Shown here piece by piece: positions 1 through 64,000 of a stretch of 64,000 bases of DNA. The number at the start of each line of letters is the position of its first letter. Position 1 is the first letter of the stretch. The notes below the pieces were generated by a model. It was not told where the DNA came from, searched no databases, and saw only the letters and a list, made by a program, of their open reading frames with translations. The stretch is from NCBI RefSeq assembly GCF_902652985.1, contig NC_047026.1, forward strand, positions 31,372,001 to 31,436,000, in the 5' to 3' direction. Both the position numbers and the translations under genes were made by a program. This DNA is from Pecten maximus (Eukaryota).

Positions 1-3000
1 ATATACTAAAATCTGACGTGGAGCTCCGGTATTACAGGGCTGTATCAGTACATCAGTACACATACTAAAATCTGGTATGGAGCTCCGGTATTACAGGGCT
101 GTATCAGTACATCAGTACACATACTAAAATCTGGTATGGAGCTCCGGTATTACAGGGCTGTATCAGTACATATACTAAAATCTGACGTGGAGCTCCGGTA
201 TTCCAGGGCTGTATCAGTACATCAGTACAAATACTAAAATCTGGTATGGAGCTCCGGTATTACAGGGCTGTATCAGTACATATACTAAAATCTGACGTGG
301 AGCTCCGGTATTACAGGGCTGTATCAGTACATCAGTACAAATACTAAAATCTGGTATGGAGCTCCGGTATTGCAGGGCTGTATCAGTACAACAGTACATA
401 TACTAAAATCTGGCGTGGAGCTCCGGTATTGTAGGGCTGTATCAATACAACAGTACATATACTAAAATCTGACGTGGAGCTCCGGTATTACAGGGCTGTA
501 TCAGTACATCAGTACACATACTAAAATCTGGTATGGAGCTCCGGTATTACAGGGCTGTATCAGTACATCAGTACACATACTAAAATCTGGTATGGAGCTC
601 CGGTATTACAGGGCTGTATCAGTACATATACTAAAATCTGACGTGGAGCTCCGGTATTCCAGGGCTGTATCAGTACATCAGTACAAATACTAAAATCTGG
701 TATGGAGCTCCGGTATTACAGGGCTGTATCAGTACATATACTAAAATCTGACGTGGAGCTCCGGTATTACAGGGCTGTATCAGTACATCAGTACAAATAC
801 TAAAATATGGTATGGAGCTCCGGTATTGCAGGGTTGTATCAGTACAACAGTACATATACTAAAATCTGGCGTGGAGCTCCGGTATTGTAGGGCTGTATCA
901 ATACATCAGTACATATACTAAAATCTGGTATGGAGCTCCGGTATTACAGGGCTGTATCAGTACATCAGTACAAATACTAAAATCTGGTGTGGAACTCCGG
1001 TATTCCAGGGCTGTATCAGTACAACAGTACATATACTAAAATCTGGTATGGAGCTCCGGTATTACAGGGCTGTATCAGTACATATACTAAAATCTGACGT
1101 GGAGCTCCGGTATTACAGGGCTGTATCAGTACATCAGTACAAATACTAAAATCTGGTGTGGAACTCCGGTATTCCAGGGCTGTATCAGTACAACAGTACA
1201 TATACTAAAATCTGGTATGGAGCTCCGGTATTACAAGGCTGTATCAGTACATCAGTACAAATACTAAAATCTGGTATGGAGCTCCGGTATTACAGGGCTG
1301 TATCAGTACATATACTAAAATCTGGTGTGGAGCTCCGGTATTACAGGGTTGTATCAGTACAACAGTACATATACTAAAATCTGGTATGGAGCTCCGGTAT
1401 TCCACGGCTGTATCAGTACATCAGTACATATACTAAAATCTGGCGTGGAGCTCCGGTATTACAGGGCTGTAGCAGTACATTAGTACATATACTAAAATCT
1501 GGTGTGGAACTCCGGTATTACAGGGTTGTATCAGTACAACAGTACATATACTAAAATCTGGTATGGAGCTCCGGTACTACAGGACTGTATCAGAACATCA
1601 GTACATATACTAAAATCTGGCGTGGAGCTCCGGTATTACAGGGCTATATCAGTACAACAGTAAATATACTAAAATCTGGTATGGAGCTCCGGTACTACAG
1701 GACTGTATCAGTAGATATACTAAAATCTGGTATGGAGCTCCGGTATTGTAGGGCTGTATCAGTACATCAGTACATATACTAAAATCTGGCGTTGAGCTCC
1801 GGTATTACAGGGCTGTATCAGTACAACAGTACATATACTAAAATCTGGTATGGAGCTCCGGTATTACAGGGCTGTATCAGTACATATACTAAAATCTGAC
1901 GTGGAGCTCCGGTATTACAGGGCTGTATCAGTACATCAGTACAAATACTAAAATCTGGTATGGAACTCCGGTATTCCAGGGCTGTATCAGTACAACAGTA
2001 CATATACTAAAATCTGGTATGGAGCTCCGGTATTACAGGGCTGTATCAGTACATATACTAAAATCTGACGTGGAGCTCCGGTATTACAGGGCTGTATCAG
2101 TACATCAGTACAAATACTAAAATCTGGTATGGAGCTCCGGTATTCCAGGGCTGTATCAGTACAACAGTACATATACTAAAATCTGGTATGGAGCTCCGGT
2201 ATTACAGGGCTGTATCAGTACATATACTAAAATCTGGCGTGTAGCTCCGGTATTACAGGGTTGTATCAGTACATCAGTACATATACTACAATCTGGTGTG
2301 GAGCTCCGGTATTACAGGGCTGTATCAGTACATATACTAAAATCTGACGTGGAGCTCCGGTATTCCAGGGCTGTATCAGTACATCAGTACATATACTAGA
2401 ATCTGGTATGGAGCTCCGGTATTACAGGGCTGTATCAGTACATATACTAAAATCTGGTATGGAGCTCCGGTATTACAGGGCTGTATCAGTACATATACTA
2501 AAATCTGACGTGGAGCTCCGGTATTCCAGGGCTGTATCAGTACATCAGTACATATACTAGAATCTGGTATGGAGCTCCGGTATTACAGGGCTGTATCAGT
2601 ACATATACTAAAATCTGGCGTGGAGCTCCGGTACTACAGGGCTGTATCAGTACATATACTAAAATCTGACGTGGAGCTCCGGTATTCCAAGGCTGTACCA
2701 GAACATCAGTACATATACTAAAATCTGGTATGGAGCTCCGGTATTACAGGGCTGTATCAGTACATCAGTACATATACTAAAATCTGGTGTGGAGCTCCGG
2801 TATTACAGGGCTGTATCAGTACATCAGTACATATACTAAAATCTGGTATGGAGCTCCGGTATTACAGGGCTGTATCAGTACATCAGTACATATACTAAAA
2901 TCTGGTATGGAGCTCCGGTATTACAGGGCTGTATCAGTACATCAGTACATATACTAAAATCTGGTATGGAGCTCCGGTATTACAGGGCTGTATCAGTACA

Positions 3001-3663
3001 TCAGTACATATACTAAAATCTGGTGTGGAGCTCCGGTATTACAGGGCTGTATCAGTACATATACTAAAATCTGGTATGGAGCTCCGGTATTACAGGGCTG
3101 TATCAGTACATATACTAAAATCTGACGTGGAGCTCCGGTATTACAGGGCTGTATCAGTACATAAGTACATATACTAAAATCTGGTGTGGAGCTCCGGTAT
3201 TCCAGGGCTGTATCAGTACATATACTAAAATCTGGTATGGAGCTCCGGTATTACAGGGCTGTATCAGTACATATACTAAAATCTGACGTGGAGCTCCGGT
3301 ATTACAGGGCTGTATCAGTACATATACTAAAATCTGGTATGGAGCTCCGGTATTACAGGGCTGTATCAGTACATATACTAAAATCTGGTATGGAGCTCCG
3401 GTATTACAGGGCTGTATCAGTACATATACTAAAATCTGACGTGGAGCTCCGGTATTACAGGGCTGTATCAGTACATATACTAAAATCTGACGTGGAGCTC
3501 CGGTAATACAGGGCTGTATCAGTACATCAGTACATATACTAAAATCTGACGTGGAGCTCCGGTATTCCAGGGCTGTATCAGTACATCAGTACATATACTA
3601 AAATCTGGTATGGAGCTCTCGTATTACAGGGCTGTATCAGAACATCAGTATATATACTAAAAT
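1..3663. repeat. Satellite array, 51/59-bp unit (ATATACTAAAATCTGGTATGGAGCTCCGGTATTACAGGGCTGTATCAGTAC +/- ATCAGTAC); continues off the left edge
   Basis: Directly visible tandem units. The 59-bp variant carries an extra 8-bp duplication. Lies downstream of the last visible exon of the minus-strand LDLa gene, presumably in an intron. Confidence 0.98.
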
Positions 3664-3814
3664 CGGGTTTTATCTGTTAAATACACATGTTACTTCGGGG
3701 AAACGAAAGAACGTCGTTCTTGATATCTCTACCATGTAACGACTGACAAAGTATTTTTGGAAGAACACGTGTTTATATTAAATAAACATCCTAGTGTGTA
3801 ATAACTTACATTGT

Positions 3815-3846
<32 letters not shown>

Positions 3847-4665
3847 AACAGCAATTAATGTAAATTTGATTCGTGTATGAAGAGTTTTTTTGTTCAGTCG
3901 GAAGAGGTCATCTTTTATACTTTTTGCACGAGAACCAACATTTTATTACATTGCCATGTTTCTTTCTTTTCCTCTTTGTTGATTAGTTGACTATGAAGGA
4001 TTTTGTAAGCAGAGTAAGCCAGTTTAACATTGATTTAGATGAAGGATTGCCAATCACGTCAGGAGAATCACCTCTACAGCAGATATTTGAATATCTTGTA
4101 AACACACACACAAAAAAATATATTCCAGAAGATAATTAGAATTTCTAATTCCTTTTGATATTAACAGAGTTCTTAATGTCATTTACAATTTCCTGCCAAT
4201 AAAGATTAATTGATTCAGATGTGCAACTACCTCTGGTATAAAACCGAATCGACAAAGGTGATAATTTCCGATCGATTCAGATGTGTAAATAGCTCTGGTA
4301 TTGAACCAGGCCAGAGTGAGATTAATCATTATTATGCAACACTGAACTAAATAGATGTACCAGGTTGTCGAATCATTTACGATGTCATATAATATTTACT
4401 GTCATTTTTATTTGGCAAATGGTCTAGATAGCAATATCTTATTTTTAAATTATGTGTTAGTTTGTTTTAAAAAACAGGATATAATTTTTCAAAACTAAGG
4501 CAGATTTTTATGGATTTTATTTGATCAGTAAAATAAATTAAAGACAATAGTTTACGATTAGGAAGTACGGCGTATAGAATGTTCATGTATATGATGAGAG
4601 AGCAACATCACTTAGAATAAGTAGGATATATGGCTAACACCATGTTCATTGTCATTTTGTATAGT

Positions 4666-5172
4666 ATGAGTTTGTGTTTTTTGTTCTAGGTTTGGTATGG
4701 TTTGTAATGTGTAACTTACCGTCAACATTTATGGTTTTGTGCTAGGTTTGGTTTGGTTTGGTTTGTATTGTTTAATGTCCTATCAACATCTATGCTTTTG
4801 TTCTAGGTTTGGTTTTGATTTGGTTTGGTTTTGTTTGGTTTGTTTAACGTCCCATCAACATCTATGATTTTGTTCTAGATTTGGTTTGTTTTGGTTTCTG
4901 TTGTTTAACGCCCCATCAATATTTAAGACTTTGTTTTATGCTTGGTTTTCTAATTGTTTAACGTCCCATCGACATCTATGATTTAAATTTTGGTTTGGTT
5001 TGGTTTGGCTGATATTGTTTAACGTCCCATCGACATCTATAATTTTGTTCTAGGTTTGTTTTGATTTGGTTTATATTGTTTAACATCCCATCAATATCTA
5101 CGATTTTGTGCTTGGTGTTGGTTTTGTTTGGTTTGTATTGTTTAACGTCTCATCAACATCTACGATTTTGTA
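4666..5172 (-). repeat. Degenerate ~60-bp tandem array derived from a SINE 3' tail (about 8 copies)
   Basis: Unit TTGGTTT..ATTGTTTAACGTCCCATCAACATCTATG reverse-complements to a sequence matching the tail of the SINE at 21080-21268 (ATGGCTGTTAATAGGACGTTAAACAAAATAAACCAA). Confidence 0.8.
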
Positions 5173-5727
5173 TTGGGATCGGTTGCAATTGAAGTGACCA
5201 AAAGAACATGGGTTTGAATTATCCTTGAACAATTATTTTTGTCATTATATATTATAAGATACCAAAGACAAGAAGAAATATGGTAAGAATAACGGCTTAC
5301 AAACGAGGATGATCATTGTCATTCGATACTTACACTGGTATTCCAGATATATTGTTGTCTTTAAATGTTAAAACAACAAGACGTTAAAATAATATATTTT
5401 GAAATTAATGTAAGACGGATTGCATGAATGTTTTTCCCATTTGAAATCTAAATTAATTATTGAGATAATGTAAAGTTACATATGAATATTTAACCATTCT
5501 GTAATTATCAATATCAAATTTAAACGTCTTCATATGGATATTTAAAAGCTAAATCTTTTATTCGTTTTAAATGTAATAGTCTATCGAAAAAATACTATTG
5601 AATAATCGTTTATAGATACTATTATGAGTAAAAGGTATGTTGAAAAATAAACTCATCTAATAGCATGGTAATCGGACGTCAATATGTACATGGAAGCTTC
5701 TCTACTTTGACTGAAAAGTAAACCTAC

Positions 5728-5853
5728 CTTTACAAAGAGTATCAGCCTCGTCACTGCCATCAGCACATTCAATTTCTCCGTCACAAACATCATACGGCGG
5801 TATGCACTGCCTGTTATTGCACTGCCAGTGGTCGGCACCGCACAGAGGGTAGA
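5728..5853 (-). CDS. Exon: LDL-receptor class A module 3 ([42 protein letters not shown])
   Basis: CAG acceptor, GTAGG donor, phase 1-1, 126 nt; six Cys plus the D-G-S-D-E acidic motif. Confidence 0.95.
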
Positions 5854-8800
5854 CTGTATTAGACAGATTAGATTAATACATAGATGGAACACTATTACAC
5901 AGAGGGTAGACTGTATTAGAAAGATTAGATTAATACATAGATGGAACACTATTACACAGAGGGTAGACTGTATTAGAAAGATTAGATTAATACAGAGATT
6001 GCTGAATGTTACAGAGATGATAAACCATTGCAGAGATGGTAGATTGTTAGAGAGATGGTAGACTGTCTCAGATATGGTAGACTTTTACAGAGATGATAAA
6101 CCATTGCAGAGATGGTAGATTGTTAGAGAGATCGTAGACTGTCTCAGAGATGGTAGACTATTACGGAGATGGTAGACTATTACAGAGAGGGTATATTATT
6201 ACAGAGATGGTAGACTATTACAGAGATGGTAGACTATTACAGAGAGGGTATATTATTACAGAGATGGTAGACTATTACAGAGATGGTAGACTATTACAGA
6301 GAGGGTAGACTGTCTCAGAGAGGTAGACTATTACAGAGAGGGTAGACTATTACAGATAGGGTTGATTATTACAGAGATGGTAGACTATTACAGAGATGGT
6401 AGACTATTACAGAGATGGTAGACTATTACAGAGATGGTAGACTATTACAGAGATGGTAGACTATTACAGATAGGGTTGACTATTACAGATATGGTAGACT
6501 ATTACAGAGATGGTAGACTATTACAGAGAGGGTAGACTGTCTCAGAGAGGGTAGACTATTACAGAGAGGGTAGACTATTACAGAGAGGGTAGACTATTAC
6601 AGAGATGGTAGACTATTACAGAGAGAGTAGACTGTCTCAGAGAGGTAGACTATTACAGAGAGGGTAGACTATTACAGATAGGGTTGATTATTACAGAGAC
6701 GTTTGATTATTACAGAGATGGTAGACTATTACAGAGATGGTAGACTATTACAGAGATGGTAGACTATTACAGAGATGGTAGACTATTACAGAGAGAGTAG
6801 ACTATTACAGAGAGGGTAGACTATTACAGAGATGGTAGACTATTACAGAGAGAGTAGACTGTCTCAGAGAGTTAGACTATTACAGAGAGGGTAGACTATT
6901 ACAGATAGGGTTGATTATTACAGAGATGGTAGACTATTACAGAGACGTTTGATTATTACAGAGATGATAGACTATTACAGAGATGGTAGACTATTACAGA
7001 TAGGTTTGATTTTTACGGAGATGGTAGACTATTACAGAGAGGGTAGACTATTACAGATAGGGTTGATTATTACAGAGATGGTAGACTATTACAGAGACGT
7101 TTGATTATTACAGAGATGATAGACTATTACAGAGATGGTAGACTATTACAGAGATGATAGACTATTACAGAGATGGTAGGCTATTACAGATAGGTTTGAT
7201 TTTTACGGAGATGGTAGACTATTACAGAGAGGGTTGATTGTTACATTTATTTTGTACATCATCATTGTTTACCATATACAAATATGACATGATAAAAGTC
7301 TAGGAATGTGACATACTACAGTTGTCCTCGTCCGACCCATCAGCACAGTCTTTGTAAAAGTCACACACATTGGAAGCCGATACACAGCCTCCACAGTTGC
7401 ACTGGAAACTCGTCCCGGAACACTCTGGTCCTGTAGGAAAAAATCAACTCTCTGTATAAAGAAGGGCCGCAGTATAACATGTATCTTTAAACTGATGTTG
7501 TCAATTAAGGATATATAATGTAAATGTGTTCTTCATTAAAGCACGATAAATCCACATCGATACAGTTATCTTATTCTGCAAAAGATATGTACCAATTCAA
7601 TAACACTAAATATACAACAAAGCCAGTATATCGACATTCTTCTGGATAATAAGCAAAAGTATACCCGGCTACGTCAGCTGCACAGAAATAGGACTAATGC
7701 CTATACTATTGATGTTGGCTGAATAGGGCAAATTTGGATTTGTCGCATTGTTGCCATGAAATCGGGAGCACAACCAATTTTAAGTTTAGTCCAAATGCTT
7801 AGTCGCCGCGAAAAGGTGTCATTTATTTTTGCCGCTATTTAGCTGTATCTTTTACCTTGTTTTTTGCGTTATGTTGAAATGGCCATTTCCTAACAACAAA
7901 TGTGAAACTCTCCATTTTAGAAAAATATAATGAGCATATGCGACAAAAGTTATCAGAATATTGTCTACAAAAAAAAGAGGACAATATGCAGCTCGTTAAT
8001 TAGAATGGCGCTCACTCGCTGCCACAAACTGGGTTTTTTAAGAATTATTTACTTTTTTCACTTTGTTCTGGCGATAGTGATTTTTCTGCCATCATGCTTC
8101 CACAACAATGTGAAAAATGTAAAATGTTTATCATCGATACTCACAACAGAGGTTTAACAAGATACATATGAGAGGAATAAAAAGCTATTATCACTTAATT
8201 GGTTCCCTTATTACTTTTGACTCTAATTGAAATAGCGATGGTAATGAAATGATCGTTAAACAACTTTCGATCATAAACTACTTATTATCATCAGCAGGCC
8301 ATGGAATATTCCGTAAATATCATTGACAATTTTGTTCAACTATCAGTACGTCATGGAATATTAATAAAAAAATCCATAATGATATCACATTTCACCATTT
8401 ACGACACTGGCCAGGGATGTTTTTAAAAGAGGACGGCATACCACAGTTATCTTCGTCTGACTGGTCCCAACAATCGCGGAGCGTATCACACACAAACTCG
8501 CTAGATATGTACTCTCCGGACTCCGTACATCGGAACAACTCTTTGTCTCCATCATATGTAGTGTTTCCGGGAACGATAATAATCCCTGTGAAATAGTCGT
8601 ATTTATCTTAATACAACTATTAATAAAATGGTCAAATACAATAGCAAACAGATAATATGTATAACAAGAAATCCTACTCTGATGACAACAACGCTAGAAT
8701 ATGAGCAAACTATATATTTCCATGGAGACCTCCGGGAAGGTACGAGCAGAACTAGACTTGATATTCTGGAAAGACGTGCGTTTTTTGCTTCATTGAAGAC

Positions 8801-10541
8801 CATCTAATTAAAATCTTGACGGTCATTCTCACTAAGTTACATGAGCATCTAACAACATCCCATAAGAGGTCATGTCCGGGTGACCTTTTGGATAAGCCAA
8901 TCAAATGACTACCTCCAGAAACTTCGAAGTGATTTTTTTTGTGCGAATTAGCATGACTAGAGTGCATAGCTTACATAATCTGTCAATTTGTTTCAAGTCA
9001 TTTCGTCCCACCATGCATATAGGTATATATATGCTGTGTCGAAATGGTTTGCTTCAGATGCATGTTCTGACGATACGGTTTGCTTCAATGACATCGCCCT
9101 GAAAGTGAAATACACATATCTCAAAGGGCAACAGAACTTGACCTCTTACGGGATGTTGTTAGATGTTAATGTAACTTAGTGCGATTTACCATCTGGATTT
9201 TAATTGGATTGCATTGACGACATCCGCGATACATATCTGTGATATATTTGGGTTCGGTAATATCCTCAAAATGATAATCAGATTGTCTGCAATAGAACCA
9301 ACTGACAAGAGACACGCCCGACTTCACATCGCAGAAATTGAATATGATACTGGTAGACTTTACAATGGTCGTTATCATTCTACACCAATCAAAATCCTGT
9401 TTTTAGTTTTAGTCCGTCAAAAATCGACATCTATCACGGTAATCGTGATGGTAGGAACAGAGCCTTAAAATTTAAACAACTGGATAAGTCAAGACCGTAG
9501 GAAGAGAAAGCAGGGCTGTTGCTATCTAGAAATTGTAAATGAATGTTTTTGAATTAAAATCATTACGTTTATCATAAAGGGTTGCATAAAAGACGCATAT
9601 GACGCTTTATTACCTTTCACAACAATTGAGAGTTTGACAGCTACAGCTACAGACTAAAAACCTAGTTGTCCCAGATGGTTACGTTGTAAGTAATGCTCGA
9701 GGCAATGTTGAATAGTCTTTCGTGTCCTTGCTGTCTATTTCATTAGGGTTTGTCCGATTAACATGGCTTATATTTTTTTTTACTTAAAGACAACTAATCT
9801 GACATATCTACAGGTAAGTGATATAGGCATTTGCAAGGTCTATGCTACCTGTATTGAAAAGCTACTCAATGTAATCAGACTGGTATGAACACAAAAATAA
9901 GACGGTTAACAGAGGGTCGCAGTTTGTTCACATGGGAATGTCAGAGATCACTTGTTAGATCCTGTCTCAAAAGTAAATTAATTTGTCAAGATTTCATCCC
10001 CGGTGTATTGCCCTCTTGCACAATCACGGTACTGGTAAAGTCATTTGCCTTTCTTGAAAAACATAATTCTCAATATATGAAAGTTTTTTAATGGGAATGT
10101 AAAATGCTTTATTTTTATAGAAGCGTCGTTCTGAATGTGTGGATCAATACAATTAATAAACAAAAAATTCTTTGAAGGTCGTGAAAATCTGCATACCACT
10201 GAGTACCACAAGTATTTCCAATTTGACCTTGACTTAAGACTTCGTGCCAAGCAGAAAGTATTCTTATGTAACAACACCATACCTGCAACATTTTGCTGTG
10301 TTTGCCACTCGCAAGCGACGTGCTGTGTATTTATCCATTGCCACACCCTTTCAGTGTCCATATGGAATTTGATCCCGAGCGCTAAAGGAACATCCTCTTC
10401 CAAACACCTTTTACATGCTGTCGCAGATCGCGAATGACCAAACCTTAATGATTCATATAGAACATAAATCAAACAACGAACAATGTATTTTGGCTTTATA
10501 TATATTTATAGGACGATAGGACAGACGGAAACGGAAGCGCG

Positions 10542-10577
<36 letters not shown>

Positions 10578-13500
10578 GTCTGTATGACTGTGTATTTTGT
10601 ACAGTAACTATGCCTATATCCGCGTTGACCTAAACAACTTTTGTTCTACGAAAGGGACAATTGATTTATGTATCATACTAAATATTGGTTTTTCACCAAA
10701 TGTTTCATTGTCTTCGAAGACAATGTATGAAGTCACTATGTTACACTGAATGTTTTAATGTAATAACTAAGTACTTGTTTGTATTTCATTCAACGTATTA
10801 AACCAGTGAATAGTTGCGCAGTGATGTTCGTCAGCTATTGGTACATATAAGCACTTTGTTTAGATTAGTACTGAGTTGTATCTATATGAGAAGATATTTC
10901 GTGACCTTCCTCCATTCCACGTGTTGATGTAAAGAGATATTTCCTTCTGGTGCATCTCAGATTTTCATGAACTTTGTTCTAATTACTATTTGCTTTTCTT
11001 CTAGCAGAAGTAGCATGCAAGTATTTTTTGATGAAAATTAACGTAATGACGACTCCTCTGAATTAAAAATATAAGCTGAAAACCATTTATTATATATTAA
11101 CATTTACTTTTTGAATTAGGTTGACTACTTAGGCTGTCAGTAAGTTAACAATGGGGAAAATACGTCGAATTAGCAATACAATAGACGTTGGTAAAGAGGA
11201 ATGTAATTTTCTATATTATCAACTCGGGCCAATGAACACTTATATAGTAGTGACTAATGTAAAAGATTTAATACCAATCGACAAACGTTAGGGATGTACC
11301 ATCACTCCACGTAAAGTCTTTCCATAACATAGTATTGGCAGATAGAGTCAAACCTGTCAAATAAAAACGCATTGTCAATGTCATATTTCTGTCAGGTTTT
11401 AGAACTATACTTAATCTTTTGCTATGAATTCTGAAAAGAATAATTCTGGTTTAAAAAAAAGATAGGATTAAGGATTCGTTTCGATGGAAAACTTTGTGGT
11501 CGACTCGTTGATCTAATCAGAGTTTTGATTAATCGATACAATATATTCCCTACTGGGGTATTACCGAGTACATTTGTATACAATATGTCTGATCCAAGGA
11601 ATGTTTACCACCGATGGAGTTATCCGTTACACAAAAGTAATATTAATACATAGAGCAGAATAGGTGATGTTGTCTTTGTTTGTATAATTAAGACTTGATG
11701 AATACAAACACAGGACCAAATAGATATTATCGATAACACCCAGCTCTCAGCCATCGATTCATGATTGTCGACCAAATACAAAGTAGATAACTCACCGAGC
11801 TTCACCTCATCTACCATAGCTTTGTCGACGTGAAAGGCTAAATCAAATATCCACTTATCCTTACGACTTGTGTGGATAACAGCCAGAGATCCGTTTTTGT
11901 CCATACACTCATCCTCATTGATAAACTCAATACAACCAAACCTACGAGTAAACAGCAAATGCGGATTACTTTGTTATTGTCTTTAGTGTTTTGTGAGATG
12001 AAACCGGCATGATGGTTTTATTTAAGTCAGACTCCTTTATTTCATTTATATAGAATCTGGTGGGAGACGTATAATCTAAATCTCATGATTTTGGGCACAT
12101 ATTCCAAAACTTGTTTCGCAATTGTTGTAAAATCAAGATGAGTAAAGTTTACATTAACAGTTTTAAAGTAGAATGCAGACACCGATGGCTACCCCGGGGT
12201 CCACAACTATTCATGACCAAGTAATCAGCGTTGACAGTCCTATAAATGCAGTCATTCATTTTCGTTGGTTTATGTAATCTACACACAACAGGAATGTGTA
12301 AATATTATCAGACTAATTTTGAAACTTATTTCGTAACCCAATGTAGCATTTGTATACATAAGCAAAATATCAGCCATCACTAAATTACAATTTGATATAA
12401 ATCAGTTAAATTATGTATGAATCATATTATAGACAGATTGATAGATAGATTGTTTACAAATAGTGTTTAGATGTACTATTAGGAACCAAATAATGATATA
12501 AACGACATCCTATTAGCGACTTCAAATGTCAATTATCAATTATACTGAACAAAACAGGCTATTGCTATTAATTTCTGATATGTAATCGTTTGGAATTTAG
12601 GTTCATTTTCTATCATTTCGTAATTGGACATTATCAATTATACTGAACAAAAAAAAACAGGCTTTTGCTATTAATTTCTGATATGTAATCGTTTGGAATT
12701 TAGATGTTCATCTTCTATCATTACGTAATTGGACATTGAAGCTAATTAGCTAAATAGCTGGGTAATTTAAAACTAGTGTGTTGTTTCATAAATATTGCAA
12801 AAAACTGTAAATTTTATTCAGTAAGCTGGAAGCATGACCCTGAAAACAAAACAGCAGATACTATTCGAGTGTAGCCAACATCTATATGTATCAACACAAC
12901 AATAACCTCTTTACTTATTCCACATACAGAAAAAAGTTCAGTAAATTGTAAACCGGCACCGCAATGTAACAAGTTTATTTCAAAATATAAACACATATTT
13001 TAGTTTTATCAAAACATATCGGTATGATAAAAAGTACACTGTCCACACCATCGCACACTGGATATAAAAGTGTTGGTTCACTAAGTTTAAAAACAAAACA
13101 AACAGATGAATGTTGAACTTCCCTACCTGATCATTGCAACAGTAGATATTGCCAACATATCTGTGAACCTAGTACCTCGTTTTCCAATGATGCAAATCAA
13201 TATTATGATTCATATAAATCAAACTTCGGTAACTTGATCTCTGATTACACGAATAAACTTTACTCAAAGTACATTTTTGTAAATATAATTCAGTTCCTAC
13301 AATTGAAATTATATTTTAAGATATACTCTGTAACCGCGAATGCTGGGCCTGGCTCTTAGATTCCCATAAACCCAAAAACTTTGACACAGCGAAGTTCTAC
13401 TCGACTTTTATTAGAACAAATATTAATATATGTAGCACTTGATCAACTGTATATATTACAAGAAAGTCTGTTGATATTAGCATACCGAAAGGATACACCA

Positions 13501-16500
13501 ATAATGTTTAATATTTTGTTATATATAATAATCAGTTGATAAAATAAAAACAAAGTAGTTTTTGCAAAGCTAATTGACAAATTAATTTACAATTAATCAA
13601 AACATCACGTTAACATGTGTAAAAATGATCTAAAATCAATGATATAGTATAATTGTTACCTAAATAATACTCGCTATACTGCTGATATTTTACAATACTT
13701 AAATGCTTTCCGCTCTGCTAACGTTGATAATGGAAAATACTTACTCTTCTAAATAAACGCCCTTGTCTCTACAGGTATCTGCAACAGAAATAATGTAAAA
13801 CTTGACACAACACACGTATGGATATGACACAATATCGACATAGGAGTATTACTTAGATGTACAAAATGGCATGATTGTCTCGTTTCAGTATAGATATAAT
13901 ATTTTTTCTATCTCAGATCGATTGTTGATTTATTTTATTTTATTTACAATGTATTATCTTTGTCCTCTCCTTCATGATATTCTACGATAACCTTCATCAG
14001 TTGTACAGGAGTGTATCATAGATTAGCGAAAGTATGATTTTGATGTTTGATATTTAGATTTGCTTTATTTATTAATAACATGTATAATTGAGAGATATAT
14101 TTACACAAATGTTATATATTCTCAACACGTATCAGTTATAAACGTATGTTTAACTTAATATATATGTTTATCATTAGCAGCAGTAATCCTACTGTAACAA
14201 AACTCTGTGTTTGTTTGTTAATTTGTGACTCAGTGTCATAAATACATTGAGCAAATCTGATTTTTTTATATTTAAACTGACTACATGTTTATGAGGAATG
14301 TGTTTAAATCACATTAAGAAAAAGAAGGTCATCACGCAACGCTATCAACTTTTTAACTAAAGTCAATTGACACAAAAATTGAGAACACAAACTAGGACGA
14401 AGAACACATATCCAACTAAGGCAGATCCGTCTCAATTATGAGTTACGTTACTGCATTTCCTATTTCATCGTGTTTAGACATATGTTCATCATTAAGTTTT
14501 TTTCTGTTACCAGTCCTTGTTTCTACATTACATTTTTTGCTGTAGGCAAAGCTAAACGTTTTATTCATACGACAACACGGGAGATATTTGCTTGACAAAA
14601 CCAATCCCCCATGGCCAGGCTATCCTACTGTGGCCTGCCACCATGGTACTTGGTCTTCCTTTATGTCAAACCAGTTACCAAACCATATCAAATACACACG
14701 ATCATATATTGATTTTAACTTGTGTTTTTTGTATCTACACGCCAAAACATTGATTTTATCTAGACTGTTAAGTATCAAATACAGACAGTAAATAGTTGTA
14801 ACAGCTACTCTTTAATCATACTATGTATCTACACAGTAATTTATGACGTGAATAGAATGTATTTGCACTCGTATATATCATCCACCCTCAACGTTACACA
14901 GCAAAACACGGCGCTTAGACACTTAACCTGACAATCGCTCCGTTATTGACTAAATGTCAATATCATGTGGAATAGTAAATAATAATAGTAATAATTAGAC
15001 AAAGAACAGTTCATATTTCTTGCAACATCAGTGGCACTATTGCTGTAGATCTATTTAATACTGATCAAAAGACCTTAGAATTATACTTATCTATGTTGAA
15101 CAAACTGACAAAGATGGCTGTACAACCTTGAAATTCAGAATATGTCAATGTCAAATCCCCTTTCAGCCACACAAAGAGGACGTCCAAGACAAAAACGGTA
15201 CCTTATCCATGGGACTTTCAAACATTATACGATATTGTAACATTACACGATCGGCAGGAATCGCCGAATCTTTGAGCCAACATGATCTTTAGGAATAACA
15301 AACTTCTTGTTATTCATGATCTGTATGATTATCACTAATTCCATGGATTGTTAATTACAATGTACATAATGGTACGTAATCGACAAATTTGAAGGTAGTG
15401 ATGTCTTACTTTTTAACTTACTATTACAAAATAGACGTAACTATTACTGTTTTATTTTCTCACACCAAAGCCATCGCGTACAACCGCTTATTGTTTGCAG
15501 GCTCGCCACAGTACATTGTACAATAGCGTTGAATCTGATTACTTACCGTACTCGAACTCGACAAAAGTTGTACTGTTGAGTTTTTTGTCATAATCTACGC
15601 AGCTGTACCAGCCCCGGTCCCCGGGTAACGCAGATCTGACCTCCAGGACGCTGATCACATAGTCGTCACTTCTCGTCTCTTTCACCGTATATCTATCTTT
15701 AAAACGTTCGAAAAAGTCCATGGATAGACTTAAATCGTAGGCGAGCTCCCTGACGAAATAGGATCTAGCATGACGGAAGAACCAGGAAAGACGCACGTCG
15801 ATCGGGGCCCGGCAGCTTAAAGTTATTGTTTGGAATGCTTTAAACGTTGTGGAACTTGTGTTTAGAAAATAGGACACTGAAAACAAACATAGTTTTTATA
15901 TACTTGATGAAACTATCATAAACATTGATTCGTACTTCATTCCCATTAATCTACTTAAGGCTTCTTACAGAAGCAACGTGTAAATCGTGAGTAGTTATTA
16001 CAGACACTTTGACCGCGTTACGAGTGACGTGTCTCAATATGGTTGGCATCACAATTATTGAAAACGCCTTGATAAAATATAAAGAGAAATCCTCAACTGT
16101 ATTTCATTCCCTGTGGTAATATGAAAGCTTACTGGAGATGCAGGCTGATCATGTCCGTGCCTTTATGATCGACACCATTATCTGATTCGGAAATATTTCA
16201 ATTCCTTGTACACAGACAAAATTCCTTCAAATAAAATTCACGTGAAATTTTATCATATAAAATTCACATGAAATTCACGTGAAATTCACATGATTTTTGA
16301 CCATGTGAAATTCCCGTTAATTTTGCCATGTGAAATTCACATGTAGGATTTTTGCCTGTGTAATTAAGCTATGGAGTCAGACGTGTTCGATGCTTGTAGA
16401 TATGCCGAGTGTTTCCGTTATCACAGCACTAGTTATCCTATTGAGAATGTGATATAATCCGGATTTGACCTAGATTTGTATGGCGGAGTCCATCGCTTAC

Positions 16501-19500
16501 CCTACCGGAGAACCTGGTGTTATTCTCTTTATGAATTTTGAAGGGTTCTTTATACAAATATTCATATTTTTCTCTCGTTTATCGAAATGAGCATTTAAGA
16601 ACCAAAAGACGCTATCATAAGCTGCAACCAATCGATACCTTTTTTCTTAATTTGATTTAAATATCTGCTGTCACCTTAAGGCGATTGAGTTAACAATAAC
16701 AAATTAATTACTTTTCGCCTTTTATACCAACCTATCAATGGTAATATTGACAGTTCGTTATTTGATGGATTATAAAACACTCTCCCTTGAAAAATAAAAA
16801 CCAATCGAACGTAAGACTGCTTGCAGGTAAAATTTCTGAAGGAAAATAGGCTTCTCGCTGCAGCCACTAAACCTTTAGAAACGGCATAGAAGTATGGCTA
16901 TTCTTTATTTTGATATTATTGATATTATTCTAGATATAGAGAAAATTAGCACGGGAAGACATTGGACGACTATCTGTCCGCTTTAATACTGCTAGGGGCG
17001 GATCCACACTTAGTAGTACATTAAAACGGTTGTATTCATTCGGACTAGGAAAGGTATTGTAATTATTGCAACAATGCAAATGCAATAAGGCATTTAAGAG
17101 GATTTTATACAGGAAAATATTCAACAGTCAGTTCTTCCTTTTAATCCATAACAGTTACCCATTTTCAGCCGATATTGCACCTTTGAAAGAACGATTTCCA
17201 AATTATGATTATGTTTGAATGTGATGTTGTTCAATTGTCATCAAAGAAACTCATATCTAAACAACAATCAAAGAAAATATTGTAAAACAATTTTAATATT
17301 TCGTGGTTATCTTATGAAAAATGTTCCCCAATTCATACTACTGTATAAATTATCATGCAACTCAGACTGTGGCAGCAGTATCCCACGAAAAAAGTGCTTA
17401 TAACAATAAAGAACATTATTAAAATTTAGTATAATATTCAAAACATCATAACTTTTCAAAGTCTTAGATGACTGGACCGAACTTGTGGTTGACTATATAA
17501 AGTGTACATGCATTTCCACAATATTGTTCTACATTATGTTCTACATTATGTCATTAACTGGATGTCCAGTCTTATTTATACTAACAAGCAACGACACGTC
17601 TCACTGAACAGAGAAAACTCAAAATGGACAAACGTAACATCTGGAATACCTCAAGGAACAGTGCTTGGAGCGATATTGTTTATGATGGGATGTTCTCTGA
17701 ACGCCAACAATTTTCTTCAAAAATAGGCAGGTGTTGTTTGAAGTAACAATAGGAAGAGAATCATATACTTTTCATATAATGTAAGCTGTCTTTTTCATCG
17801 GTATATTTACCTGAGCTTTACCTGATGTTTTACACAATTCAATTCCAAACTTCTAGTAAATAATAATTTTGTCTAAATTTGCTATTTATAGCACATTTTT
17901 GTCATAACATGTTCGAAACACTGAAAATATTTCCCGGTGTTTTGAAAAAAAAACACGACATTATAATCATGCGTATATGGAACAAAAATGAGAGGGACAT
18001 ATATGTCATTATGTTTTTATTTGACCTAACAGGACGTAAAACTCTATTAGAAGTGGAAGACATTGGGATATAGGAGTGATTATGGACAGAATTGACACTA
18101 TTGAAGATCAAATATGTACACAAGTAAAGAAAGCCAATTCTATGTTTGCAGATATAAGGCGATCCTTTCATTTTCTAAACGAACAATATTTTCCATTGAT
18201 GAGAATAAAACATTAATAAAAGTTCATCTTCCTTCAAATTTAACCATATCGATATGACTGAGGCCTAACAAAGGATAAACTGTGGAAACTCCTATTTTGT
18301 GAGCTACAGAAGAGTTAGAGGGAACAGGATTGATATGTTTGAAACAACAAGCATGATAACTGTGCAACATATTATATTATGATGTGTAAAGATTAATCCC
18401 TAAGACAAAGGATAAGAGGACATCCAATGGAAGGATCCCCACAATATCCTAGACAAGATATTCGAAAGAACTGTTTGCCTTGTGAATTGTAAGATTATGG
18501 AACAATCTTCCAAAACATGTTGTTTTATCATCGAGTGTAATTATCTTAAAAAATAGACCGGATAAGCATTGGAAGAACCAGAAACTCCTTTATGATTATA
18601 GATCTCAGATCAGTTTATTATCAAAGTAACGTCACATTTATATGCTATTAAATAATTAGACTTTGTCACAGTCCCAACTATATTTTGATATAAATATGTT
18701 GCTTGTACATTAATTTTGTAATATGGTAGAATTTCTATATATTTTAATGTGTAATTTATATTTAAAATTTAGTAATTATTTATCATTTGCCATAAATACG
18801 GATGCTCCGGATCCGGGTCCATAGCGAGGTAATTAATGGGAGAGAGACATTCGTGGGGTTAAACGGGCGGACCGTTTGTATGTTCTTGAAGGTGTACATG
18901 GGTTTTGCAAGAGCAAAATACAGTTTGCGGTGAAATAATGTTTCTTATACCCAATATGACATATGTTGCGTTTATATCTGAAGCGTAAACGTGTTATTTT
19001 CTTATCGTACTGCGTACCGATGAGTACAGTTCATAGGTCTGTAAATATAATCTTCATGACGCTCAAATTTGAAGTAAGTGAACGATGATATTTGATGTAA
19101 AGTATTATCTATGATTAGAAATGTTGCATTTGCCGTAGTTCATCACTTATTTGGTAGAATTGGCTAGTCTTACTAGTGTTTAACAGATATGTGTTTAGTT
19201 ATCGTATTAGCTCTTATGTAATATGCATAACTACACATGTATATGCAAATTTGGTTTATCTCTCGTTTTCCTTCGCAATATTAGTATTATATACGAGTAC
19301 ATCTGAATAGGTATTAAATAATGTGTCGTTTATATAAATATCTGCATGTCGATAGAAATGCGATGCAAACAAATACTAGATCATTATGGTATTTGCATAG
19401 TGCAGTAAGGATTATAGTTAGACATTCATATATATGCCGTTACAGTTCCAACCCATGATGGTGTGAGGGCAGATGTAACTTTATATAGACCTGTGTGGGC

Positions 19501-22500
19501 AACTGCATTGTCATATGTTCTGTGTTGGTAACTGCATTGCCGTATGTCCTGTGTGGGCAACTATATTCCCATATGTCCTGTGTGGGTAACTTTGAGCTGT
19601 CCTTTGTGGACAGATACATGTTCTTGACTGGAGCTGTAGGTGTACCAATTTCCTGTGTGGATATGACTATATGCCACGCCTGCCGTCATTGACAGATTGC
19701 CGGAAATAGACTATGTTATATCTGTGGATTGTAGACCAGCCAATTCAGAGTTGAGAGTGTATGTACGGTTGAGTGTAGACTAAAGGTTACACAAAGTGCA
19801 CTCCGAGTGCACTCCGTTTGGACTCCAGGTAAACTTGGAGTGCACTCCGAGTGCACTCCAAGTTTACCTGGAGTCCTATCAGGCTCCAATTCTACATGGG
19901 TCCACATGTATCACATGTACCTGTAACCAAGTACATACAGTATACTCATATACAGGTAGACTCATAAAACATGTTACAATAAGATATGCTATACTGTTTT
20001 ATCTTTTTTATATCTCATCTTATTATTTTGTTGGTTCATTTTTAGTTGGTTAATTAAGAATGCATCTAATATAATTGATTTTTTTTATTAGAGCCTGAAG
20101 TTGGTTCCGAGTTCCGAGTTCCGTTTAAGATATTCCATTGAAGAAAAAAAACGAACTGGGAATTAGTTTCCAAATTCCTTAAAGAAAAGATTCTACGTAC
20201 TTTATCTCATTACAAGACCATAATCTGAAAAGAAATGATATGTCAATGAGTGTAGGGACACTTATAAGTCAGGTATAAACTTTACGGACTTGGTCTTTGC
20301 TCCCAGTTCCGTTTAAAATAAATGAAACTAGAAACCATTTCCGAGTTCCGTTTAAGTAAAAACGGAACTGGGTCCGAGTTCCGTTTAACCAGTTCCGAGT
20401 TTCGTTTAAGTAAAACGGAACTCCAGTTCCGAGTTCCGTTTAACCAGTTTCGAGTTCCGTTTACCTGTGAAATATAGAAAATTATCAAGCTGATATTTTC
20501 ACTGCAGTAATGAGCAGTGAATATATAAGATTTTGCCGTGAAAATATAAGGTTTTGCCTGAACTGCTTTCGGCATGGGCGCAGTAATATCAGACGGACTG
20601 CGTTTATAATCATTAGGTATCCATATCCAACTAAACTGTTTACAAAAATAGTGGATGAAATATTGGGTTTTAGGAATCAATAAACACATATGTGTCTTTT
20701 TTATTTTATATATAATTTTTTCAAATGTGGAACTATATTTTGTAGTGTGCAAATATTTCAAAATGCGCACCTATCCCGATCAGCTGACTCGATCGGCTGT
20801 CTTTTCGACTGATTGGCTTAACTACATTCCAGTGGCAGGTTAAGGAAAGAAAATAATAAAAGCATTCTAAGGCCTCATTCGAAATGTAATAAAAAGAAAA
20901 TTTAATGGTTAGACGTTCAATATCAAATATATTTCACTCGTATGACAGATTGTTCTCGTTATTTGCATACAACAAGTATGCCATACCCGTGAAATATATT
21001 TGATATTACACGGCAAACCATTGAAAATCCTCTATATACAAATTGTTTATGTAACTTATTTGATAGAGCTACCCTAATAGGAGCCGCGGTGGCCGAGTGA
21101 TTAAGGTGTACCGACATTTTATCACTAGCCCCCCACCTCTGGGTCGCGAGTTTGAAATCCACGTGGGGCAGTTGCCTGGTACTTCTCCGGGACTTTCCTC
21201 CACCTCCAGAACTTGGCACATCATTAAATGGCCATGGCTGTTAATAGGACGTTAAACAAAATAAACCAAGCTAAAGCTACCTTGTTAACCAACATCATAA
21301 ACGTCATCTTGAAAGTTTGAAATCGCGGATCGGATTCCCTGATGCGTGCTTCACTGACTTCCGGGCGCTACTGTGGATGGTGTGTTATCTCAAAATCAAA
21401 GCTCGTTCTTGATATCTTATAAATGCATCATATAAGATATTCTTTTTTTGTAAGATATGTTATATACGTCATGGGATATCTTTCACAATCAAACGCTTGT
21501 TCGATATTGTATTAATTGTTAAGATAAATGCAATATGGATGACAATAAACAGAATGACGCTTGTTATCGTTTAATTGTTATATGTACATTTGTATATTGA
21601 CTAAGGTTAATTAAACTCTGTCTTTCTGATATTGTCATCCATTTCCCAATACGTTCATTTGAATGAATAACATCTTTGAATCAAATTCATAGATATATAC
21701 AATATCTTATATTATTTAGTTAATTACTGGATCAACATTGCTCTACGAATAAATGATCACTTGTCTTGCTATCGAAATCCGTCGTTTTAATGGCAGTAGA
21801 TAATTAAACTTGTTCGTACGTGATAATAGGTCGTACGTAGTACGTCTGAAGGAATAGCATTACGATACAGATACAGTCTCTGTCAGTATAATGTGGTCGA
21901 GTAATGTGGCATTTAATGCAAAGTACTCTCAGACCAGATTGATCTATAACAAGGAGAAATATTCATGCTAAAAGCTGGACCATATCACTTATCAAGATAA
22001 TTACTTATCAAAACAATGATACCCCGTTCTCTCCGACGAGATGGTCGTATCCTGTTCGGTCTGAATAGTGTTACGATCTGTTGTAAACATAAGGCGGGCT
22101 ACAACGTATCTCTATAGAGTAAAAGAGGAGATCATTAATGAAGCTGGGCGCGGACAATTTAATTTTCACAACAAACAAATAACAATGATTAAATATCTAC
22201 CCTATCTTACATCAAACATCAGGCGGTCGGCACGATTGACGATACGGATTAGTCTACACATCTGAACTAATGGACACAGAAATAGCCCCGATAAGAATAA
22301 AGAAAAGTCGTGTAAATGCAGATTGCTTTTGTTGTTTTTGTTCATTTAGACCGCTAATGATTTAATATCAAGCCATGACATCCCATACCACCCAGTGTCA
22401 TTGAATTCAGGATCATTGATATCAGTCACCTGGGAATTAATCTAAACGAATGGATACCATAACACTTATACACTTCAGGTAATGAAACAGGCTACTCTCC

Positions 22501-25500
22501 AGGGTTAACGATAATGAACAATAAACACTTTACATTACGATATGGGCCGAACTTTAAAGGAAGCTGTCGAGCATATATTTTTCATGAAATATTCGAATAC
22601 CAAGTGTCCATTAACATCAAATAGTTATCACGAAGTTTGCAAAATTAAATATGTCCATTTGTTTGATTTGTTTTTATCCTGACCCCGACAATAGCGATGA
22701 TACACGTTTCAACATAATATTGAAAAATAGTATGGTCACCCTTAAGGTTTCCGGTAAATACAGTGTCAGGAGGATTTCAGACATGTCATTGTAATTGATT
22801 GGGTGCTGCAGTTCTTTAAAAGGTAATAGATATACACTCTGTGTGTTGAGTCTGATACTGTCATAACCCCTCTAACATTAGACTTTTCCTTTGATACAAA
22901 GCCTTATGCTAAGGATTAAATAGATCTACGTCATAGGCAAGTTATGTTTTTTATGAGCGATGGAGAAGTATTCTTGTAAAATGCTATCTTAATGTCTGAA
23001 ATAGTTTTATAGACAAGTTCTATGCGGTGGGGAAAATGTCACATTGTTTCAATACTCATATTAATCCACATATCTTATATTGTTATTAATAAAATACATC
23101 TTAATACTATCAAGGTCTATGGCCATGTTGGTATTTCATGAAACGTGTGAAGGCTCGCGGTGGTATACTATTAGTAAACTTATCATTAAGTTTTCATTGT
23201 TTCATGTTCACAAGACAATGTCATCAGTTATTGGATAATGTCATCAGTTATTGGATAATGTCATCAGTTATTGGTTAATGTCATCGGTTATTGGATAATG
23301 TCATTAGTAATTAGATAATGTCATCAGTGTTTTGGATAATGTCGTCGGTAATTAGATAATGCCATCGGTTATTGGTTAATTTCATCAGTAATTAGATAAT
23401 GCCATCGGTTATTGGATAATGTCATCAGTTATTATATAATGTCATCGGTTATTGGTTAATGTCATCGGTTATTGGATAATTTCATCAGTAATAAGATAAT
23501 GGCATCGGTTATTGGATAATTTCATCAGTAATTATATAATGTCATCGGTTATTGGAAAATGCCATCGGTTATTGGATAATTTCATCAGTAATTAGATAAT
23601 GTAATCGGTTATTGGATAATGTCATCAGTTATTGGATAATTTCATCAGTAATTAGATAATGGCATCGGTTATTGGAAAATGCCATCGGTTATTGGATAAT
23701 TTCATCAGTAATTAGATAATGTCATCGGTTATTGGATAATGTCATCAGTTATTAGATAATGTCATCGGTTATTGGATAATGTCATCAGTTATTAGATAAT
23801 GTCATCGGTTATTGGTTAATGTCATCGGTAATTAGATAATGTCATCAGTAATTAGATAATGTCATCGGTTATTCGATACCTATCTTATACAATATTGCAT
23901 GTCTACAATATTCTAAATAAGCAAGGGATGTAACTTTTGCATAACAGCAAATCTTTATAATTTGTTCAAGTTAATACAATTTTACCTGTTAAAACGACTA
24001 ATCTGTATAGTTTTAAAACGGAATTATTTTGTATAAAGGTTAATATCATGTAGGAGGAAAACAGAGAAAAAATGAGTTTACAAAAACAGCAAGATTACCG
24101 ACACAACAATGAAACCGTAACTCAGATACTACATCGATAAAACGAAGACAACATAACAACAGATATAGACTTTCATTGAGACTTATAAAAAAAAGGACAA
24201 TAAGACCATGTGGTCCGAAAGAGTAAGCGTCTTCTGATTTATCGACAACACCCTTCATACAGATCTAGGTCACGACGACACCCGCTATACAAATCTAGGT
24301 CACGACGACACCCGCTATACAGATCTAGGTCACGATGACACTCGCCATACAGATCTAGGTCACGACGACACTCGCCATACAGATCTAGGTCACGACGACA
24401 CTCGCCATACATATCTAGGTCACGACGACACCCTCCATACAGATCTAGGTCACGACGACACCCGCCATACAGATCTAGGTCACGGGGACACTCGCCATAC
24501 AGATCTAGGTCAAATCCTGGTTAAATCACAAAGTCAAATGAGAATGTAGGTGTGTGATGGCAACGAAAGCATGGGGCATATCAACAAGCATCGAACATGT
24601 CTGATGTTATATCACACGAAGAATTATGCTATTTACAAAATTACAAAATGATATCGTGATGGCGACAATCAAACTTGCCCGTTGTCTTCTTGTCATCTTT
24701 CTTTTATCTTCTCGCCTATAACCTGTAACCCTCTGGATTGTATCTGGACTGTTATCATTGTGATTATAGCTATAAACAGGTTTCTTTCTCCTGCTCTATA
24801 TCTACATAGACTCTAAGTTAGCTTATACGAAGTAATCGTCATGCTAAACTGCCTATAAATATGTTAGCGATATTGTGGGATATTATAAAATATCCCACAA
24901 TATCGCTAAGGTTTGACTTTGTTTGCATTTTTTAAGGTCATATCGGAACTCAAATCGTGAAACACAGATAACGGCAGTGTTAGGCCAGTTCATGACTCAT
25001 AAACGGTCATTAATGCAAAATTCGAACATATGAATTATATTTTAAACTGAAGATCATTACACTAATACTGCGAGACGAATGGGGTACTTGAGTGCGAGAC
25101 ATACTTCTAAAGTACATGTATGTAGCGTCTTGTTCATTTCTTTCCAATTTGTTAGCAGATTTAGGATTAACGGAATATTCAGTTGTTGCGGGACGAAACA
25201 GATATGCCATTTTTAATAAGCTGTCCTGAGTAAAACGATGTTTAGCAATGTGTAACAATGTAACATACTTTTAGGCAGTTTAGCATTAGTCTGCTCCTCA
25301 AAATGTCAGCGATCTGTTTTGGTAAAATACCCAAAGCACATTTACATATGTGTAACGTTAATCTTATCGTACTCATGAAAAATATAAACCGCCATGGAAC
25401 TAGTTATCGAAGTTATTTCTTTGTTACGGCGAATGCTTCTGGTATTTTGGGAATCGCGTATTCTGAACTATTAAGATTAGTTGCATCGGTATCTAAATTT

Positions 25501-25838
25501 TTGTATCCGTTTACTTATAGGAGGAATATCCTACCTTTCGCTGGACTGGGAGACGTGGAGTCTGTACTGGAAGGTCTCGTGCTCGTCGTGTCTATGAAGC
25601 TCTTGGTAGATGTATCAGAGGGCGTTGTGGTTAACAAACCTTTCAAGTCTCCGGTGGTCGTATCAGCTGGTAAAGTACCTTCCTTATTTACACCTGGGCC
25701 AGAAGTTAGGGAACTCTTGGGATCTTTAGTTGTTGTAAGCAAATCTACTGGAGTTGTGCCATTTTCATGAGTGTAAGTTACGCTCAAGACGATTACAATT
25801 ACACGTATTACAAGAAAGGCTGGTTTTCGGTATGCCAT
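5728..25838 (-). CDS. Partial gene (3' end outside window): signal peptide + mucin-like stalk + Ig domain + C-type lectin-like domain + LDLa repeats; possibly GRL101-like/LDLa receptor. join(25838-25535,15876-15547,13778-13745,11941-11796,11353-11275,10443-10283,8585-8442,7430-7317,5853-5728)
   Basis: Nine GT-AG-bounded exons whose phases chain with no stop (1438 nt, about 479 aa). Domain motifs are recognisable. The link from exon 1 to the Ig exon (9.7-kb intron) is phase-compatible but less certain. Confidence 0.8.
5841..5995. repeat. 57-bp triplication spanning the splice acceptor of the LDLa-3 exon
   Basis: CACAGAGGGTAGACTGTATTAG recurs at 5841, 5898 and 5955. Confidence 0.92.
6005..7243. 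repeat. 19-bp minisatellite (GAGATGGTAGACTATTACA)n, intronic
   Basis: About 65 tandem units that fill most of the intron between LDLa exons 2 and 3. Confidence 0.97.
7317..7430 (-). CDS. Exon: LDLa module 2 ([38 protein letters not shown])
   Basis: TTTCCTACAG acceptor, GTATGT donor, phase 1-1, 114 nt; DCADGSDE motif. Confidence 0.95.
8442..8585 (-). CDS. Exon: LDLa module 1 with 4 Cys ([48 protein letters not shown])
   Basis: TTTCACAG acceptor, GTATGC donor, phase 1-1, 144 nt; DCxDxSDE motif. Confidence 0.93.
10283..10443 (-). CDS. Exon: C-terminal part of C-type lectin-like domain ([13 protein letters not shown]...[20 protein letters not shown])
   Basis: AAG acceptor (phase 2), GTATGG donor (phase 1); ends with the CTLD-like 'VACE'; phases match both neighbours. 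Confidence 0.8.
10543..10576 (+). repeat. Poly-G run (34 nt)
   Basis: Homopolymer directly visible, in an intron. Confidence 0.95.
11275..11353 (-). CDS. Exon: middle of C-type lectin-like domain ([27 protein letters not shown])
   Basis: TTTGACAG acceptor, GTATTA donor, phase 1-2; classic GL...F-x-W-S-D-G-T...W CTLD motif. Confidence 0.9.
11796..11941 (-). CDS. Exon: N-terminal part of C-type lectin-like domain ([48 protein letters not shown])
   Basis: TAG acceptor, GTGAGT donor, phase 2-1; C...C-x4-G-S-L-A-V-I pattern. Confidence 0.88.
12533..12738. repeat. Direct tandem duplication of about 100 bp (2 copies)
   Basis: TTATCAATTATACTGAACAAAA...GTAATTGGACATT occurs twice back to back. Confidence 0.85.
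13745..13778 (-). CDS. 34-nt micro-exon carrying the first Cys of the long-form CTLD ([12 protein letters not shown])
   Basis: TTTCTGTTGCAG acceptor, GTAAGT donor, phase 1-2; exactly bridges the Ig exon (phase 1) to the CTLD exon (phase 2). Confidence 0.85.
15547..15876 (-). CDS. Exon: immunoglobulin-like domain (ITLSC...LSWF...DRGWYSC)
   Basis: TTTTCAG acceptor, GTAAGT donor, phase 1-1, 330 nt; B-strand Cys, C-strand Trp and D-x-G-x-Y-x-C motif. Confidence 0.93.
16211..16360. mobile_element. 150-bp MITE with imperfect TIRs, TA flanks and internal AAATTCACATG repeats
   Basis: TA|CACAGACAAAATTCCTTCA ... TGTAGGATTTTTGCCTGTG|TA. Confidence 0.75.
16455..16535 (+). repeat. Single-unit copy of the interspersed repeat that seeds the 30-bp arrays at 24.2 kb and 35.2 kb (opposite orientation)
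   Basis: GGATTTGACCTAGATTTGTATGGCGG...CGCTTACCCTACCGGAGAACCTGGTGTTATT is the reverse complement of the array unit plus its flank. Confidence 0.7.
17555..18610 (+). mobile_element. Decayed CR1/L2-group LINE ORF2 fragments (RT domain and C-terminus)
   Basis: Translates to [19 protein letters not shown] (RT PQG motif), then [15 protein letters not shown] and [16 protein letters not shown]...[11 protein letters not shown]. Stops, frameshifts and an interruption at about 17690-18040. Confidence 0.85.
19490..19605. repeat. About 29-bp degenerate tandem repeat (CTGTGTGGGCAACTGCATTGCCATATGTC), about 4 copies
   Basis: Visible tandem units. Confidence 0.7.
19820..19876. repeat. Perfect 57-bp palindrome (28-bp arms, 1-nt spacer), probably a MITE remnant
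   Basis: GGACTCCAGGTAAACTTGGAGTGCACTC-C-GAGTGCACTCCAAGTTTACCTGGAGTCC. Confidence 0.9.
20100..20465. repeat. Cluster of CCGAGTTCCGTTT / AAACGGAACT direct and inverted motifs (probable non-autonomous DNA-transposon remnant)
   Basis: Motif repeated about 8 times in both orientations. Confidence 0.55.
21080..21268 (+). mobile_element. tRNA-derived SINE
   Basis: Pol III A box TGGCCGAGTGA, B-box-like GAGTTTGAAATCC, central TTCTCCGGG..TTTCCTCCACC core, and tail GGACGTTAAACAAAATAAACCAA. Confidence 0.85.
23217..23875. repeat. 20-bp minisatellite (AATGTCATCGGTTATTGGAT)n, about 33 copies
   Basis: Directly visible. Confidence 0.97.
24190..24520 (-). repeat. Interspersed repeat containing a 30-bp tandem array (CCATACAGATCTAGGTCACGACGACACCCG, about 9 units)
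   Basis: Same flank (AAAGGACAATAAGACCA.GTG.TCCGAAAGAGTAAGCGT.TTCTG) and same unit as at 35125-35640. Confidence 0.9.
24841..25286. mobile_element. Probable MITE bounded by 26-bp inverted repeats; contains a perfect 46-bp hairpin (24864-24909)
   Basis: ATGCTAAACTGCCTATAAATATGTTA ... TAACATACTTTTAGGCAGTTTAGCAT; no clear TSD. Confidence 0.55.
25535..25838 (-). CDS. First coding exon: signal peptide + Thr/Ser/Pro-rich mucin-like stalk ([30 protein letters not shown]...SPSPAK)
   Basis: ATG, basic n-region and hydrophobic h-region, T/S-rich tract, GTAGGA donor in phase 1 compatible with the Ig exon. Confidence 0.7.
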
Positions 25839-26979
25839 CTTAGTGCCGTGGTGTCGACTTTAAACTTACGTAGTTAAAAGTTTACCATTTCCAACACAGT
25901 AGTAAAACCCGAAATAACGTGTTACTCCTCCGCAATGTCCATGATGTTATCAAACCTTGTTACAAGTGATGGAGTGCCAAGCAAAAGGGCAAATGTTCTG
26001 GACAATTGGCAACTGACAATTACGTCGTGTTACAACCTTTAAATCGCCCTGCTGGAATTGATGTCCGGGATTCACAGCAAGCATACAAATCCGAGACAGG
26101 ACATTTACAGGTCCGTATTTATACAGCATAGCTATGCTAGCTACAATTAGCAACAATTAGCCTTTAAGTCAGCGTTAGTCAACAGCAACTGTCAGCAGGG
26201 AGTTTAGATTGGATATGACATCGTTTTCGATCAGAACGATAGTGCCCGTGCTTTACTACTTATGACAATAAGCTGTGGGACACACCTGCGTTCTGTTGTG
26301 ATCAATAAAACACTCTTTGATCTCAGAATCGTTTTCATTTCACACAAAATTACTAACCTACATCATCTTGTTGAATTAAGGATTCGACCGTGCATCAATA
26401 GGTACATTATAACAGATTGTAACCTAAAGTAATGTTGCTACGTCCTTTAGACGCCATATAGTATATACTAATGCACACTGTTCATAAAATCACTGTGACA
26501 GCTACGACCATCCACCGTCGATTTGTTTTTTTTCATATTTCCGAAATATTATCTTTACATACATTATTGATGGATTTTTTCCCCAGTAAATGTCATGGTA
26601 CAATCCCACTTAACAAATAAAAACCGGAAATTCAATAATGACACAAACATTGTAATAACCCGAGGTAAGTTTCCACTTTCTGCCAGAACGCGTACTTAGT
26701 ACTAATGTTTTCACATACAAGTATTTATTGTTTTTAATAAATTATTCATAATGCCCACTAGAAATTACATCAACAATATGCTATTTGCATTAAACACTGG
26801 GTAAGTTCTCCACAATATTCACTTTTCCTGTGGTCGTCGTATGAACAATAACATTGTTTATAACCCATCAAATTTATTCATGAGACCATTTATTTATTTA
26901 TTCGTGAGACCACGTATTTATCGGTCATATCTATCCAAATCAGTAAATGTATCCACAAAAAAAGAGAAAAAAAATACAA

Positions 26980-29900
26980 AAGCCTTCCATACATATTATC
27001 AAGTACCAAGTCTCCCCCATATACCCTATAGGAGCCTTCCATACATGTTACCGTGTACTGAGTGTCCTCACCCATATACCCTATAGGAGCCTTCCATACA
27101 TGTTACCGTGTACTGAGTGTCCTCACCCATATACCCTATAGGAGCCTTCCATACATGTTACCGTGTACCAAGTGTCCCACCATATACCCTATAGGAGCCT
27201 TCCATACATATTACCGTGAACCAAGTGTCCTCACCCATATACCCTATAGGAGCCTTCCATACATGTTACCATGTACCAAGTGTCCCACCATATACCCTAT
27301 AGGAGCCTGCAATACATATTACCGTGTACCAAGTGTCCCCCCATATACCCTTTAGGAGCCTTCCATACATGTTACCGTGTACCAAATGTCCCCCTCATAT
27401 ACCCTATAGGAGCCTTCCATACATATTACCGTGTACCAAGTGTCCCACCATATACCCTATAGGAGCCTTCCATACGTATTACCGTGTACCAAGTGTCCTC
27501 ACCCATATACCCTATAGGAGCCTTCCATACATATTACCGTGAACCAAGTGTCCTCACCCATATACCATATAGGAGCCTTCCATACATGTTACCGTGTACC
27601 AAATGTCCCACCATATACCCTATAGGAGCCTGCAATACATATTACCGTGTACCAAGTGTCCCCCCATATACCCTATAGGAGCCTTCCATACGTATTACCG
27701 TGTACCAAGTGTCCCCCCATATACCCTATAGGAGCCTTCCATACGTATTACCGTGTACCAAGTGTCCCCCTCATATACCCTATAGGAGCCTTCCATACAT
27801 ATTACCGTGTACCAAGTGTCCCCCTCATATACCCTATAGGAGCCTTCCATACATATTACCGTGTACCAAGTGTCCTCACCCATATACCCTACAGGAGCCT
27901 TCCATACATATTACCGTGAACCAAGTGTCCTCACCCATATACCCTATAGGAGCCTTCCATACATGTTACCGTGTACCAAGTGTCCTCACCCATATACCCT
28001 ATAGGAGCCTTCCATACATATTACCGTGAACCAAGTGTCCTCACCCATATACCCTATAGGAGCCTTCCATACATGTTACCGTGTACCAAGTGTCCCCCCA
28101 TATACCCTATAGGAGCCCTCCATACATGTTACCGTGTACCAAGTGTCCCACCATATACCCTATAGGAGCCTTCCATACATGTTACCGTGTACCAAGTGTC
28201 CCCCCATATACCCTATAGGAGCCTTCCATACATGTTACCGTGTACCAAGTGTCCCACCATATACCCTATAGGAGCCTTCCATACATATTACCGTGTACCA
28301 AGTGTCCCACCATATACCCTATAGGAGCCTTCCATACATGTTACCGTGTACCAAGTGTCCCACCATATACCCTATAGGAGCCTTCCATACACAGTTACCG
28401 TGTACCAAGTGTCCCACCATATACCCTATAGGAGCCTTCCATACATGTTACCGTGTACCAAGTGTCCCACCATATACCCTATAGGAGCCTTCCATACATA
28501 TTACCGTGTACCAAGTGTCCCACCATATACCCTATAGGAGCCTTCCATACATGTTACCGTGTACCAAGTGTCCCACCATATACCCTATAGGAGCCTTCCA
28601 TACATATTACCGTGTACCAAGTGTCCCACCATATACCCTATAGGAGCCTTCCATACATGTTACCGTGTACCAAGTGTCCCACCATATACCCTATAGGAGC
28701 CCTCCATACATATTACCGTGAACCAAGTGTCCTCACCCATATACCCTATAGGAGCCTTCCATACATGTTACCGTGTACCAAGTGTCCCACCATATACCCT
28801 ATAGGAGCCCTCCATACATATTACCGTGAACCAAGTGTCCTCACCCATATACCCTATAGGAGCCTTCCATACATGTTACCGTGTACCAAGTGTCCTCACC
28901 CATATACCCTATAGGAGCCTTCCATACATGTTACCGTGTACCAAGTGTCCCACCATATACCCTATAGGAGCCTTCCATACATATTACCGTGAACCAAGTG
29001 TCCTCACCCACATACCCTATAGGAGCCTTCCATACATGTTACCGTGTACCAAGTGTCCCCCCATATACCCTATAGGAGCCTTCCATACGTATTACCGTGT
29101 ACCAAGTGTCCCCCTCATATACCCTATAGGAGCCTTCCATACATATTACCGTGTACCAAGTGTCCCCCTCATATACCCTATAGGAGCCTTCCATACATAT
29201 TACCGTGTACCAAGTGTCCTCACCTCATATACCCTATAGGAGCCTTCCATACATATTACCGTGTACCAAGTGTCCCCCTCATATACCCTATAGGAGCCTT
29301 CCATACATATTACCGTGTACCAAGTGTCCTCACCCATATACCCTACAGGAGCCTTCCATACATATTACCGTGAACCAAGTGTCCTCACCCATATACCCTA
29401 TAGGAGCCTTCCATACATGTTACCGTGTACCAAGTGTCCTCACCCATATACCCTATAGGAGCCTTCCATACATATTACCGTGAACCAAGTGTCCTCACCC
29501 ATATACCCTATAGGAGCCTTCCATACATGTTACCGTGAACCAAGTGTCCCCCCATATACCCTATAGGAGCCTTCCATACATATTACCGTGAACCAAGTGT
29601 CCTCACCCATATACCCTATAGGAGCCTTCCATACATGTTACCGTGAACCAAGTGTCCCCCCCATATACCCTATAGGAGCCTTCCATACATATTACCGTGA
29701 ACCAAGTGTCCTCACCCATATATACCCTATAGGAGCCTTCCATACATGTTACCGTGAACCAAGTGTCCCCCCATATACCCTATAGGAGCCTTCCATACAT
29801 ATTACCGTGTACCAAGTGTCCCCCTCATATACCCTATAGGAGCCTTCCATACGTATTACCGTGAACCAAGTGTCCTCACCCATATACCCTATAGGAGCCT

Positions 29901-30990
29901 TCCATACATATTACCGTGAACCAAGTGTCCTCACCCATATACCCTATAGGAGCCTTCCATACATGTTACCGTGAACCAAGTGTCCCACCATATACCCTAT
30001 AGGGGCCTTCCATACATATTACCGTGAACCAAGTGTCCCACCATATACCCTATAGGAGCCTTCCATACGTATTACCGTGTACCAAGTGTCCCCCCATATA
30101 CCCTATAGGAGCCTTCCATACGTATTACCGTGCACCGAGTGTCCCACCATATACCCTATAGGAGCCTTCCATACATGTTACCGTGTACCAAGTGTCCCCC
30201 ATATACCCTATAGGAGCCTTCCATACATATTACCGTGTACCAAGTGTCCCCCTCATATACCCTATAGGAGCCTTCCATACATATTACCGTGTACCAAGTG
30301 TCCCACCATATACCCTATAGGAGCCTTCCATACATATTACCGTGTACCAAGTGTCCTCACCCATATACCCTTTAGGAACCTTCCATACATGTTACCGTGT
30401 ACCAAGTGTCCCACCATATACCCTATAGGAGCCTTCCATACATGTTACCGTGTACCAAGTGTCCCACCATATACCCTATAGGAGCCTTCCATACATATTA
30501 CCGTGTACCAAGTGTCCCACCATATACCCTATAGGAGCCTTCCATACATGTTACCGTGTACCAAGTGTCCCACCATATACCCTATAGGAGCCTTCCATAC
30601 ATGTTACCGTGTACCAAGTGTCCTCACCCATATACCCTATAGGAGCCCTCCATACATGTTACCGTGTACCAAGTGTCCCACCATATACCCTATAGGAGCC
30701 TTCCATACATGTTACCGTGAACCAAGTGTCCTCACCCATATACCCTACAGGAGCCTTCCATACATGTTACCGTGTACCAAGTGTCCTCACCCATATACCC
30801 TATAGGAGCTTTCCATACATGTTACCGTGTACCAAGTGTCCCACCATATACCCTATAGGAGCCCTCCATACATGTTACCGTGTACCAAGTGTCCCCCATA
30901 TACCCTATAGGAGCCCTCCATACATGTTACCGTGTACCAAGTGTCCCTCCATATACTCTATAGGAGCCTCCCATACGTGTACCAAGTGCT
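26980..30990. repeat. Satellite array, 53-55-bp unit (CATATACCCTATAGGAGCCTTCCATACATGTTACCGTGTACCAAGTGTCCCAC), about 74 copies
   Basis: Directly visible; length variants differ in the C-rich junction. Confidence 0.98.
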
Positions 30991-31234
30991 GTAGTTGTTT
31001 CTAGGTTTGAGATGGAAATAGAGTTTGCTGATATGTAATAGTGATTTGTAATTGATAGTCTTCAAAATGACCATGTAATATAATCTAACAATTTGGTGAC
31101 AACTTTCATCCATTCCTATAGTGTGATCTCCCCGTATGTGTGTTAAATCATTACTATTACTATTACAGTGTCAACTCCTTGAATTGACGATGTTATCGTG
31201 ATCTATAACATTCTTAAAAACAAGCGGCCCTCGA

Positions 31235-31384
31235 TGAGAAAATGGATATAAGATTTTATCACTACACACATATATATATATATATATATAAGTCTTAAAT
31301 GAAAAATAATTTGTCTTAGTTTTTTCATTTAAGACTTATAAATATATATATACGTAGTGATAAAATCTTATATCCATTTTCTCA
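31235..31384. mobile_element. 150-bp foldback/MITE-like inverted repeat with (TA)n in the arms
   Basis: TGAGAAAATGGATATAAGATTTTATCACTAC ... GTAGTGATAAAATCTTATATCCATTTTCTCA, with inner arms TATAAGTCTTAAATGAAAAA / TTTTTCATTTAAGACTTATA. Confidence 0.8.
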
Positions 31385-32151
31385 CACGCATCTAGATATG
31401 AAAATATACGGTAATCACTCTGTATGACAAGGTAATCAAACTACAAAGGTGTTTGACTAAACGTGTCAATATATAATATGATTTATACATAAATTACAAA
31501 TAGCTCTGAGAAAAAAAAAGTGAATTCTTTTCTAAAGTATCGTGTGAGTTGTACTTAATTTATTGGACAATTTTGTGTAAGTGGTTGTGTGTCTTTAATG
31601 AAGATATGTATACTACCGGGATAATATGACTTACGTGGTGTAGCTAAGCTTTGTTCCTTAAATATATGATAAAGAGTATCAATTCGAACTTTTACTTTGA
31701 TGTATGACATTTTTGTAATGTATATCTATGTTATTCCCTGGAAACATAAAAAAAAATTTGATTAACAAAGCGATTCAACTATAGATCACGCGCCAAATGG
31801 TGAATAAGGAGACTAAACATAAATAACATTAAAACACCACAAAATAATGCAACACTTGTTTGAATTTAAAGATTATTTATGACCCGTTCAAGCTGAGGAG
31901 ATTGTTGCTTGAAAGTTTGAATATAACCACGGTTATATATGATAGCGGTGTCCGATATGGTAAAACATTCGATCTACTCTGAAGGTTGTTTCGTCTTTAT
32001 CATTATCCCATTCACACCAAAATTTTAAAAGTAGTGTGACGAGATGGTAAAAATAAAACAGAGTGCATTTTAACTTCTATCATATTTACTTTACCAACCT
32101 GAAGAAAATGTTCCAGAATAACCACGACTAAGTTTGATGACCTATACCAAG

Positions 32152-32305
32152 TTTGAATAAAAATCGTATAACATGCGCCCAAACTTAGGTGAGCGTTATT
32201 TGATTAAAAATCATATAACATGCGCCCAAACTTAGGTGAGCGTTATTTGATTAAAAATCATATAACATGCGCCCAAACTTAGGTGAACGTTATTTGAATA
32301 AAAAT
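32152..32305. repeat. 47-bp tandem repeat x3
   Basis: TTTGATTAAAAATCATATAACATGCGCCCAAACTTAGGTGAGCGTTA repeated. Confidence 0.9.
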
Positions 32306-32634
32306 GCTACAAAGAATAAGCGCAAGCTTGGACAAAAATTGTTTGAATAAAAGGAATATATCTAGTATGCGTTCAAACTAAAGTGAGAGAGGTATTTAAA
32401 CTAATGTTTGTTAGATTAAGATCTGCCTTTTTTTTAAATGGGTCCAAATTTAAGTGGCGGTTCAGTTTATGGCTATGTGCAGTAAACAACCAACAAGAAC
32501 GTCTCATGTTTCGCTAGACAATTATTGAAATTAAAATTGTTTTACTACTAAATAAACCATGTCTTTTGATATTGCTGACCTGTTAATATCTTAATATTAC
32601 TACCAAAGGGGAACAACTCCTCTGGATCTATCAC

Positions 32635-32731
32635 CAATCGCAACATCACGGGGAAATTTCCGGCAACACTCGGAAATTTATATTTTAGATTTCCGAGCGT
32701 TGCCAGAAATTTCCCCGAGATGTTGCGATTG
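32635..32731. mobile_element. 97-bp hairpin MITE with a perfect target-site duplication
   Basis: GATCTATCAC|CAATCGCAACATC...GATGTTGCGATTG|GATCTATCAC; arms about 44 bp with few mismatches. Confidence 0.92.
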
Positions 32732-35124
32732 GATCTATCACAAGTTCTAAGTTCACAAATACTGGAAACTGTTATTAATCATTGGAATCACTCATGCGTG
32801 CTTTTGAATAACATAGCCGTGATCTTCGTACATAACCAAGATCGATCACGTTTTTGGTTGAAGGTCATTTTGACCGGATGAATTATGTACGGCTGCAACG
32901 GATATTGATCCAATGAAATAAAATAAAATAAAGAACCTATTTTTCGCTTTATAATACGGGTACATCGATACCCAGTATAGATACGTAGGACATACTGATT
33001 GACACCAAGCAAGGTAAATCTATAACCATCACAGGGAACCCATGGAGAAGTATGCCGTCTCTAATAACGCTACCTCATTATAGTATTGATTGGCGACTTC
33101 AGCACATAAATACAATGAAGTAGGCATTACTATAGCCATGGGATAACAGACGTTTGAACAAAACCAGAACAAGAAAGAAATCAAATTTCATTACTATGGA
33201 GACAACCAAAACGGAATAATGATACGAAACACACTAGATAGTACAAGGGAAGTTTCATATTTATCGGCATTCCGATCTAGTCCGGTTCGAGTTGATGTGT
33301 TCGTGCAATCTGAACGTGAATCCGGTATTTAAATCTACTTAGGAAATTAAAGTACCCAGGTCACAAATTTTAAATAACTTGTTCTTTATGAAGTAAGTAT
33401 CGCTGTATAACCCGTGACCCAATTAACAATACAATTTCTCAGTCCTTACATTTGATATTAAAGGCCACAACTTCAATTAATAATATGATACCATACCCTT
33501 TTGTTTGGTATGTGTGTCACAGATGTGTACTTTTTGTATACACTAATACATACGCTGACAGATATATGTGTACATTTGGTACGTTCTCTAATACATTTGG
33601 TACGTGTAACACACTTATGCATACGCTCACAGACATATGTGTACATTTGGTAGTGTAACACACCGTAATACATACGTGACTAAAACATGATTTAATGTGT
33701 TATCAATAAACATGGGTCGATATCTACTTGATTCTGGTCATTTTAGGGACAAGATGTAGCTCGATGTTACTTAAATGTGCTGTTTCGGGCACATAGATAC
33801 CGATACATTTAAGGATTGATTGTCAATTTTGTTGCTTGCATGGACTGATGAAGGGAAGTGAACCTCGTGCAAATGAAAAAGGTTACGCCGGCAAAAAAGT
33901 GATTCGTCTCTCAGAACAGAAGCACGCGACCCAAAATCTTCAACGGGAAATGAAGTGATCTGAGTTTACTATGTTCATTGAGGCGGAGCGAAGTGAAAAT
34001 GTAAATATTATACTTGAGTCAGTGATGGGCACCCCGGGTTTTCAGTGCTGAGCGTCCAACAGGGAAAAAATCAGTACAGTGTACTATTTTTAGTGACACA
34101 GTTACCTTTCGGGGACACAATCCATAGCTTTTTTTAAAAAGGTAGTGCCGAGGGAGATATTCAGAAGTGACAGGAAAGAAGCGACAAAGATCAATTCGTG
34201 CAAGGTGTCCTTACACAAACACGACTATATACAGGTATTTATAGATCACGATTATCACGATTTTTGTGTGTGTGACAGTTGTGTGAGGAATACACACACG
34301 TGTGGTGATTGTACGATTCTTTGTGTTGGTACATTCCTTTGTTAGTGTAGTAGTACGTGAGTGCATGATGGTGTAACAATTATTACAAACCATTAGTGCA
34401 TACATTATAAAACATGGGTACAGGTGCTTGTCTCAAACGTGTGACTTATCGAAACGATATGGTGATGTCACCAACAATTTTATTTAGCTTTTAATCAGAA
34501 TAAAATGTATACAGACATACAGAGCATCTTTAAAATTCCATGTAATGTAACTAACTCTAATGTTTCAAATTAAAGAGTGTATAGATATGATGTCAAGACA
34601 CCAAACTGGTCATTTGTAGATCTGTGTTGGCCTGATTGATCTCATTGACCATGCTTGATTTTGTATATATTTTTAGTTGTAAACTAATACCCATGGAAAA
34701 TACAACTCGTACCTAGAACATGCTATGACAAATGTTTAATACAACATCATTATATGACATCAGGAATGATTTAAGATCAATTTTGTCTGTAGACATTGCT
34801 GTTAACGTGGGATCTTAACCACTGTATACAGCAAACTGGCCATATAGTGAAGTTCCTGTGGGGCGACCCACTTTAGGTCTACTCGGCCGTCAACTGCTGG
34901 CACGCAAACTGCAAAATGTGGTTCTGAAACAAACCGATACACTCTTTGAGAATTTTGTCTCCTGAAACAATTCTACGTCAAAAAGTATTCTCGGGACACA
35001 AACCCAGATTAACTATATACCACTAGAATATGTGTACAAACTGTTGTCTCGTTAAACATGATAACTTCACAATAATTCAAACCCAAAATTGTCAATACTG
35101 AGTTGTGTGGAGACTGAAAAATAA

Positions 35125-35640
35125 ATAAAAGGACAATAAGACCAGGTGTTCCGAAAGAGTAAGCGTATTCTGCTTCATCAACAACACTCGCCATACAAAT
35201 ATAGGTCACGACGACACCCGCCATACAAATCTAGGTCACGACAACACCCGCCATACATATCTAGGTCACAACAACACCCGCCATACAAATCTAGGTCACG
35301 ACGACACCCGTCATACAAATCTAGGTCACGACGACACCTGCCATACAGATCTATGTCACGACGACACCCGCCATACAAATCTAAGTCACGACGACACCCG
35401 CCATACAGATCTAGGTCACGCAGACACCCGCCATACAAATCTAGGTCACGACGACACCCGCCATACAAATCTAGGTCACGACGACACCCGCCATACAGAT
35501 CTAGGTCACGACGACACCCGCCATATAGATCTAGGTTACGACGACACCCGCCATACAGATCTCGGTCACGACGACACCCGCCATACAAATCTAGGTCACG
35601 ACAGCACCCGCCGTACAAATCTAGGTCAGATACGGGTTAA
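35125..35640 (-). repeat. Interspersed repeat containing a 30-bp tandem array (about 15 units), same family as 24190-24520
   Basis: Same flank and unit; ends in CTAGGTCAGATACGGGTT. Confidence 0.92.
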
Positions 35641-35754
35641 AACAATTCTCAAATGAAATTATTATCAAACTTCTTTGCAATGTTTTATTATACACAATAA
35701 TCTTTGAATAATGCAATAACTAATAGGCTCTATATTTCAAGGAACATATTAAGT

Positions 35755-36430
35755 TTGATGTACCAACGAATATATTACTATATACAAATGTAGTGAAGAT
35801 ATGAAAACTACCGCTTATTTATCAACAGATATATTATTATATTTTTAATATATATTAAAATTACCTCTAATATACATGTACCAACGAAAATATCATTACA
35901 TACAAATGTAGTTTAAATTTGAAAATTATCACTGATTTACACACAGATATGATATCATACAATATTAAATGAAAATTAACACTAATATACCAACGAAGAT
36001 ATTACAATATACAAATTAAGTTTAAATATGAAAATTACCGCTGATTTACAAACAGACGTATTATTATTATACATGTAATATAAAAATGAAAATTAACTCT
36101 GATATACCAACGAAGATATTACAATATACAAATGTAATTTAAATATGAAAATAACCGCTGATTTTCCAACAAATTTAATATTTTATAACATAAATATGAA
36201 AATTACTACTGATTTACAAACAGACATATTATTATATAATATAAAATAAAAATCAACACCGAAATAAAAGCAAAGATATTACAATACACAAATGTAGTTT
36301 AAATATGAAAATTACTTCTTATTTACTAACAGATATATTATTATATATCTATAAAAATTAAAATCAACTCTGATGTGCCACCAGATATATTACTTTATAA
36401 TATCAATATTATAATAAACTGTGATGTACC
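35755..36430. repeat. Degenerate AT-rich tandem repeat, about 110-120-bp unit, about 6 copies
   Basis: ACCAACGAAGATATTACAATATACAAATGTAGTTTAAATATGAAAATTACC recurs at about 35760, 35880, 35988 and 36105. Confidence 0.8.
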
Positions 36431-36623
36431 AATAAGTAAAATTTATAAAGGTACATTATCAAATAGACATATGGTAAATTGGTCGAGTTTCGACGATTCC
36501 ATTATTGTATTAGTAAAATGGGTATTGGGTCTATTTACCAAGCGTGTGTTGGTGACATGGTACAGACGCGAGCGTATACTTGGTATGTTGACTACATCAT
36601 TCGGAATTTAGGCGGACACAAAA

Positions 36624-36729
36624 TCAAACATCAGAAAACCCATATAACCACGCACAATTAGCAATGTACACGTATGTAACTGGTACCGTGAACAGGTTCA
36701 GTGTGGCGTGATTGTGTCGAATCGCCGAC
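36624..36729 (-). CDS. Candidate last exon of the meteorin-like gene (SAIRHNHATLNLFTVPVTYVYIANCAWLYGFSDV*); not in phase with exon 2
   Basis: Plausible beta-rich sequence after TTTTGAG, but it needs a phase-2 acceptor while exon 2 ends in phase 1. Confidence 0.35.
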
Positions 36730-37093
36730 CTCAAAATGTAAAGGTTTTAAACTGACATTTTAATACGACATTTTTTTATAGGTTGTTTTCCATGATGAAT
36801 TGTTAGTAGCAATCTGAAAATGGCCTTTTTATAATTATGTTATGATAGAATTATTTTATCATCATATAATGTTTGTTATGATAGTTATATTATGATGGTC
36901 TTTTCATGCTATTCTTATGATGATGTGATGCTTTAATTTTGTTGGAATTTGATTTTGAGCATTAGAATTATGGAGTTATTCGTCGGTCAAAATTTGTTTT
37001 CTCCAGATATTATAGATCCATTGGGTCGTTAAAAACACCTTAAGGTTCGGTTAAACTAAAATTTAGTGTTGATAGATAAAGACGTTCACGAAT

Positions 37094-37610
37094 TACGAGG
37101 CCTGACTGTGAGTCTCATATTGAAGGAGGTACTCAAGGATATTCTGTTTACGTCCTACTATTCTCTGACTATACAGGGTTAATATCGATGAGGTAGCACT
37201 CTAAATTAAAGAAGACAAGCAGCTTTTGCAAAATGGATAAAATTGGTTAGAGTATGGGTTGGGGTGAAAGAGTCTGTCATTGCCAATGCTGCCATTCACG
37301 ATTGTGGCTTTAAATTGATTGGGCATCCGCCTTATTCACCTAATCTCGCTCAATCAAACTTTCATCTATTTCCAAAACTGAAAACAGCTATTTCAGGCAC
37401 CCTAACACTAACCTTTACCCTTACATGCAGTGGATGCCTTTCTGAACATCCAAGAAAAGGGGTTTTATAAAAGTGGCAATGAGGTCCTTAAACACCGCTG
37501 GCAAAAGTGTATAGATACTGAAGGGGATTATGTTGAAAAATAACACAATATATCCGACAAAATTCAAACCCTTCAATATGAGGCTCACAACTTATCAATC
37601 AGCCCTCGTA
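37094..37610 (+). mobile_element. Internally deleted mariner (Tc1/mariner) transposon
   Basis: TA-flanked inverted ends (TACGAGG...CTCATATTGAAGG / CCTTCAATATGAG...CCCTCGTA). Start MDKIG at 37233 joined to HPPYSPNLAQSNFHLFPKLK (YSPDLAP-like motif) and RWQKCIDTEGDYVEK*. Confidence 0.92.
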
Positions 37611-37889
37611 GCAACTTAACAACTTAAGAGAACATTCAATCAATCTTCGAAATTCTCATGCATTCGTCTTTTTTCCTCATTTGTGATTGATAAACCTATA
37701 GGTATGCTAATAAGCTTGACGACAAATGTTTTAGTAATGAAATGCACATTTATACTGTTTGAGAAAATTCGTTGGTGATTAGCATGGCAAAATACAGCTT
37801 ATCGTTAATCGTTTCTTAGCTTTCCTGCCGTCGGTGTCAATAACCTGATCTCATTGAACTTAACAATAATATTAGATAACACTTGATAT

Positions 37890-38162
37890 CTTCAATTAAA
37901 TATACATTTTATCAATTAGATACAAATTGTTTAAGCTAACTATACATTGTATGAATTAAATATACATTTTATAAATTAGATATACATTGTATTTATTAGA
38001 TACAAATTGTTTAAGCTAACTATACATTGTATGAATTAAATATACATTTTATAAATTAGATATACATTGTATAGATTAGATACACATTGTTTTAGTTAAA
38101 TATACATTATATGAATTAAATATACATTTTATTAATTAGATATAATTAGATATACATTGTTT
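37890..38162. repeat. AT-rich short tandem repeat (AATTAGATATACATTGT-like units)
   Basis: Directly visible; abuts the exon 2 donor of the meteorin-like gene. Confidence 0.85.
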
Positions 38163-38175
38163 AAACAAGACATAC

Positions 38176-38387
38176 CACCATTGCTTGGAAGTCCTCTTTC
38201 GGTGTTTCTCGTTATGTCGAAAATGAACATTCCATCCGTAGCTCTCTCTTGTACACAGACCCACATAGTTCTGTTATGGGGGTTCCGGGGCTGGAAGTGG
38301 ATGATCATATTTCCTGTTGGATAGTGCCAGGTCATACTACCCTTCTTACAAATACCGGGTATGGTATGGTTTGTGGGCGAGTCCAAG
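38176..38387 (-). CDS. Exon 2 of small secreted meteorin-like protein (SLDSPTNHTIPGICKKGSMTWHYPTGNMIIHFQPRNPHNRTMWVCVQERATDGMFIFDITRNTERGLPSNG)
   Basis: CTCTTTCAG acceptor (phase 2), GTATGT donor (phase 1). C-x2-G-x3-W-x-Y-P-x-G...V-C resembles the meteorin/METRNL N-terminal domain motif. Confidence 0.8.
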
Positions 38388-38881
38388 CTGAAAGAGTGTG
38401 TTTCAACGCTGTTATACTACATGATAATACCTGATTGACCTAATTATGTACCTACAAAGAACGGACATAATTTGATAAAGAAGACATTAAATTTTCACTG
38501 TATTAGATTTAGTCAGGCATCTTGAAATACAGAAGAAACACGTTAATGCAAATGGCTATTTATTTCTCTGTTAATTATCGCATTTTAATATAAACGTCTT
38601 TAATCTATTCATTTTTGGTATTCCTTTGTAAAGATTTTGTTAAAATGATTCTTATATTTTTTTCGAGAAATGTCAATTGAGGTTTTATGTCCAAATCCTA
38701 TCGGATATATCTATACCAAAACATGTTTAAGCAAAAACGTCTATGAATTACGTCTATAAATAATATATTCATCACATTACAACTACGACAGGAAATTCAA
38801 ATCTTTATCTTGGGATCACCAACACATAGTGCATATGATACACTGTGCTAATTATTTGATATATAACATAGTAACACAATT

Positions 38882-38984
38882 AACTGATAATTGTCAAAAG
38901 AAGATGTTTTTGATTTTGCACTAGCGCTTTCACTCTATTAGATCTAGTGCAAAATGTAACGGCTTCTTTTGTCAATTACCAGTT
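38882..38984. mobile_element. About 100-bp hairpin MITE in intron 1 of the meteorin-like gene
   Basis: AACTGATAATTGTCAAAAGAAG...TTTTGCACTAG / CTAGTGCAAAA...CTTCTTTTGTCAATTACCAGTT. Confidence 0.7.
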
Positions 38985-39469
38985 TTATATATATTTTACT
39001 TGCATCTCATCAACTTCAACATTTCATAATTTTCTGTTGTTGTTAAAGTAAACGTTTCAAATCATATCCATACTCTTCAGTTGTGTTCGCAAAATGTCGG
39101 CAATTTTTTTAAAGCTTGTTAAACAGAATGACTGTAATAATATATAAGTGGTCTTTTGTAAAAAAGGTTATCTACTAAAAATAATATAATATTATTTAAC
39201 CTATCAGAAATTTAGTCTTATATATCGACGGAGAACCCTTAAAGGTCAATTTATTTGATTGCTGAAATCACAGGACCAATATTTCTTATTAACTACACTG
39301 TATGAAGACAGAAACTCACAAATATCAATAACGGTTACTTAATGAAATCAATTATCGGAACGGTTTCTCTACAGTATCTGACGCGTTACTTTAGAATTAA
39401 AAAAACCCCAGTGAAATGCTACGGTTAGAAATAGTTCTCGGAGAAGATTAGACAGAACTGTCCCCATAC

Positions 39470-39600
39470 CTTACTGCGGACTGTCTGTAACATCTTGAAC
39501 GTCCACGATATCCTGCTTCCACTGTATATAAAGATGTGATTGTTACAAACACACAAATAACAACTATACTTTGACACCCCATTTCGGTCAGGTATTCCAT
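39470..39600 (-). CDS. Exon 1 of meteorin-like gene: signal peptide (MEYLTEMGCQSIVVICVFVTITSLYTVEA|GYRGRSRCYRQSAV)
   Basis: Hydrophobic core with V-E-A cleavage site; AG|GTATGG donor in phase 2 matches exon 2. The start could alternatively be the ATG at 39582. Confidence 0.78.
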
Positions 39601-40717
39601 ACATGTGTGTAACCTCTTTAAGCTTGCTTCTGGAAACAACTATCACATCGGTAGAAGTAAACAACAATCCAGTCCTGACGTGGCACTGACTTAAATCTGA
39701 GTATGATTTCTTTTTAAACAGCTTTAGGTCATTAAACTGTGTGAATAATCCGTTTTGGTATTAAGCCGAAATTGAATTATGTTCCTCAAGAGATGCGTAA
39801 CACCTGCTTACAATGAAAATATTCACCTACGGGGAAATAATTTACTTATTTTCCAACTTAATATAAATCTTAATTGCACAGATTTATATAATAATGAAAA
39901 GTCATAAAAAATAACATATTTGTAAACAACAAAGTAAGGAAATGCATTAATCCATCCCGCAAAAACGTCAATACCATACTTTTATTGTTTGTGAAAAAGA
40001 CGAAGCTAAAAATCTGTTAGAAAAATCATCAGATTGTCTACATACCGATAATCAATTTAAAAAAAAATAGGCGATCATGTGAACGGATTATGTAGTAAAA
40101 CAGCACACAAAGACCGGATGACCATAAACATTGACCACATCATAAGACAACCTTTGTGATGTGATGTCGTATGACTGAAACGGGAACGACTGCTGTATAG
40201 ATAAAGTGTTAGAAATATTTAAAGAATGTGGAGAGAAAGCATCATGAATATTTTCCATGATTAAATGAAGGCTATATTTCATTCCAAATATATCAAAATT
40301 CTCTGGCATCAGAAATTGCATATGAAGACCAGCTGCTACAAGATAATTACACCGTAAATAATGGTTAAAGCTCAAGTTCATGTTCAGCTTGAATACGAAC
40401 AAGGGATACATATTTTTCTCTGTTACATAATGCAATTATTCGAGTACTCCTCCCCCCCCCCCCCCCCCCAAAAAAAAACCAGTACATAGCTCACATGCCA
40501 TTTCGATCAATTTAGCTAAACATTCAGATTATGTACCAATTATTTAAGTATTTTGCAACAAACCTAAAGAAATCAATGCAAGATTGCCAGGTTTAAAGTA
40601 TCAAAGACATTAAAGATGAAATCAAGATGATAGTAGTATGATGTAGTAGGAAAAGACAATTGTATTACTTTATACTGCTTCAATTTACATTAAACGGAAT
40701 ATATAGTGTGAACTTCT

Positions 40718-42200
40718 TCAGATTCTGTATCCAGACCCTTCATTTGTCTCCTAAACAGAAGATATAGTATAAACTACCCTAGATTCTGTATCTAGGCCCA
40801 TCATTACTCTCCTAAACAGAATATATAGTATAAACTACACTAGATTCTGTATCTGGGCCCATCATTACTCTCCTAAACAGAATATATAGTATAAACTACA
40901 CTAGATTATGTATCTAGGCCCATCATTACTCTCCTAAACAGAATATATAGTATAAACTACACTAGATTCTGTATCTGGGACCATCATTACTCTCCTAAAC
41001 ACAAGATATAGAATCAACTACCCTAGATTCTGTATCTGGGACCACCATTACTCTCCTAAACAGAAGATATAGTATCAACTACCCTAGATTCTGTATCTGG
41101 GACCACCATTACTCTCCTAAACAGAAGATATAGAATCAACTACCCTAGATTCTGTATCTGGGACCACCATTACTCTCCTAAACAGAAGATATAGTATCAA
41201 CTACCCTAGATTCTGTATCTGGGCCCATCATTACTCTCCTAAACAGAGGATATAGTATAAACTACACTAGATTATGTATCTGGGCCCATCATTACTCTCC
41301 TAAACAGAGGATATAGTATAAACTACCCTAGATTATGTATCTGGGCCCATCATTACTCTCCTAAACAGAATATATAGTATAAACTACCCTAGATTCTGTA
41401 TCTGGGCCCATCATTACTCTCCTAAACAGAAGATATAGTATCAACTACCCTAGATTCTGTATCTGGGTCAATCATTACTCTCCGAAACAGAAGATATAGT
41501 ATCAACTACCCTAGATTCTGTATCTGGGCCCATCATTACTCTCCTAAACAGAAGATATAGTATAAACTACCCTAGATTATGTATCTGGGTCCATCATTAC
41601 TCTCCTAAACAGAATATATAGTATAAACTACCCTAAATTCTCTATCTGGGCCCATAATTAGTCTCCTAATAGAAGATATAGTATAAACTACACTAGATTA
41701 TGTATCTACCTCCTTTATTAGTCCCCTAACAGAGGATATAGTATCAACCACCTTAGATTCTGTATCTAGATCCTTTATTAGTCTCCTAACAGAGGATATA
41801 GTATAAACTACCCTAGATTCTGTATCTGGGCCCATCATTAGTCCCCTAAACAGAATATATAGTATAAACTACCCTAGATTCTGTATCTGGGCCCATCATT
41901 ACTCTCCTAAACAGAGGATATAGTATAAACTACCCTAGATTCTGTATCTGGGCCCATCATTACTCTCCTAAACAGAAGATAAAGTATAAACTACCCTAGA
42001 TTCTGTATCTGGGCCCATCATTACTCTCCTAAACAGAGGATATAGTATAAACTACACTAGATTATGTATCTGGGCCCATCATTACTCTCCTAAACAGAAG
42101 ATATAGTATAAACTACCCTAGATTATGTATCTGGGCCCATCATTACTCTCCTAAACAGAAGATATAGTGTAAACCACCCTAGATTCTATATCTAGGCCTT
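40718..42200. repeat. 61-bp satellite (TAGATTCTGTATCTGGGCCCATCATTACTCTCCTAAACAGAAGATATAGTATAAACTACCC), about 24 copies
   Basis: Period 61 measured at 40780, 40841 and 40902. Confidence 0.97.
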
Positions 42201-42792
42201 TCACCATCTTCTGTTATTGTTCGGTACTGGGATGAAACACTCGACGGGTGTGGTTCCACAGCGATTCTGCTTTGCTTTGTTCTATAATTAATGTCTTTTC
42301 ACGACCCGAATGAGCTCTCTTCCTGGAATACATCTGTTACGCACCTGTACACAATCTGTGTTTTTATACACTGTTGTTAACAACGCTGTTATTTGTTAAT
42401 GACTTCAAAATATTCGTCTGAAACACACCCGATTACTGTGACAGTAGCTATTTATATCTAGATATAGAGAATCGCCAGTGCTAGGGCACTTAAATGTCAC
42501 TGACTGACTATTTTTGTTCAATTGCGCATGACTTCTGGAAAAAACAGACCGTAATGACGTTCTCGGCGTGGTGAGGAAGTATCTCCTGTACATGTTACAC
42601 AGGTGTGTCAGGTCTGGTACACTATCCCATTATATCTTTGGTTTACTGAGGGTAAGGTAAGTATGTAGTTACCGATATGATGATCCAATTCTAATACAAT
42701 ACATTTACATGCTAAATTAAGCAGGCTGCTTCAGAACACATACATTGCCCAGGTGTGTGTTATGAAGCAAATCGTAAACGGATGTGTCAGGG

Positions 42793-43418
42793 CACAGGGG
42801 CTTGGCACGATTTTCCAAATGATAGTCTATATATATATGTATATAGTATCAAGGGTAGTAACTACAAAGAGGGGAAAGACCAACGTATTTAAAAAAAAAA
42901 TAATTTGTCGTATTCTGCGGGTCAAAAATCTTAGTGACACATACATTACCTTAAGGGAAATGTTTTATCTTTCCAATGAGTGTTCGATGAACAAAATTGG
43001 CCAAGTATTATCCAAGTTATGACCTGACGAATTCGGAAATAAATGCTGAAATGGCTAGGTCGGAATCTCCCTGTCCGGTTGAATAGTCGCCTGGCCTCTA
43101 ATGGGTACCTCAATAACCATTCAGAAATCGAAAAATCGACGCTTGCAGCGGTATACAGTAACCATAACTATGTCTATATAGGATGTCGGTTGGTTATGTT
43201 ATCCGCCATGTGCCGTATCCAATTCCATATTACATCACCGAGCTTACCGTCTTCAAAAAGAACGGCCATCTTTCCCTTCATTCGGAACGCTTCTTGGCTG
43301 TACGACCACTGTGACGACATAAACAAAGTCACGAAAGGTTAGGGAAAGATGGCCGTTCTTTTTGAAGACGGTAAGCTCGGTGATGTAATATGGAATTGGC
43401 TACGGCCAAGCCCCTGTG
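42793..43418. mobile_element. 626-bp non-autonomous DNA transposon, 14-bp TIR, 8-bp TSD (hAT/P-type)
   Basis: TGTCAGGG|CACAGGGGCTTGGC ... GCCAAGCCCCTGTG|TGTCAGGG. Confidence 0.92.
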
Positions 43419-43654
43419 TGTCAGGGGATGTGTATTCAAGGGAACTTTGAGGGAGCAATCATTATTTGTATCTGGTAACATTTACTTTTCTATATACTAC
43501 TGAATGCAACACGCACTCATAAACTGCAGGTGAAGTTTTTCATTCAGAATTTACTTTTCAAATCAATATTTTGTAAGTTGACATGCACCGTAGCAGAACG
43601 TACAGCTTTAAAAGGTAGATAAAACTTGCTTTTTAGTTGGTCACATAAAAACTG

Positions 43655-45862
43655 ACTGCATTATATTCTGAATACACTATAGTCCGAAGGCCCATTAATC
43701 CTAAGGCCTAATAGTCCGCGAGCCCGATAGTCCAAAGTTCCAAGTGTTCGTAGGCCCAATAGTCCGAAGGCCCTAAAGTCCGAAGGCCGATAGTCTGAAA
43801 GCCCGATAGTCCGAAAATAGGTAATATTGTAGAGTGGATAAAAAGTGATATGCATGTATGAAATAATTCCCGTTGAGTATAACATGTGTATCACGATTAT
43901 GGCAGAATATATTTATACGAGAAAATGGAATTAGATACCGAAAAGAAAAACATCTTGTGTCAAAAAGGGAGGAGATCAGAAGTATAATCTTCTATGTTGT
44001 GTCCTTGCAAACGTTACGTTTGACAAGACGGTGCGATTCTGAATGGCCTGGTCAACGCAATTTTAGCGTTTTCAGATAAAAAAAAAACTGCATTCAAAAT
44101 TTGATAGTGATTAATTATGCATGTTTGTTAACATTTGCAGTTTTTACATAATTACTAAAATCGATGTCCATTAGTAGGTTGTTTATGCAGGCGCGCAATG
44201 TATCGATTCCAGGGTGGACCACGAACGCAAAATATAATCTCTTTTGGCTTTTTCACCTTCCCGTCGTCTAACTTCTTCGGATATCTGCTTTTCCTTTTCT
44301 CCGAGTAATGCTGGCTATTTTGGAGATTGCGGATAGTTCCAAAAAGCGCTCTCTTCGTTCAAGAATTCGTTTTCCTATTCGTGAAACAATTGTTAAATGT
44401 CGCCCTCGGTTATTCCGCATACCCCCTAAATTTTCTGTATTGTTGACTTATCCGCTTCCAATCTTGCCCTGCCTTCTTGTTGCTTTGCAGTTCCTAATAC
44501 CATTAAATTATTCTCTCGCCTTTCCTTTTTCCTAATTTTGATATGATCTAGTCCCTGCTTGGGGCATTGGCTCCTTTGACTTTTGGTTTTGCGATTTCCT
44601 CCTTGACTATATAATATAGCTGACCTTTAAAACCACATATTTGTTTCGAGTTTGATGATAGCTTTACACCTGTATTCTTTCTCCTTATCGATTAATTTTG
44701 TCTTTTTCTACGACCACCCGACAGGGACCGCAAAACCACAATGCATCCGATTTTCTCATCATTTCGATATTTTAATCCGTTTTGCATGTAGGCTGTTGCC
44801 GTTATAACATACTTTACATTGTTGTTCTTCTAACTCCAGTGGCGTCTTTGATTATCTGCTCTTCTGATATTTCAGTCATGTTGAAGTCCCGTTTTGATAT
44901 TGCAAAAAAAAAGGTTTTTGTAATGTATAACGAAACAAAATGGCAATTTTAAGCAAGACGGTATTTGAAAAATTTCAGACTTCTAATGTAAGAAGATTTG
45001 TTTTTAGAAGAATTTCAAACATTGGTCCATTTGATGGTAATTTTGAAAAGTTCTGTTTCTTGAATTTTGTGCGAGGCTCACATTTTTCGAATTCACTGTT
45101 TTCACTAAAACCATCTTTGCGTCTGGATTTTGAATATTTCAAATCCATTTTTGCTGTAAAGCTTTGTAATGTTCAATGCAATGAAAATAGTGAACAACAA
45201 AGTGGGACATTACACAGGTTTTGTATTTTATTTGCACATTTTAATGTTACTGGAGCACTTAAAATGATCTTCCTAAAATCCTGAAAAATAACAAATATTA
45301 GTTCAGGACAAAAAAGGAAGCACACTGACCCTACATGTTTGTATCACTCTTAGAAAGAAAAAAAAACTTTTCCCATTTGATCTACAAAATACCTTGAAAA
45401 GTTTGTCAGCAGAACTGTTTATATCAAGCGCTTAATTTAGCAACAAATAGTGAAAATGGGGTATTTTATGCTACAAAATTTCGGGGTAGGGCTACCATTA
45501 CTTGCAATTCTGATGAAGAATAATTGACTCGATCAATTTAACTTCTAAAAAGAATATGCTTGTTTTGTCAATTCCAAGATCATTCATACATATCTGAATA
45601 TACATATTTTTGGAACTTTGTTTCTAGACAAAAGCTACTATACTCTCAAATGTTCACATACTGATAAAAAAAACATCACTAGATCAATTCTGATTATGTT
45701 CTAGCGTTCTCATCACGTCAGATAAACGTATGGAAATGCTAAAAAAGTTGAATGCTCCCATAGCTACAGAGCTCCTAAAACATACAACATGGATCAATAT
45801 TTACCTATTTTCGGACTTTGGGAGCTTCGGACTAAAGGGCATTCGGAATATAAGGGTGTCGG
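43655..45862. mobile_element. About 2.2-kb DNA-transposon-like element with inverted subterminal 15-16-bp repeats (ATAGTCCGAAGGCCC)
   Basis: Left ...AGTCCGAAAATAGGTAATATTG versus right CAATATTTACCTATTTTCGGACT...; termini degraded, TSD not resolved. Confidence 0.7.
44250..44880 (-). mobile_element. Decayed LINE ORF1 remnant (PHD finger + 'ERRENNLMVLG' segment, CR1/L2-type)
   Basis: Minus-strand translation gives QCKVCYNGNSLHAK, LWFCGPCR and KERRENNLMVLG, with multiple stops. Confidence 0.6.
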
Positions 45863-46939
45863 TTATATACATAATTGATGATTAAAATGTAAAACAAATG
45901 AGTATTTAATTAAGAGTTGTGATAGAAAGGCCAACGTGTCAGTAGATTTGAAGACGTCGAGAGTGTCCGAGAGTGTCAACAGAAACGAAAGACTGAAGAA
46001 GCAAGTTCCATTGTGGTAGTTTTTAGATAGAGAACGTATTTATAGCAATGCGTGCATTGTTGTGTTTAAAGGAATATAATTATGGTCTACTTGCTTAATC
46101 ACGCTCAAGTCTACAGGGATGAGAGTTTTTCTGGATGGAAAGCGACGTGATTGTGAACTACTAGAAGTCAGGGTTGAAGTCTTAGTGGTGTACACGGACT
46201 AGTATAAACCGTCTCATGTCCGTACCAGAGCTGGTATTAAGATAGTTCTTATCAATACATATGACTTCTCGACATCGCCTTTTTTCTGTCCTGTTGATTT
46301 TGCAGGTGTTTTATGGATGAGAGAATAATTTACCTTGGTAATAACTAGAGTTTTGTAGGTATTGTCTTAGAATTGCTAGGATTTTACTTTCATTTTGTAA
46401 CGCAGGAATAATTGATTTGCCGTTCATATTATAGGGTTGATAAGGTTGTCCTATAGGTGATTTAAGAGAGATAGTATGACTACATAGTTTGTAGATAGGT
46501 ATTGATATGATAACGTTGATGGAGATTTATAATTTGGTTTCGTTTGGTATTGAACTGTTAACCTTCAATCAACAGCTATGGCCAGATATGGACAGGTTGT
46601 TACATAGAAAATGTCTCATGATTGATGTACACGTGGCAATATCCCAAGCGCGGCTGCATTAGGATCATATTGGGTTTTTTCCGTATCAGAACTTCTGCAT
46701 ACGATGATTATCAAGAAAAAGACGGAAGGTACTGCATTTTTTTGTTCGGCCATTTTGATGACGGACCTAAAGGTTATATCTATTTAAGTCAGTAATCATA
46801 AACACTAAAAACAGTAATACTGTTCAGAATATGAAAAAAAATATATACATCATAAGTTATATTTTCTTCCCTACATCAATATTATTTATGGAGGATTTAT
46901 TTGCTTAAGTTATATGTCATGTCAAATGTGGTTAAAAAC

Positions 46940-47122
46940 AACAGAGAATACCGACATAATAACGAAACAGTAACTATAACACAAAAATAACAGAGAATAC
47001 CGACATAATAAGGAAACCGTAACTATAACACAAAAATAACAGAGAATATCGACATAATAACGAAATAGTAACTATGACACAAAAATAACAGAGATTACCG
47101 ACATAATAAGGAAACCGTAATT
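46940..47122. repeat. 49-bp tandem repeat, about 3.5 copies
   Basis: AACAGAGAATACCGACATAATAACGAAACAGTAACTATAACACAAAAAT repeated. Confidence 0.9.
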
Positions 47123-47633
47123 CTTACTCAAAATCGATAAAAAGAATATGAACAAAGATATAGATTTGAATGGAGACCATTGAGAATGTACAGGAAGAAT
47201 AAGACCTGGTGTTCTGGGAGAGTAGGCATCTTCTTAGTCATCGACTACAGCCGCCATACAAGATGACAGAATGCTAATACCAAACTTGATTTACCTAAAG
47301 ATGAGGTCATAGTTCACTATCCCAAACTAATGCTCATAAATGTGTTATATAAGGAATAACTTCATGTACAACAAAGACATTTTTCAGTTTTTCAGACAAA
47401 TGTTGTAACTATGGAATATATATTAGCCAATTTTAACAGAAAAACAATACAAGATGTCTATTCTTACAGTTCACTGCTTGACAGCTCCTCATTAGAATGA
47501 TTTTTTTATGAATCAAATCATATACGTGTCGCGACCCAGTGAGCGGGGAAACTGGGCATTGACAGCAACAAAAGAAATAACATAATTAAATCGGGAATAA
47601 AGACATTATCCCTGACAAAAGTTATCTAAGCTA

Positions 47634-47757
47634 GGGTGATCGTATGGCATATTGGTAACGCACTTGTCTTTCATCCAGACAAACGGAATTCGATTCCTCG
47701 ATCAGACATGAAAATGTATGGGGTTCCCTGCCTGACCACGTGAATTTTCTCCGGGTC
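47634..47757 (+). mobile_element. tRNA-derived SINE head, truncated at its core
   Basis: A-box-like TGGCATATTGG, B-box-like ATTCGATTCC, then CCACGTGAATTTTCTCCGGGT. Confidence 0.6.
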
Positions 47758-47769
47758 TATTTTATTCCT

Positions 47770-48520
47770 ATTTGATTTCAGAATATTTTATTGTCGAAAT
47801 GGTACAGACAAAGGGAATTGGGCAACAGGACAAGCCTATAAAAGCCCTCTCCTGATGATATATATATACAACATAATGTACATACCAAAAATAAATATGA
47901 ATGCTATAACTAATAACTGCAAAGTAAAACAGTACATTTACAGAATGAGGTGCTTCCATAATTCATTACATATAGACTCATTAATTAATACCATTAAGGA
48001 TCACTTCAGAGTTCAAAAATATATTGCTACTGGTAAAGGTGTATCAGCCAAGGAAAGGTTTGATTTAGAGTGGAGTAAGTGGCAAAAATTAATAAATTTG
48101 TCTTAAGAATTTTTTTTTTTTTCCCTTTTTTTTTTTTTTTCCCCACCATATATATTTTTAATTCTACCAATTTGTTCTTGTAATATGTCTCTGTAGTACA
48201 GTTGTAGTTGTTACAGTATATATATAAAAGTCAACCTTGACATGGTCAAACAACTCTCCTAGCCTACCTCCCACCCTATTTCTCCATCTGTTTCTGTTGC
48301 ATATTTGTTCTTTTTCTCAACAATTTCTTTTTTTTTTTCCTTTTTGACTAAGTCTTCACTATCTTTACTTTTTTTCTGTGTCTGTCTGTCAGTCTGTCTA
48401 GTATTGTATGTATGTGTGTGTATAACTGCAAAGAGATTCCAATACATGTATATTACTAAATTCAAGCGGGAAATTGCATTATGATATTGACTGATCATAC
48501 TTTGTAATCACTTAAAAAAA
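47770..48520 (+). mobile_element. 3' end of an L1/Tx1-type LINE (ORF2 C-terminus + T-rich 3' UTR + A-tail)
   Basis: KQYIYRMRC...QKYIATGK...RFDLEWSKWQKLI* matches the Tx1/L1 C-terminal pattern; followed by a T-rich UTR and TTAAAAAAA. Confidence 0.65.
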
Positions 48521-48524
48521 TAGC

Positions 48525-49575
48525 AACAGACAAAAAACAGTCCATTCACAATCAATAGCCTGTGCTATATTCATAAAAGTGAAGAAAAAACAGTTATGAT
48601 AAATTTACAATTTCCAGTATTGAGTCAAGAAAATCGTCTGGTATCGACAATGAATCTCTGAACCAAGTCAAGAACGGATTTGTTTAAAATAATATCCACA
48701 TCAAAAGAACCAAATAAAAATAATTGTGTATTCTGCAACATATAATCACTCAGAGCAGCTACAGAGTTGAAAAGGGATTGCCTTTCAATTTTATAAAGAG
48801 GACAGTTTAGAAAGAAGTGAGAACAATCTTCAACTGGATAGCCACAGTTGCAGGCAGGGGTATCTTTTAAATGAGAATTAAATAAATCTGCATTTAGATT
48901 ACTCACAGAATTTCTTAACAGACATAAAATTATATTAATGTTTCGATCTCCACCGTTTTTAAAAATAGTAGTACATTGTGTATCACGATCTAAGTCAAGA
49001 TGTTGTAAGAATTCACGCTTTAATGTATTTAAAGAGGACATTGAGGGAAACAGACAAGTTGGATTGTTCCATTCAGACATGATTTTAGGGGAAAAGCTTG
49101 TATTATAAAGGTTTGTTCTAGCCTGAGGCACATCAAAAAGTCTATTATGACGTAATGGGTAAGCAATATTATTTGTGTTCATATAAGGTAAAATAGATTC
49201 ACTAAAATGAGCAGGGCATAATTTATTAAAAATCTTATAAAACAGAATATGTTGATGAAGATGTCGACGCTTAGAAAGTAGAATAAGACCAGATTCTCTG
49301 TACAAAATAGCATGACTTGTTCCCCGTCTCAAACCAGTAATGATGCGTATAGCCTCGAGTTGCATCGACTCTAGCAGCTCACACTCTCTTTCAGTACAAT
49401 TTGGCCAAACTACGTCGGCATATTCTAATATAGGGCGAATGAATGTTGTATAAATTAGAAGCAATGAGTGTCTGTCAATTTTATATTTTACCATTCGGAG
49501 AATATTTATTCTTTTATAAGCTTTTTCATGATTGTTAAATACTAAACCAAGATGATTATGAGTACGAACATTATT
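48525..49575 (-). mobile_element. 5'-truncated LINE (L2/CR1 group) ORF2 3' part with zinc knuckle
   Basis: Open frame 48625-49611: HNHLGLVFN, IYTTFIRPILEYADVVW, and CNCG...EDCSHFFLNCPLY. Confidence 0.9.
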
Positions 49576-50580
49576 CCTATGTAGATTACAGCAAGCAGTA
49601 TATGAGTGCAATTTTTATTAGAACATTAAATAGTTTTTTTTCTGTATATATAAACGTCAAACCAAAACCAACTTGACCGGACGGACGAGCACACACTCCA
49701 TACCATAAAAACGAGAGGGGTTATCATGGAAAAGATTAGGATGAAATGGCAAAAAGCCCTACATAAAGGGATATTCGAAAGTATATTGAGGATATATCCT
49801 GAACACATAAGAAAAACGTCGTGGACTAAATTGACAAAAATTGAGAAGCATTGTGTATCGGAAAAGATTGGAGGATATTAAGATTTGGAAACTCATTTGT
49901 GTGAATAACAGAAAAAGCGACAACCCAAGCTCGTAGGTATTGGAGCGGAAACACTCCGTGTCATTAATCTATAAATCGGCAATCACAGATCGCATTCAAC
50001 ATGTTCCATCGCAAATGGGGAATCCCTCTTCATAAATAAAATTATTTATGGCAACCGGATATAATGGCCATCCTTGCTTAGCTACTCCAACTTCCTTTAC
50101 CTGATTTACTATATATATATGATGTTTTATTATGTTCTAATCATTGAAAGAAAATAGAAGGGACATTTGATTTAATCAGCAAGGTTGTGTTCTAAATCTG
50201 TCTACAACAAAAATTGGGGTGTTATTGAAGACCGGGCTTGCAGCTGTCATAATACCCTTTATAGGCTAGTTCATCCTGTACTTGCCTAAAGATTTAAAGT
50301 GATACCGGATGTTTGCGATGTCGAGATACCTACCTAATGTTACATCAGACACATGATTTTTGTGATACCTACCCAATTTACTTCAAATGTGTTTTGTTCT
50401 TTCAGATTGACGGTCTGAAGGCAGTAATGGGAAACGGCACCAAACTAATAAGACAGTTATCAGTGATTCGGAACAGTGACGATGAAGAATTATGTAATAC
50501 ACAGTGAGGTGGACCGATACATAACAGGCAAAGTGATTTCTGATTAATGTGAAATGATACGATAAAAGCACACCCTCAAA

Positions 50581-50989
50581 ATGTGCGTTAGGTGCATCAA
50601 GAGTTGGGTCAATGTTAGTGCAGGGATATTTTGGAAAAGACTGTTAACAGTTCTACTATGTGAAGCAGCATTAGTTCTTGTGTTCATCCAATATACAACT
50701 AGTCAACGGAAGACGCCAGCGTTACAAAGCACTAGCAGAATGCCTCTACGAGAGTTATGGCACCATGGAAATAAGGCATCAAATAATAACTCAGAGGCCT
50801 TGGATATCAACTCCGTCAGAGAGGCAACACATATCAGCTCCGTCAGAGAGGCAACACATATCAGCTCCGTCAACTTTACCTCGTATAACAACACCATCAA
50901 ACTGGCATCGAACAATAGCTCAACTAGTCTGCAATTAAACTACACCATGTCGGATCTCCCTCCATGTCCCCTGATTCCACCTGGTCTGA
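50581..50989 (+). CDS. B4GalT/GalNAcT exon 1: cytoplasmic tail, TM anchor and stem (ends CPLIPPGL)
   Basis: AAAATG start, hydrophobic LLTVLLCEAALVLVFI, A|GTAAGT donor. Confidence 0.9.
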
Positions 50990-53900
50990 GTAAGTCATGC
51001 TACCAAACCGTCATACCTATCTATCAACAAAGTTTCATATCCTGTCATAACGAGAGACAACAATCAGTACGTTCGTTATAAACATTTGCCACTCGTAGTC
51101 ACAATACATAGACTTTTGTTCCAGCATTTCAATACTAAATCATTGGTTGGTAGTATTTTAACTTACTCGCAGATAATGTTGTCATTTCTCACATACTTCA
51201 CAGGGTGTTCCCGTGATTACTAGGGTTGGAATTAATAGAATATTTCATCCACTTGGGAGGAGACCGCGGAATCCCCTTCCGAGAGTGGAAGATTTGCTGT
51301 TTGCCATCTTAAGTATCTTACACCGATAGTTGAGATTCCCCGTCTTATTTCCATGGGGATGAATGATTATTTACAACAAAGATAGATAAACTCAAAACAG
51401 TTTTTTATTCAAATCTTCACTCATATGCTTTTTGTTTCTGATGTCAACACGTCAGCTTAACGACTTTTCTTTACAATGTAGGAAGATCTTAATACATGGA
51501 TATAACCTTTACATTGAGTCAGAATAACAAAAGAGACGACCAGTTTGTATTTAAGTTAGTTGGGTATATTCTTCGCCATATTGGCCGGTTGACACAGTTG
51601 TAACACACTGGCCTTTCACCAAAACGTGGCTTATTTATTTAAAATAAATAACGTTTACATTTCTAAATTCAAAAATACCCAAATATATATCACAACCTGT
51701 CAGTATACATTTTTGCGTTCAGGTGTAACGATTTTGGTGTATATCATTACAAGTTGTCATAACTTCAAAACAAAATCCATTTAAAACGTAACGCGATTGA
51801 AATACAAACATGGACTTCCATGGAAAACCCATTGTCATATTCTTTGTTTTATATTTAGTGTTTGCATATTAATTACATCCCGGTAAAATGTTGAACGTAG
51901 TTAACCGTTTGTATTATAGAAGCTTTATTTAGATTTTCAAAAACTGCCTAGAATTGTTGTCATGTTCAATAACACTGTTGTAAACAGTGACCCTATAGAT
52001 GTTTTGCTTGAACACTACACTGCATCTTTTAGTGTATTTGCAAGCCTAAACAACGAGTAAATGTCATGTGAATTTTTTTTACTAAGACTACATGTATATA
52101 CAAACATTGATGAAATTGCATAGTTTGAAATATATATTCTGGAATGGCAGATCGATACTCATCGACGGAGCTAGAAGAAACAATTTAGATTAGGATAATA
52201 TTACTTTTGATTGATGTACGTCAAAACGAGTATTTGTCATTGTTGTCTGTATAGTTATGTAAGAGGAATGGTTTTGTTCAGAGCAAGTACCTGTCGAAGA
52301 ATGTATCAGAATATATATCAAGATAACTATTAGCTGAACAGTTTTGTAGAAAATTACTATCATGTTCTACAAGTATGTTCTACGGGTCTGGTTAATGTTT
52401 TGTATGTCTATGTATCCGAAATGCAAATGATTCAAAAAGTGGCAATATAATAATGTATTAATGTGACTTTCTCGTTTAGCATAAGACTTCCTCTTAATCT
52501 ATCTTATTTTTAGATGGGAAACTATCGGTGGATACGACGGATTATAACGAGACAGACCTAGCTTTGAGATTACCTGAGGTGAAGTTTGGTGGAATATACC
52601 AACCTGCTTCATGTGCTGCACGAAGCAAAGTGGCGATAATAATTCCATACCGAAACCGGGCCACACATTTAAAGATACTTCTTAACAACCTCCATCCTTT
52701 GCTTCAGAAGCAGCAGCTTGATTATGGCATTTTTGTCATCGAATTGGTAAAGATATGGTGTTCTCATATAAGGTGTTGTTTGAATTATATATATTACTTG
52801 CGAATGGACCAACATTACAACTTTATCGCCATAAACCATAGCTCACTGATATTATAGTCTCACTTCTCGTACGAAGACCTCATGTTAGAATAATTGAATA
52901 TGAACTCTTACCTTCGGTATCTTTACACTTTATCTTTATCGTCCATGTGGTGGAATAGTTTTATTTATTTATTCATTTAAATCGGCCTCCAAGTTTTCCC
53001 TATCAAAACTTCATTGAACTGATTATTGATGTCGTTTTCTGTAAAGTTGGAATAATTGTTAAATTCATATATAAATTCTTGTGATACCTATATACAACAT
53101 CCATAGTCTTTGTATACATAATTTGTTCAAGACTAGCAAACTCCATCATGGTATCACGTTCCTTGTAGATAACAATGGACGTTTGTGCATACATGATTTG
53201 TCATAGATTCGCAAAACGCTAACCTTCCTGGAACTTTTGGTGTTAACTTTCTTGTACCTTTTAGGGTATCCATGCAAGATGATATTTTTCAAGAATTGCG
53301 ATTTCGTTTATATGCTGTTTTTCTCTTATTGTTCTTTCTATTTGGAGTTTACATTGTTGATATCATAGTATTGTTAATGACAACGATCAGGTATAGTTCT
53401 TGTTCATTGTTCATTTCAAAGGAGTCGTCTGTTAAATTCAACAAAGCAGTGGTTATGAACATAGGATTTCTTGAGGTGGCAAAGAAGCATGGCTACCATT
53501 GCTTTATCTTCCATGACGTGGACCTTATCCCGGAAAATGATAATAACATGTACTCATGTCCAGATAATCCCAGACACATGTCTGTAGCCATCGACAAATT
53601 CGACTACGAGTGAGTAACACTATCCTTTCTTTATACATGTACTTGGCTTTTCATGGAAAATATTAATTTCACCACAATTATAAACACACTAATTAGACTG
53701 AATGGAAAGGGGTCGGAGTCTAAATAATATTGCTGTTCCGGGCCATATGGTGGTGACTTACAATCATTTTTCCTGCATGTATATTGCAAAAATAACTTCA
53801 TATTGATAATAAAAAGATATAGTGCGGCTCTCAAAAAACAAGGACTCTATGTGAACATGAGGAGAAGGAAACAAAATGCTAGATAGGAAAAAGGGCAAAT

Positions 53901-56353
53901 TTATAGATATATAAGAGGTCCAACTTGGGCTGCATTGGTGGAGTTAATGTCGTCAAAGTCGACGATAAAGAATATACTCACCTCTTACGATACCATGCAG
54001 TGATATAAAGGAAGGTTCTACATTATCCGCAGTAAACATCGGCAGAAACGATCCTGCACAGGGAAAGTCAATAATAAGTCGCCTTCTAAAACATAAAGCG
54101 AAGTTTCCTTTCCCTTGATCGCTTTTATGTTACGTACATCAATCATATTAATTAAAGAGGTTGCCATTTAACGAATATCGCATAATTGATAAATGGAAAA
54201 TACTTACCCTGATTTTAATGGCAGTATTTATGTAAAAATGTGTCGATGAGATTATATTATGTTTGTGACCTCTATGAAATTATACGTTTTGAACGTTACT
54301 ATGAACCCAAAACTCTGTTACTTTACAATTTATTTTACCTTGTGTATTATTTTACCCTGTGCATTACTATTTACGATAGATTACCATATGTGAAACTGTT
54401 CGGAGGGGTAACGGCAATGCGGAAGGAACATTTTGAAGCAGTGAATGGCTACTCTAACAAGTATTTTGGATGGGGCGGTGAAGACGATGATATGTATGAA
54501 AGGTAAGCCTTCATTGATTATATACTGAGGTATGTGTATAAAACAATTTTTTTTAATGAACTAACAAAATCTGAGTACCCACCTTAGGTCGTACTAAAAC
54601 TCTATTCGAAAGCATTCGAGATGATACATGGCATTTGATTGGTCAACAATAATTTCATATTACCTCTACAGGTTTCACATTAGTATATGGAGCCCTGATA
54701 GAGATTGAAATGATGTCATTAACCATGATTAACCTGGATTTGTCAAAAAAATAATAATGATGCCAGAAACAATAGCCTGACACGAAAAGTGTTCCACCGT
54801 CATAAATAATTTGCAAGTAGAACATTTCTGGAACAAAAAGCAGAGACATAACAAAACATTTTTTGATTGAATGAAGTTAATTAGTTTCATAAGTACGGTA
54901 GTACATCGAACGAGGTTGGAATCTTGCGACAATATAATAATGGTGCCCAGTACTAATAAGTCCCTGTATACTTTACATGTTTACTGTTTATTCTAAAGGA
55001 TTCGGGCGGTGGGTCTAGCAGTGACTAGGTTTACTTCTGACGTGAGCGCCTACCAGATGTTGCCTCATCATCAGGATGAGAAGAACGAAGACAGGTAAGG
55101 AAAGGAGACGTGCAGGAATAGTGGTTGTACTCATTTTCATTGATGCCCAATATATCACTAAAATTCTTAATTAGTTATATCAGTGTCTCCAAGGCAAACA
55201 CGGAATCTACGACAGTTTTTAGTAGTGATATGATATGATATTTCAATTTAGCAATTTTCAATGCAACGTTTTGAATAAACATTTATAAAAGTGATCATCG
55301 GATATTGTAACCAGTTACTTCAAACGTACATAAATTAAGCGGTAATCATATTTTAGTAACTTTGGAGCTGGAAGCATTCCGCTAAATTATGATTGCGCTT
55401 ATTGCAGTTTCTGCATAATGTTTCTATGGCAAGTATTGTTGTTGTACCTATTCATCACTGTATTAACCTTTTTAAAAATTCGGATTTGCTCTAACATTTG
55501 AGTGCGCCAAATTTATTCCGGTTACCGTGACAGTCGATGGAAATGACATTATTGAACAATAGACTATCAACTTACAATCTAACGCGAACAGCACCAGAGC
55601 ACATATTATTTACAACAGAATGAAATTGACACTGAATAACAACAGCACTATTCCTGCTGTTCCATAGCCTAAATTGCCTTGGATCCTCATTTGTCGTCTT
55701 ATTTTGTTAGAAATGCACTATTATGTTGTAGGCATCGACTCCTAGAGATGGGCAGTAACCGATGGAAAGGGGATGGACTTAATACTATTAAGTATAAGGT
55801 GCTGCAGACTGTCCAGAAACGTCTGTATACGAGTATTCTAGCGACTATTGACCCGAACGACAAACCCTTTCGGATGTGGACAATCAAACCACGTGTTAAC
55901 CAACCAGTCCGCTTCTTTGATGACGATGTTGACAAACAGTTGAAAGAAAAGGCAATGGTAATACTAAACACCGGTCATCTTGACCAACGCCTGTATTACA
56001 TGCTAAAGGTAGAATTCCTTGTGTTAAATACTCCCATGGTTACCACAGACATTGTTTCTGATATTTTAAGAAAGATTTTACCTCATTTCAGCTTTTCTGC
56101 AGACATGATACAAAGAGTAAACGATTTCCAGAATAAGCAGAAATTTGCAAATATAGACATGAAACATGTTTCTACTTTTAATAAACATAAAACGGATTTC
56201 CTTTCAAATATGAAATTAAGCTTTATTGTAAATAATTTCAATGAAAACATGAAAAGAATGCAACAAGCAGTTCTAGAAGGACAGAGTCTGAAAAAAATGC
56301 TGAAACATCCGTCTAAAAAATTCCCTGCGGCATCCAACCGCGGTATAGTGTGA
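50581..56353 (+). CDS. GT7 beta-1,4-galactosyltransferase-family gene, probable beta-1,4-N-acetylgalactosaminyltransferase (bre-4-like), 556 aa. join(50581-50989,52514-52746,53422-53609,54380-54502,54999-55094,55732-56353)
   Basis: Six exons with GT-AG junctions and matching phases (1,0,2,2,2), 1671 nt. Type II TM anchor; VAIIIPYRNR, FNKA, FHDVD, PRH, FGGV, GWGGEDDD, M-x-x-H and DGLN motifs. Confidence 0.95.
52514..52746 (+). CDS. B4GalT/GalNAcT exon 2 (GG.YQP..C...KVAIIIPYRNR...QQLDYGIFVIEL)
   Basis: TTTTTAG acceptor, GTAAAG donor. Confidence 0.96.
53422..53609 (+). CDS. B4GalT/GalNAcT exon 3 (FNKA...FHDVDL...PRHMSVAIDKF)
   Basis: AAG acceptor, GTGAGT donor; DxD motif. Confidence 0.96.
54380..54502 (+). 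CDS. B4GalT/GalNAcT exon 4 (LPYVKLFGGV...GWGGEDDDMYER)
   Basis: TAG acceptor, GTAAGC donor. Confidence 0.96.
54999..55094 (+). CDS. B4GalT/GalNAcT exon 5 (IRAVGLAVTRFTSDVSAYQMLPHHQDEKNEDR)
   Basis: AAG acceptor, GTAAGG donor, phase 2-2; too short for the ORF track. Confidence 0.93.
55732..56353 (+). CDS. B4GalT/GalNAcT exon 6 (DGLNTIKY...LYTSI) plus C-terminal extension of about 165 aa
   Basis: TTGTAG acceptor; open frame to TGA at 56353. Confidence 0.9.
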
Positions 56354-56441
56354 CGACATGACATGGGTTGGTCTCAATTACCTAAAGTTTTAGGCTACCA
56401 CACATTGAATTTCTGCTCTAAAAGTTTTCCATAAAAGAAAT

Positions 56442-57471
56442 ACAGAGGGTGACAAATCATTTATTAATTACGAAAAATTGATACTACAAGATCATGAAAT
56501 GAACTTACTCATATATACCAAATACATATATAAAAATATCACTTTGATAAAACATAAAATAATAAGCCAATGTGGGGTTAACCAAATAAAAACCGCCACA
56601 TTGAAATGTCTTCCCCACAGAACATTGAGTGTTTGTTGTACATTTTTGTTTGTTATGAATTGTTGAGCTACCTGTTTCTTGTTTGTAGTCTGGTAGTTTT
56701 AATGGACGGGTACCTTCACAGTTCTGGGTAGGCCCTCTTTTTCTTCAAAGATATCTCTTATTGGCGTTAGATAATTCAAAGAAACTTTGATGCCTGTAGT
56801 AAACTGCAGAGGATTTATTTTTGATTTCAAGTTGAGATATAAACATATTTTGCCTTCTGTAGGGAAGACATTTCAATATCTTTTTGGGGGCTAACCCCAC
56901 ATGGCTTATTATTTTATGTTTGACCAAACTTACTTTATGCATAGGAAACACTATACAAGAATAATTTCATATTTTACATTTTTATTCCTTGAGGTTTCGT
57001 GAGGGTTATGCCCCTTGATATAATTAATTTATTGCCCATTTATTTCATGGTAGTTATGTCCCTTGGCGTTAGACCAATGGGCCCCTGATTTATCAGGTCC
57101 CAAGACCCTGCGGCCATCCTCATCATTATGCAGCCATCTCTAAAATTTGCAGCATCAGCTTTTGAGTGTCCAACATTTAGCCAAGAAAAAATACTTAAAT
57201 TTAGAACTCCCACCTTCTGCCTCCCTTTGACTTATTATTTAATATCTTATCAAAGTGATATTTTAGGTGTATTTGGTATATGAGTTGTGTTATTGTGTTA
57301 TGTCATAATCATTTGGCGGTTTTTATTTGGTTAACCCCACATTCGCTTTTTATTTAATGTTTGATCAAAGTGATATTTTACATATGTATTTGGTATATAC
57401 GAGTAATTCAGCTCATAATCCTGTATTATTACTTTTTCGTAATTAATAAATGTTTTTTTTTAACCCTCTGT
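56442..57471. mobile_element. About 1-kb element with long (about 157-bp) diverged inverted termini and extra internal partial copies
   Basis: 56442-56598 is the inverted counterpart of 57314-57471; partial inverted copies at about 56855-56930 and 57230-57285. Confidence 0.75.
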
Positions 57472-59025
57472 GAGGGTGGCCTTATTCATTCAATACAGTT
57501 GTTGAGTTGTTTCCTGTAAGTGTGTAGATGCATAAAAGGAATTATGTGACTATTTATGTGAATCACAATCGACTGGAGAGCAGAGATATTGTGAATATTT
57601 GGTCAATAATTAAAACAAATCCATACATTTCCCAATTTAATGAGAATCGTTAATAATCGTTAATGTTTAGGTAAATCGAAAGTGTGTAGGATTTTGTGTT
57701 TGTGTTCATTCCATTGACTTATCCTATACATATGGAGATCGAGTTGATGTTAATATATGTCTTCAGTCCTAATGTTATCCTATACATATGTCAGTAGAGT
57801 GAGTTTATATCATAGTAACATCTGTCTACATTACACTAATGCTATCCTATACACGTGTCTACATTACACTAATGCTATCCTATACAATATGTCAGTAGAG
57901 AGAGTTTATGCCATAGTTACATCTGTCTACATTACACGAATGCTATCCTATACATATGTCTACATTACACTAATGATATCATATACATATGTCGGTAGAG
58001 CAAGTTTATATCATAGTTACATCTGTCTACATTACACTAATGCTATCATATACATACAGTTGGGAGCAAACTAAACTTGGTAGTCTAGTGCACTTCAGTG
58101 CACTACAAAAGTTAACTCCAGTTAACATCGTAGTGCACCTGAGTTTACATCGTAGTGCACTTGAGTTCACATCGTAGTGCACCGGAGTTAACATCGTAGT
58201 GCACTAGAGTTAACACTGTAGTGCACTGGAGTGAACATCGTAGTGCACTTGAGTTCACATCGTAGTGCACTAGAGTCAATACATACAAAGTATTTGATAT
58301 ACAATGCATAATCTCTTGAACATATAAATGTTTCATTAAAACAAAATTTCTCAAATATATATACAGGGACTAGTCCATGTATATTGTGTGTGTTCATGAT
58401 GGTGTGTACATTTTACTTTTATTTCAGATATGTTTATTACATGTATATAAGTACAATACATGCCACGTATTGGTAAATAGAATATACACAAAAACTGACA
58501 AAATACAGGTATCATATTACATTAATTCCATCCATTACATCCACCTATTACATCCACCCATTACATCCATGCATTTACACTAAATTAAGATTAGTTATAA
58601 TTAAGGAAGCATGGAAAATGCCAGTTTTGAAATTAAAATTAAATCGATCAACATCAAGCAATATTGATTCTGCCTTCATTGAAACATATGTTGTATATGC
58701 AACATAAATGTTATAGTTTGTATACCGTCAGGTATATAGTCTTTCCAGACAAGGTAAATGGGATTATGATTGCTATTTTGTTGAAAGGTGTGAAAACACA
58801 GCCAAGGAATCTGGCACAAGGCGTCCAGCTGTTCTGGGCATGGCCAAAGGGCATTAAGCTTAATTAAGGGTTTAGCTGTACAGGTACTGTACTAGTCATG
58901 CATGGCTACCCCTCCCCTAAACTCTCATGTAATTATATATAATCAGTCCCCAATCTAAGTTTTATCGTATGTACCTAATAAGTGTATAAATTAGTTTCCT
59001 ATGGCAAGCCAAAGTGGAAAAAAGT

Positions 59026-59458
59026 CACTATTTATGGATATCCATAAATGAATTATGGATATCCATAATTCATTTATGGATATCAATAAATAATTCTTAA
59101 TATCCATAATTAATTCTTAATATCCATAATTAATTCTAATATCCATAATTCGATTTATGGATATCCATATATACTTATTTATGGATATCCATAAATCAAC
59201 TTTAATTATGGATATCCATAATTCATTTATGAATATCCATAATTCATTTATGGATATCCATAATTCATTTATGGATATTAAGATACGAATTATGGATATT
59301 TACAGGCGATTTATGAATATCCATAATTCATCGCGTTTTTTAAATATTCGTAAATCATTTTTAAATATCCATAAATCAGCGACCCCTATGTCTGGTTGCA
59401 CTATTAGAGGAGTTCCGAAAAAAAAGACATGCGCATATTAAATATTCATAAATCAGTG
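59026..59458. mobile_element. Nested MITE-like element with ATGGATATCCATAATTCATTT repeats and CACT...AGTG ends
   Basis: CACTATTTATGGATAT ... ATATTCATAAATCAGTG; 21-22-bp internal repeats; no TSD seen. Confidence 0.6.
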
Positions 59459-59504
59459 AGGCGAGTGTCGTTTACGATCTAAGAACCTCGTTAAGCACCT
59501 TGCT

Positions 59505-59580
59505 CTGATTGGCTGAAAAACACACTGCCAATCTATCGCGCTCGTTTATTGGTCAATAACAATAGAAAACGAAAGTAGCT
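59505..59580. promoter_or_regulatory. Promoter-like cluster: three CCAAT boxes plus an ISRE/IRF-like GAAAACGAAAGT
   Basis: ATTGG 59508, CCAAT 59528, ATTGG 59548 (20-bp spacing) and GAAAACGAAAGT 59565-59576. Motif match only. Confidence 0.35.
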
Positions 59581-62500
59581 TTCAATATAGTTCGGATACA
59601 CGTACATGTAGATTTACATTTCCACCTCATCCACAACTTCACTGATAGATTTTATATTTAACGTTAATCGCACAAATTACTAATCTTCCATCTAAAGAAA
59701 ACACGGCAAACTTTACGAGCCTGAAACAAAATGTTTTTGATTATTATTGAGAAATATAAATACTGATTTGCAAGCTTTCGAGATAATATTATAAAGGTTT
59801 TTAAAATCCAAACAAAAACTGTGAGTTCACCTGTCGTTTTGATAAGTGTCACCAAGCTGTGTGTATTAGAGTATGAGTCAAATCCAAGTGTCAAAAATTA
59901 TAGTTACAGTCATGCTAGACCAAATGTCTGCATCGACTACATCTTAAAGATAACAGGTAAAACAATATGTTTATAATTTGATTACTTTTTTCATTACTTA
60001 TTTCATTATTATATTTAAAAGATTATAAACAAATGATTTTTTTTTCAAATGTCTATAGGGAGGTTAATTACTTATCATTATTATTTTGCTGAAATGATTG
60101 ATTGCAAAACGTTGCATTTGACTGACCACTTTTACCTGGTGGTCACTCAGGTATGACCATACAAGACCAAGGTGTGAAAATTGATCTGTTGGTTAGACCT
60201 TACCTGTAATTATCCCATATTGTTCTACTCTCACACCTGTAGTCTCAACTGACCAAGAAAATAATTTACCTGTATCGTAGTGCAGAATGTCTTACCTGGT
60301 AAACGCTGGGTGTCGTATATTGATCAATAAGAATAAAAATTTATTAATACTTACATTTAAAGTTGGATTATTCACTTTGACTTTCTTTTTTGGTGGAGGA
60401 GATCGATGGGCACAACAAGGTACAACCGAGAAGCCACAGGGAGATTAACTTGTTCCTCAGTTTGAACTGTTTTCATAATTATGTAACGCGACTCAACTTA
60501 ATACAGTTCTGTGAACAGTATACAATTGTAAACAGTACTTGGTCAATTGTTTAATATTTTGTATCTGCAGTAAACAAAATTGCTTTTGTTTTCACTGAAT
60601 TTTCAGTTTCACTATTTAAATGTCAATCAAAATGCAGTATTGCTAATTAGTATATATGGATGAAATCTAAAATGATTTCTCATTTGATAACAAACATGGT
60701 TTCAATGGAGATTACTTATATATATATTTAATTAGGTACTCCTTAATTAATTAATAATTTTTATTTCATGAATATAAGTATAATTATAACATTGTATATG
60801 AAGCTTTCAGGAAAATATATAAATTTGTTTGCTTATTCAATATAAAACAAATAATTAACATAAGTTGAGGGGAAGCTACATACTTTTACACACAATGAAT
60901 TATATAGTGCCACTAAATCCTAATAAAATCTTAACTGCAAGAGACTGATACCAGTCCAGTGCCATTGGGGCCCCTAGACCACTGCCATTCATACCTGTAA
61001 CATATTAATTACCCTGTGTGGTGTGAGTCACACCTGATCAGGCCGGTTTCCCCAATTAACTCCAAGGGGGTCCATTTATAGCAGGCATTATACCGATACC
61101 TTATCTAACTATAGGTATCCTCTCATAATATGTAAGTTAATAATTGACAAGATTAATGTACCTGTAGTCAGGTTTCATTAATACATCATTTATAAATATG
61201 AAATATATATAAAATCAATCCACTAGAATGCCTGAAGATGGAATTTAATATTTCATATTGTTTTAGCATATATAGTATTAAAATACACATTTCCTGCATC
61301 TGGCATGGATTGAATTCCTCTGGCCTTTATACGTTAAGACTGACATTTTGACATAATATATTATATTTAAGTCTAAATAAGAAATCTCTCTGTCAGCAAG
61401 TCTAAATTAGTACTGAGTCAAAGGGTTTAATTGTGCTACATACATGAACATGGGTAGCTATACCTTCAAAACTTGACTTGCACACATAATATACAACACA
61501 TCAAATCATATAGCTCATAACAACATTAACCGAAGAACTGAAGTGCACATCATAGTGCACTTGAGTTAACATTGTAGTGCACTGGAGTTAACATTGTAGT
61601 GAACTCAAGTGCACTACGATGTTTAGTCTAGTGCACTGCGTTGTTCACTACGTGTGCACTATGAAGTGCACTTGGTACCAAGTTTAGTTTGCTCCCAACT
61701 GTATGTCGGTAGAGCAAGTTTATATCATAGTTACATCTGTCTACATTGCACGAATGCTATCCTATACATGTGTCTACATTACACTAATGCTATCATATAC
61801 ATATGTCGATAGAGCAAGTTTATATCATAGTAACATCTGTCTACATTACACTAATTCTCTCCTATACACGTGTCTACATTACACTAATGCTATCCTATAC
61901 ACGTGTCTACATTACACTAATGCTATCCTATACATGTGTCTACATTACACTAATGCTATCCTATACATGTGTCTACATTACACTAATGCTATCATATACA
62001 TATGTCGGTAGAGTGAGTTTATATCATAGTTACATCTGTCTACATTACACTAATTCTCTTCTATACATGTGTCTACATTACACTAATGCTATCATATACA
62101 TATGTCAGTAGAGTGAGTTTATATCATAGTTACATCTGTCTACATTACACTAATTCTCTCCTATACATGTGTCTACATTACACTAATGCTATCATATACA
62201 TATGTCAGTAGAGTGAGTTTATATCATAGTTACATCTGTCTACATTAGACTTATTCTCTCCTATACATGTGTCTACATTACACTAATGCTATCCTATACA
62301 TATGTCAGTAGAGTGAGTTTATATCATAGTTACATCTGTCTACATTACACTAATTCTCACCTATACACGTGTCTACATTACACGAATGCTATCCTATACA
62401 TGTGTCTACATTACACTAATGCTATCATATACATATGTCGGTAGAGTGAGTTTATATCATAGTTACATCTGTCTACATTACACTAATTCTCTCCTATACA

Positions 62501-63928
62501 TGTGTCTACATTACACTAATGCTATCATATACATATGTCAGTAGAGTGAGTTTATATCATAGTTACATCTGTCTACATTACACTAATTCTCTCCTATACA
62601 TGTGTCTACATTACACTAATGCTATCATATACATATGTCAGTAGAGTGAGTTTATATCATAGTTACATCTGTCTACATTACACTAATTCTCTCCTATACA
62701 CGTGTCTACATTACACGAATGCTATCCTATACATGTGTCTACATTACACTAATGCTATCATATACATATGTCGGTAGAGTGAGTTTATATCATAGTTACA
62801 TCTGTCTACATTAGACTTATTCTCTCCTATACATGTGTCTACATTACACTAATGCTATCATATACATATGTCAGTAGAGCAAGTTTATATCATAGTTACA
62901 TCTGCCTACATTACACTAATTCTCTCCTATACACGTGTCAAAGGATTGAGCTGATGTTTTACATGGTTTATCTGTGATAAGTAAGAATTTAATTCAGAGA
63001 CTTTAGAGCTAAGAGCTTTATCAAATACATCATATATGATGCATTGCGTGAGGATGGGAGTGATTTCTAAGAATTGTTTGATTTGAGGAATATAAAAGAG
63101 CTCATTTGCCTTCTGAGGGAGTTGATGAATTGTATGAAGAGTCGGTATAATGATGAGTATTTGTCTACGTTTTGAGTGAGAGTGTCTTGCGATAAAGGTT
63201 TGCTATGTATGTAGTGATACACTTGAAGATGGTATACGCCGGTCGATTCTAATTTTTACAACATATGTATGACAAGTTTTACAAATTTTAGAATGTCCAG
63301 GTGAATAATAAATAATCCGTGACCGTGATAATACTGTGTTACAATAATACACCCGGTGGTTTACTGTTGTATACCCTTTCATATTAAATATGATCAATGA
63401 TTACAAACGATCAACGTGTTTTGTTTTCTATTGACGTAATAGGGAAGGTACACCACGGTACCACACACATATTAAACATATTCATCATGTTCAGTGGCCA
63501 ATCGGAAATTATGATAATTTTAATCAATAATTGCGCTCCATTGTTACCACTATAGTCATCATTTCGTATTTATTTTGGTAGCATGGTGGGTTTGATACAA
63601 AATAGTGCGTGTTGTAGATACATATCAACCCTTTAAAAGAATAAGTTATTAATATTTATAGCTCAGATATTCCACATTCCTATATCATCTACTTATTTTA
63701 TACAATATTTGCCAAGGGAAGTAACTGCTATCACCACACGACTGTCTGTTGAATTGACAAGTGTGTATACCAAAACTTATTCTTGTTCATACTTATCAAA
63801 TTGAAGAAATGGTTTCACAGAAACTTATGAAAAAAAAATCTATATCAATAATTAAAACATGGGTGTGATGTAATCTATTGTTATAACATGGTGTATAGTT
63901 GAGACATGTCTACTATTATCACCTATAG

Positions 63929-64000
63929 CTGTGGAATAGTTTGAATTTACTGTGGAATAGATACAAACTATTCAACAGTAATCAAAGAACTATTCCACAG
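63929..64000. repeat. Imperfect hairpin at the right edge of the window (CTGTGGAATAGTT ... AACTATTCCACAG)
   Basis: Two direct copies followed by two inverted copies. Confidence 0.65.

What the first reader, a model, noticed from the sequence alone, without database searches (positions are those of the whole stretch)
5728..25838. Unusual mosaic extracellular protein: mucin stalk - Ig - C-type lectin - LDLa x3, mostly absent from the ORF track
Seen: nine phase-compatible exons, including a 34-nt micro-exon, build SP-mucin-Ig-CTLD-LDLa-LDLa-LDLa, and the frame continues out of the window. Established: molluscan GRL101-type GPCRs have LDLa arrays before LRRs and a 7TM, and Ig+CTLD fusions (CREPs) are mollusc pattern-recognition molecules. 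Inference: joining an Ig+CTLD recognition head to an LDLa array may be a new receptor architecture, for example a lectin/Ig-capped GRL101-like GPCR. This is the best candidate for a new system in the window.
Basis: partly seen in the sequence, partly recalled or inferred. Interest (0 to 1): 0.75.

Follow-up and report, generated by a model that had tools for sequence, protein, structure and literature searches.

The report
Scallop Ig-capped GPCR with pseudokinase tail

Summary
Nine minus-strand GT-AG exons give exactly 479 codons: signal peptide, Ser/Thr-rich stretch, Ig, degenerate C-type lectin-like domain (CTLD), LDLa x3. Ten more exons left of the window complete a stop-free 1,609-aa receptor: LDLa-like, neurexin-4/fibrinogen-like domain, LDLa x2, LRRs, 7TM and a 117-aa kinase-fold tail. 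It is Pecten maximus LOC117338985. CTLD+LDLa+LRR+7TM 'GRL101-like' receptors are published (PMC12297450) and widespread (44 of 173 relatives), so this is not a new system. Two features were not found in ten paper searches. First, Ig caps: 4 of 173 proteins plus two genomic paralogues, all scallops. Second, a truncated kinase-fold tail: 36 of 173 relatives across molluscs, arthropods and hemichordates; AF2 pLDDT 90, kinase Z up to 12.4; no HRD in 25 of 25. RNA-type contigs join six 3' junctions, including 7TM to tail; none covers a 5' junction. Ligand and function are inferred only. Verdict: new variant of a known receptor family.

The parts
25535..25838 (-). Exon 1: start codon, likely signal peptide (aa 1-~23) and Ser/Thr/Pro-rich N-terminal extension (aa ~25-101)
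   Evidence: Phase-1 GT donor; same junction in RefSeq P0001; two paralogues on C19 have a similar first exon ending in phase 1. Absent from the Argopecten model; no RNA junction seen.
15547..15876 (-). Exon 2: single Ig domain (aa 102-211)
   Evidence: Pfam Ig_3 E 0.0014; 64% identical to orthologue; matching exons in the paralogues hit V-set/Ig_3/I-set at E 6e-7 to 4e-5; one run-X2 contig lies wholly inside it.
13745..13778 (-). Exon 3: 34-nt micro-exon, start of the CTLD
   Evidence: AG/GT, phase 1 to 2; 7 of 11 residues identical in orthologue; in RefSeq model.
11796..11941 (-). Exon 4: CTLD, first half
   Evidence: 73% identity to orthologue.
11275..11353 (-). Exon 5: CTLD middle; RefSeq uses an earlier donor in this exon
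   Evidence: 77% identity.
10283..10443 (-). Exon 6: CTLD C-terminal part; missing from RefSeq XP_033756241.1 but conserved
   Evidence: 37 of 54 residues identical to Argopecten P0002; tblastn E 2e-20; homologous exon in both C19 paralogues.
8442..8585 (-). Exon 7: LDLa 1 (first Cys missing)
   Evidence: Pfam PF00057 E 5e-7.
7317..7430 (-). Exon 8: LDLa 2
   Evidence: Pfam PF00057 E 1e-9.
5728..5853 (-). Exon 9: LDLa 3
   Evidence: Pfam PF00057 E 8e-11.
1..5727 (-). Part of intron 9 (8,454 nt, mostly a 59-bp satellite). The gene goes on outside the window in G000:C12 (minus): exon 10 31369273-31369049 LDLa-like; exons 11-12 31367260-31366900 and 31366023-31365857 neurexin-4/fibrinogen-like domain; exon 13 31364715-31364566 Cys motif; exon 14 31364173-31364057 LDLa; exon 15 31363703-31361907 LDLa+LRR+TM1-6; exon 16 31361343-31361204 TM7; exon 17 31360599-31360518; exons 18-19 31359366-31359143 and 31358501-31358373 kinase-fold tail and stop
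   Evidence: six junctions (exons 13-19) joined by contigs.

Best explanation
The nine exons encode the outer part of one 1,609-aa type C2 (GRL101-like) leucine-rich-repeat GPCR that likely senses a large extracellular partner with its Ig, lectin-like and fibrinogen-like modules and is predicted to signal through G proteins, with its kinase-fold tail likely acting as an inactive scaffold. Shown: gene structure, domain order, conservation in another scallop genus, intact 7TM motifs (DRF at 1281, CWFP at 1411, NPFLY at 1448), four-Cys hinge, splicing of exons 13-19, kinase fold of the tail. Inferred: (1) distal modules bind a macromolecular ligand (microbial or host surface protein/glycoprotein); since the CTLD lacks EPN/QPD/WND, binding is probably Ca-independent and not classical sugar binding; (2) binding is passed to the 7TM through the membrane-near LDLa/LRR/hinge, by analogy with RXFP1, whose LDLa is needed for activation; (3) the tail, which keeps only the hinge-to-alphaF core of a kinase and has no HRD, cannot phosphorylate and would serve as a docking or trafficking module. 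The Ig cap is a scallop-lineage addition, by phase-1 exon shuffling, to an old CTLD-LDLa-FBG-LRR-7TM-tail core.
For: One stop-free frame over 19 GT-AG exons. The RefSeq protein and the Argopecten orthologue are single proteins with the same order. Two paralogues on C19 have the same order with three Ig-like units. Six 3' junctions are joined by contigs of runs X1, X2, X8. Relatives swap N-terminal caps on the same core. Ig-bearing members fall in one clade whose named members are scallop proteins (FastTree support 0.90; window gene + C19-type paralogues 0.98). Tail: profile hits 503 PDB sequences, the 60 shown all kinases, best E 7e-10; AF2 pLDDT 90; Foldseek and VIA-align top rows all kinase-fold, Z 12.4, rmsd 3.6 over 109 residues; HRD in 0 of 25 tails. 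43 of 84 genome matches to the 7TM have E<1e-30, i.e. an expanded family. A related CTL-GRL101 cluster lies in a snail schistosome-resistance region (PMC12297450, passages).
Against: No contig joins any of exons 1-12, so the Ig-to-7TM link rests on gene models and conservation. RefSeq skips exon 6, which would break the CTLD; this may be a real isoform. No ligand, expression or signalling data were obtained. The window gene itself shows no sign of immune-type diversification: its Ig exon is single-copy (1 match) and 64% conserved between genera. In the snail study the validated variant lies in a neighbouring non-GRL101 gene. The runs are only guessed to be RNA, and X1 and X8 may be one data set.
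Confidence: 0.55

Rival explanations
1. Same protein, but a peptide-hormone receptor: an IGF/insulin-like peptide binds the LRRs and LDLa modules, and the Ig/CTLD head is a spacer or co-receptor surface.
For: Type C1 LGRs bind relaxin/insulin-like peptides, and GRL101 is proposed as a second IGF receptor (PMC8286064, passages; PMC6267866, passages). The CTLD is degenerate.
Against: That proposal concerns the single-copy many-LDLa GRL101; this gene belongs to an expanded, cap-swapping set. Type C2 receptors are still called orphan or undetermined.
Confidence: 0.25
2. Two genes fused by annotation: a secreted CREP-like Ig-CTLD-LDLa protein (the window part) and a separate downstream LRR-GPCR.
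For: No RNA junction for exons 1-12; intron 9 is 8.5 kb of mostly satellite; the Mizuhopecten model P0003 starts at exon 11.
Against: Exon 9 ends in a phase-1 donor with no stop, and exon 10 continues in phase; the orthologue and P0005/P0126 are continuous proteins; both C19 paralogues keep the same exon order.
Confidence: 0.05
3. A chemosensory or adhesion/developmental receptor (cell-cell or matrix contact), not an immune one.
For: The middle domain resembles neurexin-4/COLFI (Atlas 0.86, lead only); Ig and Ser/Thr-rich heads are common in adhesion receptors (own knowledge); a starfish GRL101-like gene is enriched in sensory tentacles (PMC6267866, passages).
Against: No tissue data here; nothing separates this from the best reading except the ligand class.
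Confidence: 0.15

Closest known systems
CTL-bearing GRL101-like GPCRs of Biomphalaria sudanica SudRes2 (Pennance et al. 2025, PMC12297450; passages read)
   Same: CTL + LDLa + LRR + 7TM; lineage-expanded; poorly annotated in the reference genome.
   Different: The passages read mention no Ig ('immunoglobulin' 0 occurrences in the main text). This gene has an Ig cap, a Ser/Thr-rich N-terminus, a degenerate CTLD, a fibrinogen-like middle domain and a kinase-fold tail. Supplements not read.
Lymnaea GRL101 / LGR type C2 (as described in PMC8286064, PMC4079206, PMC6341585, PMC8660763; passages read)
   Same: More than one LDLa before the LRRs, four-Cys hinge, rhodopsin-type 7TM, orphan.
   Different: Classical GRL101 has 12 LDLa + 6 LRR and is single-copy in the species studied; this one has 5-6 LDLa split by a ~200-aa domain, plus Ig, CTLD and tail. 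Strict orthology to Lymnaea GRL101 was not tested.
Database GRL101-like proteins of Haliotis (P0009, P0010), Crassostrea (P0011), Strigamia (P0012), Dermacentor (P0255), Saccoglossus (P0201)
   Same: CTLD-LDLa core, LRR-7TM and the kinase-fold tail; the fibrinogen-like domain in the mollusc and arthropod members.
   Different: Their caps are ApeC, F5/8, CUB, EGF rather than Ig; the CTLDs aligned (P0009, P0012, P0198) keep QPD and W-x-D-x-x-C.
CREPs / VIgLs of gastropods (PMC10075465; passages read)
   Same: Signal peptide, Ig, then CTLD.
   Different: CREPs end in the CTLD; here the chain continues 1,250 aa to a 7TM. Sequence kinship of the Ig domains untested.
Pseudokinase domains (TYK2 second matched domain, VRK3, RNase L, PAN3 among top hits)
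   Same: Kinase fold without the HRD motif.
   Different: Only ~117 aa; most of the N-lobe and the helices after alphaF are absent; fused behind a class A 7TM.

Membership tests
LGR type C2 / GRL101-like | More than one LDLa N-terminal to the LRRs | tested here: met
   Five Pfam LDLa stretches plus one degenerate.
LGR type C2 / GRL101-like | LRR ectodomain | tested here: met
   LRR_8 E 1e-37; at least 8 LRR motifs by pattern.
LGR type C2 / GRL101-like | Hinge with four cysteines (definition from PMC6341585 passage) | tested here: met
   Four Cys between residues 1147 and 1169 of the model.
LGR type C2 / GRL101-like | Rhodopsin-type 7TM | tested here: met
   7tm_1 E 1e-31 over profile 1-260; DRF, CWFP, NPFLY present.
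GRL101 sensu stricto (Lymnaea orthologue) | One-to-one orthology, about 12 tandem LDLa | tested here: inconclusive
   LDLa number differs; no Lymnaea sequence was identified in my tree.
CTL-GRL101-like (PMC12297450) | CTL-like domain + LDL + LRR + GPCR | tested here: met
   the CTLD is below Pfam detection.
CREP (VIgL) | One or two IgSF domains followed by a CTLD | tested here: met
CREP (VIgL) | CTLD is C-terminal; no membrane receptor part | tested here: not met
   Frame continues to a 7TM.
CREP (VIgL) | Ig domain homologous to FREP/CREP IgSF1/IgSF2 | not tested
   No CREP sequence was retrieved; searches with the head and the paralogue's first Ig-like exon found only scallop self/orthologue or nothing.
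Ca-dependent C-type lectin | EPN or QPD plus WND-type motif (motifs recalled from general knowledge) | tested here: not met
   EPN, QPD, WND absent from the whole protein; alignment shows loss of QPD and shifted cysteines.
Active protein kinase | Full two-lobe domain with catalytic HRD | tested here: not met
   117-aa domain; HRD in 0 of 25 tails, HGN here; the three DFG strings sit at the last helix, not the activation segment.
Protein kinase-like fold | Sequence profile and structure match to kinase domains | tested here: met
Neurexin-4/Caspr-type fibrinogen-like (COLFI clan) domain | Fold or profile match for aa ~528-730 | tested here: inconclusive
   Atlas 0.86 (below 0.9, lead only), ten best family hits in one clan; no Pfam hit; not folded.

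The most novel reading that the evidence does not exclude
The CTLD-bearing GRL101-like receptors are an ancient bilaterian class of GPCR-pseudokinase chimeras: a fixed LDLa-LRR-7TM-mini-pseudokinase signalling core under interchangeable recognition caps. Scallops built an Ig-capped branch (one to three Ig domains over a lectin-like domain) that works as a membrane-signalling counterpart of the soluble Ig-lectin immune molecules of molluscs, signalling through both G proteins and the kinase-fold tail.
Probability: 0.25. Interest if true: 0.75.

Novelty: new variant of a known kind. Interest (0 to 1): 0.47.

Why it matters
Type C2 LGRs are orphan receptors, and CTL-bearing members sit in a snail parasite-resistance region. 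A class A GPCR with a conserved, folded, minimal kinase-like tail would be an unusual signalling design, and the tail is small enough to express and test directly. The Ig-capped scallop branch gives a natural series (1 versus 3 Ig-like units, degenerate CTLD) for asking what the caps bind. It also corrects RefSeq models: LOC117338985 lacks a conserved exon, and the C19 paralogue model lacks its whole head.

Tried and rejected
Alternative exon-6 candidates between 11270 and 8590 were enumerated; only 10443-10283 matches the orthologue. An Ig-like word near 22431 and possible extra Ig exons in intron 1 were tested with eight paralogue exon translations: no credible match besides exon 2. A single-sequence AlphaFold model of the orthologue's Ig+CTLD head failed (pLDDT 34) and was not used. 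The look-up of sequencing runs listed no holder on record as RNA. Laying four runs on window 7270-16200 gave no exon-exon joint; one X2 contig covers the micro-exon unspliced; this is no evidence either way. Exon 1, exon 9 and exons 10-12 were not covered by any lay. Word-based searches with the head (2 hits of 1,440 candidates) and with the paralogue's first Ig-like exon (0 of 259) are weak negatives. Pfam at E<=1e-4 found no Ig in 28 of the 46 hits of >=1,000 aa, but that cut-off also missed the Ig of P0126, so Ig counts are lower bounds. Two look-ups of earlier findings were empty. Paper searches showed no listing on an Ig-capped or kinase-tailed GRL101; of the three papers holding both 'GRL101' and 'immunoglobulin' I read passages of one (unrelated adhesion GPCR), and of the five listed for 'GRL101'+'kinase domain' passages of one (receptor tyrosine kinases).
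Full report
Observation. The window is AT-rich animal DNA with many tandem repeats. Pfam confirms three LDLa modules above cut-off and an Ig domain below it (E 0.0014). The CTLD is too divergent for Pfam. The ESM Atlas places the orthologous region with Lectin_C clusters (0.92; 28 of 30 hits), and a profile built from nine relatives' CTLDs scores it 15.5 bits against a best of 8.1 in 200 shuffles. It lacks EPN, QPD and WND and its cysteines are shifted from the canonical pattern. The Ser/Thr-rich part follows the signal peptide, so it is a distal extension and not a stalk.

The rest of the gene. The window is G000:C12:31372001-31436000. In the 120 kb fetched to its left, ten more exons continue the frame: an LDLa-like module, a ~200-aa domain, a Cys motif, two LDLa, LRRs, a complete 7TM and a C-terminal tail. 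The full model has 19 exons and 1,609 aa. The top database hit is identical over the query and named LOC117338985 of Pecten maximus, 1,547 aa. It matches my model except that it leaves exon 5 early and skips exon 6. The Argopecten orthologue (named GRL101-like, 1,527 aa) contains exon 6 at 69% identity; exons 2-19 are 59-85% identical, while exon 1 has no counterpart in that model. Contigs of runs X1, X2 and X8 join six junctions from exon 13 to exon 19 at the predicted GT-AG sites, including 7TM to tail. These runs are guessed to be RNA, X1 and X2 share a study and X8 may duplicate X1. No contig joined exons in the window part.

Relatives. The 7TM finds 84 matches in the genome, 43 with E<1e-30. 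The two nearest loci, on C19, have the same exon order, a similar signal peptide and Thr-rich first exon, and three Ig-like units before the CTLD; the third matches the window's Ig and passes or nears Pfam Ig cut-offs, the first two have no Pfam hit and are called Ig-like from their Cys/Trp pattern only. One of the two has a frame break in the 7TM near C19:16510457. The window gene has no trace of the extra units in intron 1. I pooled 173 proteins: the 145 new ones of the best 150 from the representative search and 28 GRL101-like hits picked. Many are fragments, and the pool includes the profile seeds. Home-made profiles found a CTLD in 44, the tail in 36 and the middle domain in 21 of 173. 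An Ig was found in 4 of 173: the gene itself, its orthologue, an Argopecten paralogue and a Ylistrum paralogue. In a FastTree of 75 7TM regions (those from long or tail-bearing proteins, of 163 extracted) these fall in one clade (0.90) whose named members are all scallop proteins, some with LRR-only ectodomains. Other relatives carry ApeC, F5/8, CUB, Kringle, EGF or PAN caps; 12 of 28 scanned have Pfam Lectin_C. So the family has a fixed core with swappable caps, and Ig is the scallop cap.

The tail. An alignment of 25 tails hits 503 PDB sequences, the 60 shown all protein kinases or pseudokinases, best E 7e-10; 12 of 25 members hit PK_Tyr_Ser-Thr and 8 hit Pkinase at E<=0.1. AlphaFold2 with this alignment gives pLDDT 90, pTM 0.84. 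Foldseek's listed hits are kinase domains, and the wide VIA-align search gives Z 12.4, rmsd 3.6 over 109 residues at the top, with kinase-fold entries filling the list. The domain is only 117 aa, covers the hinge region to alphaF, and has no HRD in 25 of 25, so catalysis is very unlikely (inference from established kinase chemistry). Named carriers include bivalves, gastropods, a centipede, mites and a tick, a nemertean and hemichordates. The middle domain resembles neurexin-4/COLFI clusters at 0.86, a lead only.

How it likely works. Shown: an intact class A LGR with conserved DRF, CWFP and NPFLY motifs. Inferred: the distal Ig, lectin-like and fibrinogen-like modules capture a macromolecular ligand without classical Ca-dependent sugar binding; the membrane-near LDLa/LRR/hinge passes the signal to the 7TM as proposed for RXFP1 (abstract openings in the listing); the tail is a dead scaffold. 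I put this at 0.55, a peptide-hormone receptor at 0.25, a sensory/adhesion role at 0.15 and a two-gene artefact at 0.05.

What is known. Type C2 LGRs are defined by several LDLa and are orphan (passages of PMC4079206, PMC8660763, PMC6341585, PMC11863921). GRL101 has been proposed as an IGF receptor (PMC8286064, passages) and as chemosensory in starfish (PMC6267866, passages). CTL-bearing GRL101-like receptors are described from Biomphalaria sudanica (PMC12297450, passages), where the CTL is called unique; my pool shows it is widespread. CREPs end in their CTLD (PMC10075465, passages), so this is not a CREP. Ten searches gave no listing on an Ig cap or a kinase-like tail in this family. The library lacks most subscription journals, I read passages and no supplements, and domain databases may already flag the tail automatically, so 'undescribed' is provisional.

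Verdict. A real, conserved, partly mis-annotated scallop gene; a new variant (Ig cap) of a known receptor kind, with a family-wide truncated kinase-fold tail as the more surprising feature. Interest 0.47.

Noticed in passing
window 5841-7245 (intron 8): The 19-bp minisatellite resembles the exon-9 splice acceptor: 45 AG|TCTAC sites in the intron, and two near-exact acceptor copies at 5967 and 5910 that would read into a stop after 11 codons.
   Followed up: partly
G000:C19:16485539-16517760 and 16615969-16640734 (L015-L034): Two paralogues with signal peptide, Thr-rich exon, three Ig-like units, CTLD and the same core. The RefSeq model P0004 starts inside the CTLD and misses the head. The first locus has a frame break in the 7TM near 16510457 (pseudogene or assembly error).
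   Followed up: partly
window ~50566-56353 (+): Multi-exon glycosyltransferase family 7 (beta-1,4-galactosyltransferase-like) gene, divergent from the receptor; last ORF has a ~160-aa C-terminal extension of unknown kind.
   Followed up: partly
window 48625-49614 (-); also about 20-22 kb left of the window: ORFs that look like fragments of LINE reverse-transcriptase elements (recognised from memory; no Pfam hit for the window ORF).
   Followed up: no
window 1-3668, 26981-30976, 40691-42198, 61702-62939: Long satellites with units of 59, 53, 61 and 100 bp; the first lies in intron 9 and continues 2.5 kb left of the window.
   Followed up: no
window 8800-9180: Short high-copy element in intron 6, very deeply covered by contigs of all four runs.
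   Followed up: no
G000:C19:16480001-16483407 (L031): Sulfotransferase-like exons just upstream of the first paralogue (recognised from memory).
   Followed up: no
P0007, P0121, P0127, P0141 (scallop database proteins): LRR-only relatives without LDLa or tail group with the Ig-capped receptors in the 7TM tree, suggesting repeated ectodomain loss and LRR expansion in scallops.
   Followed up: no
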